In this document: positions 1-55,290 of the stretch, one piece after another | Position numbering within the stretch: the first letter of the stretch is position 1 | How the letters are laid out: each line of letters opens with the position of its first letter | Source of the DNA: an uncultured Candidatus Saccharibacteria bacterium | GTDB taxonomy: Bacteria > Patescibacteriota > Dojkabacteria > SC72 | NCBI GenBank assembly: GCA_964500025.1 | Contig: CAZCMQ010000001.1 | Coordinates: 1-55,290 of the forward strand | Length of the DNA: 55,290 bases | Direction of reading: 5' to 3' | Translations under genes and position numbers: made by a program | Notes under the pieces: model-generated | Database searches by the model: none | Told to the model about the DNA's origin: nothing | The model's input: only the letters and a program-made list of their open reading frames with translations

Positions 1-55
1 CCACCGTCTTGAACAGTAACTGTTCCATCAACAGTTAAAGATCCTCCATTATCTG
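1..55. repeat. Terminal overlap copy 1 (identical to 55236-55290); contig closes into a circle or is circularly permuted
   Basis: Read directly: bases 1-55 (ccaccgtcttgaacag...ccattatctg) recur exactly at 55236-55290; unique length 55235 nt. Confidence 0.95.
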
Positions 56-260
56 TGACCGGAACGGTCCCTGAGATACCCACGGTACCGTCTACTGTGA
101 GGGAACCTCCATTGTCAGTAACAGGAAACGTTGTACGTTCTGCACCTGAGGAATCTACCAGACATGCAGTAGCCGCATATTGTGAAGAACCATTGGCAGC
201 GACAATGACTGTTCTGTCAATGTTTCCGCCGTCCTTCACAGTCATTGTTGTTAGTGCCAT
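1..260 (-). CDS. N-terminal part of a repeat-containing virion fibre-like protein that spans the circular junction
   Basis: ATG at 260 (minus) gives MALTTMTVKDGGNIDRTVIVAANG... The frame runs off the left edge and, after removing the 55-nt overlap, continues 55235->54524 in frame (260+712=972 nt, 323 aa). Contains tandem units of the type TDNGGSLTVDGTV. Confidence 0.8.
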   Translation of the reverse strand, partial: MALTTMTVKDGGNIDRTVIVAANGSSQYAATACLVDSSGAERTTFPVTDNGGSLTVDGTVGISGTVPVTDNGGSLTVDGTVTVQDG

Positions 261-412
261 AATTTAAAATCCATAAAGAAAGAGGTAATACATTGAATTA
301 GTGGACTCACTATAAATTAGTGCAGGACCACTAGGAGGCTCTGGAGGAACCCCATCACCCCTAACATTGAAGATGGCAACATCATTAAAGCCAATTCCAA
401 GTCCAAACATGA

Positions 413-661
413 TTATCCATACATTGCTACAATATTAGTAGCTGTGGTGCCAGTTGAGTTAACTCTGGTGACACGGATTGGTAGAATCTGTCCTTGGACA
501 ACTCCAGTAAAAACACAAGTTTGGCCATCTCGCATAAGAACAGAAACATTTCCTCCTCCGCCAATAAACAGACCTTTGGTTTCTAAAGGAAGAGGAACAG
601 TATTAGATGGGGTTACCACAACAGCAGAACTAGCTGGGGCGTCAATCATTGATGCAGCCAT
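413..661 (-). CDS. Small virion-module protein, unknown function
   Basis: 82-aa ORF co-oriented with the late operon, directly downstream of the hairpin at 674-691; Gly/Thr/Val-rich. Confidence 0.6.
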   Translation of the reverse strand: MAASMIDAPASSAVVVTPSNTVPLPLETKGLFIGGGGNVSVLMRDGQTCVFTGVVQGQILPIRVTRVNSTGTTATNIVAMYG

Positions 662-673
662 GATATTCCTTAA

Positions 674-691
674 AGGGGGCCGAAGCCCCCT
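674..691 (-). terminator. GC hairpin (AGGGGGC-UUCG-GCCCCCU in minus sense) between two capsid-module genes; attenuator or transcript-stabilising hairpin
   Basis: 7-bp perfect GC-rich stem with a 4-nt loop read in the 32-nt gap between ORFs 694..1122 and 413..661; only a short U tract follows. Confidence 0.4.
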
Positions 692-693
692 AA

Positions 694-1122
694 TTATTGA
701 ACGTAATAAATAAAAACTGTATAAGGACCACCTGCACCAGAAGCAGTACCGCTTTCTGCATATTTAGCATAAACGTTAATGTCTCCAGTTGGGGGAACTT
801 GAACTAGATTAGGAAGATTCGTAGTCGAAACGACTGTTGTTGGACGAATCATACCTCCGGCGGTTTTCACATCCTGAGCATTAACCCACTCGTTAGCTGT
901 TGCTGTAGTACCAATGCTAATAGTAGCACTGCTGCCCGCAGTAGATGCTACTCCTAGAATAGCAATATCTACTACAGTAGAATTAAAAGGAAGTACAGCT
1001 TTAACTGACGCCACAGTATCGGTACGAGCCACGGTAAAAACCGTGACCCGTACGTCCATACCGGGAGGAGTGAGAGAAGTCGGGCCGTTTGGAGGATTAA
1101 GGTCGATTGCCCGGATGCCCAT
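694..1122 (-). CDS. Virion-module protein downstream of the major capsid gene, unknown function
   Basis: 142-aa ORF starting 3 nt after the capsid gene stop, same strand. Confidence 0.65.
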   Translation of the reverse strand: MGIRAIDLNPPNGPTSLTPPGMDVRVTVFTVARTDTVASVKAVLPFNSTVVDIAILGVASTAGSSATISIGTTATANEWVNAQDVKTAGGMIRPTTVVSTTNLPNLVQVPPTGDINVYAKYAESGTASGAGGPYTVFIYYVQ

Positions 1123-1124
1123 GA

Positions 1125-2033
1125 TTAGGCTCCTTGCGAACCATAAAGACCACGAGGATCAGTCCAGCCTACACTGAACCGCATACGAGCCTTGAACTTA
1201 GCGTTCTCGGTATCGAAGTCGTTATCCATTGCAAAACTGTCTTCATCCCGCTCAAAGTATTTCATACCATGAGGAGCATTGGTCCGGATAAACCAAGCAT
1301 CAGAATCAGTCAGATAATGGTTTACTACAATATTCTTGTAGAGACCGGCTGACTTGATTGCATTGATGTCATTGAGATCCGTACCAGGACGACCCACAGT
1401 CTTGAGAATCCGATTAGCTTCAAACTCTAGTTGAGGGGGAATGATAAGCTTCTCTGGACGAAGCGCGATCAGAAGACCACGATCATTCCGAAGAAGACTG
1501 ATATCAATTGCCGCCTGTTCAAGAGCAGCTTCTGAAAGATCCACTGAAACTGAAGGAACGTTTGACCATGTACCACCAGCAATATTAGGGTGGTTATTGA
1601 CTAGTAGAGCAACACCATCACCACCTTGGTATGTGCCATTGAAGGCACGGTTATATACCATGGCAGCAACATTCTCTTTAGTCTGTCGCATAGAGAATGC
1701 AAGACCTTGAGCACGTTTCTGAGCCACGACATCATACTGATCGTCGTCCATTGCTTCCCGAGTTACAATGAACCCAAGAGCATAGACAACGTGACGATAT
1801 CGCGTAGTAAAGCCTTGTCGCTCAGTATCGTACTCGATACCAGCGCCTTCTGGTTTGACGGGAGCCAGACCAAAAGAACTAAGACCAACATCCTCTTCGT
1901 ATGCACGCGAAGAGGTATTTTTATCGAAAAGTTCGGTGAACTCTACTGGATATTCGGCATAAGCTTTTCCATACCAAGAATTAACGCCTGGCCATAGAGC
2001 TTTAGCAAAACTAGATTGAGTGATGATACCCAT
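1125..2033 (-). CDS. Major capsid protein (HK97-fold type, inferred)
   Basis: 302-aa ORF in the canonical portal-scaffold-capsid order; sequence (MGIITQSSFAKALWPGVNSWYGKAY...) resembles podophage major capsid proteins from memory; no search was run. Confidence 0.7.
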   Translation of the reverse strand: MGIITQSSFAKALWPGVNSWYGKAYAEYPVEFTELFDKNTSSRAYEEDVGLSSFGLAPVKPEGAGIEYDTERQGFTTRYRHVVYALGFIVTREAMDDDQYDVVAQKRAQGLAFSMRQTKENVAAMVYNRAFNGTYQGGDGVALLVNNHPNIAGGTWSNVPSVSVDLSEAALEQAAIDISLLRNDRGLLIALRPEKLIIPPQLEFEANRILKTVGRPGTDLNDINAIKSAGLYKNIVVNHYLTDSDAWFIRTNAPHGMKYFERDEDSFAMDNDFDTENAKFKARMRFSVGWTDPRGLYGSQGA

Positions 2034-2035
2034 TA

Positions 2036-2617
2036 TTATACTCCAGTAGTACCCACAGATTGGTATTGGTGAACGTTGAAGCGCACTAAAACTTTAGCAT
2101 TGGCAGAGCCAATTTCATTATCAATGCGATCTACGAAACCAAGAATCTGTAGAGGAAGGGTTGATGTATCCAATGCAGTTGAAGTATCTACTTGCATACC
2201 GGATGCACCAGTTGAAGTAGAACCAGCCCCAACAATAAAATTAACATTAAGACCGACACCAGCAACGGTGAGTGCACCGCCGACAGCGTCTTCTTGTGCT
2301 TCAAAAATAAGGTCTGGAGCATCTGCTACATATACAACACGATTAGTAGAAGCTGGACGATAGATAGGTACATTCAGAGCATTTGGATCTGCTTCAAAGC
2401 CTACTACGACTCCAATACCAGTATTACCTGCCGCAGCTTGCGCTACAGTAGGATAGCCGTCCGCAGAAGCGGAACCTGCTAGCTTAACAATATCTCCTAC
2501 GAAGACAGCAACGTTATCCGTTGACGGGATAAAATACTTATTAAACTGTCCATTGTAGGCAGAACCGTTAAGGTGTTTAACGGGGCGAAAACCATTAACA
2601 CGACTTACGTTTGCCAT
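2036..2617 (-). CDS. Head-module protein immediately upstream of the capsid gene (decoration/cement-like, speculative)
   Basis: 193-aa ORF tightly packed with the capsid gene (2-nt gap); function assigned from position only. Confidence 0.6.
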   Translation of the reverse strand: MANVSRVNGFRPVKHLNGSAYNGQFNKYFIPSTDNVAVFVGDIVKLAGSASADGYPTVAQAAAGNTGIGVVVGFEADPNALNVPIYRPASTNRVVYVADAPDLIFEAQEDAVGGALTVAGVGLNVNFIVGAGSTSTGASGMQVDTSTALDTSTLPLQILGFVDRIDNEIGSANAKVLVRFNVHQYQSVGTTGV

Positions 2618-2645
2618 TTAATTCTCCTTGGCCTCGCCCTGAAGT

Positions 2646-3050
2646 TTAAGAGATCTTGATCTCTCCGTATGAACCTTCAAGGGAGGGGTTTTTGATTGTG
2701 CGTTCTAGAGAGTCGAGATGATCCTGTTTGGCTTTCTGATCTTGGTTGTAGTCTTCTTTTCGTTGACGCATTAGCACTGCTTTAGTGCCTCCACCCATAG
2801 AAACAGTATTATCTCCAGTTTGTCCGACATCTAAACGCCGAGTTGATCCAGCTTTATGTTGGCGATAATCTACAATCTCGTAGCCAGCTTCTTCGAAAGA
2901 AGCTACTCGATCCTCAACATCGTTAACCCAACGATAAACAAAACCTGGATCTTGATTAGTAATTTTAAGACGATCTCTTGTGTTCAGTGGAACACGGACC
3001 GGACGGGCACTTGCCTCTTTTGTCATATTAAGCTCCTTTGATCGCTTCAT
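2646..3050 (-). CDS. Head-module hypothetical protein (likely starts at the internal Met, MTKEAS, at 3026)
   Basis: ORF between the scaffold and capsid-associated genes; starting at 3026 nearly removes the overlap with the upstream gene (3 nt instead of 23). Confidence 0.6.
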   Translation of the reverse strand: MKRSKELNMTKEASARPVRVPLNTRDRLKITNQDPGFVYRWVNDVEDRVASFEEAGYEIVDYRQHKAGSTRRLDVGQTGDNTVSMGGGTKAVLMRQRKEDYNQDQKAKQDHLDSLERTIKNPSLEGSYGEIKIS

Positions 3051-3786
3051 AATCTTTGAGATACTGCTCTTTAGTGATTCCCGCAGTGCGCATAACTTTA
3101 TGCATAATTCGAAGTTCTTCTTGACTCATGTCAGATTCGATCGTTTTTGCGGCCTTGGAAGTAGCAGACTTTGTTTCTACGGCACTTGCCTGTTGTTTGT
3201 TCGGATTTTGGAACTTTTCAGGATAAATCCGTTTTACATGCTCTGTAACCTTTTTGAGAACTTCTGCTGGAGGTACGCCTCGTTGGGCGAGTTGAGTTCC
3301 AAAAGAATCTGCAACAGCAGCTAGTTCAATGTCTGTGTGATACCATTTATTTTGATCTACCCAACGTTGAAACTCTTGTGGAGCTTCCTGTACATTTTGT
3401 TGGGGAATAGTGGCTTTTGCTGCTTGTTTAACTTGATCAATCTGTTCCGTGATTTCTTCTACACGATCCATGTCTTGATCTTCAAGAGCAGCTTTTCGTT
3501 CTGCTCGGAGAGTATTCAAGGCACGGTTGTATTCGACTTCACGGACTTGTTCATAATGTTGAACAACAGCTTTGTTATTTTGGTCTAGAGCACGAATCTT
3601 TTTATTTAACTCGTCAATCTTTTCAAACAAAGGAGCGCGAGCTACAAAGACTTCTGCTGATACCCACTTACCTGGTTCTCCATTAAATTCTTCTTTGGGG
3701 AGCCATCCTTGGCTACGGGCTTCCTGTTCTACAGGATCTACTTGAACTTCTTGTTCTTGTGTTTCTTCAGTCATTTTCTTCCTCAA
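3028..3786 (-). CDS. Putative scaffolding protein
   Basis: 252 aa, strongly charged, helical, E/K/Q-rich composition; lies between portal and capsid. Confidence 0.55.
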   Translation of the reverse strand: MRKKMTEETQEQEVQVDPVEQEARSQGWLPKEEFNGEPGKWVSAEVFVARAPLFEKIDELNKKIRALDQNNKAVVQHYEQVREVEYNRALNTLRAERKAALEDQDMDRVEEITEQIDQVKQAAKATIPQQNVQEAPQEFQRWVDQNKWYHTDIELAAVADSFGTQLAQRGVPPAEVLKKVTEHVKRIYPEKFQNPNKQQASAVETKSATSKAAKTIESDMSQEELRIMHKVMRTAGITKEQYLKDYEAIKGA

Positions 3787-4084
3787 TCACTGCGATGATG
3801 TCATCGTCGTTTAAAATAATACGACGATCTTCTTCTTGTCCAAAAGCTTTACCGGCATATTTCGCGAATAATACACGGTCACCTGTTTTGGCCCATGGAA
3901 AACCTTCATCGAAAGCCTTCCATGCATTATCACCGATAGATTCAATTACTCCGGTGACTACTGCAGCTTGTTCTAAAGCTGCTTCAGTGTGCGCTAAAAT
4001 GATACCGGATTTGGTAGCTCTCATTTGTGCATCACTGATATCTGGAATTACTACGACTCTATGTCCTGCTGGTCTAATCTTCAT
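3767..4084 (-). CDS. GroES/Cpn10-like co-chaperonin
   Basis: MKIRPAGHRVVV...TKSGIIL...TGDRVLFAKYAG...DDDIIAVIE aligns by eye with E. coli GroES (MNIRPLHDRVIV...AGGIVL...VGDIVIF...SDILAIVE) over the full length. Confidence 0.8.
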   Translation of the reverse strand: MKIRPAGHRVVVIPDISDAQMRATKSGIILAHTEAALEQAAVVTGVIESIGDNAWKAFDEGFPWAKTGDRVLFAKYAGKAFGQEEDRRIILNDDDIIAVIEEEND

Positions 4085-4238
4085 TAGCTTCCTCTTCTAA
4101 TTCTTCCTGAATATTGAGTACTACTTCGTATGCGTAGTACATTCCCTTTAGCATTTGAACACGCTCAGGAAGATTCTCATACGTGTTTACCAATTCATCC
4201 TTAATCGCCTCTTGTCTAGCTCTAAGTTGAGCGAACAT
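4074..4238 (-). CDS. Small acidic ORF (54 aa) between portal and GroES-like gene
   Basis: Not in the ORF track (below 60 aa). Its ATG overlaps the portal stop (TGATG) and its 3' end overlaps the GroES-like start by 11 nt. Sequence: MFAQLRARQEAIKDELVNTYENLPERVQMLKGMYYAYEVVLNIQEELEEEANED. Confidence 0.4.
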   Translation of the reverse strand: MFAQLRARQEAIKDELVNTYENLPERVQMLKGMYYAYEVVLNIQEELEEEANED

Positions 4239-6406
4239 CACTTGCGTGACTGGTTCTTCCCTCCAGTGCTTGACTGCGCCTTTTGAGATTGTAATTTTGA
4301 TTTTTCCTCCGCGTGACGTTGTTGTTGTTGATGCTTCTGTTCACTTTGAACCATACCTTGCTGAGCTTGAGCTTGCTTGGCCTGCATCTGTTGAGCAGTC
4401 TGAGCCATAAAGATTTTTTGTTTATGTTCATCTGCCTTGGCCTGTAGTTGTACTTTTTGGGCTTGGGCCTGAAGATTGATTCTATGTTCTTCGGCTTTCA
4501 TTTTAAGTTCAGCTTCTTTAGAAGCAGCTTCAAGTTGCAGTTTTCGTTCTGCTAAACTGCCCTGAATTTCAGCTTTTTTCTGTTCAGCTTCCATCTTCAT
4601 CTGCATTTCCATCATCTTTGGATCAGGTTTCTGAGGAATCTGAGGCTGTCCAGATTGTGCCATTCCAGGAATCAATTGTTCGTAATTAGGAATCTCCATC
4701 GCATCAAGGATGCGGACAGTGACTTGTCCTGGATCAATCGTGCCCATCGGAATGAGCTGTAATAGAGCTTGGGCTTTGGCCAGTCTTTCTTGCTGTGAAG
4801 AAGCACTTGGATCAGCCGCTGGATAAATATCAAATTCTTCTGTATCAAAATCTCCTGGACCAATAGATTCATCCAAAACTTTAGAAATCGTATGGGGGTC
4901 CAAATAATCCGCGTTCAGTTCGAACAGCTTTTGGAACTCTTCCGTCAGTGAACGATACACCCGTTTGTAAATCGCGGTAAAGACTTTCATCCCCTGTTCG
5001 ATTGAGGCGGTAGTCGTAGTAGCAGGAGTATTTTGTCCAGGCATCTTCCCGACAAAGATTTCCGCAATAGAGGCAAGCTCTTTTCCCGCACCTACAAGGT
5101 ACTCCAACAGTTTCATCAGAGTCGCTGAGGGCTCCTTCGTTGGAAGAGGCATGATCTGTTTCTTGATGTCGTCTCCGGTCGCATTCACCCATTTCCATTC
5201 TCCTGGAGTAAAGGAATAATCTCCTCCTTTGATTCGGAGACCTTTGCCCACAAATCCAGATTGAAGATTGTTGAGAGTACCAGAGTCAATAAGTTGATTG
5301 ACTAGGGTATTTACAGACTCATTTAAAGGACCTAACAGGTGACCAAATCCAAGATCATAAAAAGAACCATCTGGATTTGGAATAAATCCGAATTTGGTAT
5401 AGTATTGCTTTGGAGGAATATAAGTTGGTTTCTCGTTCTTGAATCTAACACGCCGTAAATCAAATCTAGCGGTGATTCTAAGAACTTTACCAGAGTTTTT
5501 CTCAAAAGTTACAATATAAGGTTTCTCAAACTTGTCTTTAGGAAGCTCCAGCCAAGTGTGCTGTTCGATGATTTCGAAAGGCATCACCTTTTCATCAGAC
5601 ATATCCGTAGTTCCTTCAGGACCAATCGGAGTGCCTAGATCTACATCTATATAAAGACCTTCTCGTTGTCTTTCTTTAATCTGACGCTTATATAGAAGAA
5701 TAATCTCAGAGATTCTTTCAGCGGTGCAGAAGTCCTTTGCCCAATAATTGACCACAAGATTATCAATTCCGATAACTTTGGAACAATTTTTATTGGTTTC
5801 GGGATCGAAATAAGTCTTTTTATACATGTTGCCAGTAACACCAACCTGCATAAGAAGCCTATCCATGCCCTCTTCCCAGCCTTCCATATCATGGAGAATC
5901 TGCCAAGACATAAAAGTTCTCACTCGTTTGGCACGAGCTTCTTTTTCATTGTTTGGATCTTTTCCATAGACTTGAGTGGCTACGATCTGCCCATTTGAAG
6001 GGACTAGAGAAGGATAAGCCCTTGCCGAGAACTGCATTGCTGCAATTCCCATCAAGGGAAACTTGACATTAGAGGCATTATTCCAAGGGAAGTTTCTAAT
6101 GTCTTTGCATTGAGTGGCTAGTTTTACCCAATCTTTGATTTCTTCTTCCCATTGTTTTCGAGAAGCAAGATCATTCTCAAATCCTCGCTTGCATTCTTGA
6201 CCAATTTTGATCAAGTCATTTTCTTTGAGATTTTCTGCAAGATTAATCTGAGAAATAATAGAATAAAGAGATTCTTCTTGGGGAGCTTCTTCAACCTCTG
6301 GAAGAGGTTGTTGTGGGGGCATTTGAGGGACTTCAGTAGCCTGTGGTTGTGTTGCGCCCTGCATTACTCCAGCCTGATTCGGCAAGCTCATCGGCATATT
6401 CATCAT
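4238..6406 (-). CDS. Portal protein with long Q/A/K-rich C-terminal helical tail
   Basis: 722-aa ORF immediately downstream of large terminase; size and coiled C-terminal tail recall the P22 portal barrel; start uncertain (several Met between 6364 and 6406). Confidence 0.8.
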   Translation of the reverse strand: MMNMPMSLPNQAGVMQGATQPQATEVPQMPPQQPLPEVEEAPQEESLYSIISQINLAENLKENDLIKIGQECKRGFENDLASRKQWEEEIKDWVKLATQCKDIRNFPWNNASNVKFPLMGIAAMQFSARAYPSLVPSNGQIVATQVYGKDPNNEKEARAKRVRTFMSWQILHDMEGWEEGMDRLLMQVGVTGNMYKKTYFDPETNKNCSKVIGIDNLVVNYWAKDFCTAERISEIILLYKRQIKERQREGLYIDVDLGTPIGPEGTTDMSDEKVMPFEIIEQHTWLELPKDKFEKPYIVTFEKNSGKVLRITARFDLRRVRFKNEKPTYIPPKQYYTKFGFIPNPDGSFYDLGFGHLLGPLNESVNTLVNQLIDSGTLNNLQSGFVGKGLRIKGGDYSFTPGEWKWVNATGDDIKKQIMPLPTKEPSATLMKLLEYLVGAGKELASIAEIFVGKMPGQNTPATTTTASIEQGMKVFTAIYKRVYRSLTEEFQKLFELNADYLDPHTISKVLDESIGPGDFDTEEFDIYPAADPSASSQQERLAKAQALLQLIPMGTIDPGQVTVRILDAMEIPNYEQLIPGMAQSGQPQIPQKPDPKMMEMQMKMEAEQKKAEIQGSLAERKLQLEAASKEAELKMKAEEHRINLQAQAQKVQLQAKADEHKQKIFMAQTAQQMQAKQAQAQQGMVQSEQKHQQQQRHAEEKSKLQSQKAQSSTGGKNQSRK

Positions 6407-7850
6407 CTTCTATTTCCTGTTTTGTGGGATGTTCGATCATAATATCAAGAAGCATTCCTAAATAAGAGAATGCATCCACCTGATCGTCCCACTTACCGCG
6501 TGGGAATTTAGTACATTCGTCTTCAAAAGAAGGATACCAATCCTCATCTTTGTCAAATCTAACTGTTCTTGCTCTCATTCGAGCTTGAATAGACCGACTT
6601 CTCTGAATCTTGTCTTTCCCCAAGTGTTTCATTTTGATAATCTGAGGCCAGACATTCTGGAGAACCATTTCTTCTCTCAAGAAAGGTCCAATTGCCTTGG
6701 TAACTTGCATTTCCTCAAGTCCGATAGCTATTGGATCATAGGTTCTTTGGAGTTGGAGAATGAGATCTACGATTTCTCGGCCATCTAGACGGTCCCGAAT
6801 AACTTCAACAATATGTAGTTTTCTGTCTTCGTCCATTCCTCCGACCACAAATGCGGTATAATCCGCAGTTTCATTCTCAGAGATAGCCAAATCACCAGTA
6901 ATATAATAGACTAACTTCTTTTCTTTCTCTGCATCAGTCAAAGGAACAAAATCTTTTAGTTTAAAGTAGGAATAGGCAGCATCAATCGGTCTATTTAGAA
7001 ACTCTTGAGAGTAGACATCAGGGAGACCTTGAGCAATATAATCATTTCTCTTCTCCACGAAGAACTCTTTATCATACCTCTCCGGCCAAAGAAACTCAGT
7101 GAAGTCGTCATTATGTGCTTTCCACTTCACCGAAACCCAAGCACCTATCTTTTTAGTGGAGTAGAGCTTTAGTCCCTTCTCAATGCTGGTTTTCTCTCCT
7201 TCCTTCGGCATAAAAAACTCTAAAAGAGAGCCATTATGAAGAACAGTGCCCCAAACTCTACACTTTCCTGTAGGAGAGAGACAAGGTAAAAGGGCTCCAT
7301 AGAACCATCTTCTCAGTTTATCTCTTCTATCCTTATTCATCACGGCCTCATCATTCTCCAAATCATCACAAACAATGAGATCAGGACGAGTGCCGTTCCA
7401 ATTCAGACCACGGAGCTTCTGCTCCGCTCCCTTTGCAAGAATCCTGAAGGTATGTCCGTCATTCATGCGGACTATAATATCTCCCTCAGTCTCTTTTACA
7501 AAGTCAATTAAACCCTTTTCATTCTTTTTGACCCCGAAGATCTGTTGAAGTTCTTCGTTGTCTGCTAATTCTTGTCTAATATTCCCAAGAAACATGCACG
7601 CTTGGGATTCTGTGTCCGAAACAATCAAGATAAACTTAGCTTCTCTAAAGAGAGCAGAAGCCAGAATATATGCAAAAGATCCCCCAGTGGTCTTTCCATG
7701 TCCTCTAGGCGCGGCTGCTGCTACATATCTATGCTTTGAACAAGCCAGTTCCCACAACTCATAATGAAATGCAGGAGAAGGAACACTCTGATCAAACCTA
7801 GGAGAGAGAACGCTGCCTACAAACCCACTAATAACATCAGCCGTTAACAT
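6333..7850 (-). CDS. terL: Terminase large subunit
   Basis: 505 aa with Walker A-like APRGHGKTT, a DD(L)E Walker B-like segment (LIVCDDLEND) and a C-terminal nuclease-like region; sits upstream of portal. Confidence 0.9.
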   Translation of the reverse strand: MLTADVISGFVGSVLSPRFDQSVPSPAFHYELWELACSKHRYVAAAAPRGHGKTTGGSFAYILASALFREAKFILIVSDTESQACMFLGNIRQELADNEELQQIFGVKKNEKGLIDFVKETEGDIIVRMNDGHTFRILAKGAEQKLRGLNWNGTRPDLIVCDDLENDEAVMNKDRRDKLRRWFYGALLPCLSPTGKCRVWGTVLHNGSLLEFFMPKEGEKTSIEKGLKLYSTKKIGAWVSVKWKAHNDDFTEFLWPERYDKEFFVEKRNDYIAQGLPDVYSQEFLNRPIDAAYSYFKLKDFVPLTDAEKEKKLVYYITGDLAISENETADYTAFVVGGMDEDRKLHIVEVIRDRLDGREIVDLILQLQRTYDPIAIGLEEMQVTKAIGPFLREEMVLQNVWPQIIKMKHLGKDKIQRSRSIQARMRARTVRFDKDEDWYPSFEDECTKFPRGKWDDQVDAFSYLGMLLDIMIEHPTKQEIEDDEYADELAESGWSNAGRNTTTGY

Positions 7851-8361
7851 TTACGACTTCAATCACTTCCACTCTCTTTTTAGAAAACTCTTCGAATTTC
7901 TTTGCAAGATTGAGCAGAAGATCTGTCTGTTGTTGTTTCTCCTCAACTGGCTTTTTCTCCAATTGAGTGGATCTCTCAAGAAGATCCTTGGCTACAGTGT
8001 GAGCATCTCGAAGTTGTACAGGCTTTCTCCGCATTTCTCCGGTTTTCTGGTCATAGATCCATTCCCCATTCTCAAGCCTATCCAGCGACACATCTAAAGC
8101 CTTATTAGCAATAGCCTTCAATTTATTAGAAAGAGTGATAGTATTCTCAGTCTTGATCTCATTAACGAGTTCAGTCCACCATTTAGAATATCTCCATTCC
8201 TTCATAGTGGTGAGTTTAATATCCAAGGCAGCAGCAGTCGCTGACAGATTACCTGTCACCAACCACAGCTTCACTGCTTCCAATTTCTGAGAATCAGAGT
8301 ACCACCCTTTGGTAATTCTTTTCTTTTTGGACTTTATGTGTGGAATTTTGTCGCTTAACAT
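7837..8361 (-). CDS. terS: Putative terminase small subunit (HTH-containing)
   Basis: 174 aa directly upstream of terL with a 14-nt overlap; N-terminal HTH-like segment (SQKLEAVKLWLVTGNLSATAAALDIKLTTMKEW). Confidence 0.6.
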   Translation of the reverse strand: MLSDKIPHIKSKKKRITKGWYSDSQKLEAVKLWLVTGNLSATAAALDIKLTTMKEWRYSKWWTELVNEIKTENTITLSNKLKAIANKALDVSLDRLENGEWIYDQKTGEMRRKPVQLRDAHTVAKDLLERSTQLEKKPVEEKQQQTDLLLNLAKKFEEFSKKRVEVIEVVNVNG

Positions 8362-8569
8362 TACCCTTTAAACACTCCTTAGTGATCAGGATCTGAAACT
8401 CCTCCGGAGTCTTTACAGTATCCGCCAGTTCTATAATCTTATTAACATCCCAGTTTTCGAAATCTACTGGTACCCCATATGCCGCAGCATAGGCAGAATT
8501 CCCTACTCCCCAACAGTCCACCTGTAATTGAATAGGAAACAAAGAAAGTAAAAACATAATAAAGTTCAT
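8294..8569 (-). CDS. First gene of the leftward arm, hydrophobic N-terminus, unknown function
   Basis: AGGAG 6 nt upstream of the ATG at 8569; the consensus promoter lies about 20 nt further upstream; overlaps the terS start by 68 nt. Confidence 0.55.
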   Translation of the reverse strand: MNFIMFLLSLFPIQLQVDCWGVGNSAYAAAYGVPVDFENWDVNKIIELADTVKTPEEFQILITKECLKGNVKRQNSTHKVQKEKNYQRVVL

Positions 8570-8590
8570 GTTATTCTCCTAATGTGTTAC

Positions 8591-8619
8591 ATTATAACAC
8601 AACTGTATCTTTTTGTCAA
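8591..8619 (-). promoter_or_regulatory. Consensus sigma70-type promoter for the leftward arm (TTGACA-17 nt-TATAAT)
   Basis: Minus-strand reading: TTGACAaaaagatacagttgtgtTATAAT, with TGTGTTATAATGT shared with the promoter at 23619. An inverted repeat GTGTTA..TAACAC (8584-8600) overlaps the -10. A palindrome half-site abuts the -35. Confidence 0.65.
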
Positions 8620-8629
8620 TACATGTTAC
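8619..8629. repeat. Half-site of the TAACAT-NN-ATGTTA palindrome (ATACATGTTAC) abutting the -35 of the leftward promoter
   Basis: Read directly; matches one arm plus the centre of the full palindromes. Confidence 0.5.
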
Positions 8630-8938
8630 CTGAAAAAATTATAAAAAATTTATCATACTCTGTTTCCGAGCTCCGTCAGGAGCGAGTTTTCCCCCCTGGG
8701 GGGTCGATTTTTGAGGGGTCGGGAGGGGGGCTGTCGAAGAGGCTGACAGGGTGATTGCTTACTAACAAGCACTTGCACGCTGGCGCCTCATATACTTTGC
8801 TTACAGTTTTCCTACTGTTAGTTAGTGTTTACCTACGTCTTTATGGGTCGCGGACTATGCTTATGGCAGGGTACGCGGCCGGCCTAGGGTGGCCCGAAGG
8901 CAGGGTTCGGCAGGGGGTTGATGTTGCGTGCGAGCAAC

Positions 8939-8950
8939 AACATGCATGTT
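8939..8950. repeat. Palindrome copy AACATGCATGTT
   Basis: Perfect 12-bp palindrome in a non-coding stretch. Confidence 0.85.
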
Positions 8951-9090
8951 AGATCGAGGTAGGGTTTTCCTGATTCTTTTTTTTCGGCACAGCACTTGTT
9001 TTCGTGCTACTCTATAGATCCGTAGTGATTTTTTGGAGTAAATGAGAATGATTCGCAAATTGGTAGGTCTGGTCGGCGGGAGGGGTTGAC

Positions 9091-9300
9091 ATGGCGATGA
9101 CCCGCGCAGAACTCATGGAGTTCGCCGAACTCTCGGCGGCGCTCGCCAAGGACAACGGCTGGAACTACGCCGACCCCGTGGCCACGCACCAAGAAAATCT
9201 CATGGACACCATGGCCGAGCACGGGATCAGGAACCCCGATTACAGTGATGCGCTTGATCTCTACGCGCGGCTTGTCCGCCAATTCGGATTGAGGGGTTGA
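9091..9300 (+). CDS. GC-rich island ORF, 69 aa, unknown function
   Basis: GGGAGGGG Shine-Dalgarno 5 nt before the ATG; GC-rich third codon positions. Confidence 0.6.
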   Translation: MAMTRAELMEFAELSAALAKDNGWNYADPVATHQENLMDTMAEHGIRNPDYSDALDLYARLVRQFGLRG

Positions 9301-9434
9301 CATGCGGACACCGATCTTCGCACGGGCGAGGTGATGAGCATGTGGCCGGCCGATGCGGCGTATGCGGCCCGAGTGCTCGGGTGGCCCCTAGTGGATCAGA
9401 GGGGCTATTGGGCGGATTCTAACTGGAGCTGACC

Positions 9435-9614
9435 ATGAAACTGATCAAAAACTTTCCCGACAACCGGACTAAGGTTTACCAGCAAGATGGCGAGTATATC
9501 GTCCGATTCTTTGACGCCGATGGACGGCATCTGCCCGATGCTGATTATTTTACCGACGACAAAACCGACGCCTTGGCGACTGCCTCGGTGCGATGGATGA
9601 ATCTGGGAGACTGA
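9435..9614 (+). CDS. GC-rich island ORF, 59 aa, unknown function
   Basis: Not in the track (below 60 aa). GGAG 6 nt before the ATG. Sequence: MKLIKNFPDNRTKVYQQDGEYIVRFFDADGRHLPDADYFTDDKTDALATASVRWMNLGD. Confidence 0.55.
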   Translation: MKLIKNFPDNRTKVYQQDGEYIVRFFDADGRHLPDADYFTDDKTDALATASVRWMNLGD

Positions 9615-9685
9615 CATCTAGGCCGAAACCTAGCCCCTCCGGGGGCGATGGTCTGCCGGTATGTGCCGGTACTGACGAGGCTATC

Positions 9686-9892
9686 ATGACACTTCAAGGA
9701 AAAACGGACATGAACCCGCCATTTACGGTCCACCTCACGCGCACCGACTATTCCGCTATCCGCACGGCGCTCTTACTGTATCTGTGGAAGGTACAGGATC
9801 GCATCAAGGGTGGACAGGCAAATCCGTGGGATGCCGGCACCCTGATGAAAATTCAACGCGCATTAAATGCCATCGAGAATCAGTGCAAATAA
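9686..9892 (+). CDS. GC-rich island ORF, 68 aa, unknown function (shorter start within track ORF 9593..9892)
   Basis: GAGG 5 nt before the ATG at 9686; followed by the hairpin terminator at 9907. Confidence 0.55.
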   Translation: MTLQGKTDMNPPFTVHLTRTDYSAIRTALLLYLWKVQDRIKGGQANPWDAGTLMKIQRALNAIENQCK

Positions 9893-9906
9893 TTGACAGG
9901 AATCAC

Positions 9907-9928
9907 AGCCGGCCTAGCGCCGGCTTTT
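9907..9928 (+). terminator. Intrinsic terminator-like hairpin AGCCGGC-ctagc-GCCGGCT + TTT
   Basis: 7-bp GC stem, 5-nt loop, short T run, 15 nt after a stop codon. Confidence 0.6.
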
Positions 9929-9942
9929 AACATGTATGTTAA
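9927..9942. repeat. Palindrome copy TTAACAT-GT-ATGTTAA
   Basis: 7+2+7 inverted repeat; exact reverse complement of the copy at 11818-11833. Confidence 0.85.
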
Positions 9943-9945
9943 GTT

Positions 9946-9959
9946 AGTGAGTACTCACT
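9946..9959. repeat. Second perfect palindrome AGTGAGTACTCACT
   Basis: 14-bp perfect palindrome 3 nt after the previous palindrome. Confidence 0.8.
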
Positions 9960-10063
9960 TCGGAAAAAAGCATGCCAGCCTGGGTTAGGGTTTTCCCTAA
10001 TGTAAGTTTGTATGGGTCGCGGGCGACTAATATACAGACAAGTGTCAGACACTGCGGTTAAAC

Positions 10064-10079
10064 TGGCATGGGTTTTGCT
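10064..10079 (+). promoter_or_regulatory. Sigma54-like -24/-12 element (TGGCAT-N5-TTGCT)
   Basis: ctGGcatgggttttGCtt with GG-N10-GC spacing, about 195 nt upstream of ORF 10274; single occurrence. Confidence 0.3.
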
Positions 10080-10183
10080 TGCAAAATAGTTCTTGTGCCC
10101 GACGTCGGAATACGCTACAATGGGAGTATGGGTCTATGGATTGACTATTGATTCTGGTGTACCGATAGAAAAAATTCATTGGC

Positions 10184-10197
10184 TAACATGCATGTTA
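10184..10197. repeat. Palindrome copy TAACATGCATGTTA
   Basis: Perfect 14-bp palindrome 77 nt upstream of ORF 10274. Confidence 0.85.
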
Positions 10198-10273
10198 CGC
10201 GTGACAGGCCGCCCCGAATCATGAGACTATATGTGTACGGTCACTGTTGACCGCACCTACAGGAGATTGAAAA

Positions 10274-11140
10274 ATGGAAAATGCTACTGCTGTCGTCGCT
10301 GACGGACATTTAGAGCCGATCGGTAAATCGGATGCGCTGGTGCCCCAAGCGATCACTGGTCAGGGTATCGCAAACCTGCTGGCGGAAATCTCGGACGTGT
10401 CCCGCGCTGCGGGACTGGCCGCCACGAAAGCCAAGTTTGAAACGCTGCTGGCCGGAATTTTCGCGCTTGGTCAGGATGCCTTCAAAACCGTCAAAAAAGA
10501 CTTCCGCGATGCGAGGAAAGCGCAGGGATACGAGGATTCCTCGCAGCGGGCGACTGATCTGCACGCAATTTGGGGGGCGAATCAGTGGATCAAACTCCCT
10601 GTGCTGGACGAGAATGGTCAGCCGCTGTATGACACTGTGGTACAGATCGGGGCGGACGGCAAGCCCGTCATGAATCCTAATGATGCGCAGGCGACCGTCG
10701 AAATTCCTCGTATGGCGAATTGGATGCCGCAGGAATCGGAGTATGCATGGAATTCCTGCACCAATGCTGCGCGCGCTGCGCTGAAACTGGCCGGAATCAC
10801 TCCGACCGGCGGAAAGATTTTGACCGACGAGCAAAAAGAGGCGAACAAGGAAAAACGCCTCACGTCGAAAGCCGTGGAAGAGGCGAAGGTTGATCCGATG
10901 ACGCTGTTGTCTATGGCGCCTGAGGAACGGGTCAAGGTGTTGCAGGATCTGGACACGGCGATCCAGAAAAAGCGCGAAGAATTGGAGTACAATGCGCTCG
11001 AAAAATCGGCTGCCCGGATCGGCAAGCGGCTGCTGGAAGATTATTCCGGGCAGGATCTGCTGGATATGCTGACGCTGATCTGCCGGGAAGCCGGATATAA
11101 CTGCCATCTGGAAAAGAGAATCGCCGAAGCCGCCGAGTAA
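10274..11140 (+). CDS. GC-rich island ORF, 288 aa, unknown function
   Basis: AGGAG 7 nt before the ATG and a hairpin terminator 7 nt after the stop; the shadow ORFs on both strands are typical of GC-rich DNA. Confidence 0.7.
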   Translation: MENATAVVADGHLEPIGKSDALVPQAITGQGIANLLAEISDVSRAAGLAATKAKFETLLAGIFALGQDAFKTVKKDFRDARKAQGYEDSSQRATDLHAIWGANQWIKLPVLDENGQPLYDTVVQIGADGKPVMNPNDAQATVEIPRMANWMPQESEYAWNSCTNAARAALKLAGITPTGGKILTDEQKEANKEKRLTSKAVEEAKVDPMTLLSMAPEERVKVLQDLDTAIQKKREELEYNALEKSAARIGKRLLEDYSGQDLLDMLTLICREAGYNCHLEKRIAEAAE

Positions 11141-11146
11141 TCAACT

Positions 11147-11167
11147 AGCCCCCTAATGGGGGCTTTC
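11147..11167 (+). terminator. Hairpin AGCCCCC-taat-GGGGGCT + TTC
   Basis: 7-bp GC stem immediately after the stop of 10274..11140; weak T run. Confidence 0.5.
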
Positions 11168-11183
11168 TCATTAGGAATGAAAC

Positions 11184-11399
11184 ATGGCTTATCAAGTTTG
11201 CTTTTGGGCAAAAGACGGACCGAATGGTGAATCCCATCTTCGCACGGTCCGTCTTACTCGGGTGGCACAGGCCGAATCAATAGCACGGCATCGGATCTTA
11301 GGATGTGTCAGGGTGACCCTTGAACGCACCGACGGTCCGCCGGAAAAGCGGATTCTACGGAATCTGTTTATCAAGCCCGGATACAAAGATCCGTTCTAA
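11184..11399 (+). CDS. GC-rich island ORF, 71 aa, unknown function
   Basis: AGGAA-type SD upstream of the ATG; the stop codon TAA is the first arm of the palindrome at 11397. Confidence 0.6.
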   Translation: MAYQVCFWAKDGPNGESHLRTVRLTRVAQAESIARHRILGCVRVTLERTDGPPEKRILRNLFIKPGYKDPF

Positions 11400-11410
11400 C
11401 ATGCATGTTA
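11397..11410. repeat. Palindrome copy TAACATGCATGTTA
   Basis: Perfect 14-bp palindrome overlapping a stop codon and directly preceding a terminator hairpin. Confidence 0.85.
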
Positions 11411-11431
11411 AAGCCCCTAACGGGGCTTTTT
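11411..11431 (+). terminator. Intrinsic terminator AAGCCCC-taac-GGGGCTT + TTT
   Basis: 7-bp stem, tetraloop, T run. Confidence 0.7.
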
Positions 11432-11449
11432 CCATTTTGGAGTGTAAGA

Positions 11450-11647
11450 ATGAAGCCCGAACAAAAGTTTGATGGTTGGGGAAACCATTGGTTAGTAAAT
11501 CCAAAGACAGGCAAACACTCCGTAATATGCCCATATAAAGGATATGTTTATTTCGAAGGGTGGGTAGGCTGCACGGATTACTATATTTCCGGCGGGGGGG
11601 TTTTTTCTCCCGAGGAATTTATTAAACATACCGCCTTCATGGAATAA
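11450..11647 (+). CDS. Hypothetical protein, 65 aa (start moved downstream of the terminator)
   Basis: GGAG 8 nt before the ATG at 11450; the track start at 11405 would place the terminator hairpin inside the gene. Confidence 0.6.
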   Translation: MKPEQKFDGWGNHWLVNPKTGKHSVICPYKGYVYFEGWVGCTDYYISGGGVFSPEEFIKHTAFME

Positions 11648-11757
11648 ATCTTGTTGTGAATTTTCAACGCTAAATGAAGCGGTTGAATATGTTCATGATT
11701 GTTAGATACAAGGAAAAATCATGATATGGGTATTCTTATATCTGGTAGCTGTAGCTT

Positions 11758-11946
11758 TTGTTCTTCTTTTTTTTAGGGGGTCGAAAATTGTCAGCGGTGA
11801 TTAAAGGGTTCACTTATTTAACATACATGTTAACTTTTTTAAGTGGAATGTTTATCCATCATTTACCATTCCTTTTACTGGTATTGGTAATCCTGGGGGC
11901 TTTCCAACTAATAGTGGTAGAAAAATGGACTTCAGCACACTTTTGA
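11758..11946 (+). CDS. Small hydrophobic ORF (start uncertain; may start at ATG 11828 inside the palindrome)
   Basis: Predicted TM-like stretch LPFLLLVLVILGAFQLIVV; contains palindrome copy 11818-11833. Confidence 0.35.
   Translation: MFFFFLGGRKLSAVIKGFTYLTYMLTFLSGMFIHHLPFLLLVLVILGAFQLIVVEKWTSAHF
11818..11833. repeat. Palindrome copy TTAACAT-AC-ATGTTAA
   Basis: Reverse complement of the copy at 9927-9942; lies in AT-rich DNA outside the GC island. Confidence 0.85.
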
Positions 11947-12080
11947 TTTTTTACATCCTTGCGCTAACTGCGATGAGTAACCCAAACATAGTAAAAAATG
12001 TAAAAACTCTTTTGGCTGATGATGGACTCTCATCAGTTATTATAACCGCCGCAGTCTTTGCTATTTGGAAATGGGCATGA
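11925..12080 (+). CDS. Small membrane-like ORF, 51 aa
   Basis: Not in the track. Sequence: MDFSTLLIFYILALTAMSNPNIVKNVKTLLADDGLSSVIITAAVFAIWKWA; the stop overlaps a following ATG (ATGA). Confidence 0.3.
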   Translation: MDFSTLLIFYILALTAMSNPNIVKNVKTLLADDGLSSVIITAAVFAIWKWA

Positions 12081-12333
12081 AAGGCTATCCACATCTAACT
12101 GCCGGATATACGCATTCTGTTTCGCAGAATATGCTGAAATACAACAAAGCAATCGCTTTTTTGGGAGACAAACTGTGCACACACAAAAAACACAGCCCGA
12201 AAAACAACGGCTACAAGCCAGTGCTATCGCGATGATTGAAATGTTTCTCATCGCTGTCGGTTTTATAGGAATGGGAGTTTCCTTTTTCTATATCGCTTAT
12301 CTTCTTCTTATTGTTGTGGAGGCGTTTTGCTAA
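12058..12333 (+). CDS. Hypothetical protein with C-terminal TM segment (alternative: two micro-ORFs 12077..12235 and 12232..12333)
   Basis: Track ORF with an A/T-rich third position; the frame choice is uncertain. Confidence 0.4.
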   Translation: MLFGNGHERLSTSNCRIYAFCFAEYAEIQQSNRFFGRQTVHTQKTQPEKQRLQASAIAMIEMFLIAVGFIGMGVSFFYIAYLLLIVVEAFC

Positions 12334-12530
12334 TAGTTTTTACCAAAAAAGGCTCTTACCATCGTTTGAAATATGGAGACTTAAAGCCGGAATTAGATTC
12401 CGAGCCTGCCACTATCCAAGTTGATGGAATCGAAATAGAAAAATTGATTTCATTAGAATTGGTCAAAAGCAATATTGCTAAAAAAACTTGGACTGGTGAA
12501 GAGGCAGAAAGACTATGGAAAATACTGTAG
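12327..12530 (+). CDS. Hypothetical protein
   Basis: TTG start 4 nt after GGAGG; co-oriented and tightly packed. Confidence 0.5.
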   Translation: MLIVFTKKGSYHRLKYGDLKPELDSEPATIQVDGIEIEKLISLELVKSNIAKKTWTGEEAERLWKIL

Positions 12531-12763
12531 ATGAATTTGGCAACGAAATCATGTCTGGAGCAGATCTTAGAAAAGCGCAGATAGTAAAAAGACATCTCAT
12601 AGTAAGAGCAAAAAGATACTGTAACTTTGATGATGTAGACATTACTTACTGCGAAGCTGAATACGCAGATCAACCTCCAAAAGAATATTGGCCGGAGTTT
12701 TGTTCTGGGGATATTTGTATTGATCTTCAAACCGGAGAAATAACAGAGGGAGATGGTGTATGA
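12515..12763 (+). CDS. Hypothetical protein
   Basis: Packed early-arm ORF. Confidence 0.6.
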   Translation: MENTVDEFGNEIMSGADLRKAQIVKRHLIVRAKRYCNFDDVDITYCEAEYADQPPKEYWPEFCSGDICIDLQTGEITEGDGV

Positions 12764-13032
12764 AATACAAAAAAGAACTGATTGCTTGGACTAAAGGAGA
12801 AAGACTCCAATTTAAAGATGCGTTTGGCACATGGCAAGATCATCCGGGTATTGATTATGTATCTCTTCCACCGTGTCTAAGAGATACTCAAGAATGGAGA
12901 ATCAAGCCAAAAGAGCAGTATATAGCGCATAGCAGACTGACCGGCGCTTATATAGAAGATATTTCTGAGAATGAATTAGAAGATCTGAAAAAGAATCCGA
13001 ACTACATTCTGTATAAAGCTACGCCACTATGA
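12760..13032 (+). CDS. Hypothetical protein, member of a small paralogue family (AWxxGxxIQ/E ... W/YRIKP)
   Basis: ELIAWTKGERLQFKD..W..EWRIKPKE resembles 13562..13855 and 24637..24783. Confidence 0.65.
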   Translation: MKYKKELIAWTKGERLQFKDAFGTWQDHPGIDYVSLPPCLRDTQEWRIKPKEQYIAHSRLTGAYIEDISENELEDLKKNPNYILYKATPL

Positions 13033-13241
13033 GCTACGCCACCAAATCAAAAGGAAACAAACCAACATGTTTTGGTTTGGTGCGCTGTGGATATCCATAT
13101 TGCCTAGTCAAAGGTGAATGTGAAAATCCTCCCGATCCTGATAATCTTCCAGAAATACTACGCAAGTCTATAGATGTGGACTTGCTTAATCCTTTTGGAG
13201 AATCAAATGACAGAAATGGAAATCCTTCAAAAAGCAAATGA
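13029..13241 (+). CDS. Hypothetical Cys-containing protein
   Basis: ATGA overlap with the upstream gene. Confidence 0.55.
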   Translation: MSYATKSKGNKPTCFGLVRCGYPYCLVKGECENPPDPDNLPEILRKSIDVDLLNPFGESNDRNGNPSKSK

Positions 13242-13407
13242 CACTGTTACAGTGTTGGACAAACCTATTTATGAAATAAAAGTTGCAGGAGTTACTACAG
13301 AATGGACTAAAGATTACGCTGTGGCTGAAGAGGCTTTCAGAGCTTCTAAAAGTATTCACAAAAGAATGTTTCGTATTACCGGCAGTGAAAAGGAAAGAAT
13401 TCGATGA
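13207..13407 (+). CDS. Hypothetical protein (start at GGAGA-preceded ATG 13207)
   Basis: In frame with track ORF 13174..13407; better SD. Confidence 0.55.
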   Translation: MTEMEILQKANDTVTVLDKPIYEIKVAGVTTEWTKDYAVAEEAFRASKSIHKRMFRITGSEKERIR

Positions 13408-13565
13408 AGCCCAATCCACGTAAAAAACGCCCAACACTTGCTGAAAGGCGTCTTGATGCCCGTAGAGTTGATTACAACTCAATGATGGAAGCAGCCAACA
13501 AAGGAGATGGACTGAAAAAACGAGGAATGTCCGGCTATCACAAACCAGGAAGTCTACAAAAATGA
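13404..13565 (+). CDS. Small basic ORF, 53 aa
   Basis: Not in the track. ATGA overlaps at both ends. Sequence: MKPNPRKKRPTLAERRLDARRVDYNSMMEAANKGDGLKKRGMSGYHKPGSLQK. Confidence 0.45.
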   Translation: MKPNPRKKRPTLAERRLDARRVDYNSMMEAANKGDGLKKRGMSGYHKPGSLQK

Positions 13566-13855
13566 CCACTGATGAAATGATCGCCGTTCTTGTAGCTGCA
13601 AAACAAGGCAAGCGTATTCAGGCGAAATCAACTAACTCCATGGGTGGTTGGACGGATTGTCCTTTCCCAAGCTGGGATTTTCGAAATTATGAGTATCGAG
13701 TAAAGCCTACTCCATGGTATGTTATATTAGGGTTTCATGGGGCTTTAATGTTTTCTAGAGTTTACTCTAGTTTAGAAGAAGCAACCCAAGCAAAAAGAGA
13801 GCTTCTAGAAGATGGCGTGACCCGTGACATTTCTATTCATGAGATTCAAAAATGA
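13562..13855 (+). CDS. Hypothetical protein, paralogue-family member
   Basis: MIAVLVAAKQGKRIQAKS..GGWTD..YEYRVKPTP. Confidence 0.65.
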   Translation: MTTDEMIAVLVAAKQGKRIQAKSTNSMGGWTDCPFPSWDFRNYEYRVKPTPWYVILGFHGALMFSRVYSSLEEATQAKRELLEDGVTRDISIHEIQK

Positions 13856-14196
13856 AATACATGCATCTAAGATTTGGGCAAGTTTCGGATGGTAAAGCTA
13901 ACTATTATCCTCGGGGAGGAATGACTTTCGCATGGGAAGTCAAGGATGATGGTTTATCTGTGGGCGTTAGTATTTGTAGTCTTAATGACAATTTTTGTCG
14001 TCGGATCGGGCGTTCTGTAGCCGATGGACGAGTCAATTGGCATTGGAAAAATGAAGATTTCAAAAAAATCCCAACTAACAAAGATATCGCTGAGCAATTA
14101 GCAGAGCAGTTTGTTGGCCTTGATGGTTTTATAGATTATGAATATTACCTTGATTTTCTCAGAAGCAATCCACGCACTCTATACCTAGATGTATGA
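13852..14196 (+). CDS. Hypothetical protein
   Basis: ATGA overlap; 114 aa. Confidence 0.65.
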   Translation: MKYMHLRFGQVSDGKANYYPRGGMTFAWEVKDDGLSVGVSICSLNDNFCRRIGRSVADGRVNWHWKNEDFKKIPTNKDIAEQLAEQFVGLDGFIDYEYYLDFLRSNPRTLYLDV

Positions 14197-14434
14197 TGTA
14201 AACATCGACCTTTCTGCCCGGCGCAACGTTGAGTATGCAAAATGTCGGGCAGTAATTGAACGAGAAGCAAAAAATCGCATGGAAAAACGCCGTGCTAAAC
14301 AAATCGTGATTGAGTTCCTTGGAGGAAAAGTGATGCCAGGACAGGAGGTCATTACTAAAAAACATGGAGAATATGTAAATAAAAAACTCCGAGCCTATGT
14401 AGTATTTCCAGATAATACTAAGGCTGTTCTATAA
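14189..14434 (+). CDS. Hypothetical protein
   Basis: Packed ORF, 81 aa. Confidence 0.6.
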   Translation: MYDVNIDLSARRNVEYAKCRAVIEREAKNRMEKRRAKQIVIEFLGGKVMPGQEVITKKHGEYVNKKLRAYVVFPDNTKAVL

Positions 14435-15012
14435 TGAAACAACTAACACTCGCTGAAGCTAGTTTTACTTACTTAAAACCAATTTATGGTGCAGTAACAG
14501 ACTTTAGTAGAAAACTACAAGAACAAAGAAAAAAAGCAGAGTATTTAACTAAAGAACAAAAAGACAGAATACTTCCATATAGCTCAGCCTTAATTTATCA
14601 GGCTTTTAGTTGTTGTGGAGCTATAGAAATTAGCCCTGTGTATCAGCTTTCAGAAGAAGAAAGCATTGATCTAGCCAAGAATCACCTAATTCCAGAAAAA
14701 AAAGTGATTTTTTGGATTGAAGCAACCGACGAATTTGGTAGAGAATATCACTTTACCAGAGTTATGAAAAGATATGGAGCCAATCCAGTTTTTTCTTTCC
14801 ATAATCCAAATTACAAAAATGGAAACTTTTGTACATTATGGGTGTGGGCGCCGAGGAGTGCGGCTTTAGATGCTCCAAAAACAATAAATTATTCAACTAG
14901 TGACTATGAGCCAGACGCGAATAAAATTTCATTGTATCAAGAAACGATGAAACGATATAACTATGTTAATCACTATCATAATGGAATTACTCTTTCCAAA
15001 ACCACTTCTTAA
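14434..15012 (+). CDS. Hypothetical protein
   Basis: 192 aa; start overlaps the previous stop (TAATG). Confidence 0.7.
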   Translation: MKQLTLAEASFTYLKPIYGAVTDFSRKLQEQRKKAEYLTKEQKDRILPYSSALIYQAFSCCGAIEISPVYQLSEEESIDLAKNHLIPEKKVIFWIEATDEFGREYHFTRVMKRYGANPVFSFHNPNYKNGNFCTLWVWAPRSAALDAPKTINYSTSDYEPDANKISLYQETMKRYNYVNHYHNGITLSKTTS

Positions 15013-15280
15013 AAAAGTAGAACTTAAGTCCGTTGTTCCTACTTATGCCCAATGGCATGAATTAATAGAACAGGCCAAAGAAAGTGGATTTACTCCAGGA
15101 ACTATCTGCATAAAAAAGAATACGAATAAAAATAATGTCTATGGTTGGATCATTCTATTAGAATTTAATAGGGCTCCATCAGAAGACTATAAGATTGTTC
15201 GCGGACGAGAATACGGAAAAATTGAAGATTTTTCAATGGATGAATTAGAGATTATTACTAAATCATGTCTGGATGGTTGA
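14963..15280 (+). CDS. Hypothetical protein (start 14963 or 14981)
   Basis: Track ORF; overlaps the upstream gene by 32-50 nt. Confidence 0.6.
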   Translation: MLITIIMELLFPKPLLKKVELKSVVPTYAQWHELIEQAKESGFTPGTICIKKNTNKNNVYGWIILLEFNRAPSEDYKIVRGREYGKIEDFSMDELEIITKSCLDG

Positions 15281-15453
15281 TTCAAACTGATCGAGGAATT
15301 TTTTTCTTCGAAATAATGGAAGATGATCGAGATTTAGGAAAATTTGGCCTCCCTTTATTATATGATAATTTAGGCAAGATTCCAATCATTTATGGAATTA
15401 CATACATTTCAGATCTGGACGAAGAGTTTGCTAGCAGGTGTATTATTCTATGA
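15265..15453 (+). CDS. Hypothetical protein
   Basis: 62-aa packed ORF. Confidence 0.5.
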   Translation: MSGWLIQTDRGIFFFEIMEDDRDLGKFGLPLLYDNLGKIPIIYGITYISDLDEEFASRCIIL

Positions 15454-15713
15454 GACAGTATATCATTGAACTCAATGAAAATAAATTACGACAAGATCCA
15501 AACACTGGATTTCGTTATTTTATGGCACGAGTTTATCCAGCAGATCAAAATACAGAAGAAATGGCACATATTATTGTCGAGAATAATTTCAAGACATCTT
15601 GCTGCATTGTCAGAGAAGGCGTTATTGTAGAGGCAGCGACTCCTAAAGTCGTGGTAAAAGAGAGAAATGAATTTGGTGAGTTGATCGGAGTAAAGAAATC
15701 AAAAGATTCGTAA
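15450..15713 (+). CDS. Hypothetical protein (ATG 15450, ATGA overlap)
   Basis: In frame with track ORF 15438..15713. Confidence 0.6.
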   Translation: MRQYIIELNENKLRQDPNTGFRYFMARVYPADQNTEEMAHIIVENNFKTSCCIVREGVIVEAATPKVVVKERNEFGELIGVKKSKDS

Positions 15714-15715
15714 GC

Positions 15716-16318
15716 GTGCCTATGGGCACGATGTCCTTGGAAACCTTTAAAAAATTAGGTGAACAAGTAAGTTCTATTGATCCTGAATTTCTACAAGAAA
15801 ATGATGTGCTAGTTCTGTGGGGAGGGGAAGATATTTCTTCTCATTTTTATGGGGAGAAACCCACATATACATACGCTGGTTCACCATCCCGTCGAGATGT
15901 GATCGAACAACGTATGTTCAATTCCGCTGTTTCAAAGGGATTGCCTATCATTGGTGTCTGCCGTGGAGCACAGTTAGCTTGTGCTCTATCTGGCGGCCGT
16001 TTATATCAAGATATTCAGCATCCTGGCATGCATTACATGTCATGTAATGACGGAAAACAGCGCGTCTCTAATTCTGTGCATCATCAAATGATGCGGCCTG
16101 ATGACACTGATCATCAGCTAATTGCTTGGACAAACAATCTTTCCCCTTATCATAAAACAGAAGAAGGTGATGTTGGGGAAGTAGAACAAGAACCAGAGAT
16201 TGTTTATTTCAATAAAACTAAAGCTCTAGCAATTCAAGGCCATCCAGAATTTGTTCCTAATGGACATCCATTTCATACTTATGCTTGTGAGTTAATTGAT
16301 GCCTACAGTATCAAGTAG
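15716..16318 (+). CDS. Class I glutamine amidotransferase / peptidase C26 (gamma-glutamyl hydrolase-like)
   Basis: Nucleophile elbow IIGVCRGAQL and the His/Glu motif AIQGHPEF. Confidence 0.85.
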   Translation: MPMGTMSLETFKKLGEQVSSIDPEFLQENDVLVLWGGEDISSHFYGEKPTYTYAGSPSRRDVIEQRMFNSAVSKGLPIIGVCRGAQLACALSGGRLYQDIQHPGMHYMSCNDGKQRVSNSVHHQMMRPDDTDHQLIAWTNNLSPYHKTEEGDVGEVEQEPEIVYFNKTKALAIQGHPEFVPNGHPFHTYACELIDAYSIK

Positions 16319-16703
16319 TATTACTGGATGTGGCATGGGCCACATTAGTTCCCTGAACTTCAATAGTAAAAAAACCACACAAGACTTTATTGCGGTCTTG
16401 GAACGAGTATTAAGAGGTACAGCAAAAGCAAAAAACAAAAAGTATCGAATGTATACTTATACACTAGCTAACACTCAATTACTACCCGATAACATGAACA
16501 TCATGAAAACAAATGATGATAATAGAGGGTGGTTTTATATACATGCACATCCATTTTTTGTAAAAGCATTCCGACCGAAAAAAATTCTAGAATGGGAAAA
16601 CAGCATTCATTCTTACAATAAGAACGTTATGTTTTCATTCAAATTAACAGATGAAGGTCTTGCTAAATTAAAAAAACTCCTAAAGGAACATAATATTTTA
16701 TGA
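16296..16703 (+). CDS. Hypothetical protein inside the amidoligase cluster
   Basis: Track ORF; alternative start ATG 16335. Confidence 0.6.
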   Translation: MMPTVSSSITGCGMGHISSLNFNSKKTTQDFIAVLERVLRGTAKAKNKKYRMYTYTLANTQLLPDNMNIMKTNDDNRGWFYIHAHPFFVKAFRPKKILEWENSIHSYNKNVMFSFKLTDEGLAKLKKLLKEHNIL

Positions 16704-17446
16704 GACTTGGTTTTGATCCTGAATTTTTTCTTAAAAGCAAAAGTGGTGTTTTTATTTCTTCTGTTGGACTTATTGGTGGATCTAAAGAATTTCCTTTAGA
16801 TATTGGAGAAGGTTGTGCACTACAAGAAGACAATGTTGCGGTCGAGTTTAACACCCCACCATGTAGCTCACCTGAAGAGGCGATACGGTATTTTCAATAC
16901 GCCAAAGAAAAAACAATCGAAAAAATCCAAGATATGGGGCTTGAAATCGCAATTGTCCCATCGGCCGTATTCGATCCATCGGAATTGGATCATCCTTCGG
17001 CTAGGAGATTCGGATGCGATCCGGATTACAATGCCTGGACGTTTGAAGAAAATCCTCGACCACAAGCGGAGAATTCAAACCTTCGTTCAGCGGGAGGTCA
17101 CATCCACGTTGAAACTGACAAAAACATCATTCAAGTGGTACGTGCGTTGGATGTTTACGTGGGAGCCTGGCTTTCACAACGAGATATGGATACGCAAAGA
17201 CGACTATTATATGGGAAAGCCGGAGCCTTTCGTCCCAAAGATTATGGTGTAGAGTACCGTACTCCCTCTAATTATTGGATTTCTACTGACGATCTTATTA
17301 GCCGAACTTGGTGGCAAGTAGAAAAAGCCCTCAAATATGTCGATCAAGGAAAGGAAATTCCTGTTCGGGATGACATCATTGAGGCGGTAAATAATGCAGA
17401 TAAAAGGATCTATAAGAAACTAGACAAGGAATTTGCAATTGAATAA
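16700..17446 (+). CDS. COOH-NH2 ligase (phage phiEco32-type amidoligase family, from memory)
   Basis: LGFDPEFF..., EDNVAVEFNT, FGCDPDYNAW, AGGHIHVE, GVEYRTP: the pattern I associate with the glutamate-cysteine-ligase-like phage COOH-NH2 ligases. Confidence 0.75.
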   Translation: MRLGFDPEFFLKSKSGVFISSVGLIGGSKEFPLDIGEGCALQEDNVAVEFNTPPCSSPEEAIRYFQYAKEKTIEKIQDMGLEIAIVPSAVFDPSELDHPSARRFGCDPDYNAWTFEENPRPQAENSNLRSAGGHIHVETDKNIIQVVRALDVYVGAWLSQRDMDTQRRLLYGKAGAFRPKDYGVEYRTPSNYWISTDDLISRTWWQVEKALKYVDQGKEIPVRDDIIEAVNNADKRIYKKLDKEFAIE

Positions 17447-17948
17447 AGATGATGTAATTTCTGATTTCACTAAAAAATACCATGACACTTATTTATTTGC
17501 AAACCCTTGCTCATCTTTTGATTTGTTTCATGTCACATTAAGCGAAAAAGATAAAATCACATTATTTAATGATGATTTGGGAAACTTCACCACCTTTTTT
17601 GGTGGAACTGTAGAATTAAATGTCAAGTATCCGAAAACTGGGTATTTTGAACACGAAGATAAAATTTATTTTATTATTAGAAATCCACAAAGACAGTGGA
17701 AGCGTGGAATTAATTCAGGAACATTTCATATTCTCGTAAATGGATCTAATTTAGTCAAAAAATGGTCCACTTCTTTAGTTAAAGCTAGTTTCAACGATCC
17801 AACAAATGTGGCTGAGCGTTATGAAAAAGCAAAAAAGGGAGAGAAAACTCTAATCAATCGAGATTGGATTTATTCTGATGGTGTATACTTCAAACTCAGA
17901 AAAATGCCACTTCCGTTGAAAGAATATGAATCATGTATCCTAAAATAA
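17433..17948 (+). CDS. Hypothetical protein inside the amidoligase cluster
   Basis: 171-aa packed ORF. Confidence 0.65.
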   Translation: MQLNKDDVISDFTKKYHDTYLFANPCSSFDLFHVTLSEKDKITLFNDDLGNFTTFFGGTVELNVKYPKTGYFEHEDKIYFIIRNPQRQWKRGINSGTFHILVNGSNLVKKWSTSLVKASFNDPTNVAERYEKAKKGEKTLINRDWIYSDGVYFKLRKMPLPLKEYESCILK

Positions 17949-18712
17949 AAATTTCAGAAATTTTTCCCGTTCCTCCGTTAAAAGTTATTAATTTGTCGGA
18001 GTCTTTCAAGAAGAAATACAGTTCTTATATTTCTTCAGAGAGACTTTTGGGAATTGAACTGGAAATTGAAAAACCGTTTTTTAGAACTAAATGTTCTAGT
18101 GCTATTTGGAGCGGAACAAATGACGGTAGTTTGCGAAACGGTGGAATAGAGTTCAAAAGTGCGGGGCCGATGAAATTTTGTGATTTGGTTCCAAGTCTTA
18201 CTTATTTTAAAGAATCACTTTCTTATGTGATTTCTCCACGATGCTCTTCTCATGTTCATGTCAATGTAGGGGATCTGGATTTTAATGCTGTAGAACGTAT
18301 TTTTACGTTTTACATGCATATAGAGAAAGATTTATTCAAGTTCGTTGGAAAAAATCGCAATAAAAATATTTATTGTATTCCATTGTGGGATACTACCTAC
18401 GGATTGCGTCCGTTTAAAGAAGCGGTACAGATACAGTCAAAAAATAACCAAATTAAGGTAAATTGGAGCAAATATACCGCATTGAATTTTGCTACCATTC
18501 CGACACTAAATACTATAGAATTTAGACATTATCCAGGATTATCGGAAATTCCTCATTATATCTCTTTTATTTCTATCCTGGAGAATATGATTAAGTTTTG
18601 TGAATCTAATAATCCATTAGATTTGTCCTATTCAGAAATGTGCTCTGTTGTGAATCTGTCTATTAATAGACAAGAATTTGATAATACTCGTCTACTTTAT
18701 TCCGGAGAATAA
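17933..18712 (+). CDS. Amidoligase (glutamine-synthetase-like 'Amidoligase_2' type, from memory)
   Basis: LGIELEIE, TNDGSLRNGGIEFKS, SSHVHVNV, TIEFRH motifs. Confidence 0.75.
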   Translation: MYPKIKISEIFPVPPLKVINLSESFKKKYSSYISSERLLGIELEIEKPFFRTKCSSAIWSGTNDGSLRNGGIEFKSAGPMKFCDLVPSLTYFKESLSYVISPRCSSHVHVNVGDLDFNAVERIFTFYMHIEKDLFKFVGKNRNKNIYCIPLWDTTYGLRPFKEAVQIQSKNNQIKVNWSKYTALNFATIPTLNTIEFRHYPGLSEIPHYISFISILENMIKFCESNNPLDLSYSEMCSVVNLSINRQEFDNTRLLYSGE

Positions 18713-18715
18713 TAA

Positions 18716-20083
18716 ATGTGTGGTTTGGTAGGAATGCTGAGTAAGCGAAAGCTTGGACTCAATCACGAAGAAATCAATGCTTTCAAGGATCTTCTAACAA
18801 TTGATGTTCTCCGTGGAAAAGATTCTACGGGTGTTTTTAGTGTCGCGAAAAGGGAGTTACAGTTATTTAAGGTTGCTACGCATCCGATGAATGCGTATGA
18901 CACCAAAGAATGGAAAGAATTCGAATCAGACGCACGAAGAAACAGTAAGGTACTGGTGGGCCATAACCGGGCTGCGACGAGAGGGACTGTAAACAGTAAT
19001 AACGCTCATCCGTTCTTAGAAAATAATATTTGCTTAGTTCATAATGGAACTTTGTTTAATCACACAAATCTGAATAAAGATTCAGAAGTAGATAGTCATG
19101 CGATTGCTGTAGCTTTATCAAAAAACAACAATGTTGATGAAGTAATTAATTCCATTTATGGAGCTTTTGCATTAATTTGGTTTAATTCGGATACTAATGA
19201 AGTTATTTTTACGCGGAATAAGGATCGTCCCTTGTTTTATGCTGAAAATAATGACATGGTGGCCATCGGTTCTGAATATCTACCATTGTTTTACTCTTTA
19301 GGTAGAAATAAAATTGATCCAAAAGACATCATTCAAGAAGTTCCAGTTGATGAGATTTTTACCTTTAGTGGAAAGACTTTAAAGAGGAGGAAACTGGCTA
19401 CTCCAGACCCAAAAGGTCATTCGATTTTGAGTGGTGGGAAACACAAATCGGAAACCTCCTCCACTAAAACCAAAGTTATCTTCCATATGGAAGAACTCAA
19501 GAATTATGCAGGGGTTGAAGGAGTTCTAGCACTAGGTAAAATCATTCTTCCGGAAACATTTAAGGGAGAAGATTGTCGCATTACTCTTGAAGGATGGGAA
19601 AAAGAATTTGCAGATGATCTGTTAAATCAGCCATTTTACGAAGCTGAAATTGATCATGTTTCCTATCATAATAGAGGTTCTATGTATTGGTTGTCTTATT
19701 CTTCTCTTAACATGTATGTTGGAGAAGAGTGTGATACATTAGATGAACCAATTCCTACTGCTATTCGGGATCATGTCATTGAGCGTCATTTGTGCGATGA
19801 ATGTGCAATGCCGTTTTCAAAATATAATTTTCATGGTGCCCAAGTTATTCTAGATCCCGCAGATTGCACAATAACTACAACCTGCTCTGATTGCGTCAGA
19901 GCAGAGATGTTTAAAACAGATCCAGAGTTAGGAGATAAGTTCGATGAGTATTTTAATTCTCCCGTACAAGAAAGGAAGCAGAAGCGCGCGAACTTTATGC
20001 ACACATTTGAAAAAATTTCAAACATGCGTGCTCGTTCGACCGGATCTTCCCATCAATCTAAAGAAACACCAGCTTCTAGTTAA
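18716..20083 (+). CDS. Class II (Ntn) glutamine amidotransferase with C-terminal Cys-rich extension
   Basis: N-terminal MCGLVG (Cys nucleophile), GHNRAATRG, NAHPF, LVHNGTLFN; C-terminal CDEC...CSDC. Confidence 0.85.
   Translation: MCGLVGMLSKRKLGLNHEEINAFKDLLTIDVLRGKDSTGVFSVAKRELQLFKVATHPMNAYDTKEWKEFESDARRNSKVLVGHNRAATRGTVNSNNAHPFLENNICLVHNGTLFNHTNLNKDSEVDSHAIAVALSKNNNVDEVINSIYGAFALIWFNSDTNEVIFTRNKDRPLFYAENNDMVAIGSEYLPLFYSLGRNKIDPKDIIQEVPVDEIFTFSGKTLKRRKLATPDPKGHSILSGGKHKSETSSTKTKVIFHMEELKNYAGVEGVLALGKIILPETFKGEDCRITLEGWEKEFADDLLNQPFYEAEIDHVSYHNRGSMYWLSYSSLNMYVGEECDTLDEPIPTAIRDHVIERHLCDECAMPFSKYNFHGAQVILDPADCTITTTCSDCVRAEMFKTDPELGDKFDEYFNSPVQERKQKRANFMHTFEKISNMRARSTGSSHQSKETPASS
19707..19720. 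repeat. Intragenic match to the palindrome (TTAACATGTATGTT)
   Basis: 14-nt identity with the copy at 9927; lies inside the amidotransferase CDS and may be coincidental. Confidence 0.4.
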
Positions 20084-20702
20084 TTGGGGAAATTCTAGGA
20101 ATATAGTTTTGGGGGACAAAGTTCTCAATCCTCCTCATGTAGTTAATAGAACTTCAAACAAACTAACCTTTCTACGCATTTTAAGGGGCCTAGAAGGAGT
20201 TTATTTCCCTGATTGGTGTGAGGATAGCGACACAGCTAAAAAATGGATTACAGAAGGTTCTGTGGTGTTTTGTAGGACTTTACTAAATTCCCATTCAGGG
20301 AGAGGTATTGTTGTAGCAGAAACTCCAGAACAAGTAGTTGAGTGTTTATTATACACCAAATATGTAAAAAAGAAAAAAGAATTTCGGGTACACGTATTTA
20401 GAGATTCTGTAATCGATGTTCAAGAAAAAAGAAAAAGAAAGGGGATGGAAAATAATCCAAAGATCCGTAATCTGGATAATGGATGGGTTTACTGTAAAGA
20501 TAATATACAAGAGCCAGATAATCTCAGAGAAACGGCTATCAAAGTAATCCAATCTTCTGGTCTTGATTTTGGTGCTGTGGATATTATCTGGAATGAAAAA
20601 GAAAATAAATGTTATGTTCTGGAAGTTAATTGTGCTCCAGGATTAGAAGGAACTACTATTGAATCTTATGGAGAAGCAATTGGTGAATACGCAAGTAATT
20701 AG
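19944..20702 (+). CDS. ATP-grasp ligase (RimK-like)
   Basis: AGGAG 9 nt upstream. N-terminal ILILPY..SRSA...LVNWGNS, then SHSGRGIVV, EFRVHVF, DFGAVDIIWNEKENKCYVLEVNCAPGLEG. Overlaps the upstream gene by 140 nt. Confidence 0.85.
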   Translation: MSILILPYKKGSRSARTLCTHLKKFQTCVLVRPDLPINLKKHQLLVNWGNSRNIVLGDKVLNPPHVVNRTSNKLTFLRILRGLEGVYFPDWCEDSDTAKKWITEGSVVFCRTLLNSHSGRGIVVAETPEQVVECLLYTKYVKKKKEFRVHVFRDSVIDVQEKRKRKGMENNPKIRNLDNGWVYCKDNIQEPDNLRETAIKVIQSSGLDFGAVDIIWNEKENKCYVLEVNCAPGLEGTTIESYGEAIGEYASN

Positions 20703-21153
20703 ATTTGAAGATTGTCTAAAAGCGGGAGAGGTTGTTTGGCATGCAGTTCCGACTAAAATAGTCGGATCTTCTATCAAAAAAGGAGAACCTGCAGTAGTTG
20801 TAGAAACTGATTGCTCAAAATTTGGAATTTTATCCAAATTTAATGGGATTGTGTCTTATGTAGATAATATGGCTATTGATGAGCCATGTGATATCATCAT
20901 TAAAATTGAAGAAAAAGAAATTCAGAAAAAGACAAAATCTGTAAAAATAAATGCAGGTGTCTTAGATAACCATCAAGAACACATTGCTAATTTATTTAAT
21001 GAGTTTCTTCGAGATGCGGACCGGCCTCCGAATCCGGTAAATATAATCGTACACGACGAGGAAAGAAATCTTGTATGGGACATTGAAGATATTCCGGCCG
21101 TGGGTGCTCAAGGAAACGGCCTGCGCGGAGTGCGCGTTCGGCCACGCGAATAG
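20659..21153 (+). CDS. Protein with N-terminal lipoyl/biotinyl-like hybrid-barrel motif (ETDC in place of ETDK)
   Basis: KKGEPAVVVETDCSKFGILSKFNGIVSYV resembles the lipoyl-attachment consensus ..G..l..iETDKa...i.s...G.v. The start is uncertain (ATG 20659/20668 or GTG 20683). Confidence 0.6.
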   Translation: MNLMEKQLVNTQVIRFEDCLKAGEVVWHAVPTKIVGSSIKKGEPAVVVETDCSKFGILSKFNGIVSYVDNMAIDEPCDIIIKIEEKEIQKKTKSVKINAGVLDNHQEHIANLFNEFLRDADRPPNPVNIIVHDEERNLVWDIEDIPAVGAQGNGLRGVRVRPRE

Positions 21154-21155
21154 GC

Positions 21156-21416
21156 ATGAGATGTCTATCTTGTAATAGAATCCTCTCTTCATTTGAATCA
21201 ACCCGAAAATATACCAAAAGCCATGAATATGTGGATTTATGTAAAAGATGCATCAAGGGTTTGGGAATCACAACTGTTGACAGAGAGGATCTAAGAGATG
21301 AGAGTGACTTGCAAGAAATGTGGGCTATTGAAAATGAATGTGAGCGAAGTGAAGAATTGTATGAGAACGGATTGTCTTTTGAAGGAGAGATTGAAACTCC
21401 CCCACACTCCGAGTAA
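21156..21416 (+). CDS. Zinc-ribbon-like small protein with acidic C-terminus
   Basis: CLSCN...CKRC. Confidence 0.6.
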   Translation: MRCLSCNRILSSFESTRKYTKSHEYVDLCKRCIKGLGITTVDREDLRDESDLQEMWAIENECERSEELYENGLSFEGEIETPPHSE

Positions 21417-21479
21417 AGAAACGGTAATTGATATGGTTTCTGCTAAATTTGATGACCCTATTTATTTAAAGAGAGCTTT

Positions 21480-21695
21480 ATGACACTTCATGAAATTCCA
21501 TTAAAACTTGGTGATTGGATTTGGTCATTAACAAGTTGGACATGGGTATGTGTTGGAGAAAACATCACAGCAACTTTTGTTAATCGAAATCAACGTAAGT
21601 TTTTGTGGTACAGTCCGCCAGAAATAAAGAAAAAACTTCATGAGTTGGATAAAAGTAGCCGAGAAAGTAGCAAAGAAGAGCCAGTTCCGGCATAA
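21480..21695 (+). CDS. Hypothetical protein
   Basis: Track ORF; overlaps the deaminase start by 56 nt. Confidence 0.5.
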   Translation: MTLHEIPLKLGDWIWSLTSWTWVCVGENITATFVNRNQRKFLWYSPPEIKKKLHELDKSSRESSKEEPVPA

Positions 21696-21999
21696 AGTAG
21701 GAGCGGTCATTATAAAAGGTGGCCGCGTACTTTCTGTTGGATATAATGAAATCAGATATGCCAAAATTAAGCGACCATATCCGGAAAGTCTTCATGCAGA
21801 AGTGGCGGCGATCTACCGATCAATACAAACTGGACATGATCTATCCGGTGCTTCTATTTATGTATGCCGTGCTAGCGGGGATTCTTTTAGGCTTTCTAAG
21901 CCATGTCCTCATTGCATGTCTCTTATAAAAACAGTAGGAATAAAAAAAGTAGTTTGGAGTGAGCAGGGCGATCAAACAAGGTCCGTGTATTTGGTGTAA
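21640..21999 (+). CDS. dCMP/CMP deaminase (zinc-dependent)
   Basis: HAE ... PCPHC zinc-binding motifs; VGAVIIKGGRVLSVGYN. Confidence 0.85.
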   Translation: MSWIKVAEKVAKKSQFRHKVGAVIIKGGRVLSVGYNEIRYAKIKRPYPESLHAEVAAIYRSIQTGHDLSGASIYVCRASGDSFRLSKPCPHCMSLIKTVGIKKVVWSEQGDQTRSVYLV

Positions 22000-22633
22000 C
22001 AGCAGTGATGCGTTTACTACCTATGATGATGGACATAGTTATTGTTACAGTTGTCATAGATATAAACCTCCTGAAGGATGGAAGCCCATGGAATTAGAGG
22101 AACATCATCCCGTGATTTACACGGAGTTAAGCGAAGTTAACGAAGAATGCAAGAAGTTACTGCAAAAGTACGAGATTCCTCATGCTGAGTACTACTTCAA
22201 GTATTCAAGACCACATAACAGAATGGTGATGGTTCTACCAGACTTTAAATCTGGCAGAGCCTTAGACGAAAGAAACCCCAAATGGTTACATGAGGGAGAA
22301 GTTCCACAGCATATCTTTGGATTGGATTATTCGAAGAAATCTGTTTGCATTGTAGAAGATCCATTCTCTGCATTAAAAACAGCTAGATTTACCCCGAGTT
22401 ATTGTTTGTTTGGAACAAAGCTGTCTATTCCGGCCATGAAGAGTTTGGCCAGACAATTCAAACATGCGATCATCTGGTTAGACTATGATGCCCATGACAA
22501 GGCACAGGGATTGGCAAGATTCATTCGGCTGATGGGAATGTCAGCCAGTGTGTTCCGAACAGAAAAAGATCCTAAAGACCAATCTTTGGATGATTTGAAA
22601 AGTTTATTGGAGGTTGGATATGTCCAAAATTAG
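21959..22633 (+). CDS. DNA primase (zinc finger + TOPRIM)
   Basis: CIWCNSSDA...YCYSCH zinc ribbon; VCIVEDPFSALK and IWLDYDAHDK TOPRIM-like acidic motifs; GTG start. Confidence 0.8.
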   Translation: MSRAIKQGPCIWCNSSDAFTTYDDGHSYCYSCHRYKPPEGWKPMELEEHHPVIYTELSEVNEECKKLLQKYEIPHAEYYFKYSRPHNRMVMVLPDFKSGRALDERNPKWLHEGEVPQHIFGLDYSKKSVCIVEDPFSALKTARFTPSYCLFGTKLSIPAMKSLARQFKHAIIWLDYDAHDKAQGLARFIRLMGMSASVFRTEKDPKDQSLDDLKSLLEVGYVQN

Positions 22634-22832
22634 AGTTTGGTATAAAGACACGTATAAGGATTGGGAAGATCCTTTCTTTGTTGACAACATCTTCGCTATT
22701 GTCGCTAGGGATGGTTATTTTTCTCTGGCTGCTGGAGATGATGGAAATTGGTGGCTGTTATTTGAAGACTACGACATTCATTGGCTTCCAAGGCTTATCA
22801 AAGGTTTGCAACAAGCACAGGATTATCTATGA
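22620..22832 (+). CDS. Hypothetical protein (ATG 22620, GGAGG 6 nt upstream)
   Basis: In frame with track ORF 22614..22832. Confidence 0.6.
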   Translation: MSKIRVWYKDTYKDWEDPFFVDNIFAIVARDGYFSLAAGDDGNWWLLFEDYDIHWLPRLIKGLQQAQDYL

Positions 22833-23038
22833 TCGTTGGTGAAAATGTCAGGAATATGGGTCGATGGAAGATCCGAAAATACGGGAAGAAGGGGAATCAA
22901 ACTACAGGAAGAGCCAAGGGAATTAAACTAAGTCCCCTTGAAAAGTACATGTGTAGATCTAATCGTAGCTGGAAACATCCTCTCTATGGAGAGATTATGG
23001 CTAAGCTTGGAATGAAGAGAGGCAAAGAGAAGCGCTAG
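22829..23038 (+). CDS. Small basic protein
   Basis: ATGA overlap with the previous stop; K/R-rich. Confidence 0.45.
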   Translation: MIVGENVRNMGRWKIRKYGKKGNQTTGRAKGIKLSPLEKYMCRSNRSWKHPLYGEIMAKLGMKRGKEKR

Positions 23039-23116
23039 GAAGCTCTACAATCGATTTTAATGTGTACAAGCTGGGGTAGTACCAACCATGCAAAATAATT
23101 GACTGTAGGAGGTTCT

Positions 23117-23341
23117 ATGTGGTCCTATGACCCCATTATTCCCAAGGAAAGGCTCGTTGCCGGAAAATATTACCTTGGAAGGTGTAGAAATGCTAAAGTA
23201 GCTAGATGGGATGGAAAAGAATTCTGGTATTGGAGAACCAAGTTTGGTTACACTTTCTTGGAAAACATCAAATGTCCAGAAGATGACAATACCTTCGATG
23301 TGTTCATTGCTGAAGAAATGATCAAGGATATTCCTCTATGA
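23117..23341 (+). CDS. Hypothetical protein (ATG 23117 after GGAGG)
   Basis: In frame with track ORF 23099..23341. Confidence 0.6.
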   Translation: MWSYDPIIPKERLVAGKYYLGRCRNAKVARWDGKEFWYWRTKFGYTFLENIKCPEDDNTFDVFIAEEMIKDIPL

Positions 23342-23535
23342 ATGATTTTATATGGGAATCCATCGAACCTGTTTTACTACCTGCAGATAAGAGCGGCGAT
23401 CTATATCGACACAATCAACAAGTAAAATGTGTTTGTGGAAACACTAAATTTCAGTTGTTTTCTTCAGATGGTTGGTATCAACTCACAGGACGATGCACAA
23501 AATGCAAAAACACAACTACAGTGTATTCGGGCTGA
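23338..23535 (+). CDS. Zinc-ribbon small protein
   Basis: CVCGN...CTKCKN; ATGA overlap. Confidence 0.6.
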   Translation: MNDFIWESIEPVLLPADKSGDLYRHNQQVKCVCGNTKFQLFSSDGWYQLTGRCTKCKNTTTVYSG

Positions 23536-23618
23536 AGTCATCTGACATATTTTGACCATAAAACAGAGGAAATCGAGACTAAAAACAGAATTTATAAGAG
23601 AATAACCTACAATTAGTA

Positions 23619-23648
23619 TTGACAAATCTGTTAAAAATGTGTTATAAT
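23619..23648 (+). promoter_or_regulatory. Near-consensus sigma70 promoter with extended -10 (TTGACA-18 nt-TGtTATAAT)
   Basis: attTTGACAaatctgttaaaaatgTGtTATAATgt. It shares TTGACAAATCT with 28916 and TGTGTTATAATGT with the leftward promoter. Confidence 0.7.
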
Positions 23649-23654
23649 GTTGGA

Positions 23655-23999
23655 AAAATGATAAATTCATTCCTGGACGGTGAAAACTGCAACGGTGGCG
23701 GGAATGTCTTAAATGTCTCTACCACGGTAACCAAAAGAGACAGCCGGGGGAACTCGGGGAGCTAATAAGTTGTATGAGGGCGGCGATGTGCGTGCACTAG
23801 CCAATAGGCTGACTTATTATGTCTCCCTGCATCTGGAGCCGGTGGTAAGCGAAGTAGCATTCGAAAGTCCAGATTACCACGCCTTTGCTACATAAGGTAT
23901 TAAGTGGTGCCGACTACGGAAACCTCAATAAAGTCCGCGGCTGGTTTTGTTTCCTTTACTCACTTTTTAGTGGGTAAGGGGGAACTTTGCCAGCCGTTT
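23655..23999 (+). ncRNA. Candidate structured RNA or long structured leader (about 345 nt), class unknown
   Basis: No ORF of 60 aa or more on the plus strand and visibly higher G+C than the flanks. Hand-found helices: 23668-73/23701-06; 23715-20/23736-41; 23757-61+23763-70/23812-19+23823-27; 23842-48/23874-80 (alternative 23904-08/23876-80). Terminal long hairpin 23938-23996. Confidence 0.5.
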
Positions 24000-24146
24000 C
24001 CTAATAAAGTATAGTAGAGTGAAGAAAGTAAAGTTTACGCTAACTATAGCTGTTAGAAACGATATAACTGTTAATACCATTCGCCGCACCTTGGAAAATC
24101 TTCTAAAATATCTTCCTTGGTGCGTTTTTATTTCTGAGGTATCCAA

Positions 24147-24320
24147 ATGAGATTGTGGCCTTTTTCTAAAGAAGTTAAAGTACAAACCGACAAGAGAATA
24201 ACTATTCCCATTAAAGTACTTGCAGAAAGTCTATTTGAGGAGTATAATCCTAACAAATATTATTATTTTGCCCGTGTTTCTCATAATGATGACATTATAA
24301 TCGCCCAATATCAGAAATGA
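24147..24320 (+). CDS. AbrB/SpoVT (swapped-hairpin) family DNA-binding protein, 57 aa; antitoxin-like
   Basis: Not in the track. GAGG 6 nt upstream. KVQTDKRITIPIKVLAESL...DDIIIAQYQK parallels AbrB (VDELGRVVIPIELRRTL...DDEKIILKKYK). The stop overlaps the next ATG (ATGA). Confidence 0.65.
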   Translation: MRLWPFSKEVKVQTDKRITIPIKVLAESLFEEYNPNKYYYFARVSHNDDIIIAQYQK

Positions 24321-24640
24321 AAGTAAATAATACCTCTAGTAATTCTATAGTACTCTCCATTCCAGAGGGATCGGCCCAATTAACTGAATTCCCGGGGAAT
24401 GAATGTCAGATAGGAATTTTTCATAATGTTTATATTAAAAGGGAACATAGAGGAAAGGGAATTGGATCTAAATTTCATAAACATAGACTAGAAGCTGCCA
24501 AAAGATATGGATATTCTACTGTAATCTGTACGGTTAATGTTGATAACGTGGTTGAACTTCGCATATTAGAAAAGAACAATTGGATCAATATGGGAAAGCT
24601 CACAGATACTTCTTATCTTTTTAAGAAAGATTTGACATGA
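24317..24640 (+). CDS. Minimal GNAT-family N-acetyltransferase, 107 aa
   Basis: Acetyl-CoA motif A: VYIKREHRGKGIGSKFHKHRLEAAKRYGY...VNVDNVVELRILEKNNWINMG. Confidence 0.8.
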   Translation: MKVNNTSSNSIVLSIPEGSAQLTEFPGNECQIGIFHNVYIKREHRGKGIGSKFHKHRLEAAKRYGYSTVICTVNVDNVVELRILEKNNWINMGKLTDTSYLFKKDLT

Positions 24641-24783
24641 AGCATAAATACTATGATGTAATTATCGCTTGGGCTAACGGAAAAGATATTGAATGCCGTA
24701 CTTCATATACATATGAATGGCAGCCTTGTATGACAGACGAAGAATGGATTGATGAACTCTTAGAGGGAGTTTTAGGTGGATAA
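24637..24783 (+). CDS. Small ORF, 48 aa, paralogue-family member
   Basis: Not in the track. ATGA overlap. MKHKYYDVIIAWANGKDIECR..EW resembles 12760 and 13562. Confidence 0.5.
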   Translation: MKHKYYDVIIAWANGKDIECRTSYTYEWQPCMTDEEWIDELLEGVLGG

Positions 24784-24955
24784 GCATGTTTTGGTTGTCG
24801 CTTACAAAACCCATTATATACACAATGGAGAAAGAATAGATTATTGGGCAATCAGACAGTGGACTTTTAATACAAAAGAAAGCGCGGAAGAGTTTTTCAC
24901 ACAGCTTGAAAAACTTGAATTCAAATTAGTGGCTATATGGAAAATACCATGCTAA
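24776..24955 (+). CDS. Possible small ORF (GTG start), 59 aa
   Basis: GGAG upstream of GTG 24776; weak. Confidence 0.3.
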   Translation: MDKHVLVVAYKTHYIHNGERIDYWAIRQWTFNTKESAEEFFTQLEKLEFKLVAIWKIPC

Positions 24956-25161
24956 TATATCTTTCTATTTGTACTTTTTTTGCTCTCTTTACACTATTAT
25001 ATTCTTATTTTGTAGAAAGTGAGATTTATATAGCCTCCGTCATTATTAGTATATTGCTTTATGTACCGTTCTTGAATATAGTTTTATTGTCAATGTTTAT
25101 CGTTGCTGTGTATGACGACAATAGAGCTTTTTTTGATAAATCATTACTCAAAAGAAAATGA
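24937..25161 (+). CDS. Small membrane protein
   Basis: Two hydrophobic stretches (LIYLSICTFFALFTLLY; VIISILLYVPFLNIVLLSMFIVAV). Confidence 0.5.
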   Translation: MENTMLIYLSICTFFALFTLLYSYFVESEIYIASVIISILLYVPFLNIVLLSMFIVAVYDDNRAFFDKSLLKRK

Positions 25162-25261
25162 TTAGCTTATCTTTGCTTGCATTATATATTAACTTGTTTA
25201 CTCTTATATTTTCTCTTATTTGTATTATACTTTTACCATTTGCTATTTATTTTGTGCTAAA

Positions 25262-25471
25262 ATGAATTGTTCTGAATGCATGTTTTCAGTTAATGATGGA
25301 TATGAATTGTCTTGTCGTAGATATCCACCAACTGTTATTACTCACACATCATCTAGGTTTCCGGTCGTGTATCAAGGGTGGTGGTGTGGGGAATTTAAAC
25401 AAAGATTTGATTCAATCACTATGTTAAAATTAGTGCCAAGGGAGAATGAATCCAGAAGTCTTAGTAATTAA
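25262..25471 (+). CDS. Cys-rich small protein (ATG 25262)
   Basis: In frame with the track ORF; MNCSECMF... Confidence 0.5.
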   Translation: MNCSECMFSVNDGYELSCRRYPPTVITHTSSRFPVVYQGWWCGEFKQRFDSITMLKLVPRENESRSLSN

Positions 25472-26648
25472 GTTTCTACTAACATACGAGAATTACGCCA
25501 AATGGCGCAGCCGCATCGACTCATTAGAATTTTCAAAGGAGATGCGGCCTTTTCTTTTTGCATTAGATAACCTTTTCGCAAAACAAAAAGAAGTAAGTGC
25601 CCAAGAATTAGGTATCGAAGTATACAGAACCGGGAAGAAAGATCGAGAACTTCTATCTATTGTTGCGGAGCAACTGCTTACAGCAGAACCTCCTAATAAT
25701 GTAGAAGAATTACTTGACACTTTCCACAAAGCAAAGACACTTCGAGATCTAGCCACTGCTGCCTATGAGGCAAGTATTGATGGCAGCGTGGATAAAATTT
25801 ATCCGTTAGTAGAAAAATTAGAAAAAACGGAAGAAATCAGCGAAGAATATGTCACTGATGACATAGATAGCATTCTTGCTGATACTGCTCTCCAACCTGG
25901 ATTGCGTTGGAGACTCAACACCCTTAATCGTTCTTTAGGTTCCTTGAGAACCGGTAATTTTGGTTTTATCTTTGCGCGGCCAGAGGTAGGTAAAACTACT
26001 TTTATTGCGTCCGAAGTAACATTTATGTCAGAACAAACTGACAGACCTGTTATCTGGATCAATAATGAACAGCCGGGTAAGGAAGTAATGTTGAGGGTGT
26101 ATCAAGCAAAGCTTGGTGCAACTCTTGATCAAATTAAACGTAATCCACAAAAAGCTAAGGAAGCTTATGAGCGCGCCGGTAAAATCTTACTTGTTGACAA
26201 GGCAACGATCTCAAGAAAAGAAATTGAAGCACTTGCAGAAAAAGAAAAACCTTCGCTTATTGTCATTGACCAACTCGACAAAGTTACGGGCTTCGACGCC
26301 GAAAGAGAAGATCTTGTTCTCGGGAAAAAATACATCTGGGCAAGAGAACTGGCAAAAAGGTTTTGTCCCGTCATTGGCGTTTCCCAAGCAGACGGAACAG
26401 CAGAGGGAATTCAATGGCTCAATATGGGGCATGTGAGTAACGCAAAGACAGCTAAACAAGCAGAGGCAGATTTTATTTTAGGTATTGGAATGCTTCTAAC
26501 TCCAGGATTTGAAGATAATAGATTTATTTCTATCTGTAAAAATAAACTATTAGGAGACGAAGATACTGATCCTAAACTTAGACATGCTAGATTGGAAGTA
26601 TTAATAGACCCGGAAAGGGCACGCTATCTTGATTTGGAGGAAACTTGA
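25446..26648 (+). CDS. dnaB: Replicative DNA helicase (DnaB / T7 gp4-helicase-like)
   Basis: Walker A GFIFARPEVGKTTF, Walker B LIVIDQLDKV, GGGAG-type SD upstream. Confidence 0.85.
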   Translation: MNPEVLVIKFLLTYENYAKWRSRIDSLEFSKEMRPFLFALDNLFAKQKEVSAQELGIEVYRTGKKDRELLSIVAEQLLTAEPPNNVEELLDTFHKAKTLRDLATAAYEASIDGSVDKIYPLVEKLEKTEEISEEYVTDDIDSILADTALQPGLRWRLNTLNRSLGSLRTGNFGFIFARPEVGKTTFIASEVTFMSEQTDRPVIWINNEQPGKEVMLRVYQAKLGATLDQIKRNPQKAKEAYERAGKILLVDKATISRKEIEALAEKEKPSLIVIDQLDKVTGFDAEREDLVLGKKYIWARELAKRFCPVIGVSQADGTAEGIQWLNMGHVSNAKTAKQAEADFILGIGMLLTPGFEDNRFISICKNKLLGDEDTDPKLRHARLEVLIDPERARYLDLEET

Positions 26649-26833
26649 ACCCATATACCCAAAGTGTTAATTGGTTGATTGAAGTTTATGAAAGAACTAT
26701 CGCTCATGCAGAAGATGAGGCTCCACAGGCAACAAGAATCACTAGAGAGGCATTGAATATTCTTAAAATGAATCCATATTATGAAGGTGAGGATCTCTTT
26801 GTACAGAAACCAAAAGATTCTAGACCTAGCTAG
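26645..26833 (+). CDS. Hypothetical protein
   Basis: TTG start after GGAGG. Confidence 0.45.
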   Translation: MNPYTQSVNWLIEVYERTIAHAEDEAPQATRITREALNILKMNPYYEGEDLFVQKPKDSRPS

Positions 26834-27086
26834 AGAGTGTGAGCGCTGTCAAAGCTGTCAATCTACTAGTCCAACAATAGTCGCAGCACATAGTAATCAG
26901 CTCAGGGACGGAAAAGGGAGAGGACTAAAGGCACATGACTATAGAGTGGCTTATCTTTGTTATGAATGCCACACAGAAATTGATCAAGGAAAACTCTCCA
27001 AAGAAGAAAAAAGAGAATTGTGGGAGGATGCGCATAGACGCACGATCGGATGGCTGTTCGAGAACAATCATATAAAAATTATCTAA
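26781..27086 (+). CDS. Zinc-binding putative nuclease (DUF1364/YbcO-like, from memory)
   Basis: CERCQSC...AAHSNQLRDGKGRGLKAHDY..YLCYECH. Confidence 0.6.
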   Translation: MKVRISLYRNQKILDLARECERCQSCQSTSPTIVAAHSNQLRDGKGRGLKAHDYRVAYLCYECHTEIDQGKLSKEEKRELWEDAHRRTIGWLFENNHIKII

Positions 27087-28192
27087 CCTTAGATACAGAA
27101 AACACCACTAGCAATAAAGGCGCTGCTCACGACAAAAGAAATAGAAATGTAGGAATCTCCTATCATTTCAATGGAGACTTTGGATTTACCAACGACTATA
27201 AATTAATTCAAAGTTTGGTAGATCAAGCCACAGATCTAGTTGGATTCAACTTCAAGTATGATCTGGCTTGGCTAAGAAATGTTGGTATCCGAGTAGAACA
27301 TAAAAGAATTTGGGATACCCAAATCGGTGAGTATCTTTTAACTCACCAGCAAACTCGCTATCCTTCTCTCAATGACTGTGCCATTAAATATGGTTTAGGA
27401 GAGAAGATAGACAAGATCGCAGAATATTGGGCTCAGGGAATAAATACAAATGAAATTCCTTGGGAAGAGCTAGAAGAGTATGCGATTCAAGATGCCAAAC
27501 TAACATGGGATCTCTTCAAAGTTTTAGATAATCTCATCGGAGATAAAAAAACTTTGTGGAAATTATATGGATATGATATAATTGTATTAGAGGACATGGA
27601 AAGAAATGGAATCCTCATCTCTAAGGACTATCAGAGGTCGAAAAAAGCTGAGCTTCAAGAGAGACTTGAGTTGGTTGAATCGGAAATTCGGAAATTCATT
27701 CCACCCGATATCCCGAACTTCAACATCAACTCCGGAGATCATCTTTCAGCCCTCCTCTATGGAGGGTCAATCCTCTATCAAAAAAGGATCCCTATTGGAG
27801 TATATAAAACAGGTATCAAACAGGGCCAACCTAGATTCCAAATAGAAAGACAGGTGTTTGTTCTTCCGGGAATGATAAAACCATTAAAAGGATCTGAGTT
27901 AAAAAAACCAGGAATGTATGCTACAGATGAAGCCACATTATTAAAATTAGGAGATAAGAGTGGGTTGATCCCTCTGCTTCTTGAACAAGCGGGACTCACT
28001 AAACTTATTGGAACTTATTTTAATTATGAAGAATTAATTGAAGAAATGGGATGGGATAATTGTATTCATTCTTCCTTTAATCATATTGTAACAAACACTG
28101 GTAGATTAAGTTCAGTGCGACCAAACATTCAGAATTGTCCTCCAGAAGTAGATTATTCTTTTATCAGTCGTTATGATAGTAGCGGCCGATAA
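27050..28192 (+). CDS. polA: Family A DNA polymerase, N-terminal segment (3'-5' exonuclease + thumb/fingers up to the QNxP motif)
   Basis: Exo I LTLDTENT, TNTGRLSSVRPNIQNCP; the ORF ends 19 nt after the ATG of the next segment. Confidence 0.85.
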   Translation: MAVREQSYKNYLTLDTENTTSNKGAAHDKRNRNVGISYHFNGDFGFTNDYKLIQSLVDQATDLVGFNFKYDLAWLRNVGIRVEHKRIWDTQIGEYLLTHQQTRYPSLNDCAIKYGLGEKIDKIAEYWAQGINTNEIPWEELEEYAIQDAKLTWDLFKVLDNLIGDKKTLWKLYGYDIIVLEDMERNGILISKDYQRSKKAELQERLELVESEIRKFIPPDIPNFNINSGDHLSALLYGGSILYQKRIPIGVYKTGIKQGQPRFQIERQVFVLPGMIKPLKGSELKKPGMYATDEATLLKLGDKSGLIPLLLEQAGLTKLIGTYFNYEELIEEMGWDNCIHSSFNHIVTNTGRLSSVRPNIQNCPPEVDYSFISRYDSSGR

Positions 28193-28919
28193 AAAAGCTC
28201 TGGAGTGGAGAGTAGCCTTAGAATTATCAAGAGATGAAACAGGATTAAAAGAAATTCATGATGAATTGGTGGATATTCATAGCGCTAATCAGCGCCATTT
28301 TAATATTCCCGACGGTCCTACAGGGAGAGAAGGAAGACTTGCCGCCAAGATCTTCTTATTCAGAACAATCTTTAGGGGATCAGCATATGCCTTCTCAAAA
28401 GACGAACTCTTTTCGTGGATCTCATCCAGTCCGAAATATTGGGAGAGACTGATTGAACAATTCTTCCAAAAATATGATGGATTGGATGCATGGCATCAGG
28501 AGTTAGCTAAACTTTCAGCACAGAGAAAACCATACAAGAGCTTCACAGGAAGAACGTGGCTGGTTCCTCCTTTTATCACTCCAACAGGGGAAACAAAATT
28601 ACTGTGGTCTAGTTTTACTAATTTTCCAGTACAAGGAACTGGAGCAGATATAGTCAAGTTAACTAGAATTGGAATTCATTCCAGACTTAGAAAACATAAA
28701 ATGAAAGCTGGATTGATTAATACAATTCATGATGCTAACTATATTGACTCTCCTGAGAACGAAGCAAAGGCTTGTGTAAACATTCTTTATGAAGCTAGTG
28801 ATGATATACCAAACCTAGTTAAGAAGTATTTTAATCATGAATTAGCTCTACCTTTTCCATGTGAAGCTAAATGGGGACCAAGTGTGGGAGCATTAGAGAA
28901 AGTAGAAAGATTTGCTTGA
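28173..28919 (+). CDS. polA: Family A DNA polymerase, C-terminal segment (motifs A, B, C), in the +1 frame relative to the N-terminal segment
   Basis: IVAADKKALEWRVA (motif A, cf. DYSQIELR), RLAAKIFLFRTIFRGSAY (motif B), INTIHDAN (motif C); no SD before ATG 28173. Confidence 0.85.
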   Translation: MIVAADKKALEWRVALELSRDETGLKEIHDELVDIHSANQRHFNIPDGPTGREGRLAAKIFLFRTIFRGSAYAFSKDELFSWISSSPKYWERLIEQFFQKYDGLDAWHQELAKLSAQRKPYKSFTGRTWLVPPFITPTGETKLLWSSFTNFPVQGTGADIVKLTRIGIHSRLRKHKMKAGLINTIHDANYIDSPENEAKACVNILYEASDDIPNLVKKYFNHELALPFPCEAKWGPSVGALEKVERFA

Positions 28920-28944
28920 CAAATCTAGACAAATATAATATTAT
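28916..28944 (+). promoter_or_regulatory. Sigma70-type promoter candidate (TTGACA-17 nt-TATTAT) upstream of ssb
   Basis: cTTGACAaatctagacaaatataaTATTAT; the first 11 nt are identical to the 23619 promoter (TTGACAAATCT). Confidence 0.5.
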
Positions 28945-28956
28945 ATATGGAGTCAT

Positions 28957-29424
28957 ATGAACATCAATATCGTTAATGTAAATTCCTCAGTAGGAACTAC
29001 TAAAAAAGGTGAGCCTTATTCACTGTTAGAAGTAACTTATAAAGATTCAAATGGACGAGTATCCCAAAAGAAAATTTTACCTTTCGGCAATAGTAAAGAC
29101 GTTTATGATGTGCTGGCTACTGCTAAACAGGGTGATTGGTTTTCTGTGGAAACAGCTAAAAATGGGATGTATACTGACTGGACCGGAATTGCCAGACAAG
29201 ACTCACCACCAAAGGAAACTCCTGTGAATTATAAACAACGATCAGACGAAACTCAAATTCAAATCATTCGCCAGTCCAGCATTAAAGCCGCTGCAGATCT
29301 TCTTCAAGGTACCGGAGATGTCGAGGCAACTCTCGCGGCGGCCAAACGATTTGAAGATTATGTATTAGGCAAGAAAGCAGATTTCAGCGACATGGAAGAC
29401 GATATTCCTTTTAGTCGGGGATGA
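28957..29424 (+). CDS. ssb: Single-stranded DNA-binding protein
   Basis: Acidic C-terminal tip DMEDDIPF (cf. bacterial SSB DDDIPF); OB-like N-terminal region. Confidence 0.75.
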   Translation: MNINIVNVNSSVGTTKKGEPYSLLEVTYKDSNGRVSQKKILPFGNSKDVYDVLATAKQGDWFSVETAKNGMYTDWTGIARQDSPPKETPVNYKQRSDETQIQIIRQSSIKAAADLLQGTGDVEATLAAAKRFEDYVLGKKADFSDMEDDIPFSRG

Positions 29425-29849
29425 GCACGTCCCAAGACAAAACGTGCTTTAAGTGTGGAATTAGGCAATCTTTAGACGGATTCTATAAGCATCCAAGAAT
29501 GAAAGATGGATACTTGAACAAATGTAAAAATTGCACTAAAACTGACTCTCTATTAAATCGAAGGAAAAACGAAGACTATTATAATAAATATGATAGAGAT
29601 CGAGCTAAACTTTTTCATAGAAAACAATCTATGAAGATTATTCATGAAAAATGGAAAGTAAAATTTCCGGAAAAAAGAAAGGCGCATATTATATTTAATA
29701 ATGCTATTAGAGATAATAAAATTAAAAAACTACCTTGCTGGGAGTGTGGAAACGTGGAAGTAGAGGGACATCATCCAGATTATGACCAACCACTTCAAGT
29801 TGTTTGGCTTTGTACTAAGCATCACAAAGAAATTCATCGAAAATTCTGA
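29421..29849 (+). CDS. HNH endonuclease
   Basis: N-terminal CFKCG...CKNC; C-terminal CWECG...EGHHPDY..P..VVWLCTKHHKEIH. Confidence 0.75.
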   Translation: MSTSQDKTCFKCGIRQSLDGFYKHPRMKDGYLNKCKNCTKTDSLLNRRKNEDYYNKYDRDRAKLFHRKQSMKIIHEKWKVKFPEKRKAHIIFNNAIRDNKIKKLPCWECGNVEVEGHHPDYDQPLQVVWLCTKHHKEIHRKF

Positions 29850-30565
29850 TGAATATCTCTAAACAAGAGGTCACTTACTGTTATCATTATGGTAGTGACT
29901 TAGAGGTAGTGAATGCCGCTAGAGTATCTTTTGATAAGATGAGTGAGTGGGAAATTTCTGGTTGGAAAGAAGAAGTTGATCTAGATTCACGAGTTATTTA
30001 TGATTTTCCCATCCATAAATTATCAGACAAAGATGCAAAACTTATTCACTACTTGGCTAAACATAATCACTGGAGCCCTTTTGGGCACGTTGGGGCAACT
30101 GTTCGTGTTAAGGCTCCAATTTTTGTGGCACGGCAGTTGGCCAAGAGCCAAGTTGGATTGGTTTGGAATGAAGTCAGCCGTAGATACGTTGATAATGAAC
30201 CTGAGTTTTATTTCCCTGATGCTTGGCGCGGAAGAGCGGAGAATGCAAAGCAAGGATCAGGAGAAGTTATCGGAGTAGAACAAAACGACAAAGCTGATCG
30301 TAATTTACAGATGGTAGTTGCACTTGCCCTTGGTGCTTATCAAAGTTTACTTTCATCGGATGTGGCTCCAGAACAGGCTAGAATGGTTCTTCCACAGAAT
30401 ACCATGACTGAATGGATCTGGACTGGTTCTTTGGCTGCTTGGGCTAGAGTATATAAGCTTCGATCAGATCCACATGCTCAATTAGAAACGCAAGAAATTG
30501 CATATAAACTAGAGGAAGTTCTTAAACCACTTTTTCCTGAATCGTGGGAAGCTTTAAAAAACTAA
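29849..30565 (+). CDS. thyX: ThyX-like (flavin-dependent thymidylate synthase fold) protein lacking the RHR signature
   Basis: Aligns by eye with T. maritima ThyX (AARVSFD; LI.YL.KH.H.SPF.H; VKAPIFVARQ; SRRY; LRSDPHAQ), but FRHRIAS is replaced by AKSQVGL. Confidence 0.8.
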   Translation: MNISKQEVTYCYHYGSDLEVVNAARVSFDKMSEWEISGWKEEVDLDSRVIYDFPIHKLSDKDAKLIHYLAKHNHWSPFGHVGATVRVKAPIFVARQLAKSQVGLVWNEVSRRYVDNEPEFYFPDAWRGRAENAKQGSGEVIGVEQNDKADRNLQMVVALALGAYQSLLSSDVAPEQARMVLPQNTMTEWIWTGSLAAWARVYKLRSDPHAQLETQEIAYKLEEVLKPLFPESWEALKN

Positions 30566-30897
30566 TTGCTGGTGTTTTGGCAGCCTGTGCTTTAACAGTG
30601 CAGGCTGCCGAACCATCTAAAGAGCAGGTAATTGCGGCTAGTGCTTTGTTAGCAGCAGATTGGCTGCAAACAAGATACATAGCGAGACATCCAGATCAGT
30701 TCTTTGAACATAATCCATTACTTGGTAGGCATCCTAGCATTGGTCGGGTCAATACTCATTTTCTTGGGGCATTTCTTCTTGGCTACACTCTTACTCAGTG
30801 GGGCTATTGCAATAGGAGTTGTTACTCTGTGTTTATTGCTCTCGAAGGTGCGAATGTAGCCAGGAATTTCTCAATAGGAATAAAGTTTGAATTCTAA
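30544..30897 (+). CDS. Exported protein with signal peptide and C-terminal ...KFEF
   Basis: GTG start; KKLIAGVLAACALTVQA/AEP signal-like N-terminus; terminal Phe. Confidence 0.6.
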   Translation: MGSFKKLIAGVLAACALTVQAAEPSKEQVIAASALLAADWLQTRYIARHPDQFFEHNPLLGRHPSIGRVNTHFLGAFLLGYTLTQWGYCNRSCYSVFIALEGANVARNFSIGIKFEF

Positions 30898-31084
30898 AAC
30901 ACATCCTGTTCAATTAGGATATAGTGAAGTTCCTGAAAAATACACCTTTAAATGTATTAAATGTAAATCTCTCAATATGTACTTCAGAGAAATAGACGAG
31001 ATCTACGGGGATCATAGATATTGGTGTGGGGATTGTAATTACCGTTGGGAAGGAGGAGGATTAGAATTAGGAGGCCAAAATTAG
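30887..31084 (+). CDS. Zinc-ribbon small protein
   Basis: CIKCKS...CGDCN. Confidence 0.5.
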   Translation: MNSKTHPVQLGYSEVPEKYTFKCIKCKSLNMYFREIDEIYGDHRYWCGDCNYRWEGGGLELGGQN

Positions 31085-31586
31085 AACTTTTTTAATTGCC
31101 GATACTCACTTCGGGCATAAGAACATTCTTGACTATTGTCAAAGACCTTATGAATCCTTAGAGGAAATGCACAAGGCTCTTGTCTTCAACTGGAATGCTA
31201 CTGTAAAACCAAAAGATAAGGTATACTGTCTTGGGGATATGGCGATCGCCAGATATGGTATCAAGTTTTTTGGGGAATGTAACGGAAGAAAGATCCTAAT
31301 TAAAGGTAATCATGATATTTTTAAATTAAAAGACTATCTTCCTTATTTTGATGATATCCGTGCTTATCATGTGTTAGACAGATTTTTTCTGTCGCATGTA
31401 CCAATCCATCCTAAATCCCTTCAAAGGTGGAAAGCTAATATTCATGGACATCTGCACAATAATGTAGTAATGGACGGAGATAAACCAGATCCTAGATACT
31501 TCTGTGTCAGTGTAGAGAGAATTGGATTTACTCCACTTGACTTTGAGCATATCAGGAAACATTACAAGGAAATTCACAGTGAATAA
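31080..31586 (+). CDS. Calcineurin-like metallophosphoesterase; proposed non-canonical ATT start (or frameshift from the upstream ORF)
   Basis: The conserved N-terminal motif FLIADTHFGH (31089-31118) lies upstream of the first ATG (31167). The frame is open only from 31071. GGAGG at 31070-74 sits 5 nt before ATT 31080. Confidence 0.7.
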   Translation: MRTFLIADTHFGHKNILDYCQRPYESLEEMHKALVFNWNATVKPKDKVYCLGDMAIARYGIKFFGECNGRKILIKGNHDIFKLKDYLPYFDDIRAYHVLDRFFLSHVPIHPKSLQRWKANIHGHLHNNVVMDGDKPDPRYFCVSVERIGFTPLDFEHIRKHYKEIHSE

Positions 31587-31971
31587 TAGATTACACAATG
31601 TAACAAATCCATATCAAGGGACCTATAAGAAAGTTCTAACAGTTTGTTCAGCAGGACTTCTCCGCTCACCTACTTTAGCATGGATGCTCTCACAACCTCC
31701 ATATGAATATAACACTAGGGCTTGTGGAGTAACTCAGGAATATGCTCTAGTTCCGTTAGATGAGGCTCTGATTCATTGGGCGGATGAGATTGTGTTTGTA
31801 CATCCCGACAACCATGAAGAGGCCGTTGATAAGTTTCCACAGCTTCTAAAGAAGAATGTATTCGTACTTAATCTACCGGATAAGTATCCTTATCGAGACG
31901 AAGAATTGATTAAACTAGCAAGGAAGCAATATGATGACACTACCTCTGTATGTAAACTCCTTCGAAAATGA
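31579..31971 (+). CDS. Cys-based phosphatase (CX5R P-loop; LMW-PTP/ArsC-like)
   Basis: VLTVCSAGLLRSPT matches C-X5-R-S/T; GTG 31579 after AAGGA; 8-nt overlap with the upstream gene. Confidence 0.6.
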   Translation: MNNRLHNVTNPYQGTYKKVLTVCSAGLLRSPTLAWMLSQPPYEYNTRACGVTQEYALVPLDEALIHWADEIVFVHPDNHEEAVDKFPQLLKKNVFVLNLPDKYPYRDEELIKLARKQYDDTTSVCKLLRK

Positions 31972-32028
31972 GTTTATCTGTACAGGTGAAGAAATCAAAC
32001 CAAGGAAGATCGGCTTTGTTTAAACTAC

Positions 32029-32799
32029 TTGTCAGAGAAATTAATGACACTATTAATTGATGCTGATGTTGTGGCTTTTCGGTGTGCTGCTTCCGCAGAG
32101 CCCACAAAAATAAAGCCCTATCGAGAACCAATAGAGATGGCTATTCGTAGGGCAGAAGAATTAATGTATCGTATCTTTGCAGACATGAATACAGATAACT
32201 ACAAAGGATTCTTAACCGGGAAGGGAAACTTTAGAAAAGTTATTGATCCTTCTTATAAAGCCAATAGAACCAAACCAGAACCAGCTTATCTTCAAGATCT
32301 TCGACAATACATGATCCTTGATTGGAAGATGGAAGTAGTTGATGGCATTGAAGCTGATGATGCAATCGGAATGGCTTCAACAGAAGATACTATTATTTGC
32401 AGTAATGATAAAGATCTCCGGCAAATTCCAGGAGGATTTTATAACTTTACGGTAAATAAATTTGAAGTAATTGATGAGATCACTGCAGCCCAAGTTCCTT
32501 ATAGTTTAATGTTAATTGGAGACTCTACTGATAATATTTCTGGAGTCGATCGCATTGGAAAGAAAACTGCAGCTAAAATAATTCAAGAATATGGAGATGA
32601 TATTGACGGACTTAAGAAAAGAGTTCAAGAGTTGTATAACGACGATGAAAGATTCTATCGTAATTTACTTCTCGTTAAAGTTCTTCGTAGTGAAGCAGAA
32701 CTTAAAACAATTAATGACTTGGTTAAAACTCTAAATGAAGACTTCGAGCGCGAAGTCGAAAAACAATTTGAGACCATTGAACAAGTATCGTCACTCTAA
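32029..32799 (+). CDS. 5'-3' exonuclease / flap endonuclease (PIN + H3TH)
   Basis: LLIDADVVAFR, GIEADDAIG, SNDKDLRQI, IGDSTDNISGVDRIGKKTAAKII. Confidence 0.85.
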   Translation: MSEKLMTLLIDADVVAFRCAASAEPTKIKPYREPIEMAIRRAEELMYRIFADMNTDNYKGFLTGKGNFRKVIDPSYKANRTKPEPAYLQDLRQYMILDWKMEVVDGIEADDAIGMASTEDTIICSNDKDLRQIPGGFYNFTVNKFEVIDEITAAQVPYSLMLIGDSTDNISGVDRIGKKTAAKIIQEYGDDIDGLKKRVQELYNDDERFYRNLLLVKVLRSEAELKTINDLVKTLNEDFEREVEKQFETIEQVSSL

Positions 32800-33316
32800 A
32801 ACTCCACAAGAATATCTTTCTCAAAGAAGTAAACAAATGGAAAATGGTTGTGTTCATTTTACAGGGGGCTTAGATAGGGGTGGATATGGACAAGTTCATG
32901 GCTCTAATGCTGCTAAGAAATTGAAAGTCACTAGAGCACACCAAATGGCATATGCGATGACTTATGGTGAATATTCAAAAGACTTTATAATCTGTCATAA
33001 ATGTGATAATCCTACTTGTATCAATCCGAACCATTTGTTTTTAGGAACTTGGAATGATAATATACAAGACATGATGAAAAAAGGAAGATATAAAAATGAA
33101 TTGCATCCAAAAGTAGATTATGAAGAAATCTACCAATATAAAAACAAAGAAACTTGCTTTGATGTCGCAAAACGATTTGGAATCTCTTTCTCTAGGGTCT
33201 GTCAAATCTGGAGAAAAGAAGTCGATTTCAGTCGCAAGCCGAAAAAACAAGGCCAGAAATCTTCAGAAACTAGTGAGAGACAAGATACTCCAGAAGTATC
33301 CGGAGTTGACTCCTGA
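32735..33316 (+). CDS. HNH homing endonuclease (HNH_3 type) with C-terminal HTH
   Basis: GGYGQV...AHQMAY...ICHKCDNPTCINPNHLFLGTWNDN; FDVAKRFGISFSRVCQIW. Confidence 0.75.
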   Translation: MKTSSAKSKNNLRPLNKYRHSKTPQEYLSQRSKQMENGCVHFTGGLDRGGYGQVHGSNAAKKLKVTRAHQMAYAMTYGEYSKDFIICHKCDNPTCINPNHLFLGTWNDNIQDMMKKGRYKNELHPKVDYEEIYQYKNKETCFDVAKRFGISFSRVCQIWRKEVDFSRKPKKQGQKSSETSERQDTPEVSGVDS

Positions 33317-33566
33317 TGATGTCAGATCAACGGGAATGGGCCAACAAGGAACAGACATTCAGCTCAGTAACTTGGGTTGGAAACGGTTCCCGTTTGGAGT
33401 CGAATGTAAGAATATCGCTAGGTTTGTGGGATACACTTTCTACGACCAATCTAAACAAAATACACAAGGCGGTGATCGAATTCCAATTGTCGTTATCAAA
33501 GCAAATCGACGAGATCCTGTCGTCTTGATTGGATTGGATGACTTTTTCAAAGTTATAAAGGATTAA
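33120..33566 (+). CDS. PD-(D/E)xK nuclease, Holliday-junction-resolvase-like (true start probably internal, e.g. 33162)
   Basis: GTDIQL...FGVECKN (D...E-x-K); overlaps the HNH gene 3' end by up to 197 nt. Confidence 0.55.
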   Translation: MKKSTNIKTKKLALMSQNDLESLSLGSVKSGEKKSISVASRKNKARNLQKLVRDKILQKYPELTPDDVRSTGMGQQGTDIQLSNLGWKRFPFGVECKNIARFVGYTFYDQSKQNTQGGDRIPIVVIKANRRDPVVLIGLDDFFKVIKD

Positions 33567-33758
33567 ATGGAAATCACAAAATATTTAGAAACAGAGGATG
33601 GAGGATGTGTTTTTAAGGCAACCCTCACTCAACCTCAATTAAAAGCTTTAGTAGAGTATGCTCTAACTGATATGATTATCAAGGGACTGGTTCCCTTCAC
33701 ATCAGAAGAAGATGTAGATCCTGTTTTAGTGGTAACACAAGACCACAAACCACAATGA
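33567..33758 (+). CDS. Hypothetical protein
   Basis: 63-aa packed ORF. Confidence 0.5.
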   Translation: MEITKYLETEDGGCVFKATLTQPQLKALVEYALTDMIIKGLVPFTSEEDVDPVLVVTQDHKPQ

Positions 33759-34495
33759 GAGTTCTACTTTTAGATATTGAGACCTCTCCATACACAGCAT
33801 ATATCTGGCAACTGAATCAACGTTGGATTAATCCAGACAATATTATTGACAGTGCCCGGATCTTATGTTGGTCTGCCAAGTGGTTAGGAGAAGATGAAGT
33901 CTTCTTTGATTCAGAGCGTAATAATCTACCTGAACATTATCTTTCAAACATCCATAAACTGATGTGCGAAGCTGATGCTGTTGTTCACTATAATGGAACA
34001 AAGTTTGACATTCCTATTCTTAATAGAGAGTTTCTATTATGGGGAATGAAACCACCTGCTCCATCGAAACAGGTAGACTTGTTTAAGGTAGTCAAACAAA
34101 GATTTAAGTTTCCTTCTTCTTCTTTGAATTACATTTCAAAAGCATTGAAGATTGGAAAAAAGACCCCACATAAAGGATTCTCTCTTTGGACAGATTGTAT
34201 GAAGGGAGATGACACGGCATGGAAACACATGGAGGAATACAATAAAAATGATGTCATACTACTGGAACAAGTTTATTATAAACTTCTTCCTTGGATTAGA
34301 GTTCACCCTAACCGGAGTCTTGAAAGTTCTGTTCTTTCTTGCCCAAACTGTGGATCTGAGTCTTTCCAGCGTAGAGGATTTCATCGAACAGCGACTTGCA
34401 CTTATCAACGCTATCGATGCAGTAACTGTGGCAATTGGTTCCGTGGAGGAAAGTCACAAGCACCAACTCCAGAAAACCGAGGCGTAAATGTTTAG
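33755..34495 (+). CDS. DnaQ/PolB-exo-like 3'-5' exonuclease with C-terminal zinc ribbon
   Basis: VLLLDIETSP (Exo I), VVHYNGTKFDIPIL (Exo II), NKNDV; CPNCGS...CSNCGN. Confidence 0.7.
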   Translation: MRVLLLDIETSPYTAYIWQLNQRWINPDNIIDSARILCWSAKWLGEDEVFFDSERNNLPEHYLSNIHKLMCEADAVVHYNGTKFDIPILNREFLLWGMKPPAPSKQVDLFKVVKQRFKFPSSSLNYISKALKIGKKTPHKGFSLWTDCMKGDDTAWKHMEEYNKNDVILLEQVYYKLLPWIRVHPNRSLESSVLSCPNCGSESFQRRGFHRTATCTYQRYRCSNCGNWFRGGKSQAPTPENRGVNV

Positions 34496-34847
34496 TCCAG
34501 CAAAAAACAGAAAACAAAAGAACAATAAATGGGAGGATCCCCTTGATCCTTCCTCTTGGACAATATGGCCGGGAGGATCTTATGCTCCTAATGTAGGAAC
34601 TAAAGAACCACAAGGGCCAGTTAATAGTATTCAACATGGGGGAGATCATTATAAGAAATATGGTGATTTACAACCATGGGATGTTGTGGTAAAATGGAAT
34701 CTTGGTTATCTTGATGGAACGGCTCTAAAATATATTGCCAGATGGCGAGACAAGGGTGGTATTGAGGATCTCCGAAAGGCTATCCACTTCTTAGAAAAAT
34801 TAATTGAGGTAGAATATGACCCCGCTCGCAATACCACTAGTCGATAA
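34488..34847 (+). CDS. DUF3310-like protein (from memory)
   Basis: HYKKYGDLQPWDV...GTALKYIARWRDKGGIEDLRKAIHFLEKLIE. Confidence 0.65.
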   Translation: MFSPAKNRKQKNNKWEDPLDPSSWTIWPGGSYAPNVGTKEPQGPVNSIQHGGDHYKKYGDLQPWDVVVKWNLGYLDGTALKYIARWRDKGGIEDLRKAIHFLEKLIEVEYDPARNTTSR

Positions 34848-35241
34848 GATTTTAGATGCGATAGGAAACTTTTTCCCCTCAGAAAAAGAAAAAGCAGCGG
34901 CTAAGTTAGCGCTGCTTCAATTAGAATTTGATAGAGAAAAGCTTTTTGTAGAAAGCGAAACAGAACTCCTAAAAGGACAGATTGATGTTAACAAAGTTGA
35001 AGCTGCCAGCGATAGCAGATTTACGTCGAATTGGCGGCCATTTGTCGGCTGGACATGTGCTAGCTCTTTACTTTATTCTGCTGTTGTTGAGCCAGTTGCA
35101 CGGTTCGTGGCGATGGTGGTCTACGGTTATTCCGGAACTTTCCCGGTAATAGATTCAACGATTACACTACAGATTTTAATGGGTCTTCTAGGTCTGGCTG
35201 GTATGAGAAGCTTTGACAAAGTTAAAGGAACAGTACGATGA
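34816..35241 (+). CDS. Holin (3-TM, GTA-type holin family, from memory)
   Basis: N-terminal amphipathic region, VNKVEAASDSRFTSNWRPFVGW followed by hydrophobic segments. Confidence 0.65.
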   Translation: MTPLAIPLVDKILDAIGNFFPSEKEKAAAKLALLQLEFDREKLFVESETELLKGQIDVNKVEAASDSRFTSNWRPFVGWTCASSLLYSAVVEPVARFVAMVVYGYSGTFPVIDSTITLQILMGLLGLAGMRSFDKVKGTVR

Positions 35242-35432
35242 TGACACTAGAAGAAATCAAAGAAAAGCTTCGAGAAGAAGATATTATTGATTTAATTGAA
35301 ACTCTACAGATCACCACGGATCACATTGTAGAGAGATTTGAGGATTTTATTGAAGAGCAAGCAGATGATCTTGAAAAAGAATATGAAGAAGAAGAAAGAC
35401 TACTCTTCGGAGACGGAGAAGACCTCATTTAA
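35238..35432 (+). CDS. Small highly acidic protein
   Basis: ATGA overlap; E/D-rich. Confidence 0.5.
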   Translation: MMTLEEIKEKLREEDIIDLIETLQITTDHIVERFEDFIEEQADDLEKEYEEEERLLFGDGEDLI

Positions 35433-35503
35433 AGGTCATAAAACAATCAAACACTACAAAGAAAAAATCAAGCAAGAGCTGGCAGACGAGGAGATTAAGG
35501 AGA

Positions 35504-37234
35504 TTGGAGAAAGAAAGATTTAAAAATAGTTTTGCAGCAAACGTATTTCGATTCAAATATAGTCAAGGACCAAGTGATACTTGGGATGCTCTTGCTGATC
35601 GATTGGTAGAAGATGTTTGTGGCACTCGATGGGGAACTCAGCCAAAGTTAATGTCAGATGATGAACGAAAACAGTTGGCTGAATATATAAAAGAAATGAA
35701 ATTCATACCAGGAGGAAGGTATCTCTATTATGCTGGACGACAGTTTAAAGCTTACAACAACTGCTATCTCCTCAGAGGAGAAGAAGACACAAGAGAAGAA
35801 TGGGCCAGTCTCTTTCATCGAGCTTCTTCCTGTCTTCTCACTGGGGGAGGAATTGGAATCGATTACTCAGTATTCCGTCCATCTGGCCGAGCGCTACAGA
35901 GAACTGGTGGAAAAGCATCTGGCCCCCTACCGCTCATGTTCGCGATCAACGAAATCGGCCGCAACGTTATGCAGGGAGGTTCAAGGAGATCTGCAATCTA
36001 TGCTAGCCTTGATTACAGACATGAAGACATTCCTCTTTTTCTGCGAGCAAAAAATTGGAGAGATCAGGAAGCAGGCAACTCCGGACTAACTTTAGCAGAT
36101 CTGAAGGAACAAAACTTTAATTTTCCTGCTCCTCTAGATATGACCAATATTTCTGTTAATTATGATGACAGTCTTTGTGGTCAGTACTTCTGGAAAGAAG
36201 TTGGAATTGCTGGTGGTAAACAGTACACTAAACTTCCTGTTTCTGAAAACTTGATGAACAGTTCTGTTTATTTGGAAAACGTCAAGCAAGCGATGATGAC
36301 AGGAGAACCTGGTTTCTCTTTTAACTTTAATGGGAAAGAGCGTGAAACACTTAGAAATGCTTGCACAGAGGTTACGAGCGAAGATGATTCTGACGTATGT
36401 AATCTTGGCTCAATCAATCTTGGGAATATTGGATCTTTGGACGAATTCAAATCCATTGTATCCCTCTCTTCTAAATTCCTTGTCTGTGGAACCTTGCGTG
36501 CGGATCTCCCTTATAGCAAAGTCTATAAGATTCGGGAACAAAATAGGCGACTCGGTCTTGGACTCATGGGAATCCACGAATGGCTCTTACAGAGAGGTTA
36601 TGCGTATGAGGTTACTTCAGAACTCCATGAGTGGTTGAAAGTATATAAAGATGAATCAGAGCGATCTGCTAAAGAACATTGCGATAGATTCTATTTGTCT
36701 CACCCTAAAGCGTATCGAGCGATTGCCCCAACAGGAACAATTGGTATTCTGGCGGCAACTACAACTGGCATCGAGCCTTTGTTTGCGGTTGCCTACAAAC
36801 GCAGGTTCCTCACTGAAGGAACTAAATGGAAGTATCAGTTTGTTATTGACAGTACTGCAGAACGACTCATCAATGACTACGAACTCAAACCAGAAAACAT
36901 TGACACCGCCTATAAGTTAAGTCATGATCCAGAACGAAGAATCAAGTTCCAAGCGGACATTCAAGATTACGTTGACATGTCAATTTCAAGTACCATCAAT
37001 CTCCCTTCTTGGGGTTCGAACGGAAATAGCGAGAAAGATGTACCTGATTTCGCAAGAATTCTTGCAAAGTATGCAAGCCGTTTGCGAGGATTCACTTGTT
37101 ACCCTGACGGAAGTAGAGGAGGACAGCCCATTACAGAAGTGAGTTATGAAGAAGCGCATGCTAATAAGAATGTGATTTTTGAGGAAAATGATGTCTGTGA
37201 CATAACCGGTAAGGGAGGAAGTTGCGGAGTATAA
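35504..37234 (+). CDS. nrdJ: Ribonucleotide reductase, class II-like (no small subunit gene in the genome)
   Basis: NCYLL, CNLGSINL, SSTINLP, FTCYPDGSRGGQP, C-terminal CDITGKGGSCGV; no NrdB/NrdF-like ORF anywhere; TTG start. Confidence 0.85.
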   Translation: MEKERFKNSFAANVFRFKYSQGPSDTWDALADRLVEDVCGTRWGTQPKLMSDDERKQLAEYIKEMKFIPGGRYLYYAGRQFKAYNNCYLLRGEEDTREEWASLFHRASSCLLTGGGIGIDYSVFRPSGRALQRTGGKASGPLPLMFAINEIGRNVMQGGSRRSAIYASLDYRHEDIPLFLRAKNWRDQEAGNSGLTLADLKEQNFNFPAPLDMTNISVNYDDSLCGQYFWKEVGIAGGKQYTKLPVSENLMNSSVYLENVKQAMMTGEPGFSFNFNGKERETLRNACTEVTSEDDSDVCNLGSINLGNIGSLDEFKSIVSLSSKFLVCGTLRADLPYSKVYKIREQNRRLGLGLMGIHEWLLQRGYAYEVTSELHEWLKVYKDESERSAKEHCDRFYLSHPKAYRAIAPTGTIGILAATTTGIEPLFAVAYKRRFLTEGTKWKYQFVIDSTAERLINDYELKPENIDTAYKLSHDPERRIKFQADIQDYVDMSISSTINLPSWGSNGNSEKDVPDFARILAKYASRLRGFTCYPDGSRGGQPITEVSYEEAHANKNVIFEENDVCDITGKGGSCGV

Positions 37235-37240
37235 AAGGAA

Positions 37241-37261
37241 AGGGGCCTTTCGGCCCCTTTT
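37241..37261. terminator. Bidirectional intrinsic terminator between the convergent arms
   Basis: aaaaggaAAGGGGCC-tttc-GGCCCCTTttct: A run upstream and T run downstream, between the nrdJ stop (37234) and the lysozyme stop (37262). Confidence 0.8.
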
Positions 37262-37678
37262 CTATTTTCCCGTTCTCATTTTCTCTGCTAACCTAGTTGC
37301 TCTTCCCTTTACTTGAGAAGCCCATTTAGATTGCAGCATTCCTTTAGATGCTGCTTCATAGTCTCCTCTTCGCACAGCATCAAGAGTATTCTTGAAAGTG
37401 GAGAGAACTGACCATCCCATATTGAAACACATATTAACAAGAACTTCCTGTCTGACAGGATCAAGAGATACATACCAAGGGAGATTAGTTCTTAACTCAT
37501 TCTCCGCTCTGGTGATGTCATGCTGAAGTAGATACTCAATCTCATCTGGAAAGAGTCCTACATCAGTTAGATTCCGCCCTACCCCGATTGTTGTTTTACC
37601 AACACTGTCGAGGTAGGGTTTTTTTCTTTCTCCTTCGTCAATTCGAAGTTGAGCGGCTAGTCTGTTTCTATCAATCAT
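37262..37678 (-). CDS. T4-type lysozyme (GH24 muramidase)
   Basis: RIDEGERKKPYLDSVGKTTIGVGRNL matches the T4 lysozyme catalytic E...D...T region. Confidence 0.9.
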   Translation of the reverse strand: MIDRNRLAAQLRIDEGERKKPYLDSVGKTTIGVGRNLTDVGLFPDEIEYLLQHDITRAENELRTNLPWYVSLDPVRQEVLVNMCFNMGWSVLSTFKNTLDAVRRGDYEAASKGMLQSKWASQVKGRATRLAEKMRTGK

Positions 37679-40600
37679 TTAGTCTCTGATGTTTAAGAAT
37701 ACTAGAAGTACTTCCTGTTATAAGAAGCATTTCTTCTTTGGTTAAGTGTTTTTTGAGTGATTCTCTTGGAAGAGATTTAAGTAATCGAAGAACACTGTTT
37801 GGATCACCTGTGATCTTTGCGTATTCCTCAAGTTGATTTGTGAGCTGTTCTCTGGTAAATTCCTGAGACACCATATCATTCTTGATTCGTCTGGCAAGAT
37901 CCTTAGCTCTTTCTGATCTCTTTTGTTCTTTTTGAATACTGTTCCACTTCTCTGTTTGCTTCTTACCTAAATCAAAGGTATTTAATCCTAATCCATATTT
38001 CTTAAGCATCTGATCTTTTTCAGTCAGGGCAGGTTCTTTTGGTTGTCCAAATTTATCTTTAATTCTTCCTTGAGAATCCATAGAAGTTTCGACATCCCAT
38101 AGTCCTTGAAGAGAAGAGGGAATTACACCACGAACTGCATTCTTAGCTGTCTGAGTTCCTGGATCTGAGGCGAAGTCCCATATATTTTTACCAATCTTAA
38201 ATGCCTCTCCTGCTGAAGGAAAAACAAAAGACCATGCATCTCTTTCTGTTGAAGGAATAATATTACCTCCTGAAAGAGACGGCTGCAGCCAAAGTCCAGT
38301 ATCTTTGGAGAGTGGTCCATATAAGAGATAATCCATGGCATCAGAATCAGCTTTAACTCCAGCCCATTCAGCATACTTCTCTTTGATATCATCTGTTAGA
38401 TTTCTACCCGTGATCCAATCATACAGTTCTGAAGCTAGATCATATCCGATAAATCCCTTTAGTCCAGCTAGTCCGAAGTTAGTTGCGAGTTGATATCCCA
38501 AAGCATTCATGTCCTTCTCTTTCCAATAATACTGGTAAAGATTAGTAGAGAAGTGACTGTAAGTTTTTAATTGTCCCATCTGTCTACCAAGAACACCTAA
38601 ATTTCCATAGACCATAGCTTTCTGGTTATTGTGATAATCTCCCATACTGGCCTGTGTTCTATTATAAGCAATCTCCATTGCTTGTTTGGGATTATATCCT
38701 TGGCCTACAATCTGATTAAAAAGAGCGAAGAACATCGTAGGACGAGTAGTAGCCTCAGCAAATCTTAGAGGAGCTGAAGAAAGTTTTCCAAGTTTACTTG
38801 AAGTTTTACCATAAGATTTAATATGCTCATATTCTGACCAAGAAATTAATCCACGATCTTTCGCATAAGTAAAAGCCTCTTTATAGATATCTGGAAGAGA
38901 TGTTAATCTACCTCCTGATTTATAATCAAGATAAGCTGCAGTAAAGATAGCGGATCCTGCAGCTAATTGTTTTCCAGCCTCCATTGGAGTGGTATCAATT
39001 CCAAGATCCTTGGCATTCTTCATTAGCATTGGAAGACCCGTCTGAAGTGGTTGGGTCATCTGAGCAAGCAGCATTCTCATACTTCCAGAAGCAAGTTTCA
39101 TTGTCTGGAAGGTATTGATCAAGAAATTGTTTACAGCCCTGACACTGTTGGGACCATATCCAAGGCCAAGATGTTTAGTGCCGTTAGCAATCGAATCTAG
39201 TACATTGTCAACAGCTCCACCAAGCTGACTGGTTCTACCGTCTAGATAATTTTTATAATCTTCTAGATACTGTTTAGTGTTGGGCTTGACATCAGGATTC
39301 CCAAGTAAAGATTTTAGTTCGGAGTTAGCCTGAATCATGTTATGATTAAGTGAACCTTCTTCAAAATAATTAACGATTGATTTGAAAAAATCATCATTAT
39401 TTTCATAAGCATTTTTCCAGAACTTATTGCCCTCGTTACCAAAGACTCCTTCTTTGTTTAGAGTGTGGACATCGAAATTAAATGCATCTTTACCTTCATC
39501 AATACCACGCTGTCTTAGTGCTTCTGAGATATCTTTGAGCCTTGGATCACCATCAATAATCTTTTGAATATCTTGAAGGGCTTTGACAAACTCTCCCGGT
39601 CTAGCTTGATTGATAGCTCTACGATTAGTATTAGTGATATGTACGTCACTATAGTATTTTTTAACTTGTTTCTTCGCGGCTTCTACTTCAGCTAAAGACT
39701 TACCAGTTAATACACCAACAATCTTTCCATCACGAGTTACGACAGCCGTATAATCTCCTTTAAAGTTATTGGGGCTGTACCCATAACGATAATCAACTGC
39801 GTCTAATCCAGCAGCAGCTCTATTAGCATTCCATTCTTTATAGAATTTATCTAATACGGATCTGTACTGTTCATAGAAAGAGATAACTTTTTCAGAATAA
39901 CCGGCCGCTCTGAGATCTTCGGCTCTCAGTACTTCTTCATTTCTATCTGCCCATTGAGCCATAGTTCTGGCATTTGTTCTTTCTTCATCTGTCATATCAG
40001 CCCAAGACTTTGCGATAGGCTCGACATCATCTCTCATGAATTTAGCTGCTTTGTTAGTAGCTTCTGAAATCACATGATTGACTCTCCGAATTACTGGATT
40101 ATTAAATACCATTCCCTTCATTCGGATACCCGCACCAAGGGCATTGTTACCTTTCCAGAAATTCTTCTTGGGAAGATCATCAGAAGTCTTTCCCTGAAGT
40201 ACAGCATCTTCTACTGTACTGGGAGCAACATCCTTACCGATCTTTTCTCCAGTAACATCTTTCCAAATGGTATCTTCTCTGGACTCTTTAGTAGATTTAG
40301 GAGGACCAACATCATCAACAATACCTAACTCATCTCTCACTTTTTGAATAGCTGAGAGACGATTAGGAGGTCTATCTTTTAGGTCTTGTCTTTCTCTACC
40401 TGGTTTAAACTGTAGAGCAGTGTTCTCTGTATTTAGAAATGGAATGTTTGATGGCTCTGGCTGCTCTGTTTTCAGACGCATACCAAGCTGAGTCATTGGC
40501 CGAGAGGGAGGCGCAGATTCTTTTGGAGTATCTCCAACTTCAGTGATCTTGTTTCCAAAATGAATTGTTTTCGAATCCCCCCAACTCTCAACAGGAATCA

Positions 40601-42503
40601 GACCAACTCCAGGTTCTTTTTGGTATGGAACAACAGTGCTACGTTCAATCTTTCCTTTTCCAGGACCACTGAGATATTTGACTCCCACATGACCGGTATC
40701 ATCATCGAAAGCTAACCCCTTCCCTCCTCCTTGAGTTTGAATAAGATCAAGCTTTTGGGCATCTTCTGGAGTAACATATACGGTTCGTGCTGAGCGTGGT
40801 TGAACTCCCTGCTCTCCTGGATGTTCGGGACGAGCCGCTTTGTCACGGGTGGTAGTACCATCTTCGTGAACTTGGTAGGTCGATCCTTTTGCTGTTTTGA
40901 ATGTTACTGCCTTAGGTTTTTCTGGCTCAGGTGCTTTTGCTGGTTTAAACAATGATGCTAAAATTTCTTCTGCATCATCTCCATAAACTCTCTTGGCATT
41001 CTGTCTTGCAGTGTCTAAAATCAGTTCCGGATTATATCCCTCATCTGCAGCATGCCGAAGCAGCAGTTTTATAGCAGCAGCATCCGGAGAATCTCTGAAG
41101 TCTGGGTTTTTTGCATCTCTCATTAACTGAAAAATACTACGGCCAACTTCTTCTGCACTAGATAAATCCGTTCCGCGAAGGCGATCATTAACTCTATCAA
41201 GAAAAACTTGATCTTTATAAGATGACTGAAGAGCGTTGTCTTGCTCTACTGTTAAATATTTTTCTAACCACCTGCCTCTCTCTCTATAATTCTTTTTTTC
41301 GAATTCAGCTACTTCCTCTGGACCAAAATGTTTACGAACAAAATCAGACTCAATTTTATTATTTTGATCTAAGATAGACTGTCGATAGGATTCGAATTCA
41401 TCTAGAGACATATTTGAAATGTCTCTTTCTGGAGGTCTGTTTATTGCAAAATCAGGCGCTTCTGGAGGAAGTACTTCAGGTTCTTTAGGAGATTCTTTAG
41501 AAATTACGAGATCTCTAGAGACAGGCTTCTCTGGAATAGGTAGATCCATGTCTAGAGTAAGCTGCTCAGTAGGAGCTTGCTTAGGAAGAATGAAGTCATC
41601 TCCTTGATCTGTTTCAGGAAGCTTGCCACCAAACTGAGGTCCGACTGGTTGCTGAGAGTCTAGTCCCTCTGGATCACCTGCCTCAAATTCATTCATCTTT
41701 CCTTGCCGCTGAGATTCAAGAGCATCTAGTTTTTCTCTTGAGCTTCTTTCAGCTTGAGATAATTTTCTCCCTCGATAAACACCAACTCCAGCCCTAGGGG
41801 CTCCTCCTAGAAGAGCCTCAGTAATAATAGTTTCTGGAGTGTTCTCAAATCGCTTAGCTTGTTCTTCATAACCTCTGCCCTCAAGAGATCTTTTCTGAAG
41901 ATAACGGGTAGCCATTCCCTGCGCCACATTAGCAGAAGAGCCAAACAGAGCCGTCTTTCCTAGTTGTGTGAGAGTTCTAATCTCTGGAGCAGCAGCAGGA
42001 ATAGCCATACCAATAGCGTCTGAAGCAGCATCAATCGTTCCCACTAAGTTAGAAACTCCTCTATCAACTCCAGATTGTTCTAATTCAGTTGCTGTGTTAG
42101 ATCCTCTTCCTGCTGCTAGAGCAGGAATGGTATATGGAGCAACAATGGCTGTAGCTAGTGTAGGAACAGCTTGAACTAGATTACCACCAACTCCTGGATT
42201 TTTACCATAGACGTCTAATCCATAATTAATACCTAATGCTCTGCGAACATTATCTTGCCAGCTTTGAATACGATGTAGAGCCATTGCTCGGCGTTCTTCA
42301 TCTTTACCTGCAATATGCTTTGCTACTGCTCCAGAAGCTCCCAGCATAGCTATAGGAACAGCAGCAATGCCTTCCTTGACATCAGTCCAGAGATCCGTTT
42401 TTTCTTCTTTCTTGTCTTCAGGTAGAGTTAACTTTTTCGGAGTCGAGGACTCCTCCGGAAGAGTTAGCTTCAGGTTTGATTCTTCTGGAAGAGTTAATTT
42501 CAT
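37671..42503 (-). CDS. Giant (1610 aa) virion/internal protein with N-terminal KLTLPE(E/D) triple repeat
   Basis: Uninterrupted ORF in the late arm; N-terminus MKLTLPEESNLKLTLPEESSTPKKLTLPEDKK; I recognised no catalytic motif. Confidence 0.85.
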   Translation of the reverse strand: MKLTLPEESNLKLTLPEESSTPKKLTLPEDKKEEKTDLWTDVKEGIAAVPIAMLGASGAVAKHIAGKDEERRAMALHRIQSWQDNVRRALGINYGLDVYGKNPGVGGNLVQAVPTLATAIVAPYTIPALAAGRGSNTATELEQSGVDRGVSNLVGTIDAASDAIGMAIPAAAPEIRTLTQLGKTALFGSSANVAQGMATRYLQKRSLEGRGYEEQAKRFENTPETIITEALLGGAPRAGVGVYRGRKLSQAERSSREKLDALESQRQGKMNEFEAGDPEGLDSQQPVGPQFGGKLPETDQGDDFILPKQAPTEQLTLDMDLPIPEKPVSRDLVISKESPKEPEVLPPEAPDFAINRPPERDISNMSLDEFESYRQSILDQNNKIESDFVRKHFGPEEVAEFEKKNYRERGRWLEKYLTVEQDNALQSSYKDQVFLDRVNDRLRGTDLSSAEEVGRSIFQLMRDAKNPDFRDSPDAAAIKLLLRHAADEGYNPELILDTARQNAKRVYGDDAEEILASLFKPAKAPEPEKPKAVTFKTAKGSTYQVHEDGTTTRDKAARPEHPGEQGVQPRSARTVYVTPEDAQKLDLIQTQGGGKGLAFDDDTGHVGVKYLSGPGKGKIERSTVVPYQKEPGVGLIPVESWGDSKTIHFGNKITEVGDTPKESAPPSRPMTQLGMRLKTEQPEPSNIPFLNTENTALQFKPGRERQDLKDRPPNRLSAIQKVRDELGIVDDVGPPKSTKESREDTIWKDVTGEKIGKDVAPSTVEDAVLQGKTSDDLPKKNFWKGNNALGAGIRMKGMVFNNPVIRRVNHVISEATNKAAKFMRDDVEPIAKSWADMTDEERTNARTMAQWADRNEEVLRAEDLRAAGYSEKVISFYEQYRSVLDKFYKEWNANRAAAGLDAVDYRYGYSPNNFKGDYTAVVTRDGKIVGVLTGKSLAEVEAAKKQVKKYYSDVHITNTNRRAINQARPGEFVKALQDIQKIIDGDPRLKDISEALRQRGIDEGKDAFNFDVHTLNKEGVFGNEGNKFWKNAYENNDDFFKSIVNYFEEGSLNHNMIQANSELKSLLGNPDVKPNTKQYLEDYKNYLDGRTSQLGGAVDNVLDSIANGTKHLGLGYGPNSVRAVNNFLINTFQTMKLASGSMRMLLAQMTQPLQTGLPMLMKNAKDLGIDTTPMEAGKQLAAGSAIFTAAYLDYKSGGRLTSLPDIYKEAFTYAKDRGLISWSEYEHIKSYGKTSSKLGKLSSAPLRFAEATTRPTMFFALFNQIVGQGYNPKQAMEIAYNRTQASMGDYHNNQKAMVYGNLGVLGRQMGQLKTYSHFSTNLYQYYWKEKDMNALGYQLATNFGLAGLKGFIGYDLASELYDWITGRNLTDDIKEKYAEWAGVKADSDAMDYLLYGPLSKDTGLWLQPSLSGGNIIPSTERDAWSFVFPSAGEAFKIGKNIWDFASDPGTQTAKNAVRGVIPSSLQGLWDVETSMDSQGRIKDKFGQPKEPALTEKDQMLKKYGLGLNTFDLGKKQTEKWNSIQKEQKRSERAKDLARRIKNDMVSQEFTREQLTNQLEEYAKITGDPNSVLRLLKSLPRESLKKHLTKEEMLLITGSTSSILKHQRLND

Positions 42504-43741
42504 TTAATTGTAATTCCCATTTCTTTAGCTAGGGCTCTAATTTGATCGTCAGAAAGATTTTTATTTTCTTTGACAGATCTTAATTGTTCCATAGTATAAG
42601 ATTTAGTTTCTTTAGTTGTTCCTAGTGGCTCTGGAGTAGGAGTTTGCTCGGCAGCAGGAAGTTTATTTGTAATCAGATTCTCAATTCTACCTGGGGTTCT
42701 GATTGGAGGTAGAGCATCTGCCGCAGGAGTGCCTTTAATGCCCGGCATATTAGAGAGAGGATTGGGTTTCTCATCCCTAGCTCGTCTTTGATTATCATAT
42801 CCAATGGAAAGTTCATTGAATCTATTACGGAGAGTAAAGTCTTTTAATAGCCCTTCGTTTATAAATTTCTTGATTTCTTCTCCAGTTTTATCTGGATTTT
42901 GTTGAGCTACTTCTTCGCTGAGAGTATCATATGCATTCTTTTGAGAAGAAGTAGTAATTCCAGAAGGATACATTTTTTCTGATGTTTGTGTTCCAGTAGG
43001 TTTACGATAAGTAAATCCCTCTCTCCTTACTGTATTGGCTGCCTCTGCTCTTTGATTTCGTTGGCCTTCTTGATATTGTAGTCTACTCATGGCGGCAATC
43101 AGAGCATTCATTTGTCTTGCTGCAGCTTGATTTCCTTGAAGAGTTAGTTGTTCTAATCTTTGTTGGCCCTGCGTTTGCAGCTTATTGTTTTCTTGGGCAG
43201 CTCTAGCATTCCATTTAGCAACTTCAATAGCTCCTCTTTGAGTGCTAAGAGCCATGTCTTCAACTGCTTTTGAAAGTTGTTCTGGAGATAGAATAGAGAA
43301 TTTCTGAGCAAACTGTTCCGGCATTCCTCTGGATTTCATGAAATTAAACCTCTCTTCAGGAGAAGCTCCAGCTTTAGCTAGTTCCACTACTTGGTTTAGC
43401 CCTTCCATGGCTTTATCCATGCCAGCAGTTTTCTTTTGTTGAAAGTCCTGTAGTTTGGCATCAGCAGTTGCCTGAGTCCCAACTATATTGTTAACTTGAT
43501 TATTGAAGATTCCTTCTTCGTTTTTAATTCGCTGGCCGGCATTACCTAAAGACAATTGTTCTAAAAGACCAGGTTGTTTTTGTGCTGCAAAATCTCTGTT
43601 CTGTTGACTAGTCGCAATGTTTTCTCTAGAAAGAGCATTGGCTAATCTCATTTTGTTTAATTCAATTGGGTCCTTCTGACCCTGTATAGCAGCATCATAA
43701 AGAACTTTATTTAATTGTGCATATTCGAGTGGGCCAGCCAT
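42500..43741 (-). CDS. Gln/Asn-rich internal virion (ejection-type) protein
   Basis: 413 aa, low-complexity helical; ATGA overlap with the giant gene. Confidence 0.7.
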   Translation of the reverse strand: MAGPLEYAQLNKVLYDAAIQGQKDPIELNKMRLANALSRENIATSQQNRDFAAQKQPGLLEQLSLGNAGQRIKNEEGIFNNQVNNIVGTQATADAKLQDFQQKKTAGMDKAMEGLNQVVELAKAGASPEERFNFMKSRGMPEQFAQKFSILSPEQLSKAVEDMALSTQRGAIEVAKWNARAAQENNKLQTQGQQRLEQLTLQGNQAAARQMNALIAAMSRLQYQEGQRNQRAEAANTVRREGFTYRKPTGTQTSEKMYPSGITTSSQKNAYDTLSEEVAQQNPDKTGEEIKKFINEGLLKDFTLRNRFNELSIGYDNQRRARDEKPNPLSNMPGIKGTPAADALPPIRTPGRIENLITNKLPAAEQTPTPEPLGTTKETKSYTMEQLRSVKENKNLSDDQIRALAKEMGITIK

Positions 43742-43742
43742 A

Positions 43743-44951
43743 TTAAGTTCCTGTGGAGAAGAGACTATTCAGAGATTGATAAAGAGGACTATTAGCTGTA
43801 CCAGACATAGCTGTTGCTCCTTGGGCGCCTTGTCCAGTAGAAATTCCAGCCATTCCTTGATATGTACCTGCTAATCCAGATCTATAATTACTTAGATTGC
43901 TCATAGCTAAGTCCTGTAGTTTGGCCTGTCTTCCAAAATTATTGGCCAAATTGCCGCCAGCAGCATCTTTCCGTTGGAGATAATCTCCAGCTACATTTTG
44001 AATGCTCTGATACTCAGGCCCTTGTAGATAACTGAGAGGATTCTCATAAGTTTGTTTAAGCATGTTTCCGTAATAATCGGCATCATTTCGATAACGATCG
44101 AACATGTCTAAGAGTCTATTAGCAGTATTATTATTTTGATAAGAAGCAGCAGCTCCTGATAATAGACTGGCTAATTTACTAATATCTCCAGAATTTAATC
44201 CCAGAGCATTGGAGATAGTATCAAGCAGCCCTTTATTGTTGTTCATGGCGCTGCCTATACCCGCTGCAGTAGCGGCTGTGCCGGCAACTTGTGTTGCTGG
44301 TCCTACAGTAGCTCCAGTAGGATCGGGAAGACCAGAAGTATTTACACTACCAACATTCTGTTGAACACCATGAAGGTTGGTGTCTCCTTCTCCCTGCCAG
44401 CCTGGTTGTTGTTGAGTTGTGGTTACTTCAGATAGAGGACTATTAGCTGCTCCAGCAGCAGCTCCTCCAACATTCATTGCAGAGCCAAGAGAAGTCATTA
44501 GACCAGCATCACCTGCACCCATACCTAGTCCAGCTTCATATAATGCCGGAGAAGTATACGGAGCAACTGATGCCATTACTAATGGACCAAGCCAACTAAG
44601 ATTATCTCCGAACCAATCAAAGATACCCCCACCACCTTTTTGTTGTTCTGTGAATTTGCCATCACCTAGAGTGTATGTACCGTCGTCATTCTTTGTGATA
44701 TCATAATTATATCCACCATAGGTTCCATTGTCATTGCCAAAATCACCTAACCATGAAGACAGCGTAGTGGGGAGTTCTGTTCCTAATCCTGCTCCATTAC
44801 TTCCCCAATATCCAGTGCCCTGAACATTATAACCAGCATTAGGATCATAATATTCTGTTGGTGCTGTGGCTTGAAATCCACTATTTACTAAATCTCTTAG
44901 TTGAGCTTCAGTTAATGTTTTTCCACTTAACGCCTTGAACAGATCGTCCAT
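43743..44951 (-). CDS. Gly-rich internal virion (ejection-type) protein
   Basis: 402 aa, G/A/N/S-rich. Confidence 0.7.
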   Translation of the reverse strand: MDDLFKALSGKTLTEAQLRDLVNSGFQATAPTEYYDPNAGYNVQGTGYWGSNGAGLGTELPTTLSSWLGDFGNDNGTYGGYNYDITKNDDGTYTLGDGKFTEQQKGGGGIFDWFGDNLSWLGPLVMASVAPYTSPALYEAGLGMGAGDAGLMTSLGSAMNVGGAAAGAANSPLSEVTTTQQQPGWQGEGDTNLHGVQQNVGSVNTSGLPDPTGATVGPATQVAGTAATAAGIGSAMNNNKGLLDTISNALGLNSGDISKLASLLSGAAASYQNNNTANRLLDMFDRYRNDADYYGNMLKQTYENPLSYLQGPEYQSIQNVAGDYLQRKDAAGGNLANNFGRQAKLQDLAMSNLSNYRSGLAGTYQGMAGISTGQGAQGATAMSGTANSPLYQSLNSLFSTGT

Positions 44952-44953
44952 AA

Positions 44954-45376
44954 TTACTCCGTATAGTACCAGCCAGAAAAGACATAATCATCCGCAGTGC
45001 TGGTAATAGCAGACGAAGGAGAAACCAATCCAGTAGTATTGTCCATCCAACAATTAACTACAGTGGAAGCACCTTTTTTTGAGAGTTTAAATTCATGTGC
45101 TGCAAAGTTATATTCACCACGATAAAAAGGCTTTAATGGAAGTTTGATGGTTGAATTAGTTGGCATAGCCAGGGAACCACTACTCTCAAAAAGAGCTACA
45201 ACATGAATGATTCTACCTAGCTTTTGATAGCCCCCTTTAATTGAATCTACTCCAGTGACATTGACAGTTGCTGGAATCCACTCATCATCAATAAAAGCAT
45301 CTTTCAGTGCCTTGAGATAATCATAGAGAACTCTATCTTCTATAAAAGGAAATGGTAGTTTAGTTATACTAGTCAT
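44954..45376 (-). CDS. Tail-associated protein, unknown function
   Basis: 140-aa packed late ORF. Confidence 0.7.
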   Translation of the reverse strand: MTSITKLPFPFIEDRVLYDYLKALKDAFIDDEWIPATVNVTGVDSIKGGYQKLGRIIHVVALFESSGSLAMPTNSTIKLPLKPFYRGEYNFAAHEFKLSKKGASTVVNCWMDNTTGLVSPSSAITSTADDYVFSGWYYTE

Positions 45377-46937
45377 TATGTTGAATATAAGTTACTTCAA
45401 AGCCACGCATGAGAAAAGCTTTTCCATTAGCCTGTTCATTGGAAGTGAAAGTAAATCTGAATTTCCAATGATTTCCCCATCCTAATTCTCTCCATCTAAT
45501 AGGAGTGTTAGGGTCTGCGGTAGCGGTATTGATGGTTCCCATATCAGTCCAAGTAGATTGAAGATCATCTTTTCGGTCTTTGGAATATTCTAATTTTACT
45601 GACTGTCCTTGAAAGTTTCCAATGAGTTCTACGTTTCTGATCTCTTTGCTATTGTTACTACCAAAGTCAATTTCATCTGTGGTATAGATAGCATTAGTAG
45701 CATCATTTGCAAAAAACTTATCATGATTAAATAAACCATAGGTAAGATTAACAAGTGGATTTTGCTCTGATGCTATTGCAAAAATAGTATAAAGTGTCTC
45801 TCCCTTCAATGCGGAATAGAGAGGATATATTCCATTAGGATGTGTCTGTCTTCCTAGATTATAACGAACCCATACATTATCTTCTATGATATAAGACATA
45901 GTTCTAATGTATGTAGTATTCACTAAAGTCAGAAGAATAGCAGGAGAATTCTTTTCTATACTCAAACTCAAATAAGAGGTACTAGTAATAATTCTTTGTA
46001 CCCAACTAGATGAAATATCAGTCAGTTGGAAATTAGATAATTTATAAACTCTATAATCAGTTTGTCGTGTTTTCCCAATAAAATAAATATCATCTCCAAT
46101 TTTGATGGGAGTCCTTAAAGCTCCTGCAAATCCACTAGGATTAGACAATCCCACTGTTTGGGCATAGGAAGTATTTCTTGACAGAGGGCTTCCCAGTTGG
46201 TTTGCATTATCATAAAAGAATTCAATAGAATATTTACCAAAGCCTACAATGTGGTTTTTATGTAGCGCAATATAGGACAGGCCATCTGCAAACATCTCAC
46301 AGTCAATGAAATCGGTGGAAGTAGAAAAAGTATCAGGAGCACCAATAGTACTGTTATAAATACGTTGATCTGTTCCTAACACAAAGATATAACCGTCTAA
46401 GAATACCGGATCGGCTCCTGCTCCTACTGCTAAATTCACTGAAGTAATTGTGTTACCTACTGGATTATATAGATGCAAATAAGCCGCAGTAGGATGCGAT
46501 TCTAATATCACTACATAATAAGTAGACCCTACTCTATACTCAGTAAATCCCACATATCCAGAAGAATATTGAAGTGTTTTAGTTACCCCTGAATCTAGAT
46601 ACAAAGTATTACCATAGGCGACATACTGAAGATAATTCTGACTTATTTCTAGTAAAGGAGAAAAGAATCCTCTTGGTGGAGTAGTTGATGGATTTCCTCC
46701 GTTCCAATAAGAAGACACTTGAGTGTATCCACCTCTTTCTGTTAATACATTTACAGGATCTCCATGCCACTGTTTAAGAGAAGTTGGATAGCAATTTTGA
46801 CAGACAGCATTAGCATAAAAATTAAAAGTAGTAGAAGTTCCTCCACGATAATCCGATGGAATAGCACTCCCTTGAATTGGAATTCTTTTGGTTTGCTGAG
46901 TGTTATAAACTGGATTATTTGTATATGCCATTACCAA
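45369..46937 (-). CDS. Tail hub/nozzle-type protein (position equivalent to P22 gp10)
   Basis: 522-aa ORF directly downstream of the gp4-like adaptor; positional inference. Confidence 0.6.
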   Translation of the reverse strand: MVMAYTNNPVYNTQQTKRIPIQGSAIPSDYRGGTSTTFNFYANAVCQNCYPTSLKQWHGDPVNVLTERGGYTQVSSYWNGGNPSTTPPRGFFSPLLEISQNYLQYVAYGNTLYLDSGVTKTLQYSSGYVGFTEYRVGSTYYVVILESHPTAAYLHLYNPVGNTITSVNLAVGAGADPVFLDGYIFVLGTDQRIYNSTIGAPDTFSTSTDFIDCEMFADGLSYIALHKNHIVGFGKYSIEFFYDNANQLGSPLSRNTSYAQTVGLSNPSGFAGALRTPIKIGDDIYFIGKTRQTDYRVYKLSNFQLTDISSSWVQRIITSTSYLSLSIEKNSPAILLTLVNTTYIRTMSYIIEDNVWVRYNLGRQTHPNGIYPLYSALKGETLYTIFAIASEQNPLVNLTYGLFNHDKFFANDATNAIYTTDEIDFGSNNSKEIRNVELIGNFQGQSVKLEYSKDRKDDLQSTWTDMGTINTATADPNTPIRWRELGWGNHWKFRFTFTSNEQANGKAFLMRGFEVTYIQHND

Positions 46938-47620
46938 CGAACCTGTGGCTTGAAATAAACAGAACCTTCTTCATTACCAAATGAAAGAGCTTCTTCTAAT
47001 GCGTCTTTTGCTCTACGAGCAAGATCTTTCTTTTCTTCAATAGGAAGACCATAATGAGGAGCTTCTCTATCTGCTAATCCATAGATGATAGCTTCTTCCC
47101 ATTCTTCTGGAAAATCAGGAAGGTCTGTAGACAATGAAATAGTATTAGTAGCTTCTTGTACATCTATCCTAGCTTCAACATTTGTGCTAGAATAAGAATC
47201 TGGCCAAGGCCAAAGATATACTTCAGCAAAGGTTTTCTTTGGAACAAAATAAATTTGAGTTGGAACAGCAGTAGGATTACTTGGAATAGATAAATACTCT
47301 TGTCTGGTATAAATATTTAAATTTATAGTTGTCTGACTTAGTGTATCATATCTATTCGCATTGATTAATTTCAATGGGATTGTGGAAGTCACTAAAGTTT
47401 GTCCCGGCCCCATCGTAGCAAACCCGTCTGTGAACAACGACATTGGAAAAGAATATTGTGTGATTTTCCATAAAGGCATTCCCTTCGAGTGGAATGACTT
47501 TAACATGGATGTTAATGCGGAAGATGCTCTTGTGATCTGGTTAGCCGTTGGAGTTTCATTTAATCCTAAGCCACCCGCTCTTTCAAGAGCATCTGTAATA
47601 AGTTGATCGCGTGTTTTCAT
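46931..47620 (-). CDS. Head-to-tail adaptor (P22 gp4-like)
   Basis: N-terminus MKTRDQLITDALERAGGLGLNETPTANQITRASSALTSMLKSFHSKG parallels P22 gp4 (..[37 protein letters not shown]..). Confidence 0.6.
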   Translation of the reverse strand: MKTRDQLITDALERAGGLGLNETPTANQITRASSALTSMLKSFHSKGMPLWKITQYSFPMSLFTDGFATMGPGQTLVTSTIPLKLINANRYDTLSQTTINLNIYTRQEYLSIPSNPTAVPTQIYFVPKKTFAEVYLWPWPDSYSSTNVEARIDVQEATNTISLSTDLPDFPEEWEEAIIYGLADREAPHYGLPIEEKKDLARRAKDALEEALSFGNEEGSVYFKPQVRW

Positions 47621-47910
47621 GAGTCAATCATTTGCTCCCAACTGGGGATTCCTTCATTAAAAGTGTTTACCCAATTGACAAACTGTTCGAATGGATTTAG
47701 TTCAATGAACCGATCAGTTTGTTCTGGTCTTGTCCACGGAACTGCTAGGTTTTCTTTAGGGGCCTTGAGAAAATCCATGGGGTGCCGAAGTTCAAAGTCC
47801 TTCTCGCACACCATGAGATTATCCCATCGTTTTCTTAATTGATAGGACTTAAACTTAAATCCACATACATCACAGATAGCGTTCCATGATCCTTTTTTAT
47901 AGTATGTCAT
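47617..47910 (-). CDS. Small Cys-containing tail-module protein
   Basis: CDVCGFKF...VCEKDF; ATGA overlaps. Confidence 0.6.
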   Translation of the reverse strand: MTYYKKGSWNAICDVCGFKFKSYQLRKRWDNLMVCEKDFELRHPMDFLKAPKENLAVPWTRPEQTDRFIELNPFEQFVNWVNTFNEGIPSWEQMIDS

Positions 47911-48149
47911 TTTTTAAGCTCATCAATCTTATCATCAAGTTTATCTAATCTTTGCCAGAGTTCTTTTCGGAAATCTGAAAAATCTTGTTTAGGTAAATAC
48001 TCCAATTGAATTGTCATATTAGATTTTTCAAGTTCTTCCAGACGCTTTTCAATTCTGTCTGTTCGTCTCTCTCGTTGGTGTTGGTTCTGACGAGCTAAAT
48101 AAATGAAGGCAGCCATGATCAATTCAATTATATAATGAATGTAGTCCAT
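47907..48149 (-). CDS. Small TM + coiled-coil protein
   Basis: N-terminal hydrophobic IIELIMAAFIYLA followed by a charged helix. Confidence 0.55.
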   Translation of the reverse strand: MDYIHYIIELIMAAFIYLARQNQHQRERRTDRIEKRLEELEKSNMTIQLEYLPKQDFSDFRKELWQRLDKLDDKIDELKK

Positions 48150-49591
48150 TATACATTCAACACCGCAGCCGAGAAAATTGGAGTGTTAAATGTTTGTGAA
48201 GCCATATATACTCGAACATTTTGTGATCCTCCTACCAAAGATCCAGCAGGAACTGGAATAATCAGTTCAGCTTTTCCATTTACTAAAGAAGGACTGATGT
48301 TCAATCCAACAAAATTAAAGAGAAGATTTCCAACACTGTTTGGTTTGGTAACATCAGTTGCCCAAACCTGACCAGAAACATTAGTAGCTCCAAGGGCTCT
48401 TGGATGAATATAAGCTTTAATCATATATTCATTCTGACCTGCAGGATCTCCTGTTACAAAGGCCGGAGGAGCAGTCCAAATATTTCCAACAGACCAGCTT
48501 CCTGCCGGAGCAGTAGGAGATCCTCCATTAGCTGAAGTTGCTGTATAAATAGCAGAGCCTGCCCAGGCCGCACCAACTGCAGTAACATCAGATGATTGAT
48601 TCCCGGCAGTAGTATTCCATCCTACGGGATCTCCGTCAGGATCTCCTAAAGGAGCCCAACCAACAATCTGTGCTCCACCGGGAGCATCTGTTGGCGGTGT
48701 TGGATCCGGACCAGTGGGAGTAGACGAAGTAAAGATAGCCAAGACTTCATCAGCATTTAATGTCGGAGTTCCGGGCTCATCCCGCAGAATAACAAAACCA
48801 CGATAATACTGGGTTTGTGTTCCACTAGGAGTTGTGATACAATATACTCCAAACTTCTGATACTGGTTTACATCATGATTGACATAACCAATAGGAAGCT
48901 GCTCGTCATGGACCTTTTGTAGAGTGCCTGTTCCTTGTTTAACCCAATATTGAGAAAAAGGATTGTCTCCTGCATTGGGAGACATTCTAAGATGACCCAC
49001 AAGATAGTTCATTTCATTTGCCCGCATAGGCATTGAAACAACTCGTCTTGTAGTTCTATCACTATTGTTCTGAGTGGGGTTATGGGCCGCTACAGAGTGA
49101 TCAATGTACCAGGATGACCCTACCCCATTGGTGGCACAATTAATCGCACTGAAGGCGATCTGGACGCCCTGAGAGGGGGGATTATCTCCATTGTGAAAGT
49201 CAAAGATATTACTGTAATCCGTAGCATCGGCATCTAATGCAAAGGCTAAAACAAACCAGATTGATTGGTTTGTTCTAACTGATTGGCCGTCTCCAGAGTT
49301 ACCTGAAGCTAAGATCTCAGTCTTCCATAGACCTCCCCAGGTAGGCCAGCCATTTCCATGGCGAAGACGAATAACTGTTTGAGTTGGATCCGTAGGATCA
49401 GGAACCCTCATACAGACAATATTATTGCTGCTGTCCTTTAGCCCTGTTTCTGGAATGTTTCGATAACTGACATTGTTAGCTGGGCCGCCTTGGTTGCCCA
49501 TGTGGGTATTAACAATGGAGGTATTAGAAGCAAAAGGTTCTCGGCCATCTACCCACCACTTGACACGAGGATCACTTTTTAGAATTGGCAT
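48149..49591 (-). CDS. Tail fibre/spike protein, possibly with a polysaccharide-lyase-like jelly-roll (weak)
   Basis: 480-aa late ORF; function from position and weak motif impression only. Confidence 0.6.
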   Translation of the reverse strand: MPILKSDPRVKWWVDGREPFASNTSIVNTHMGNQGGPANNVSYRNIPETGLKDSSNNIVCMRVPDPTDPTQTVIRLRHGNGWPTWGGLWKTEILASGNSGDGQSVRTNQSIWFVLAFALDADATDYSNIFDFHNGDNPPSQGVQIAFSAINCATNGVGSSWYIDHSVAAHNPTQNNSDRTTRRVVSMPMRANEMNYLVGHLRMSPNAGDNPFSQYWVKQGTGTLQKVHDEQLPIGYVNHDVNQYQKFGVYCITTPSGTQTQYYRGFVILRDEPGTPTLNADEVLAIFTSSTPTGPDPTPPTDAPGGAQIVGWAPLGDPDGDPVGWNTTAGNQSSDVTAVGAAWAGSAIYTATSANGGSPTAPAGSWSVGNIWTAPPAFVTGDPAGQNEYMIKAYIHPRALGATNVSGQVWATDVTKPNSVGNLLFNFVGLNISPSLVNGKAELIIPVPAGSLVGGSQNVRVYMASQTFNTPIFSAAVLNV

Positions 49592-50502
49592 TACGCTACT
49601 CCTGCTTCTACTACGGCATCAGCTAAGCCTACAGTTCCTTCAGTAGAGTTATAAGCAGAGACTAATACATGAGTTCCATTGGAAAGTCCTAAGCCTGCTG
49701 CATCGATATAAAGAATTGAGTTACCACTCGACAGAGTTGGTTGAGCAGACAAACCAGAAAAGGTTTTTAATCTGGCAGTACCGTCAGCACTCCATACATA
49801 ACCCCCAATGCCAGACTTGCTTTGCATAGAATTACCAAGACTAGTAACCTTGATTCGCTGAGGAGAGGCTCCGACAGGATTCTTGAAAGTGATGATATCC
49901 AGAGACAGATTGCTACTGGATACTACTGATCCAGCAGTTGTTACTGCACCAGCACCAGATTCTGATTTAGATTCCACATACCCATAAGTAGCCCCATTCA
50001 CTAAGGTGAATCCAGAGCCTGCGGTAAAACCAGCCCCACTTTGCGCAGTTAAAAATCCCAGAATGATGCCACCATCTGATCCAGGATCAGTTGAATTAGC
50101 TGAGATAGAAGTACTGGAGGCTGTAGTAGAAACAATTGGTGCTACATAAGGAGAAGCATGTGCTCCCCTTAACTGTACAGTTGTGCATGACCAGTTTGGA
50201 ACATTCTGAGGATTTCCCCCATTGGTGAAGTTCGCATAACATTGAAGAGAAGAGTTGTTAGCTTGAACGACATGATAACCAATAGCTCGATATCTTCCAG
50301 AACTTCCTGTTGAAGGAAGAACCGTAGTCCATACATTAGTATAGGTATTGTCAGAAAAACTGCATGTGGCTGCTGTAGTGTTCCAAGTTGCAAAAGTAAC
50401 TAAAACATCTCCAGGCTGTACCACCAGAGATACCTGTGTATAGATATCAGCGGCACCTGCGGAAGCATTGTTATTTCCGGAAGCAATAATAGCAATAGCC
50501 AT
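49591..50502 (-). CDS. Tail fibre-like protein
   Basis: 303 aa, S/T/G/A-rich beta-type composition. Confidence 0.65.
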   Translation of the reverse strand: MAIAIIASGNNNASAGAADIYTQVSLVVQPGDVLVTFATWNTTAATCSFSDNTYTNVWTTVLPSTGSSGRYRAIGYHVVQANNSSLQCYANFTNGGNPQNVPNWSCTTVQLRGAHASPYVAPIVSTTASSTSISANSTDPGSDGGIILGFLTAQSGAGFTAGSGFTLVNGATYGYVESKSESGAGAVTTAGSVVSSSNLSLDIITFKNPVGASPQRIKVTSLGNSMQSKSGIGGYVWSADGTARLKTFSGLSAQPTLSSGNSILYIDAAGLGLSNGTHVLVSAYNSTEGTVGLADAVVEAGVA

Positions 50503-50503
50503 A

Positions 50504-50929
50504 TTAAGCTCCGTTAGTGAGAGTCAGTGTAGATGCCGGTACTGTAAATGTGCTGTTTGTTGAAACAATATCCTGTCCAAAATCAATAACTCCAACAAGT
50601 TCATCAGCCGTTGAAGCCCCTCCCCTTGATTTATAAATCACTGCTTTTCTTGCGGTGATTGTCGAAGAAGTCCATTGAACTTGACCAAACGTTAAAACCT
50701 GGACATGGTTTACTGTGTCTAATGAAGACAGAGTGCATGTTACTGTTTCTCCACCAGCGGAGTATCCAGTACCTGCCACTTCATTAGTGATATTAGATCG
50801 CCGGCTATGACTTCCCTTACTTTCAGTATAGGTTGAAGTAGTCAGCATCATCTTATAGGTGTCTGTAGTAGGGATAATGTTATTGCGGACTAGATCGCCC
50901 CAATAAGAATCATAAATAATAGAAGCCAT
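50504..50929 (-). CDS. Tail-module protein
   Basis: 141-aa packed ORF. Confidence 0.65.
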   Translation of the reverse strand: MASIIYDSYWGDLVRNNIIPTTDTYKMMLTTSTYTESKGSHSRRSNITNEVAGTGYSAGGETVTCTLSSLDTVNHVQVLTFGQVQWTSSTITARKAVIYKSRGGASTADELVGVIDFGQDIVSTNSTFTVPASTLTLTNGA

Positions 50930-51009
50930 GTTATTCCTTATCTGATAGATAAATAGTGTTGAGTGAGTCTGAGAGTCCCGTTTGCACTACCAGCAACAAT
51001 AATCACCTA

Positions 51010-51906
51010 TTAACTAACGCCGAGAACAAGCAAATAAGATGCCGTACCACCACCGCCACCACTTACAACGAAGGGACTGGAGGAGTCGGTGTCTGATCCA
51101 TCGGCGTTGGTGGAAACAATTGTTGCTGTGTATGTGTCTGGATTAACTGAGTTAAAGATATAAGAGGCGGTGAAATTGGGAGCACTGCCTGTAATAGTAG
51201 CACTGAAAGGTCCATAGTCTGTTCCTGTAGAATCGAGCTGAATAGTCGCAGTGGGTGTTGTAGGACTGGTAACGGAAACACTTACAGTCACATCTTGTCC
51301 AACAACGGAAGGACTAACTGTTCCATTGACCGGTGGTTGAGGAGACGAGGATTCAATTAATTGAAATGCATCATTCTCAATACCCGTAGTAGCTGAAACA
51401 ACCATCCCACCCCGACCTGTGGTGATCGAAGAATCAGTAATGCTGATTCTTTGCACCGTGTCGATAAACACCTTAATTGCCGTGCCGACCATAGACAGTC
51501 GAACTGTCCGGGTAGTTCCACTAGGACTATCTCCAGAATAGGAACCAATCAGAGAAGGAGAAGCACTGACATACTTGTACAGTTGCCATTGTGAAAAAGC
51601 ATTCACATAGACAACGATGTACATATTAACCGAGGACGTGGATAGGCGGCCAATAGGACCGCCGGTATCCGCTCCAGTACCATCGTGAATGATCTGACAC
51701 TCAACATCGTAGTCATTACTTGCTGGAGTAACATTCAGATAATAGATCGAAGATCCTGCAGTATTCGTCCTGACACGATTGTTTTGAATGATCGCGGAAT
51801 TACCAGCCGAAGCTATGTGATTTACCCAGGAATTTCCTTGATCAGATAAATGGGACGCTAAAGAAGTCCCATTAGTATCTGTAAATGCGTCGGTATATGT
51901 TGCCAT
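51010..51906 (-). CDS. Tail fibre-like protein
   Basis: 298 aa; C-terminal Thr/Ser-rich repeats. Confidence 0.65.
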   Translation of the reverse strand: MATYTDAFTDTNGTSLASHLSDQGNSWVNHIASAGNSAIIQNNRVRTNTAGSSIYYLNVTPASNDYDVECQIIHDGTGADTGGPIGRLSTSSVNMYIVVYVNAFSQWQLYKYVSASPSLIGSYSGDSPSGTTRTVRLSMVGTAIKVFIDTVQRISITDSSITTGRGGMVVSATTGIENDAFQLIESSSPQPPVNGTVSPSVVGQDVTVSVSVTSPTTPTATIQLDSTGTDYGPFSATITGSAPNFTASYIFNSVNPDTYTATIVSTNADGSDTDSSSPFVVSGGGGGTASYLLVLGVS

Positions 51907-54524
51907 TAGAATGTCGCCGATAAAGCGTTTTTGGGATTGGAGGTAAAGTTAAAGGAGGCCGCGGCCATCATAGTGTCAAAGTCTGGTCTGACATCACCAG
52001 CATTCGACCCGCCGGCGGCTTCTGCATAGCAGATTGCTGCTCGCTGACCGGCTGTGTATCCTCCCTCGTTATTGAACTCCATACCCCACGAAGTCTGTGG
52101 ACCGTGGAATCTGAGTGCCCATGCCCATGAACCAGACGGCACGGAGATAGCCGTACCCCCAGGAGTTGCTGCCAATCGAAATTGGCGCGATCCATTGTTT
52201 ACATCTCTCACATAGTATTTGGTATAGGAGGTAAATCCTGATGGAGCAGAGCCCCAGAAGATTGCTTCATCGTTAGCTTGGAGTGCAACCGCCCCAGCCC
52301 CACTTGTACCAAAGTCGTGAGTGAAGATTCCACCAGAACCACTCACCCCACCAATCATATAGTATTGGTCCATTGAAGTGATGATGGCAGAACCTCCTGA
52401 AGTGGTCTGTCTCATTGTTGAATTGTAGCCCGTCAGCATCCAAGTAGATGCTGAGGTTTGGTGCCACTTCCAGAACTTCACAAGATAATCTAGCATTACT
52501 TTGGCATCAGAATGTTCGGTTAGGCACCAGCCCACGGAGGCTGCTAAAAGCAAGAAGCCGATTTGCCATGGTTGTCCTACTCCGTCGTCCGCTCTAGCAT
52601 GGTAAAGACCATTGGTCTGCCAGTTCGAGTCTTTGGTGAGATTGAATGCTTTGTTATAGGTAAACTGTGTTGCGGCTAGATCATTGAAGTAACTCTTGGC
52701 GACATGAGCATCTGGGGTTAAGCCAGCAGCATAATAGATCTCTCTTAGGCCCCATGCATCTGTTCTAGCCTGAGAGGGATCATTCTGGCACACACCATAG
52801 TAGTTGACACTAGAAACTGTATAGTTTCTTTCGAAAGATGGATTGCGTGTAATAATGGCGTTGTTGCCATCTTCTTGGAGCATGTCCAGATATTGTGGTT
52901 CTGCAGAAATAATATAGGCCGGCATAGACAGAGACGGCCAGTGTGAAGTATTCCAAGAACCCTGATTGGAGTCCCAAGTTGATCCGAGAAATGTTCCACT
53001 AGGTGCAGTAAAACCATCAGCACTGTTACCACGCCAACGCATAGTCGGAGCAGCAGTTCCCATATTGGAATAAGAACTATTGTTCAGAACTGGGATTTGT
53101 TTCGTTCCTGTTCTGCGCAAACAGATGTTCATCGCTCCATGAGACAGTGCTGCTACGCGGCATGCCCGCTCGCTGTTGAGTGATTGGCCAATGAAATAGC
53201 GACTTCCCCATTCAGGAAGAATTCCAACTCCAGTGTGATAACCTGTACCATCAATGAAGGCTTCAATGGGTCCACGACTCATTGGAGCATAGCTATAGCT
53301 GCTGTCCGCTGTTGGTGAGACTGTGAAGTCATATGGAGGAACTACTCTGGTTGATCTTTGATAAGTACGATCAGGCTTGACTTGAATCGTTGCATCAGTG
53401 GAAATTGATCCAGCTACATAATCGTAGAGACCGTTTGAATCACAGGAGAACACTGAACAGAAGTGAGGCATTCTGAAGGATGATCCACCATTTAGAGAGC
53501 GTACCGTTGATCCACCATTCTTTAGAGTGGCGGTCATGGTATAGCCGTGAGTCTTAGTAGGACTATCAACATCTACCCAAGGTAGAGCAGCACGAGCTAA
53601 GTAACGGATTCCTGCCAGATTGCCTGAGCTATCTTGTAGGGCAGCCACATACCACCAACATTCCAGTTGTCCGTGATTGCTTCCGGATTGCATAAACTGC
53701 TGACGAATTCTCCAGATCTTTCCTGCTTGGCCATCACCAACGACAACTACATCATCATTGTCTGTAATGCCCTGGTTTAGAGAAGTTGTCCAAGTACCAG
53801 ACAGTCCAGAAGTACCTGCGAATTCTACCTTTAGATCCTGAGCGGAAAGATCAGAAGTTGACCTTGCAGATGCGGATTGTGATGATCCTCCATTCTTAAC
53901 ATTGATGGTTAGAGACCCACTACCACTGACAGAGCTAGGCACCTTCAGCATAAAGCCTGCAAATTTAAGAGAGCCGTCATTCCAAGTAACTGTATTCCAC
54001 ATAGTATAGGGAATATCTGTGCCGCCGGTGGTTTCGAATTTCGGATAATCTCCCGAAGCCACATCGCCTTTCTTGAAGGCATGCCCGAACATCGGAGTAA
54101 TAAAACCAGAAGGTACACTTGAACCAGAAGTATTGGCTAGAGTTAAGGTAGTTAGTTGAGATGATCCTGCTACTGCAGCTATTTGAGAACTTGCCGCACT
54201 GGTTGCATTGGCGGAACCATAGCTATTGGTTCCAGTGACTACCGCCCTTAGATAGTAGTTTTCATCTCCGGTTACCGGAACATAGGTGCTATTAGTGGCT
54301 CCGCTAATATCTGAATAAGTGCCGCCAGAAGTAGTTGCCCGCCTCCACTGATACGTATAGGTAATTGGGGGATCACCCGACCAACTGCCTGTGCTGACTG
54401 TTGATGTTTGTCCCACCTGAGCAGTTCCAGAGATTGTAGGAAGTGTGTTGTTTGATGGTGCAACTCCACCACCACCGCTTGTGGGGCGGTGTGCAGCTCT
54501 TATACGTAACCTTAGTTTAGGCAT
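51906..54524 (-). CDS. Large tail fibre/tailspike protein with N-terminal Ig-like module (YTYQW...ISGAT..TY) and large C-terminal domain
   Basis: 872-aa ORF; the motif GSWSGDPPITYTYQWRR...ISGATNSTYVPVTGDENYYLRAVVTGTNSYG is typical of Ig-like repeat modules. Confidence 0.7.
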   Translation of the reverse strand: MPKLRLRIRAAHRPTSGGGGVAPSNNTLPTISGTAQVGQTSTVSTGSWSGDPPITYTYQWRRATTSGGTYSDISGATNSTYVPVTGDENYYLRAVVTGTNSYGSANATSAASSQIAAVAGSSQLTTLTLANTSGSSVPSGFITPMFGHAFKKGDVASGDYPKFETTGGTDIPYTMWNTVTWNDGSLKFAGFMLKVPSSVSGSGSLTINVKNGGSSQSASARSTSDLSAQDLKVEFAGTSGLSGTWTTSLNQGITDNDDVVVVGDGQAGKIWRIRQQFMQSGSNHGQLECWWYVAALQDSSGNLAGIRYLARAALPWVDVDSPTKTHGYTMTATLKNGGSTVRSLNGGSSFRMPHFCSVFSCDSNGLYDYVAGSISTDATIQVKPDRTYQRSTRVVPPYDFTVSPTADSSYSYAPMSRGPIEAFIDGTGYHTGVGILPEWGSRYFIGQSLNSERACRVAALSHGAMNICLRRTGTKQIPVLNNSSYSNMGTAAPTMRWRGNSADGFTAPSGTFLGSTWDSNQGSWNTSHWPSLSMPAYIISAEPQYLDMLQEDGNNAIITRNPSFERNYTVSSVNYYGVCQNDPSQARTDAWGLREIYYAAGLTPDAHVAKSYFNDLAATQFTYNKAFNLTKDSNWQTNGLYHARADDGVGQPWQIGFLLLAASVGWCLTEHSDAKVMLDYLVKFWKWHQTSASTWMLTGYNSTMRQTTSGGSAIITSMDQYYMIGGVSGSGGIFTHDFGTSGAGAVALQANDEAIFWGSAPSGFTSYTKYYVRDVNNGSRQFRLAATPGGTAISVPSGSWAWALRFHGPQTSWGMEFNNEGGYTAGQRAAICYAEAAGGSNAGDVRPDFDTMMAAASFNFTSNPKNALSATF

Positions 54525-55290
54525 TATGTGTATCCCAGATTAACCGTTACCTCGCTGGCAGCAACGCCAGTTGTGTTATTGTCTGCAATTCCCGTTGTGA
54601 TCCGAAGAGCAATTCCAGTAGAGAAGTTTAATCCATTAGGGAAATTTAGAGTTCGACCAGCGCCTGCGGTGTTTCCTGGGATAATATATCGTTGAACAGG
54701 AGTATCAGAACTGGATGGATTTGTGGCCATATTGTATAGTTTCAGAACACAATAAGCCGCATTAATATTACCCACATCCACATTGTACAGAACTCCTGCA
54801 GATGCTTTCACGACAGCCTGATCTTGACTAGTTCCAACGGAGATTTTACTATAGGCCGTTGAGGCTGGGATAATAGTAGAATCATCTGTTGCAATTGTTA
54901 CTCGCTGAACACCATTGCCATTTGCTCCAGAACCAGTAGCAATTGTGTTGCCGTTGATCTGGGTGTTGTTGACAGATTGGTTAGCAGTCAGAGCACCAAT
55001 AGTATTGGAGCCTGTCTGTAGAGTAGCCTGGACCGCGAAGGTACCAGCATTGGTAACTTGATGTGAAGGAACTGAAGCCAGAGATACTGGTAGTGTGGTG
55101 ATAGCAGAAGTGCCATCTGAAAGCCGCACAAATACTGGGGTACCAACAGGGGCGTCGACAGTAAGAGAACCGCTATTATCCGTTACTGCTACCGTACCAG
55201 ATACTCCAACAGTGCCATCAACGGTAATAGAACCACCACCGTCTTGAACAGTAACTGTTCCATCAACAGTTAAAGATCCTCCATTATCTG
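54524..55290 (-). CDS. C-terminal part of the junction-spanning repeat/fibre-like protein
   Basis: The frame is open to the right window edge; the GTG 'start' at 55129 in the ORF track is internal (..SLTVDAPVGTPVFVRLSDGTS..). Confidence 0.8.
   Translation of the reverse strand, partial: DNGGSLTVDGTVTVQDGGGSITVDGTVGVSGTVAVTDNSGSLTVDAPVGTPVFVRLSDGTSAITTLPVSLASVPSHQVTNAGTFAVQATLQTGSNTIGALTANQSVNNTQINGNTIATGSGANGNGVQRVTIATDDSTIIPASTAYSKISVGTSQDQAVVKASAGVLYNVDVGNINAAYCVLKLYNMATNPSSSDTPVQRYIIPGNTAGAGRTLNFPNGLNFSTGIALRITTGIADNNTTGVAASEVTVNLGYT
55236..55290. repeat. Terminal overlap copy 2 (identical to 1-55)
   Basis: Exact 55-nt identity with the window start. Confidence 0.95.

What the first reader, a model, noticed from the sequence alone, without database searches (positions are those of the whole stretch)
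8619..11833. Family of TAACAT-NN-ATGTTA palindromes punctuating the island, at gene boundaries and next to the leftward promoter
Five full copies and one half-site lie within 3.2 kb:
- AACATGCATGTT, 8939-8950
- TTAACATGTATGTTAA, 9927-9942
- TAACATGCATGTTA, 10184-10197
- TAACATGCATGTTA, 11397-11410
- TTAACATACATGTTAA, 11818-11833 (the exact reverse complement of the 9927 copy)
- half-site ATACATGTTAC, 8619-8629, touching the -35 of the consensus leftward promoter

One further match, TTAACATGTATGTT, lies inside a CDS at 19707-19720.

All intergenic copies sit at cassette boundaries. One is just after a terminator (9927), one just before a terminator and overlapping a stop codon (11397), and one is 77 nt upstream of a gene (10184). 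Copies occur both inside the GC-rich DNA and in flanking AT-rich DNA, which ties the island to the phage.

Candidate roles are operators for a dimeric phage or host regulator that switches early versus late transcription, recombination or cassette-exchange sites, or RNA hairpins. I scanned for the aacatg core by eye and found no other full copy elsewhere in the 55 kb.
Basis: seen in the sequence. Interest (0 to 1): 0.7.

Follow-up and report, generated by a model that had tools for sequence, protein, structure and literature searches.

The report
Phage-specific palindromes at early-gene junctions
A 14-base palindrome (TAACAT-NN-ATGTTA) is repeated between the first genes that this bacterial virus switches on, each related virus carries its own version, and selection preserves it, so it is probably a docking site for a still unidentified paired DNA-binding protein.

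Summary
AACATNNATGTT occurs 7 times in the window against 0.12 expected, and five copies lie within 8938-11833.

The motif is not peculiar to the GC-rich island. The window is a roughly 55 kb virulent-type phage from a large, mostly uncultivated family. Its only cultured relative is Alcaligenes phage vB_Af_QDWS535. Many family members carry their own short palindrome 4-11 times in the first kilobases of the early operon. Copies sit after stop codons, before ribosome-binding sites, beside tRNA ends and beside terminators. Shuffled sequence, unrelated viral contigs and the late regions of the same phages give at most 2-4 copies.

Three near-identical strains show selection on the motif. None of 84 arm positions changed, against 7.2% divergence in the neighbouring non-coding DNA. 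The only change is central. Gene content between the palindromes differs among these strains, but the break points are not at the palindromes.

The centres occur in both orientations, the hairpins are marginal, and the sites lie downstream of promoters rather than on them.

Best reading: binding sites for a lineage-specific dimeric DNA-binding protein that acts within the early transcription unit. No binder was identified. The closest analogues are the Cluster O mycobacteriophage 17-bp palindromes and stoperators.

The parts
8938..8951 (.). Palindrome copy 1, CAACATGCATGTTA (13 of 14). It lies in the 450-nt GC-rich non-coding leader, 140 nt before ORF 9091.
   Evidence: Conserved 14/14 in strains L255 and L257 although the flanking non-coding DNA differs by 7-9%.
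9927..9942 (.). Palindrome copy 2, TTAACATGTATGTTAA. It lies directly after the terminator-like hairpin that closes the first three-gene block.
   Evidence: The arms are conserved in L255 and L257. The only substitution seen in any copy is central (9935 T>C in L257).
10184..10197 (.). Palindrome copy 3, TAACATGCATGTTA. It ends 77 nt upstream of the 288-aa ORF (10274-11140).
   Evidence: Conserved in L255, L256 and L257.
11397..11410 (.). Palindrome copy 4, TAACATGCATGTTA. Its TAA is the stop codon of ORF 11184-11399, and it abuts the terminator hairpin at 11410-11429. It lies at the GC-rich to AT-rich transition.
   Evidence: It lies inside a 458-bp segment (11249-11706) that strain L255 lacks, so this copy is dispensable.
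11818..11833 (.). Palindrome copy 5, TTAACATACATGTTAA, the reverse complement of copy 2. It lies in AT-rich backbone DNA, 13 nt after a 27-codon ORF.
   Evidence: Conserved in L255 and L256.
19708..19721 (.). Near-perfect copy, TAACATGTATGTTG (13 of 14), inside the glutamine amidotransferase-like ORF 18716-20083.
   Evidence: The identical sequence is present in L255.
47501..47514 (.). The arms are perfect and the centre is GG. It lies inside late ORF 46931-47620 on the minus strand.
8616..8629 (.). Half-site plus centre (GTCAATACATGTTA, 10 of 14) overlapping the -35 of the leftward promoter. Doubtful as a member of the family.
   Evidence: Half-sites occur at chance frequency outside the island.
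8591..8619 (-). Consensus sigma-70 promoter (TTGACA-17-TATAAT with TG) driving the small and large terminase operon. The family conserves such promoters in the divergent region.
   Evidence: Equivalent 12/12 promoters occur in L041 in both directions and in QDWS535 towards the early genes.
8655..11430 (+). GC-rich (about 55%) start of the early operon. It carries ORFs 9091-9300, 9435-9614, 9686-9892, 10274-11140 and 11184-11399, two long non-coding stretches, and copies 1-4.
   Evidence: The 288-aa ORF has no detectable homologue. The 59-aa ORF has homologues in early regions of Pseudomonas phages and in family member L057.

Best explanation
The palindromes are recognition sites on double-stranded DNA for a sequence-specific protein that binds as a symmetric dimer. 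The protein is probably phage-encoded and evolves together with its site in each lineage of this phage family.

The sites are spread at intervals of about 0.25-1.4 kb through the first kilobases of the early, host-RNA-polymerase-transcribed operon. They lie mainly in the short gaps between genes, tRNAs and terminators. They are downstream of the strong consensus promoters rather than on them.

My inference is that the bound protein acts on the transcribed early unit as a whole. It most plausibly blocks or slows elongating RNA polymerase to shut off or grade early expression, as stoperators do. Alternatively it may organise this DNA segment.

Shown: the motif exists, it is dyad-symmetric, it is confined to the early region, it recurs across the family with lineage-specific sequences, and its arms are under purifying selection.

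Inferred: that a protein binds it, which protein, and what binding does.
For: 1. Symmetry. The 6-bp arms are invariant and the 2-bp centre varies (GC, GT, AC, GG). The GT copy at 9927 and the AC copy at 11818 are reverse complements within the same transcription unit, so the motif has no polarity. QDWS535 shows the same thing, with centres CA in 4 copies and TG in 3.

2. Selection. In strains L255 and L257, 0 of 84 arm positions changed against 104 of 1444 (7.2%) in the adjoining non-coding DNA. That is binomial P about 0.002 if the strains are independent, or 0.03 and 0.065 taken singly. The one change is central. L060 and L080 are 77-88% identical and keep TTCTTAAGAA intact at 7 orthologous positions, including inside a 608-aa ORF and in the late region.

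3. Family-wide, lineage-specific motifs:
- QDWS535: TCCTAA-YR-TTAGGA, 11 copies, 9 of them in the early region
- L041: TTAACA-N-TGTTAA, 9 copies
- L060 and L080: TTCTTAAGAA, 10 and 8 copies
- L057: 8 copies
- L051 and L015: 7 copies each
- L029: 9 copies
- L182 and L204: 5 copies each

Controls for point 3:
- Shuffles give at most 3 copies.
- Of 51 unrelated viral contigs, most give 2 and none gives more than 4.
- The late regions of the same phages give 2-3.

4. Some copies are held inside conserved coding sequence, for example L041 2363, which encodes HTVNTVNG in a variable loop of the amidotransferase. This fits selection for the DNA site itself.

5. Hairpins are marginal, at -0.3 to -4.3 kcal/mol as RNA or DNA.

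6. The sites are not on promoters. The 12/12 consensus promoters lie 0.3-1.4 kb upstream of the first copies.

7. Precedent. The Cluster O mycobacteriophage 17-bp dyad repeats have the same properties, and their authors reached the same inference (PMC4351075). Stoperators are repressor sites that stop elongation (PMC9283540).
Against: No DNA-binding protein was found:
- Pfam on about 55 window ORFs gave no HTH, RHH or AbrB domain.
- The one small early protein conserved in the family (13852-14196, 118 homologues) has no Pfam or PDB match. Its model has only insignificant PUR/Whirly-like resemblance (E about 1), and QDWS535 lacks the protein although it has palindromes.
- The 68-aa island ORF that looked RHH-like folds as a helical hairpin.

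Other points against:
- L029 uses both 3- and 4-bp spacers, which a rigid dimer tolerates poorly.
- Half-site spacing ranges from 0 to 8 bp across the family.
- Copies are enriched right at stop codons, ribosome-binding sites and tRNA ends: 45 of 103 against 22 expected, P about 5e-7, with tRNA ends 0-4 nt away. This would also suit an RNA-level or junction-specific role.
- In the window the copies cover only the first 3.2 kb, not the whole early region.
- A host protein cannot be excluded.
Confidence: 0.45

Rival explanations
1. The palindromes are cassette-junction or recombination sites. They would be the points at which early genes and tRNAs are gained, lost or swapped, as with PeSL elements or integron sites. 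Any regulatory role would be secondary.
For: - Copies sit at unit boundaries, including directly against tRNA ends.
- Early gene content is hypervariable in the family.
- In the window, segments between copies differ in GC content: 56, 55, 45, 55 and 39%.
- The phage's own palindrome punctuates compositionally foreign DNA.
- Gene content between copies 1 and 2, and between copies 3 and 5, differs among three near-identical strains.
- Two L029/L033 homology blocks end exactly at a palindrome.
Against: - All three recent events between the window and L255, and the replacement in L257, have break points 69-500 nt from any palindrome with 1-3 nt of microhomology.
- Block ends within 10 nt of a palindrome number 3 of about 25 against about 1 expected, which is not significant.
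- No integrase or other site-specific recombinase was detected. Only an HNH_3 endonuclease and a 5'-3' exonuclease were found.
- At 10-16 bp the sites are short for homologous exchange.
- Lineage-specific sequences would hinder exchange between lineages.
- Some copies lie inside conserved genes.
Confidence: 0.15
2. The motif works at the RNA level. Within the polycistronic early transcript it would be a processing, stability or translation-control signal, bound by a phage or host RNA-binding protein or cut by a nuclease, that separates cistrons and tRNAs.
For: - All early copies lie in transcribed DNA downstream of consensus promoters.
- Many lie 2-17 nt before a Shine-Dalgarno sequence and start codon, or supply it themselves. 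In QDWS535 the TTAGGA arm serves as the ribosome-binding site.
- Copies abut tRNA 3' or 5' ends and terminators.
- The variable spacers in L029 resemble hairpin loops.
Against: - Asymmetric centres occur in both orientations relative to transcription.
- Hairpins are barely stable.
- There is no Rfam match.
- TTCTTAAGAA has no spacer at all.
- In the window, none of the 5 copies lies within 30 nt of a start codon.
- Conserved copies exist inside ORFs and on the late strand (47501; L060/L080 15311).
Confidence: 0.15
3. The palindromes are sites for a host protein, such as a global regulator or a nucleoid protein, that each phage has adapted to in its own host.
For: No phage-encoded binder was found. 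The motif differs between phages that presumably have different hosts.
Against: - At least ten different palindromes with spacers from 0 to 8 bp occur within one phage family. This fits a fast-evolving phage factor better.
- The exact 14-mer occurs only as single scattered hits in species-representative bacterial and archaeal genomes and in viral contigs, with no clustered copies.
Confidence: 0.1
4. The pattern is chance, a compositional effect or an assembly artefact.
For: The Logan contigs L081 and L082 cover only the GC-rich part of the region and end near palindromes or hairpins.
Against: - 7 copies against 0.12 expected.
- The same motif occurs in the AT-rich backbone.
- An independent 46.5-kb contig from another sample (L255) carries the same arrangement across both junctions.
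- The phenomenon recurs across the family.
Confidence: 0.01

Closest known systems
Cluster O mycobacteriophage 17-bp dyad repeats, TGTTCGG-N3-CCGAACA (Corndog and relatives; PMC4351075)
   Same: - Invariant inverted arms with a variable centre.
- No orientation bias relative to transcription.
- Many copies are intergenic or near gene starts, and some lie inside ORFs.
- The phages are apparently lytic.
- The sites are not associated with promoters.
- The sites are not used in the indels that distinguish close relatives.
- The binder and function are unknown, and the authors predict a dimeric DNA-binding protein.
   Different: - The sequence and arm length differ (7+3+7 against 6+2+6), as do the host and the phage lineage.
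- Cluster O has more than 30 copies spread across the genome, with one motif shared by the whole cluster.
- Here there are 5-11 copies concentrated in the first kilobases of the early operon.
- Here every lineage of the family has a different palindrome.
Stoperators of Cluster A mycobacteriophages (L5, Bxb1; PMC9283540, PMC6550527)
   Same: Many copies of one short site lie in short intergenic gaps within transcription units and away from promoters. The mechanism I infer, a bound protein stopping elongation, is theirs.
   Different: - Stoperators are asymmetric 13-14 bp sites.
- They are oriented with respect to transcription.
- They are bound by a monomeric immunity repressor of temperate phages.
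- Here the sites are palindromic and unoriented.
- No repressor or integrase gene was seen in the ORFs scanned, and the phage looks virulent.
PeSL cassettes of T4-type phages (PMC2839356, PMC4122927)
   Same: A repeated short element punctuates a hyperplastic region of small, variable early genes. The idea of a regulatory element that also shapes modular gene flux applies to both.
   Different: - PeSLs are composite: a sigma-70 early promoter plus a stable terminator stem-loop. Recombination between them is documented.
- Here there is no promoter at the sites and the hairpins are only marginal.
- The recent indels here do not join at the sites.
Start-associated sequences of Cluster K mycobacteriophages (PMC3203893)
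   Same: A repeated 13-bp class of motif lies immediately upstream of start codons. In QDWS535, L041 and L051 many palindromes are 2-17 nt from a start codon or contain the Shine-Dalgarno sequence.
   Different: - Start-associated sequences are asymmetric and tightly tied to translation starts.
- Here the motif is a palindrome. It is also found after tRNAs, beside terminators and inside ORFs.
- In the window none of the five copies is start-adjacent.

Membership tests
Stoperators (Cluster A mycobacteriophages) | Asymmetric 13-14 bp site with a fixed orientation relative to transcription | tested here: not met
   The sites are perfect palindromes. The asymmetric centres occur in both orientations.
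Stoperators (Cluster A mycobacteriophages) | A cognate immunity repressor encoded by a temperate phage | tested here: not met
   No repressor-like HTH protein or integrase was found by Pfam or PHROGs in about 55 ORFs. Not every small ORF was scanned.
Stoperators (Cluster A mycobacteriophages) | Many copies in short intergenic gaps, away from promoters | tested here: met
Cluster O-type dyad repeats | Invariant inverted arms, variable centre, no orientation bias | tested here: met
Cluster O-type dyad repeats | The sequence TGTTCGG-N3-CCGAACA, with more than 30 copies across the genome | tested here: not met
   The sequence is different. There are 7 copies, 5 of them within 3 kb.
Cluster O-type dyad repeats | Repeats are not the end points of indels between close relatives | tested here: met
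   Break points lie 69-500 nt from the palindromes.
PeSL (T4-type promoter-early stem-loop) | A sigma-70 early promoter within the repeat | tested here: not met
   No conserved -35 or -10 element flanks the copies. The promoter scan finds none at the sites.
PeSL (T4-type promoter-early stem-loop) | A stable stem-loop that terminates transcription | tested here: not met
   Predicted stability is -1.2 to -2.6 kcal/mol for the window copies. Separate GC-rich terminators lie beside two copies.
PeSL (T4-type promoter-early stem-loop) | Indels between close relatives join at the repeats | tested here: not met
Start-associated sequences (Cluster K) | An asymmetric motif 3-8 bp upstream of start codons | tested here: not met
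   The motif is a palindrome. In the window 0 of 5 copies lie within 30 nt of a start. In relatives 30 of 103 do, against 12 expected.
Integron attC / site-specific recombination sites | An adjacent integrase or recombinase, with folded sites of about 60-140 nt or a 30-bp core | tested here: not met
   No recombinase domain was found. The sites are 10-16 bp.
Lambdoid-type operators | Clustered sites overlapping the -35 and -10 of divergent promoters, next to a repressor gene | tested here: not met
   Only a chance-level half-site touches the -35. Full sites lie 0.3-3.2 kb from the promoter, spaced 0.25-1.2 kb apart.
Known structured RNA families (Rfam) | A match to a curated covariance model | tested here: not met
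   No match at gathering score. Only sub-threshold chance-level matches were found.

The most novel reading that the evidence does not exclude
A large, almost entirely uncultivated family of roughly 50 kb virulent phages uses a previously undescribed 'punctuation' system. A fast-evolving phage protein and its lineage-specific palindrome mark nearly every junction in the early operon, including tRNA boundaries. This would give gene-by-gene control of early transcription, acting as a symmetric stoperator in a lytic phage, or would insulate newly acquired genes. The binder would belong to a protein family with no recognisable DNA-binding domain.
Probability: 0.3. Interest if true: 0.75.

Novelty: new variant of a known kind. 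Interest (0 to 1): 0.58.

Why it matters
Dispersed dyad repeats of unknown function have been noted in a few phage clusters. Their binder and purpose have never been worked out.

This case offers three things:
- The same architecture recurs in many lineages of one family, each with a different palindrome. That is a natural covariation series for finding the binder and its recognition code.
- A cultured member, Alcaligenes phage vB_Af_QDWS535, has 11 clean sites, so the question is directly testable.
- There is population-level evidence that the arms are under selection while the genes between them turn over.

If the sites are elongation blocks or insulators in a lytic phage, that would be a new way of timing early genes. 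It would also provide a set of orthogonal protein-site pairs for synthetic biology.

Tried and rejected
- Restriction-site avoidance or composition. CATG, ACATGT, ATGCAT and the half-sites occur at expected frequencies outside the island.
- The same motif in relatives. It is absent from 1.09 Mb of IMG/VR relatives and 0.6 Mb of metagenome relatives, apart from one chance hit.
- The exact 14-mer in IMG/VR and in species-representative genomes. Only single scattered matches were found, and in the viral-contig loci no relaxed second copy lay nearby.
- Structured RNA. There were no Rfam hits.
- Virion RNA polymerase with hairpin promoters, as in N4. The 1610-aa virion protein has no RNA polymerase signal in PHROGs, Pfam or PDB.
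- Binder hunt:
  - Pfam on about 55 ORFs found nothing.
  - The conserved 114-aa early protein was modelled at pLDDT 71, with no significant fold match.
  - The 68-aa ORF was modelled at pLDDT 74 as a helical hairpin, not RHH. Its distant library hits are Ig-repeat proteins and are probably spurious.
  - The HTH of the small terminase aligned across motif types gave no specificity pattern separable from phylogeny.
- Homology of the 288-aa ORF to the family's first early protein. Only a weak 30-residue local similarity to the QDWS535 first early protein was found (hhalign E 0.003, probability 11%), so this was not accepted.
- Coincidence of homology-block ends with palindromes in L060/L080 and L029/L033. 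It was not significant.
- Literature. No paper mentions QDWS535, and none describes this element.

Full report
**1. Observation**

AACATNNATGTT matches 7 times in 55,290 bp against 0.12 expected from dinucleotide-preserving shuffles, and no shuffle gave more than one.

Five copies lie within 8938-11833, spaced 990, 256, 1213 and 422 bp apart. One 13/14 copy lies in an ORF at 19708-19721.

I also ran a test that corrects for choosing the best palindrome after the fact. It takes the largest copy number over all palindromes with 5-bp arms and 0-8 bp gaps. It gives 5 for 8600-16000 against at most 2 in 60 Markov shuffles.

The half-site at 8619-8629 does touch the -35 of a 12/12 consensus promoter with TG on the minus strand. 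Isolated half-sites, however, occur at chance frequency.

**2. What the window is**

The window is a phage genome of about 55 kb.
- Late and structural genes run on the minus strand (37262-55290 and 1-8569). They include the large terminase (6333-7850), portal, Mu-GpT-like capsid, GroES-like protein and lysozyme.
- Early and replication genes run on the plus strand from about 9090 to 37234. They include an amidotransferase, amidoligase and ATP-grasp cluster, dCMP deaminase, a DnaB-like helicase, a split family-A polymerase, ThyX, a 5'-3' exonuclease, an HNH endonuclease and ribonucleotide reductase.
- No tRNA and no RNA polymerase were found.

The palindromes occupy the very start of the early operon, most of it a 55% GC stretch (8655-11430) in a 40% GC genome.

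**3. The motif is a family trait with lineage-specific sequences**

The large terminase retrieves 80 IMG/VR loci and 80 metagenome loci at 41-63% identity. It also retrieves one cultured phage, Alcaligenes phage vB_Af_QDWS535, at 56%.

None of them has the window's motif, and the small early genes are hardly conserved. Many of them nevertheless carry their own dispersed palindrome in the equivalent region upstream of the terminase operon:

| Phage or locus | Palindrome | Copies |
|---|---|---|
| QDWS535 | TCCTAA-YR-TTAGGA | 11 (9 within 42.0-48.1 kb) |
| L041 | TTAACA-N-TGTTAA | 9 |
| L060 / L080 | TTCTTAAGAA | 10 / 8 |
| L057 | GTTTAA-N6-TTAAAC | 8 |
| L051 | TTTAAA-N2-TTTAAA | 7 |
| L015 | TTACA-N4-TGTAA | 7 |
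| L029 | TTACA-N3/4-TGTAA | 9 |
| L049 | TTAAC-N4-GTTAA | 4 |
| L182 | TTAAC-N3-GTTAA | 5 |
| L204 | TTACA-N3-TGTAA | 5 |
| L201 | TTAAT-N3-ATTAA | 4 |
| L077 | TAATC-N1/2-GATTA | 4-8 |
| L065 | ATTCC-N8-GGAAT | 4 |

Controls:
- Shuffles of each region give at most 3 copies.
- Of 51 unrelated viral contigs, most give 2 and none gives more than 4.
- The late halves of the same loci give 2-3.

Read as TTAAC-N6-GTTAA, the window's motif shares its arm with several relatives that use other spacers.

**4. Where the copies sit**

In sense orientation the copies lie in five kinds of position:
- immediately after stop codons, or containing them;
- 2-17 nt before a Shine-Dalgarno sequence and start codon, or supplying it, as the TTAGGA arm does in QDWS535;
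- directly against tRNA genes;
- next to GC-rich terminators;
- occasionally inside conserved ORFs.

ARAGORN confirms the tRNA contacts. The L015 tRNA-Met 3' end is 1 nt from a copy, the L051 tRNA-Leu 3' end is 0 nt away, and an L029 copy lies 4 nt before the 5' end of tRNA-Leu.

With crude gene calls, 45 of 103 copies lie at a start or stop against 22 expected (P about 5e-7).

The family has 12/12 consensus sigma-70 promoters in the divergent region. The window has one towards the terminase operon, L041 has one in each direction, and QDWS535 has one towards the early genes. The palindromes lie 0.3-1.4 kb or more downstream, inside the transcribed unit and not on promoters.

**5. DNA or RNA**

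Asymmetric centres occur in both orientations within one transcription unit:
- window: GT at 9927 and AC at 11818;
- QDWS535: CA in 4 copies and TG in 3;
- L057: mixed.

Predicted hairpins are marginal, at -0.3 to -4.3 kcal/mol. There is no Rfam match. This favours symmetric recognition of duplex DNA.

On the other side, the variable 3- and 4-bp spacers in L029 and the closeness to ribosome-binding sites and tRNA ends keep an RNA-level role alive.

**6. Close strains give the best functional evidence**

A library search with the 68-aa island ORF turned up near-identical proteins. Their contigs are strains of the window phage:
- L255, a 46.5-kb contig at 94-98% nucleotide identity;
- L256;
- L257.

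Differences from the window:
- L255 lacks window 9020-9414, which holds the 69-aa ORF.
- L255 also lacks 11249-11706, which holds the end of the 71-aa ORF, palindrome 4, its terminator and the 65-aa ORF.
- L255 replaces 11942-12075 with 387 unrelated bp.
- L257 carries a different 75-aa ORF in place of 9059-9434 and lacks about 9467-9692.

Every break point, however, lies 69-500 nt from a palindrome and shows only 1-3 nt of microhomology.

Across the non-coding DNA around the copies, 104 of 1444 positions differ (7.2%), but 0 of 84 arm positions do. That is P about 0.002 if the two strains are independent, or 0.03 and 0.065 singly. The single change in any copy is central (9935 T>C).

L060 and L080, at 77-88% identity, likewise keep all seven orthologous TTCTTAAGAA copies.

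The arms are therefore under purifying selection, the centre is free, and the sites are not the cross-over points of the events that can be seen.

**7. The binder**

I could not identify one.
- Pfam and PHROGs on about 55 ORFs show no HTH, RHH or AbrB domain.
- The only small early protein conserved in the family (13852-14196) has 118 homologues, all hypothetical. It has no Pfam or PDB sequence match. Its model (pLDDT 71) has only insignificant PUR/Whirly-like similarity. QDWS535 lacks it.
- The 68-aa ORF is not RHH-like.
- The small-terminase HTH does not sort by motif type beyond phylogeny.
- The exact 14-mer shows no clustering in any representative bacterial or archaeal genome.

**8. Interpretation**

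The data fit sites for a lineage-specific dimeric DNA-binding protein acting within the early operon. I favour an elongation block or a graded shut-off of early genes, by analogy with stoperators (PMC9283540). This step is inference.

The closest documented parallel is the 17-bp dyad repeat of Cluster O mycobacteriophages. It has the same symmetry, the same lack of polarity, the same partly intergenic distribution and the same independence from promoters and indels. Its function is also unknown (PMC4351075).

PeSL cassettes (PMC2839356) and start-associated sequences (PMC3203893) share the idea of punctuating early genes, but they fail on the defining features tested here.

**9. The island**

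The GC-rich stretch is real and linked to the backbone. An independent contig, L255, spans both junctions, and the same palindrome occurs in AT-rich DNA. It is a hot spot of gene turnover.

How foreign-looking DNA comes to carry the resident palindrome remains unexplained. Possible answers are a GC-richer donor with the same specificity, selection in place, or insertion next to existing sites.

**10. Verdict**

This is a real, selected element conserved across a phage family in lineage-specific form. It is a new variant of a known but unexplained kind of phage repeat. A cultured relative makes it directly testable.

Noticed in passing
window 8591-8619 (-); L041 8593-8621 (-) and 8710-8738 (+); L174 48576-48604 (-): Perfect 12/12 sigma-70 consensus promoters with an extended -10 TG are conserved in the divergent region of this phage family. 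In the window only the one facing the terminase operon is present. The spot where the rightward partner would be expected is occupied by the GC-rich DNA.
   Followed up: partly
window 9020-9414, 11249-11706 and 11942-12075, compared with L255; window 9059-9434 and about 9467-9692, compared with L257: Near-identical strains from other sequencing runs differ by deletions or replacements of small early ORFs. The junctions have 1-3 nt of microhomology. A 13-codon remnant ORF at window 9049-9090 shares its first codons with a 75-aa ORF in L257.
   Followed up: yes
window 8820-8853 and 9986-10022: The two long non-coding stretches of the island share a roughly 40-nt element, GTTAG(T/G)GTTT...TATGGGTCGCGG. 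The motif TAGGGTTTTCC is also shared (8960-8970 and 9986-9996). Their function is unknown, and neither matches Rfam.
   Followed up: partly
window 9073-9093 and 9284-9304: A translation-start block, TCGG..GAGGGGTTGACATG, is duplicated before two adjacent island ORFs.
   Followed up: no
window 8663-8710: Two hairpins, one terminator-like (TTTCCCCCCTGGGGGG followed by a T-run), lie right after the divergent promoter region at the left edge of the GC-rich DNA. This could be an attenuator or a short RNA.
   Followed up: no
window 13852-14196: A 114-aa early protein belongs to a family of at least 118 roughly 100-aa proteins found on about 50 kb viral contigs. The family shares invariant D46 and R54 and nearly invariant H5, C42 and S43. 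It has no Pfam, PDB or fold match.
   Followed up: yes
window 15716-20702, 21640-21999, 24317-24640 and 29849-30565: A cluster of glutamine amidotransferases, a COOH-NH2 ligase-type amidoligase, an ATP-grasp protein and a GNAT protein lies with dCMP deaminase and ThyX, and is conserved in QDWS535. From general knowledge, such gene sets are linked to DNA base hypermodification or peptide tagging.
   Followed up: no
window 32735-33316: An HNH_3 homing-type endonuclease ORF sits among the replication genes.
   Followed up: no
L041 1-8000; L073 1-10000; L033 1-10000: Other repeats occur in relatives. GGACCGACC is scattered through the L041 early region. L073 has 10-18 copies of a CCTTAGCGGGGC-like unit. 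L033 has a GCCGCC/GGCGGCGTAGGC repeat.
   Followed up: no
L015 9914-9988; L051 9922-9995; L041 8892-8966; L029 8412-8486: Relatives carry a tRNA gene (Gly or Trp) on the late strand near the terminase genes, plus 1-3 tRNAs in the early region. The window has none.
   Followed up: no
window 10274-11140: The 288-aa island protein has no homologue among 5.8 billion proteins other than itself. It shows a weak 30-residue similarity (WNSCTNAARAALKLAGIT...) to the first early protein of QDWS535, which occupies the same position: promoter, protein of about 200-290 aa, palindrome, terminator.
   Followed up: partly

What the first reader, a model, noticed from the sequence alone, without database searches (positions are those of the whole stretch)
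8650..11650. Abrupt GC-rich island of about 3 kb at the very start of the rightward (early) arm of an otherwise AT-rich phage
Composition switches sharply within a few tens of nt. DNA to the left of about 8650 and to the right of about 11650 is AT-rich, like the rest of the genome. The segment between is visibly G+C-rich.
- Its ORFs have GC-rich third codon positions.
- Long shadow ORFs appear on both strands at 10310-11144.
- Its hairpins are C/G-run hairpins.

It carries at least six short ORFs with good Shine-Dalgarno sites (9091, 9435, 9686, 10274, 11184, 11450) that match nothing I recognise. It also has three GC hairpin terminators and two long ORF-free stretches (about 8650-9090 and 9943-10273).

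Its position, next to the divergent promoter region and presumably the first DNA expressed, is where phages keep host-takeover and anti-defence genes. A composition gap this large inside one small phage genome is unusual. It suggests recent acquisition from a high-GC donor, a selected property of this DNA or RNA, or an assembly chimera.
Basis: partly seen in the sequence, partly recalled or inferred. Interest (0 to 1): 0.75.

Follow-up and report, generated by a model that had tools for sequence, protein, structure and literature searches.

The report
GC-rich first early genes of phage
The GC-rich 2.7 kb block is a genuine part of this phage: it holds the first rightward (probably earliest-expressed) genes, written in a different codon dialect from the rest of the genome, and related phages show the same thing at the same place, so it looks like a maintained trait rather than an artefact or a one-off gene transfer.

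Summary
The block at about 8665-11360 is 54% GC against 40% elsewhere. GC3 is 0.49-0.77 in its ORFs against 0.23-0.40 elsewhere, and the left edge switches from 22% to 59% GC within 100 nt.

It is not a chimera. Independent assemblies from other samples, 94-100% identical, carry the block joined to both arms on contigs up to 46 kb.

It begins at a divergent promoter region that is conserved across the clade. It consists of two or three short units ending in hairpin terminators. These hold small orphan ORFs and a 288-aa gene under purifying selection (pN/pS 0.11).

The main finding is that the GC rise is a property of the position in the whole clade:
- In 16 of 16 related phages (terminase 49-63% identical), the positional 190-310-aa early gene has higher GC3 than that phage's terminase, by 0.25 on average.
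- Divergence of that gene tracks terminase divergence (Spearman 0.70), which points to vertical descent.
- Excess GC3 peaks 1-3 kb from the promoter in 20 of 22 relatives.

The block avoids AGA, TTA, ATA and ACA. Relatives encode tRNAs for exactly such A-ending codons.

Best reading: immediate-early genes are kept in host-like codons and composition. Gene flux from GC-richer phages and selection on the DNA itself remain rivals. All protein functions are unknown.

The parts
8591..8619 (-). Leftward promoter with a perfect sigma-70 consensus (TTGACA, 17 nt spacer, TATAAT, with TG before the second hexamer), in front of the 91-aa gene and the terminase genes
   Evidence: Promoter scan, 12 of 12 matches. 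The stretch 8590-8622 is conserved in distant relatives L034, L014 and L049.
8613..8659 (+). AT-rich rightward (early) promoter region. The GC-rich block starts directly downstream of it.
   Evidence: A weak TTGTCA-18-AATTAT match. The stretch 8633-8655 is conserved at 91-95% in distant relatives L004, L082 and the Alcaligenes phage L084. GC is 22% at 8550-8649. The transcription start is inferred, not shown.
8665..11360 (+). The GC-rich block itself, at its maximum-likelihood boundaries
   Evidence: 54.2% GC against 40.2% outside. Profiles. Codon usage. CpG.
8650..9090 (+). ORF-free leader, 51.5% GC. It contains a C6-T-G6 hairpin plus T-run at 8688-8703 and palindrome copy 1.
   Evidence: ORF list, terminator scan, fold z-score only -2.3. 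Among strains, 8650-8730 and 8836-9019 are conserved and 8731-8835 is variable.
8939..8950 (.). Palindrome AACATGCATGTT, copy 1. Other copies lie at 9929-9940, 10185-10196, 11398-11409 and 11820-11831, and a sixth at 19709-19720.
   Evidence: 7 matches with up to one mismatch, against 0.66 expected. Context of each copy. The copies at 8939, 9929, 10185, 11820 and 19709 are intact wherever a strain contig covers them, although the flanks vary; the 11398 copy is lost with a deletion.
9020..9414 (+). Strain-specific cassette, 60% GC, carrying ORF 9091-9300 and a 32-aa ORF at 9334-9432
   Evidence: Absent from L086, L087, L089 and L091-L094. L090 lacks 9094-9290, through the 21-nt repeats at 9073 and 9284.
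9091..9300 (+). 69-aa acidic orphan ORF with a strong ribosome-binding site; GC3 0.77
   Evidence: No relatives found.
9435..9614 (+). 59-aa ORF, identical protein in all strain variants
   Evidence: Matches phrog_7884 at E 1.2e-11. Distant relatives in Pseudomonas phages Phi-S1, Alpheus, phiPMW and phiPto-bp6g. Seen on at least 23 contigs.
9617..9685 (+). Weak candidate type II hammerhead ribozyme between two ORFs. This is a side observation, not an established part.
   Evidence: RF02276 at 23.1 bits against a gathering score of 37, with the core letters present. The minimum-energy fold is different. The L086-type strains have lost one stem arm.
9686..9892 (+). 68-aa orphan ORF
   Evidence: Identical in L086. 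Strongly diverged in L090, with pN/pS about 1.1.
9907..9925 (+). Terminator hairpin GCCGGC...GCCGGC followed by T4, ending the first unit
   Evidence: Read from the sequence. In L090 it is replaced by a different hairpin, GCGCC-TTCG-GGCGC plus T4, so the structure is kept.
9893..10273 (+). Second ORF-free stretch, 46% GC, with palindrome copies 2 and 3
   Evidence: The block 9908-10127 is almost invariant in three strain lineages while both flanks vary. Fold z-score -2.2. No Rfam match. A TTGTGC-17-TACAAT promoter at 10093-10121 is my own reading of the sequence.
10274..11140 (+). 288-aa gene, the main protein of the block
   Evidence: pN/pS 0.11 against L086, from 40 synonymous and 14 non-synonymous differences. 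The only remote relative among 1.84 billion representatives is P0002. Profile match to the positional gene of L082 and of the Alcaligenes phage (gp60): 60% probability, E 8e-5. The structure model is poor, pLDDT 47.
11147..11164 (+). Terminator hairpin after the 288-aa gene
11184..11399 (+). 71-aa orphan ORF; GC3 0.49
   Evidence: Its 3' part lies in 11249-11706, a segment absent from L086-type strains, so its coding status is uncertain.
11410..11429 (+). Terminator hairpin at the right edge of the GC-rich block, directly after palindrome copy 4
   Evidence: GC drops across this point.

Best explanation
The block is the phage's first rightward, probably immediate-early, set of transcription units. 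It starts at a divergent promoter region conserved across the clade. It ends at hairpin terminators near 9.92, 11.16 and 11.43 kb.

It carries fast-evolving small orphan genes and one 288-aa gene under purifying selection.

Its composition is distinct from the backbone:
- 54% GC, with GC3 up to 0.77.
- No CpG depletion.
- Near-absence of AGA, TTA, ATA and ACA codons.

This composition belongs to the position in the whole phage clade. It is not the trace of a single recent transfer.

Most likely mechanism (inferred). Genes that must be translated in the first minutes, using only the host's tRNA pool and in competition with host mRNA, are kept in host-preferred G/C-ending codons. The AT-rich remainder of the genome is expressed later, and in many relatives with the help of phage-encoded tRNAs for A-ending codons.

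Shown: the block is real, contiguous and conserved in position across the clade, and its codon usage is split from the backbone.

Inferred: the timing of expression, the match to host codons, and selection as the cause.
For: Real and contiguous.
- Logan contigs L003 (7716-8962), L001 (8967-11448) and L002 are 100% identical to the window.
- The 45-46 kb contigs L086 and L087 from other samples, and the ENA contig L090, are 91-99% identical to the window over their aligned stretches. L086 and L087 carry the block joined to both arms; L090 (5.5 kb) covers only the left junction.
- The block in L086 is 51.6% GC against 41.4% for the whole locus.

A trait of the clade.
- Relatives show a GC rise just beyond the AT trough next to the small terminase gene.
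- The positional 190-310-aa early gene (families 0 and 1, related to each other at 96% hhalign probability, and family 2 with the window's gene) has GC3 above that phage's terminase in 16 of 16 phages. The mean excess is +0.25, and one phage reaches 0.88 against 0.30.
- Similarity within this gene family tracks terminase identity, Spearman 0.70 over 78 pairs, which points to vertical descent.
- Excess GC3 averages +0.12 at 1-3 kb from the small terminase start (17 of 21 and 20 of 22 loci). It falls to +0.02 to +0.05 beyond 5 kb.

Codon level.
- AGA is 3% of Arg codons in the block and 40-43% in the backbone.
- CTG is 49% of Leu against 8-13%.
- ATC is 73% of Ile against 28-31%.
- ACA is 3% of Thr against 25-30%.
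- The shift is larger in coding than in non-coding DNA: CpG observed/expected rises from 0.59-0.77 to 1.25 in coding DNA, and from 0.72 to 0.90 in non-coding DNA.

tRNAs. Relatives encode tRNA-Arg(TCT), Leu(TAA), Ile(TAT), Gly(TCC) and Thr(TGT), which read A-ending codons. In 5 of 8 relatives with tRNA genes in the early arm, ORFs upstream of the tRNAs have higher GC3 than those downstream.

No decay signal. Polarised strain substitutions in the block are balanced: 35 AT-to-GC against 38 GC-to-AT.

Precedents.
- Early and late phage genes differ in synonymous codon usage in half of 14 phages studied (PMC5683454).
Against: - The host is unknown, so the match to host codons is untested.
- There are no expression data, so the early timing is inferred from position only.
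- Non-coding DNA in the block is also GC-enriched: 0.49-0.52 against 0.37. Codon selection alone does not explain that.
- The window itself has no tRNA gene.
- The tRNA ordering holds in only 5 of 8 relatives.
- The cultured relative, the Alcaligenes phage, shows only a small excess of +0.07.
- The substitution test has low power. About 44 GC-to-AT against 29 AT-to-GC would be expected under decay towards the backbone, giving a one-sided p of about 0.06 (my calculation).
- Late structural genes are usually the most highly expressed, yet they are not the codon-adapted class here.
Confidence: 0.5

Rival explanations
1. Gene flux. The start of the early arm is a hypervariable slot that keeps receiving cassettes from other, GC-richer phages of the same relatively GC-rich hosts. 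The block is GC-rich because its contents are young and have not yet decayed towards the backbone composition.
For: - Strain-level indels occur inside the block. The 60% GC cassette 9020-9414 is present only in the window's lineage, and partly in L090.
- ORF 9435-9614 has its only relatives in Pseudomonas phages, one of them at the left end of a T7-like genome.
- Most ORFs have no relatives at all.
- The dinucleotide and CpG signatures differ from the backbone.
- Non-coding DNA is shifted as well.
- Identity between strains is lower in the block (94.4%) than in the flanks (97-98.5%).
Against: - The main positional gene is GC3-rich in 16 of 16 relatives and co-diverges with the terminase. A gene inherited vertically for that long should have decayed to the backbone composition.
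- The block shows no excess of GC-to-AT changes.
- A strain-specific cassette just outside the block (L086 12044-12430) is AT-rich at 35% GC. Flux alone therefore does not make DNA GC-rich; the position matters.
- No donor was found for any gene.
Confidence: 0.25
2. Selection on the DNA itself. A host-like GC content in the first-expressed DNA keeps host proteins or defences that target AT-rich foreign DNA (H-NS or MvaT-type silencers) off the early operons until early proteins neutralise them.
For: - Non-coding parts of the block are also GC-enriched.
- The GC step begins exactly at the promoter.
- The backbone is probably much more AT-rich than the host, as the tRNA set for A-ending codons in relatives suggests.
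- There is a precedent that phages must counter such silencers with an early protein: LUZ24 gp4 against MvaT (PMC8501957).
Against: - The promoter region is the most AT-rich DNA in the genome (22% GC), so it would itself attract silencers.
- The coding shift is much larger than the non-coding shift.
- The host and any silencer it has are unknown.
- No protein in the block resembles a known silencer inhibitor.
Confidence: 0.12
3. GC-biased gene conversion. The early region is a recombination hotspot, and repair of recombination intermediates biased towards G and C raises its GC content without any selection.
For: The block is the most mosaic part of the genome among strains, with patchy divergence and indels. 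GC is raised in both coding and non-coding DNA.
Against: - The adjacent region to the right (11.7-12.5 kb) is just as mosaic but AT-rich.
- No tool here measures a repair bias, and I know of no demonstration of this process in phages (from memory).
- The strongest signal is in specific codons.
Confidence: 0.05
4. Assembly chimera joining phage DNA to unrelated GC-rich DNA.
For: Only the sharp compositional step.
Against: - Independent assemblies from at least nine other runs carry the same arrangement. L086 and L087 (45-46 kb contigs) carry both junctions, and the ENA assembly L090 confirms the left one.
- The same palindrome occurs inside the block and beyond its right edge.
- Relatives have the same architecture.
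Confidence: 0.01

Closest known systems
[quoted passage not shown]
   Same: Genes of one temporal class use a different set of synonymous codons from the rest of the genome, partly linked to the host tRNA pool, GC content and phage tRNAs.
   Different: - The split here is extreme: GC3 0.6-0.77 against about 0.3, and AGA 3% against 40%.
- It is confined to the first 2.7 kb rather than to all early genes.
- It has a step-like edge at the promoter and also affects non-coding DNA.
- It is shown to recur across a clade in spite of gene turnover.
- The timing of expression is not measured here.
Leading region of conjugative plasmids (bioRxiv 10.1101/2025.04.03.647016)
   Same: The first-expressed part of a mobile element is GC-richer and better codon-adapted than the rest. 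It is packed with small genes thought to act immediately on entry.
   Different: - This is a phage, not a plasmid.
- Entry order and any single-stranded phase are unknown.
- No anti-defence gene is recognisable.
- The scale is 2.7 kb rather than about 25 kb.
Morons and compositional islands in phage genomes, such as the segmental GC structure of lambda (from memory)
   Same: A sharply bounded segment with its own terminators and atypical composition, with cassette gain and loss between strains.
   Different: The GC rise is tied to a position and persists in vertically inherited genes of distant relatives. That is not expected of a recently added moron.
Host-takeover early regions of lytic phages, such as the T7 class I genes and the LUZ24 early gene gp4 acting on MvaT (PMC8501957)
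   Same: Small, poorly conserved genes directly downstream of host-type promoters at the start of the early arm.
   Different: No protein in the block matches any known takeover or anti-defence protein. I know of no description of a GC-rich composition for those regions (from memory).

Membership tests
Recently acquired compositional island (moron) | Composition clearly different from the backbone | tested here: met
   54% against 40% GC, a GC3 gap of about 0.3, and CpG rho 1.10 against 0.66.
Recently acquired compositional island (moron) | Absent from close relatives, or patchy among them | tested here: inconclusive
   The block as a whole is present in every strain contig that covers the region. 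Only the sub-segments 9020-9414 and 11249-11706 are patchy.
Recently acquired compositional island (moron) | Closest relatives of its genes lie in a donor lineage of matching composition | tested here: inconclusive
   Only ORF 9435-9614 has distant relatives, in Pseudomonas phages. The others are orphans.
Recently acquired compositional island (moron) | The same position in more distant relatives has ordinary backbone composition | tested here: not met
   Relatives are GC3-enriched at the same position: 16 of 16 positional genes, and 20 of 22 loci at 2-3 kb.
Early-versus-late codon usage split | Synonymous codon usage of the class differs from the rest of the genome | tested here: met
   Codon tables for 550 codons in the block against 4790 and 7308 backbone codons.
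Early-versus-late codon usage split | The genes are expressed in a distinct, early time class | not testable with these tools
   Only position and promoter or terminator predictions are available.
Early-versus-late codon usage split | The early-class codons match the host's tRNA pool or its highly expressed genes | not testable with these tools
   The host was not identified. Terminase relatives occur only in metagenome bins of inconsistent taxa.
Early-versus-late codon usage split | Phage tRNAs serve the codons favoured by the other class | tested here: inconclusive
   Relatives carry tRNAs for AGA, UUA, AUA, GGA and ACA. The window has no tRNA gene. The ordering relative to the GC-rich block holds in 5 of 8 relatives.
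Plasmid-type leading region | It is the first DNA to enter the recipient cell | not testable with these tools
   The contig is circular through a 55-nt overlap. The physical ends and entry polarity are unknown.
Plasmid-type leading region | Enriched in recognisable anti-defence genes | tested here: not met
   No functional match in Pfam, PHROGs or PADLOC. None of these libraries is dedicated to anti-defence proteins, so this is a weak test.
Hammerhead ribozyme type II (RF02276), side observation at 9617-9685 | Core letters CUGANGA, GAAA and a GUH cleavage triplet in the right order with three stems | tested here: met
   The cmscan alignment spans the full model with the core letters present.
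Hammerhead ribozyme type II (RF02276), side observation at 9617-9685 | Score at or above the family's gathering threshold | tested here: not met
   23.1 bits against 37. E is 0.17 for 3.4 kb, which scales to about 3 for the whole window.
Hammerhead ribozyme type II (RF02276), side observation at 9617-9685 | Stems kept in relatives, ideally with compensatory changes | tested here: not met
   L086-type strains delete one arm of stem I and change GUC to GUG. L090 changes G10.1 to A. The minimum-energy fold is a different structure.
Anti-CRISPR operon with its regulator (acr-aca) | A helix-turn-helix regulator gene in the operon that binds inverted repeats in its promoter | tested here: not met
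   Palindromes are present, but no ORF in the block has a helix-turn-helix match.

The most novel reading that the evidence does not exclude
A phage counterpart of the plasmid leading region. In this clade of roughly 50-kb lytic phages, the first 2-3 kb downstream of the early promoter would be under a position-specific compositional rule that mimics the host: high GC, normal CpG and host-type codons. The rule would apply to whatever genes sit there, so it persists through complete gene turnover. It would act on translation, and perhaps also on the DNA, in the first minutes of infection. New cassettes would survive in this slot only if they are, or become, GC-rich.
Probability: 0.3. Interest if true: 0.7.

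Novelty: new variant of a known kind. Interest (0 to 1): 0.5.

Why it matters
If the reading is right, base composition alone marks the immediate-early genes in a whole group of uncultured phages. That gives a cheap way to find host-takeover and anti-defence candidates in metagenomic phage genomes.

It would also be phage evidence for an idea just proposed for plasmids: the first-expressed DNA of a mobile element is tuned to the host's translation machinery.

It is also a caution. A sharp GC island in a phage genome should not automatically be read as a recent transfer or a chimera.

The 288-aa gene and its positional relatives are conserved in place, fast-evolving and of unknown function. They are obvious targets for experiments.

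Tried and rejected
Searches that found nothing.
- Nucleotide and protein searches of the block against GenBank phages found nothing for the whole block or the 288-aa gene.
- Word-indexed searches of 5.8 billion proteins returned only self-hits for three ORFs.
- The exhaustive HMMER search found one remote relative.
- Pfam, PHROGs, PADLOC and a PDB profile search gave no function.
- The single-sequence structure model of the 288-aa protein was too poor to search with (pLDDT 47). I therefore did not use fold search.
- Rfam found nothing at gathering thresholds in the window.

Ideas tested and rejected.
- The two ORF-free stretches share only short motifs, not a common RNA. Their fold z-scores are unremarkable.
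- Palindromes as cassette borders or as terminal inverted repeats of a mobile element: rejected, because strain indel borders lie elsewhere and no transposase is present.
- The exact palindrome is not shared with relatives, although several relatives have repeated palindromes of their own.

Inconclusive.
- Host inference from GTDB gave only metagenome bins of conflicting taxa.
- Polarised substitution counts were too few to separate equilibrium from decay.
- Right-junction look-ups with downstream ORFs found no single short contig spanning it. The long contigs settled the point.

Full report

Yes.
- The window averages 40.8% GC. A two-change-point likelihood fit places a 54.2% GC segment at 8665-11360 against 40.2% outside, a gain of about 102 nats.
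- It is the highest of all 2.8-kb windows: 0.533 against a mean of 0.406 (sd 0.036).
- The left edge is abrupt. 8550-8649 is 22% GC and 8650-8749 is 59%.
- The right edge is softer and lies near the terminator at 11410-11429.
- GC3 of the ORFs inside the block is 0.49-0.77. It is 0.23-0.40 in 15 backbone genes.
- The ORFs, the shadow ORFs, the two ORF-free stretches and the hairpin terminators are all present.
- The window closes on itself through a 55-nt terminal repeat, so it is a circularly assembled phage genome of about 55.2 kb.

**2. What kind of phage is this?**

The leftward arm encodes the small and large terminase subunits, a 722-aa gene next to the terminase, a major capsid protein (Pfam Phage_capsid_4 on the matching gene in L086) and other large late genes.

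The rightward arm follows the block with:
- a phiEco32-type ligase, amidoligase, glutamine amidotransferase and ATP-grasp cluster;
- a DnaB-like helicase and a split family A DNA polymerase;
- ThyX, a 5'-3' exonuclease and a ribonucleotide reductase.

The nearest GenBank relatives are Alcaligenes phage vB_Af_QDWS535 and an uncultured phage from Manatee Spring. Their terminases are 56% and 48% identical. IMG/VR holds many 50-55 kb relatives with terminases 41-63% identical.

**3. Chimera?**

No.
- Short Logan contigs from SRR15237804 and SRR15237806 are 100% identical to 7716-8962, 8967-11448 and 10193-11156. The first of these spans the left junction.
- A look-up of the 59-aa protein then found the same phage species, 91-99% identical, in many other runs and in one ENA assembly.
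- These include contigs of 45.7 and 46.6 kb that carry the block between the same two arms.
- In L086 the block is 51.6% GC against 41.4% for the whole locus.

**4. Anatomy**

Promoter region.
- The 22% GC stretch left of the block holds a perfect sigma-70 consensus promoter pointing left, at 8619-8591.
- It also holds an AT-rich element pointing right.
- Both stretches are conserved in distant relatives although nothing else nearby is.
- The GC-rich DNA starts exactly downstream of this region.

Unit 1.
- A 440-nt leader, which includes a C6-T-G6 hairpin followed by a T-run.
- ORFs at 9091 (69 aa), 9334 (32 aa), 9435 (59 aa) and 9686 (68 aa).
- A terminator at 9907-9925. Strain L090 has replaced it with a different hairpin plus T-run, so the structure is kept.

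Unit 2.
- A 381-nt ORF-free stretch. Its block 9908-10127 is almost invariant in three strain lineages while both flanks vary.
- The 288-aa gene.
- A terminator at 11147-11164.

Unit 3. ORF 11184 (71 aa) and a terminator at 11410-11429.

Coding status.
- The 288-aa gene is a real gene. Against L086 it has 40 synonymous and 14 non-synonymous differences, pN/pS 0.11.
- The 59-aa protein is identical in all strains.

Palindrome.
- A 14-nt palindrome, tAACATGyATGTTa, occurs five times in intergenic positions from 8939 to 11831, and once at 19709. Only 0.66 matches are expected by chance.
- The copies at 8939, 9929, 10185, 11820 and 19709 are intact wherever a strain contig covers them, although their flanks vary. 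The 11398 copy is lost with the deletion in L086-type strains.

**5. Gene content and turnover**

None of the proteins has a functional match.
- The 59-aa protein belongs to phrog_7884. It has distant relatives in four Pseudomonas phages, one of them near the left end of a T7-like genome.
- The 288-aa protein has one remote relative among 1.84 billion representatives, P0002 at E 9e-5.
- Together with P0002, it matches the gene that sits at the same position in relative L082 and in the Alcaligenes phage (gp60). hhalign gives 60% probability at E 8e-5, and four motifs are colinear.
- I treat this as a probable, not proven, positional orthologue.

Strains differ by indels inside the block.
- 9020-9414 (60% GC) is specific to the window's lineage.
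- L090 lacks 9094-9290, through 21-nt direct repeats.
- L086-type strains lack 11249-11706.
- These borders do not coincide with the palindromes.

**6. The decisive comparison: relatives**

- Relatives share almost no genes with the block.
- They still show a GC rise at the same place, just beyond the AT trough next to the small terminase gene.
- In 10 of 19 long loci it is the most GC-rich segment of the whole locus. In most of the others the top segment is one particular structural gene.
- Thirteen relatives carry a 190-310-aa early gene of one family (families 0 and 1, 96% hhalign probability) at this position. Two relatives and the window carry family 2.
- In all 16 phages this gene has higher GC3 than the phage's own terminase. 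The mean excess is +0.25 and the extreme case is 0.88 against 0.30.
- Similarity within families 0 and 1 tracks terminase identity, Spearman 0.70 over 78 pairs. The gene therefore descends with the phage while evolving faster; in one pair it is 56% identical where the terminase is 93%.
- Over all ORFs of 22 relatives, excess GC3 relative to the terminase is +0.12 at 1-3 kb from the small terminase start (17 of 21 and 20 of 22 loci positive). It falls to +0.02 to +0.05 beyond 5 kb.

A vertically inherited gene that stays GC3-rich in an AT-rich genome over this much divergence is not explained by a recent transfer. The window is simply the most extreme case.

**7. What kind of bias is it?**

Codon usage is split in two:

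| Codon | Share in block | Share in backbone |
|---|---|---|
| AGA (Arg) | 3% | 40-43% |
| CGC + CGG (Arg) | 74% | about 15% |
| CTG (Leu) | 49% | 8-13% |
| ATC (Ile) | 73% | 28-31% |
| ACA (Thr) | 3% | 25-30% |
| CCG (Pro) | 48% | 10-14% |
| TCG (Ser) | 47% | 5-6% |

- The backbone is CpG-depleted (rho 0.66) and the block is not (rho 1.10).
- Non-coding DNA of the block is shifted too, but less. GC is 0.49-0.52 against 0.37, and CpG observed/expected is 0.90 against 0.72. In coding DNA, CpG observed/expected is 1.25 against 0.59-0.77.
- Relatives encode tRNAs for AGA, UUA, AUA, GGA and ACA. This is the usual sign of an AT-rich phage in a host that rarely uses those codons.
- In 5 of 8 relatives, ORFs upstream of the first tRNA gene in the early arm are GC3-richer than those downstream. 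L082 is the clearest case, 0.54 against 0.29.
- The window itself has no tRNA gene.
- Strain substitutions polarised with L090 as outgroup are balanced in the block, 35 AT-to-GC against 38 GC-to-AT. Decay towards the backbone composition would give about 29 against 44. The difference is not significant, p about 0.06 (and my arithmetic).

**8. Explanation**

The best-supported reading is that the block is the immediate-early part of the genome. In this clade that part is kept in a host-like composition, chiefly host-type codons. The reason would be that it must be translated at once by the unmodified host machinery.

Two precedents support this kind of explanation:
- Synonymous codon usage differs between early and late genes in half of the 14 phages studied (PMC5683454).

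I put about 0.5 on this mechanism. I put about 0.9 on the narrower statement that the block is real, native and a positional trait of the clade.

Rivals:
- Continuing flux of cassettes from GC-richer phages (0.25). This is clearly true for some sub-segments, but it cannot explain the vertically inherited gene.
- Selection on the DNA itself, for example to avoid silencers that bind AT-rich DNA (0.12). It is supported by the non-coding shift and by the LUZ24 gp4 and MvaT precedent (PMC8501957). It is weakened by the extremely AT-rich promoter.
- GC-biased repair at a recombination hotspot (0.05).
- Chimera (0.01 or less).

**9. Limits**

- The host is unknown. Terminase relatives in GTDB sit only in metagenome bins of conflicting taxa.
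- The timing of expression is inferred from position.
- All protein functions are unknown.
- The structure model was unusable.
- The palindrome's binding partner is unknown, and no helix-turn-helix protein is visible in the block.

**10. Novelty and score**

Compositional islands, early-versus-late codon differences and GC-rich plasmid leading regions are all known. What is new:
- a sharply bounded, position-specific, clade-wide GC and codon block at the start of a phage early arm that survives gene turnover;
- a family of positional early genes of unknown function.

I rate it a new variant of a known kind, interest 0.5.

Noticed in passing
window 9617-9685 (+): Candidate type II hammerhead ribozyme between the stop of ORF 9435-9614 and the start of ORF 9686-9892. 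The core letters CUGACGA, GAAA and GUC and three stems are present, and the ribosome-binding site of the downstream ORF lies in the core and stem II. However, it scores 23.1 bits against a threshold of 37, the minimum-energy fold differs, and L086-type strains have deleted one stem arm.
   Followed up: partly
window 8939-8950, 9929-9940, 10185-10196, 11398-11409, 11820-11831, 19709-19720: A phage-specific 14-nt palindrome, tAACATGyATGTTa. It is far more frequent than chance allows and every copy covered by a strain contig is intact there (the 11398 copy lies in a strain deletion). Several relatives have their own, different, repeated palindromes in the early arm. In the Alcaligenes phage, CCTAATATTAGG lies 7-40 nt upstream of early start codons. 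These are probably sites for a phage regulator, which is not identified.
   Followed up: partly
window 8591-8619 (-): A perfect sigma-70 consensus promoter (TTGACA, 17 nt spacer, TATAAT, with TG) points into the structural arm that begins with the terminase genes. This is unexpected for genes normally regarded as late.
   Followed up: no
window 9908-10127: A non-coding block of about 220 nt is almost invariant in three strain lineages, while the sequence on both sides varies by 10-25%. No Rfam family matches it and no ORF fits it. It may be a regulatory region or a small RNA.
   Followed up: partly
window, whole backbone against 8665-11360: The backbone is strongly CpG-depleted (rho 0.66; observed/expected 0.59 in late genes). 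The GC-rich block is not (rho 1.10).
   Followed up: partly
window 15716-20702 (+): A phiEco32-type cluster: a class I amidotransferase or peptidase C26, a COOH-NH2 ligase, an amidoligase, a class II amidotransferase and a RimK-like ATP-grasp enzyme. It is also present in the Alcaligenes phage. Its product is unknown.
   Followed up: no
window 27050-28192 and 28173-28919 (+): The family A DNA polymerase is split into two overlapping ORFs: exonuclease plus the start of the polymerase domain, then the rest of the polymerase domain.
   Followed up: no
window 3767-4084 (-); L086 4730-5047: A 105-aa gene in the structural arm carries a Cpn10 (GroES-like co-chaperonin) Pfam hit in the strain variant's precomputed annotation.
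   Followed up: no
L082 17235-17416; L082 10001-12258 and L046 10001-12133: A group I intron match in relative L082, exactly at the gathering score (50.2 bits). Separately, the terminase matches in L082 and L046 span about 2.2 kb instead of 1.5 kb, which suggests an insertion inside the terminase gene.
   Followed up: no
L037 offsets 902-1879 and L076 offsets 2346-3179 beyond the small terminase start (early arm): Two relatives carry long pentapeptide-repeat proteins (repeats of the ADLSGANLSGA type) inside their GC-rich early block. Proteins of this repeat class are known DNA mimics (from memory).
   Followed up: no
window 51906-54524 (-): The second most GC-rich part of the genome (about 48-51% GC, GC2 0.55) is one 872-aa structural gene. 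The equivalent region is the top GC segment in several relatives. Here the cause appears to be amino-acid composition, not GC3.
   Followed up: no

What the first reader, a model, noticed from the sequence alone, without database searches (positions are those of the whole stretch)
15716..21153. Eight-gene amidoligase / ATP-grasp / double glutamine-amidotransferase cluster of unknown product
Consecutive, tightly packed genes encode the following:
- a class I GATase / C26 gamma-glutamyl hydrolase-like protein (15716)
- an unknown protein (16296)
- a COOH-NH2 ligase (16700)
- an unknown protein (17433)
- a glutamine-synthetase-like amidoligase (17933)
- an Ntn class II GATase with a Cys-rich tail (18716)
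- a RimK-like ATP-grasp ligase (19944)
- a lipoyl-like barrel protein (20659)

This combination matches the phage-borne peptide-ligase neighbourhoods predicted purely by comparative genomics (the amidoligase analysis of Iyer, Abhiman, Burroughs and Aravind, 2009). Those were proposed to build gamma-glutamyl or peptide tags on a protein, a cell-wall component or a metabolite. To my knowledge the product and target remain biochemically undefined. Here the cluster lies immediately upstream of the dCMP deaminase and primase genes, so a nucleotide or DNA modification role cannot be excluded either.
Basis: partly seen in the sequence, partly recalled or inferred. Interest (0 to 1): 0.7.

Follow-up and report, generated by a model that had tools for sequence, protein, structure and literature searches.

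The report
Phage peptide-ligase (amidoligase) gene cassette
This is a new, divergent copy of a gene cassette found in hundreds of phages, encoding three amide-bond-forming ligases, a glutaminase and a gamma-glutamyl-cleaving enzyme; the cassette was described by comparative genomics in 2009-2013 and its product is still unknown.

Summary
Five enzyme assignments pass curated thresholds: C26/class I GATase, COOH-NH2 ligase type 2, Amidoligase_2, Ntn class II GATase and RimK-like ATP-grasp. The "lipoyl-like" call for the eighth ORF rests only on weak, sub-threshold matches.

Comparison with 56 loci shows six genes form the conserved unit:
- the five enzymes;
- the "unknown" 171-aa protein at 17433, which belongs to a large orphan family that almost always sits just before the amidoligase.

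ORFs 16296 and 20659 occur only in close relatives.

This is the known phage "peptide-ligase / peptidoglycan-modification cassette" (Iyer 2009; Hardies 2013). It occurs in about 314 sequenced phages, including PaP3/LUZ24, phiEco32, 7-11, PA11, RIO-1 and a crAss-like phage. I found no biochemical characterisation in the literature library and no homologue of either GS-like ligase among solved structures.

The link to dCMP deaminase is not supported. Two small ORFs intervene, a recombination boundary separates them, the phage has ThyX, and DNA of a cassette-bearing phage is cut by most restriction enzymes tested.

Most likely the cassette builds or edits a glutamyl-containing, amidated conjugate on a small cytoplasmic acceptor. 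Verdict: a new member of a known, still unsolved kind; moderate-to-low interest.

The parts
15716..16318 (+). g1: Peptidase C26 / class I GATase-fold protein (200 aa), probably a gamma-glutamyl-amide hydrolase
   Evidence: Pfam PF07722 2.1e-18. Best solved relatives are Lin1909 (4e-10), PuuD (2.6e-5) and SpuA-type proteins. Best NCBIfam match is gamma-glutamyl-CDP-amidate hydrolase, 1.2e-8, far below its cut-off. Cys82/His176/Glu178 are conserved in 98-100% of 41 homologues. Present in 39 of 56 loci.
16296..16703 (+). g2: 135-aa ORF of unknown function, lineage-specific insert and not part of the conserved cassette
   Evidence: No family match. Found only in the close relative L012 (54% identity, dN/dS 0.41). 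No homologue in 11 diverse phage loci.
16700..17446 (+). g3: COOH-NH2 ligase type 2 (phiEco32-like, GCS/GS fold), an ATP-dependent carboxylate-amine ligase
   Evidence: PF14395 4.9e-12 and phrog_3815 9e-64. 314 phage records by tblastn. Invariant D6/E8/E49/H134/H136/E185/R187 and a GC.PD motif. No relative among solved structures.
17433..17948 (+). g4: 171-aa core protein of an orphan family, always just 5' of the amidoligase; possible specificity or adaptor subunit
   Evidence: Iterative HMM search recovers exactly the positional homologues in 9 of 11 phage loci. HMM hits in 34 loci, nearly always followed by Amidoligase_2. 3473 clusters among 1.84 billion representatives; the 150 best listed are all about 170-220 aa. 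No Pfam match. AF2 pLDDT 72.8 with no PDB fold match. BFVD matches only its own family. Near-invariant P..GY and R.P.R..(K/R).G motifs.
17933..18712 (+). g5: Amidoligase_2 (glutamine-synthetase-like) carboxylate-amine ligase
   Evidence: PF12224 2.9e-06 and phrog_7469 1.3e-33. The sequence shows GIELEIE, SSHVHVN and IEFRH motifs. Present in 44 of 56 loci. No relative among solved structures.
18716..20083 (+). g6: Ntn class II glutamine amidotransferase domain (residues 1-~225), a non-conserved middle region and a C-terminal CxxC...CxxC zinc ribbon
   Evidence: GATase_6 1.9e-14 and phrog_4736 5.5e-56 on residues 1-227. Cys2, R85, N110-G111 and D126-S127 are conserved across 47 homologues. The C-terminal half cannot be aligned even with the closest cultured phage. 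No Pfam domain there in 6 other versions. 33 of 47 versions have at least two CxxC motifs in their C-terminal part, usually about 25 residues apart near the end.
19944..20702 (+). g7: RimK-family ATP-grasp ligase (alpha-L-glutamate-ligase-like); overlaps g6 by 140 nt
   Evidence: PF08443 1.2e-08 and phrog_2599 2.2e-75 from residue 1. Solved relatives are RimK 1.7e-5. NCBIfam matches MptN, rimK_fam and CofF are all far below cut-off. D213/E227/N229 are conserved. The overlap and both reading frames are kept in L012.
20659..21153 (+). g8: 164-aa lineage-specific ORF (start more likely ATG at 20668). The N-terminal ~80 aa are possibly a lipoyl/GcvH-like barrel with Cys in place of the modifiable Lys; the C-terminal half is replaced in relatives
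   Evidence: Sub-threshold matches: Biotin_lipoyl 0.0034, not_gcvH 0.0041, sucB 0.0088. hhalign P=0.0048 aligns ETDC on ETDK. Only the N-terminal 78 aa are conserved in L012/L013 (79%, dN/dS 0.17). Absent from other phages.
21156..21416 (+). g9: 86-aa zinc-ribbon protein (CxxC-22-CxxC) with a long acidic tail; clade-specific companion that follows the ATP-grasp gene
   Evidence: Homologues directly downstream of the ATP-grasp gene in 6 loci (window, L001, L012, L016, L017, L018). Tails are always acidic but the last residue varies: E, N, K, R, W. No family match.
21480..21695 (+). g10: 71-aa ORF of unknown function. It shares the divergence level of the cassette rather than that of the replication genes; membership uncertain
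   Evidence: 69% identity and dS 1.08 against L012, like g1-g9. The overlapping dCMP deaminase (21640-21999) and the primase have dS 0.05-0.08.

Best explanation
The region is a copy of the conserved phage peptide-ligase ('amidoligase') cassette. It is a self-contained set of soluble enzymes, co-transcribed with the early/replication genes, that makes and trims amide bonds around glutamate in the cytoplasm of the infected cell.

**Shown here**
- Three different ATP-dependent carboxylate-amine ligases (RimK-type ATP-grasp, COOH-NH2 ligase type 2, GS-like Amidoligase_2) keep their catalytic residues.
- So do an Ntn glutaminase and a Cys-His-Glu C26 hydrolase.
- All of these are inherited together with a sixth, orphan 171-aa protein.

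**Inferred**
- Each ligase activates a carboxylate as an acyl-phosphate and forms one amide bond. At least one of these probably adds L-Glu or makes a gamma-glutamyl link.
- The Ntn glutaminase supplies ammonia to turn one activated carboxylate into a carboxamide. This is the logic of AsnB, of MurT/GatD, and of the NAGGN (N-acetylglutaminylglutamine amide) amidotransferase.
- The C26 enzyme removes a gamma-glutamyl group, as a deprotection, trimming or recycling step. In other phages an AIG2/GGCT cyclotransferase takes this role. Precedents are PuuD, EgtC, Cj1417 and BtrG.
- The orphan protein g4 works with the amidoligase as a specificity or adaptor subunit.

**Acceptor**
I commit to a low-molecular-weight cytoplasmic acceptor: an amine- or glutamate-bearing metabolite. 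The nucleotide-linked cell-wall precursor proposed in the literature is the leading specific candidate. I favour this over DNA or a protein.
For: **Family assignments and active sites**
- Family assignments.
- Catalytic residues are conserved across 41-56 homologues: C26 C82/H176/E178; GAT-II C2/R85/N110-G111/D126; ATP-grasp D213/E227/N229; COOH-NH2 ligase E8/E49/H134/H136/E185/R187.

**Co-inheritance**
- g3 hits 314 phage records and g7 hits 313, with the same taxon profile.
- Gene-order table of 56 loci: GAT-II in 47, Amidoligase_2 in 44, ATP-grasp in 41, C26 in 39, g4 in 34.
- Among cultured phages C26 (64 records) and GGCT (210 records) largely partition the cassette-bearing genomes. The window has C26 and no GGCT. 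This fits an interchangeable gamma-glutamyl-removing step.

**Closest characterised relatives mostly act on small molecules**
- PuuD, SpuA and gamma-glutamyl-CDP-amidate hydrolase for g1.
- MptN and CofF beside RimK for g7.
- YbdK/GCS2 for g3.
- GlmS, PurF, AsnB, NAGGN amidotransferase and EgtC for g6.

**Other support**
- No transmembrane segments, and purifying selection on every gene.
- The cassette is phage-restricted. A scan of 185,579 species genomes gave 43 loci, nearly all MAG contigs and many about 45-50 kb long (phage-sized). The only isolate hits were two short scaffolds (about 1 kb) of Herbiconiux daphne.
- It is expressed: SU10 proteomics lists the ATP-grasp, GATase and YtfP/GGCT proteins among early gene products (PMC4281155).
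- It matters for infection: both independently evolved lines of a Bruynoghevirus acquired missense changes in the amidoligase and the GAT-II (PMC11450229).
- The cell-wall proposal comes from the literature: PMC5498523, PMC6256558, PMC11945000.
Against: - No product, substrate or target has been observed for any member. Every chemical step above is inferred from family-level similarity. All NCBIfam scores are far below the equivalog cut-offs.
- RimK itself modifies a protein.
- The conserved C-terminal zinc ribbon of the GAT-II hints at a macromolecular partner or target. So do its hypervariable middle region and the zinc-ribbon/acidic-tail neighbour g9.
- g4 has no recognisable fold or motif that shows what it binds.
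- The cell-wall idea has never been tested. It rests only on the count of three unusual peptide linkages.
- I could not read Iyer 2009 or Hardies 2013 directly.
Confidence: 0.5

Rival explanations
1. Protein tagging. The ligases add glutamate or a short peptide to a host or phage protein, at a C-terminal or side-chain carboxylate as RimK does on ribosomal protein S6. This would redirect or protect a host machine. C26/GGCT would act as the eraser, and g4 or the zinc-ribbon domains would provide target recognition.
For: - The nearest solved relatives of g7 are RimK proteins.
- 33 of 47 GAT-II proteins carry a zinc ribbon at the end of an otherwise hypervariable C-terminal half.
- g9 is a zinc-ribbon protein with an acidic tail, kept next to the ATP-grasp gene in 6 loci.
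- g4 is a conserved non-enzymatic-looking partner.
- Directed evolution hit the amidoligase and the GAT-II.
- Peptide tagging is one of the options citing papers attribute to Iyer 2009.
Against: - No candidate acceptor has a conserved terminal Glu or an invariant Lys/Glu. The last residue of g9 varies (E/K/N/R/W) and the invariant residues of g4 are Arg and Gly.
- Three different ligases plus a glutaminase plus a gamma-glutamyl remover are more than a tagging reaction needs.
- Five of the six enzyme types have mostly small-molecule relatives.
Confidence: 0.25
2. DNA or nucleotide hypermodification. The cassette would decorate a base or a nucleotide pool with an amino-acid or amide moiety to evade restriction, which would explain its position next to the dCMP deaminase and replication genes.
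For: - The cassette lies beside primase/helicase and DNA polymerase genes in many unrelated phages, and between primase and UDG in a crAss-like phage.
- Amidoligase and amidotransferase Pfam domains co-occur with thymidine-hypermodification genes in some viral contigs (PMC8989533).
Against: - gDNA of the cassette-bearing LUZ24-like phage U17 was sensitive to 11 of 16 restriction enzymes, the most sensitive of four phages tested (PMC11945000).
- The window encodes ThyX and an ordinary dCMP deaminase.
- No ORF of 150 aa or more matches a hydroxymethylase, 5-HMUDK, aGPT-Pplase or DpdA.
- The deaminase is separated from the cassette by two ORFs and by a sharp recombination boundary: dS 0.5-2.5 versus 0.05-0.08.
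- The deaminase is not linked to the cassette in the other phages.
- Placement among early genes is expected from expression timing alone.
Confidence: 0.07
3. Auxiliary metabolism. The genes would boost or rewire host glutamine/glutamate, glutathione-like thiol or polyamine pools during infection, for example by gamma-glutamylation and release of polyamines. No new dedicated product would be made.
For: - The GS-like ligase plus C26 hydrolase pair mirrors PuuA/PuuD.
- A GCS2-like ligase, an ATP-grasp enzyme and GGCT mirror glutathione synthesis and turnover.
- Some genome papers annotate the genes as AMGs (PMC10580990).
Against: - The families are essentially phage-only and very distant from host enzymes. 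All equivalog scores are about ten-fold below cut-off. No copies were found in assembled isolate chromosomes.
- AMGs are normally close copies of host genes.
- A strictly co-inherited six-gene set with an orphan subunit argues for a dedicated pathway.
Confidence: 0.13

Closest known systems
Phage 'peptide-ligase / peptidoglycan-modification cassette' (Iyer et al. 2009; Hardies et al. 2013), as in phiEco32, PaP3/LUZ24, PA11, RIO-1, 7-11 and CW02
   Same: - Same five enzyme families and the same ~180-aa hypothetical protein.
- Same strand and nearly the same order.
- Same position ahead of the replication genes.
   Different: - At most 48% amino-acid identity to any cultured phage; the best is Alcaligenes phage QDWS535.
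- Gene order is C26-ligase-g4-amidoligase-GATII-ATPgrasp rather than the commoner C26-GATII-ligase-g4-amidoligase-ATPgrasp.
- It has C26 and no GGCT.
- It carries lineage-specific inserts g2 and g8 and the clade-specific zinc-ribbon protein g9.
RimK / MptN / CofF alpha-L-glutamate ligases (ATP-grasp)
   Same: Same Pfam family and the same Mg/ATP-binding residues. These are the best solved-structure and NCBIfam relatives of g7.
   Different: Scores are about ten-fold below the equivalog cut-offs (33 bits against 331 for RimK). The substrate is unknown.
PuuA/PuuD and related gamma-glutamyl-amine pathways (SpuA, IpuC/IpuF, Cj1417, BtrJ/BtrG, EgtA/EgtC)
   Same: They pair a GS/GCS-type or ATP-grasp ligase with a C26, Ntn or GGCT enzyme that later removes the gamma-glutamyl group. 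g1 is nearest to PuuD, SpuA and Cj1417-type hydrolases.
   Different: - Those pathways lie in cellular catabolic or biosynthetic operons with oxidases, decarboxylases or carrier proteins, which are absent here.
- Similarity is at family level only.
- This comparison rests on my own knowledge of those pathways.
Glutamine-dependent amidation systems (AsnB, MurT/GatD, NAGGN synthesis by Ngg/AsnO)
   Same: A glutaminase is coupled to an ATP-dependent carboxylate activation to make a carboxamide. g6 keeps every Ntn glutaminase hallmark and weakly matches AsnB and the NAGGN amidotransferase.
   Different: g6 lacks any recognisable synthetase or acceptor domain. Instead it has a variable region plus a zinc ribbon. 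Coupling to one of the separate ligases is an inference.

Membership tests
Phage amidoligase / peptide-ligase cassette (Iyer 2009; Hardies 2013) | COOH-NH2 ligase type 2 (PF14395) present | tested here: met
   46.1 bits against a cut-off of 25; phrog_3815 9e-64.
Phage amidoligase / peptide-ligase cassette (Iyer 2009; Hardies 2013) | Amidoligase_2 (PF12224, GS-like) present in the same cluster | tested here: met
   27.8 bits against a cut-off of 22; phrog_7469 1.3e-33.
Phage amidoligase / peptide-ligase cassette (Iyer 2009; Hardies 2013) | RimK-like ATP-grasp ligase present in the same cluster | tested here: met
   PF08443 35.2 bits against a cut-off of 21; phrog_2599 2.2e-75.
Phage amidoligase / peptide-ligase cassette (Iyer 2009; Hardies 2013) | Class II (Ntn) GATase with N-terminal catalytic Cys | tested here: met
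   The protein starts MCGLVG. GATase_6 scores 54.2 bits against a cut-off of 27. C2/R85/N110-G111/D126 are conserved in the family.
Phage amidoligase / peptide-ligase cassette (Iyer 2009; Hardies 2013) | A gamma-glutamyl-cleaving enzyme (AIG2/GGCT or C26) in or near the cluster | tested here: met
   C26 protein at 15716 (67.4 bits against 20.5) with an intact triad. GGCT is absent from the whole window.
Phage amidoligase / peptide-ligase cassette (Iyer 2009; Hardies 2013) | Same-strand, collinear cluster among early/replication genes, with a ~180-aa hypothetical protein between the COOH-NH2 ligase and the amidoligase | tested here: met
   Gene order compared over 56 loci. The g4 family was recovered by HMM in 34 loci, nearly always directly before Amidoligase_2.
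Phage amidoligase / peptide-ligase cassette (Iyer 2009; Hardies 2013) | Peptide-bond-forming activity on a defined substrate | not testable with these tools
   No biochemical data were found for any member in the paper library. The two GS-like ligases have no relative among solved structures.
RimK (ribosomal protein S6--L-glutamate ligase), equivalog | Score above the NCBIfam equivalog cut-off | tested here: not met
   NF007764 scores 33 bits against a cut-off of 331; rimK_fam scores 37.9 against 143.4. Superfamily member only.
GlmS (glutamine--fructose-6-phosphate aminotransferase), as homologues are often annotated | Ntn domain plus two SIS isomerase domains | tested here: not met
   Only residues 1-192 match. 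The score is 71 bits against a cut-off of 381. There is no SIS domain; the C-terminal half is a variable region plus a zinc ribbon.
Lipoyl/biotinyl attachment domain (for ORF 20659) | Pfam PF00364 above the gathering score, and a modifiable Lys in the (E/D)-x-D-K or A-M-K-M turn | tested here: not met
   17.6 bits against a cut-off of 22.1. The Lys position is Cys (VETDCS), and this is conserved in relatives. hhalign P=0.0048. The fold resemblance itself is inconclusive.
LysW/ArgW amino-group carrier proteins (considered for ORF 21156) | Zinc-ribbon core plus a conserved C-terminal Glu that the RimK-family ligase loads | tested here: not met
   The zinc ribbon and acidic tail are present, but the last residue is E, K, N, R or W in six homologues. 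No Pfam match.
Thymidine/cytidine hypermodification gene clusters | A dUMP/dCMP hydroxymethylase or TET/JBP enzyme, plus 5-HMUDK and aGPT-Pplase-type enzymes | tested here: not met
   The phage has ThyX (PF02511, 1.5e-41) and a plain dCMP deaminase. No such family appears among the window ORFs of 150 aa or more that were scanned.
Known anti-phage defence systems (PADLOC) | Any component matching a PADLOC model | tested here: not met
   No match for any of ten proteins at E<=0.001.

The most novel reading that the evidence does not exclude
The cassette may be a carrier- or acceptor-protein-dependent system unique to phages. In that reading the orphan g4-family protein is the platform on which the three ligases assemble a glutamyl-containing peptide. 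g4 has a fold with no match in the PDB and belongs to a family of 3473 clusters. In this lineage the zinc-ribbon/acidic-tail protein g9, or the Cys-for-Lys lipoyl-like protein g8, could play the same role. That would make it a new, ribosome-independent peptide-tagging or carrier-protein biosynthetic system, comparable in kind to LysW, Pup or ubiquitin-like conjugation.
Probability: 0.1. Interest if true: 0.8.

Novelty: new member of a known kind. Interest (0 to 1): 0.3.

Why it matters
The cassette is one of the most widespread multi-enzyme modules of unknown function in tailed phages.
- It occurs in about 0.6% of sequenced phage genomes, across at least eight unrelated lineages. These include therapeutic Pseudomonas and E. 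coli phages and a crAss-like gut phage.
- Its orphan subunit alone forms more than 3000 sequence clusters.
- In the paper library I searched, no publication reports what it makes, about 17 years after it was predicted.

Solving it would reveal a new way in which phages chemically alter the infected cell, whether the target is the cell wall, a metabolite or a protein. It would also assign function to two ligase families that have no relative among solved structures.

This particular window adds little leverage, because cultured model phages carry the same module. It does contribute:
- a sharper definition of the six-gene core;
- the C26/GGCT alternation;
- the conserved zinc ribbon on the glutaminase;
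- evidence that the cassette recombines as a unit, independently of the nucleotide-metabolism genes.

Tried and rejected
1. **LysW-like carrier model for g9.** A zinc ribbon plus an acidic tail next to a RimK-family ligase suggested it. Rejected because the C-terminal residue is not conserved and no family matches.
2. **'Substrate tails' in other phages.** In Citrobacter phage CVT22, 21 small ORFs end in LENE. They are spread over the whole early region, not only the cassette. Their DNA (TGGAGAATGAATRA) is a Shine-Dalgarno sequence plus coupled start for the next gene, so it is probably a nucleic-acid-level feature.
3. **Fold assignment for g4.** BFVD returned only family members.
4. **A conserved acceptor domain in the C-terminal half of the GAT-II.** No alignable homology was found and no Pfam domain in six other versions. 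Only the terminal zinc ribbon recurs.
5. **Cellular homologues that might reveal context.** The genome scan returned almost only MAG contigs, many of phage size.
6. **Homologues of g8 and g4 by word-indexed search.** Only close relatives were found.
7. **Near-identical DNA in the phage collection.** None found.
8. **Primary sources.** Iyer 2009 and Hardies 2013 are not held in the library. Their proposals are quoted second-hand from papers that cite them.
9. **Defence-system membership.** No PADLOC match.

Full report
**Observation**

The window is a podophage-like genome. It has a leftward structural arm (terminase, portal, major head protein). It also has a long rightward early/replication arm (primase, DnaB, split PolA, ThyX, exonuclease, RNR).

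They are tightly packed or overlapping.

Curated profile searches confirm five enzyme families above threshold:
- Peptidase_C26 / class I GATase (15716)
- COOH-NH2_lig PF14395 (16700)
- Amidoligase_2 PF12224 (17933)
- Ntn class II GATase (18716, N-terminal 225 residues)
- RimK-like ATP-grasp (19944)

ORFs 16296 and 17433 have no family match.

The 'lipoyl-like' label for 20659 rests on four mutually consistent but sub-threshold matches. All of them align VETDCS on the ETDK lipoylation turn.

All eight ORFs are under purifying selection against a metagenomic relative, with dN/dS 0.09-0.41. None has a hydrophobic segment long enough to span a membrane.

**What the unit really is**

There is no near-identical DNA in the phage collection. 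By protein, however, the COOH-NH2 ligase hits 314 phage records and the ATP-grasp hits 313, with the same taxonomic profile.

I compared three sets of loci:
- annotated loci from eleven diverse phages: Alcaligenes QDWS535, PaP3, CVT22, RIO-1, Kuravirus MN03, PA11, SE131, crAss-like cr108_1, Aeromonas LAh_6, a Rhizobium phage and a Vibrio phage;
- three metagenomic relatives;
- 43 loci from a scan of 185,579 species genomes. Nearly all of these are MAG contigs, many about 45-50 kb long, which is phage-sized. The only isolate hits were two ~1-kb scaffolds of Herbiconiux daphne.

Clustering all ORFs gives this core:

| Component | Loci (of 56) |
|---|---|
| COOH-NH2 ligase | 56 |
| GAT-II | 47 |
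| Amidoligase_2 | 44 |
| ATP-grasp | 41 |
| C26 | 39 |
| g4 family (by HMM) | 34 |
| GGCT | 18 |

Many of the shortfalls are truncated contigs.

The commonest order is C26 - GAT-II - COOH-NH2 ligase - g4 - Amidoligase_2 - ATP-grasp - primase/helicase - DNA polymerase. The window, QDWS535 and four metagenomic loci share a variant order: C26 - ligase - g4 - amidoligase - GAT-II - ATP-grasp - zinc-ribbon protein.

ORFs 16296 (g2) and 20659 (g8) occur only in close relatives, and only the N-terminal half of g8 is retained there.

**The 'unknown' at 17433 (g4) is a core member**

- An iterative HMM search picks up exactly the ORF between the ligase and the amidoligase in phage after phage.
- An exhaustive search of 1.84 billion representative proteins finds 3473 clusters at E<=0.001. 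The 150 best listed are all about 170-220 aa.
- The family has no Pfam model.
- An AlphaFold model built on 81 sequences has pLDDT 72.8, and 94-97 over much of the C-terminal part. It has no significant PDB neighbour and matches only its own uncharacterised relatives in BFVD.
- The near-invariant residues are P..GY and R.P.R..(K/R).G. These suggest ligand binding rather than an acceptor Lys, Glu or terminus.

**Other new details**

1. g1 is closer to gamma-glutamyl-X hydrolases than to amidotransferase subunits. Its relatives are PuuD, SpuA, Lin1909 and the Campylobacter gamma-glutamyl-CDP-amidate hydrolase.
2. Among cultured phages the C26 gene (64 records) and the AIG2/GGCT gene (210 records) largely partition the cassette-bearing genomes. 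The window has no GGCT. I read the two as interchangeable solutions for removing a gamma-glutamyl group.
3. The GAT-II keeps every glutaminase hallmark: Cys2, R85, N110-G111 and D126. Its C-terminal half cannot be aligned between lineages and has no Pfam domain. Yet 33 of 47 versions have at least two CxxC motifs in the C-terminal part, usually about 25 residues apart near the end.
4. The catalytic residues of the C26 enzyme, the ATP-grasp and the COOH-NH2 ligase are conserved family-wide.
5. g6 and g7 overlap by 140 nt, and both frames are kept in the relative.

**Relation to the dCMP deaminase**

Two small ORFs separate the cassette from the deaminase.

Against relative L012, synonymous divergence is 0.5-2.5 across g1-g10. 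It drops to 0.05-0.08 in the deaminase and primase, which are 97-99.5% identical at the protein level. The cassette has therefore been exchanged as a block, independently of the nucleotide-metabolism genes.

None of the other phages links the cassette to a dCMP deaminase. The phage has ThyX. No hydroxymethylase, 5-HMUDK, aGPT-Pplase or DpdA-type gene was found among the ORFs of 150 aa or more that I scanned.

In the literature, genomic DNA of the cassette-bearing LUZ24-like phage U17 was cut by 11 of 16 restriction enzymes (PMC11945000). The DNA-modification reading is therefore unlikely, though not formally excluded.

**What is known**

Papers that cite Iyer et al. 2009 and Hardies et al. 2013 describe the module in three ways:
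[quoted passage not shown] I could not obtain the two primary papers.

Nine full-text searches found no biochemical or genetic characterisation. The two GS-like ligases have no homologue among solved structures.

Indirect functional hints:
- SU10 proteomics lists the ATP-grasp, GATase and YtfP proteins among early gene products (PMC4281155).
- Two independently evolved lines of a Bruynoghevirus both acquired missense changes in the amidoligase and the GAT-II (PMC11450229).

**Most likely mechanism**

Shown: a co-inherited, phage-restricted set of soluble, catalytically intact enzymes. It comprises three carboxylate-amine ligases of two folds, a glutaminase, a gamma-glutamyl-cleaving hydrolase or cyclotransferase, and an orphan partner protein.

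Inferred from the established chemistry of these superfamilies:
- Each ligase forms one amide bond through an acyl-phosphate.
- The glutaminase provides ammonia for one amidation.
- The C26/GGCT enzyme removes a gamma-glutamyl group.

Enzyme sets of this kind are characteristic of small-molecule pathways that use glutamate as a building block or transient handle. Examples I know are glutathione, NAGGN, Puu, ergothioneine, butirosin and MeOPN; they also resemble cell-wall precursor chemistry.

I therefore favour a low-molecular-weight cytoplasmic acceptor, with the nucleotide-linked murein precursor as the leading specific candidate (confidence about 0.5).

The main rival is protein tagging (about 0.25). 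It is favoured by the kinship with RimK, by the zinc ribbons, and by the acidic zinc-ribbon neighbour g9. A LysW-like reading of g9 fails, however, because its C-terminal residue is not conserved.

Generic auxiliary metabolism (about 0.13) and DNA modification (about 0.07) are less likely.

**Verdict**

The thing itself is a divergent new member of an already described, widely distributed and still unsolved phage cassette.

It is not surprising to a specialist. This uncultured instance also does not make the open question more testable than the cultured carriers already do, so interest is moderate-to-low.

The useful by-products are:
- the six-gene core definition;
- recognition of the very large orphan g4 family;
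- the C26/GGCT alternation;
- the conserved terminal zinc ribbon of the glutaminase;
- the evidence that the cassette moves as a recombination unit.

Noticed in passing
window 21156-21416 (+); homologues L001:12620-12817, L012:5503-5760, L016:9728-9994, L017:13212-13466, L018:5104-5298: An 86-aa protein with an N-terminal CxxC-22-CxxC zinc ribbon and a long, variable but always strongly acidic tail. It directly follows the ATP-grasp gene in six loci of this cassette sub-type. No family match, and the last residue is not conserved.
   Followed up: partly
window about 21640-21700 (junction of ORF 21480-21695 and dCMP deaminase 21640-21999): A sharp recombination boundary against relative L012. 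Synonymous divergence is 0.5-2.5 to the left (cassette, g9, g10). It is 0.05-0.08 to the right (dCMP deaminase 97% and primase 99.5% identical at protein level).
   Followed up: yes
window 8700-11400: A G+C-rich island (0.49-0.54, against 0.36-0.40 in the neighbouring early region) at the divergent junction of the structural and early arms. It holds a 288-aa ORF (10274-11140, +) with no PHROG or Pfam match. A long antisense ORF shadows it. Two strong terminator-like hairpins follow it (11147-11164 and 11410-11429).
   Followed up: partly
window 23619-23648 (+) and 8619-8591 (-): Two perfect 12/12 sigma-70 consensus promoters (TTGACA, 17-18 nt spacer, TATAAT, with an extended -10 TG). Overall, promoter-like sites in the region are no more frequent than in shuffled sequence.
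   Followed up: no
window 19944-20083: A 140-nt out-of-frame overlap between the end of the GAT-II gene and the start of the ATP-grasp gene. Both frames are conserved in relative L012. An automatic gene caller placed the ATP-grasp start later, although the PHROG alignment begins at residue 1.
   Followed up: partly
window 27050-28192, 28173-28919 and 33755-34495; 32735-33316: The family A DNA polymerase appears split into two adjacent ORFs. A separate 'DNA polymerase exonuclease subunit' lies 5 kb downstream, and an HNH endonuclease lies nearby. A GNAT acetyltransferase sits at 24317-24640.
   Followed up: no
L015 (Citrobacter phage CVT22, NC_027988.2) 28000-43250, minus strand: Twenty-one small paralogous ORFs (gp39 to gp70, about 63-118 aa, many starting M.KFK.GD.V) all end in LENE (or LINE/LENK). 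They are encoded by the nearly invariant DNA TGGAGAATGAATRA, which doubles as Shine-Dalgarno sequence plus coupled start for the next gene. They are scattered through the whole early region, including between the cassette genes.
   Followed up: partly
L010 (Rhizobium phage RHph_N3_19) 3805-4041, 9627-9881, 10678-10935: Three small ORFs inside or beside the cassette end in the same 7-13 residues (...YDPSQ.GDTEEDI). This may be another case of repeated small-gene 3' ends. It is not resolved whether the constraint is on the protein or on the DNA.
   Followed up: no
L009 (Aeromonas phage LAh_6) 11410-14548: Directly downstream of the cassette's ATP-grasp gene lie a ribose-phosphate pyrophosphokinase-like gene and a nicotinate phosphoribosyltransferase-like gene. 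From memory, this pair resembles the phage NAD+-reconstitution (NARP1-type) counter-defence genes.
   Followed up: no
L007, L009, L005 (SE131, LAh_6, MN03): In the larger phages the cassette enzymes carry long extra regions with no Pfam match: GAT-II 562-846 aa, ATP-grasp about 400 aa, amidoligase 567 aa. The GAT-II extensions contain up to five CxxC pairs.
   Followed up: partly
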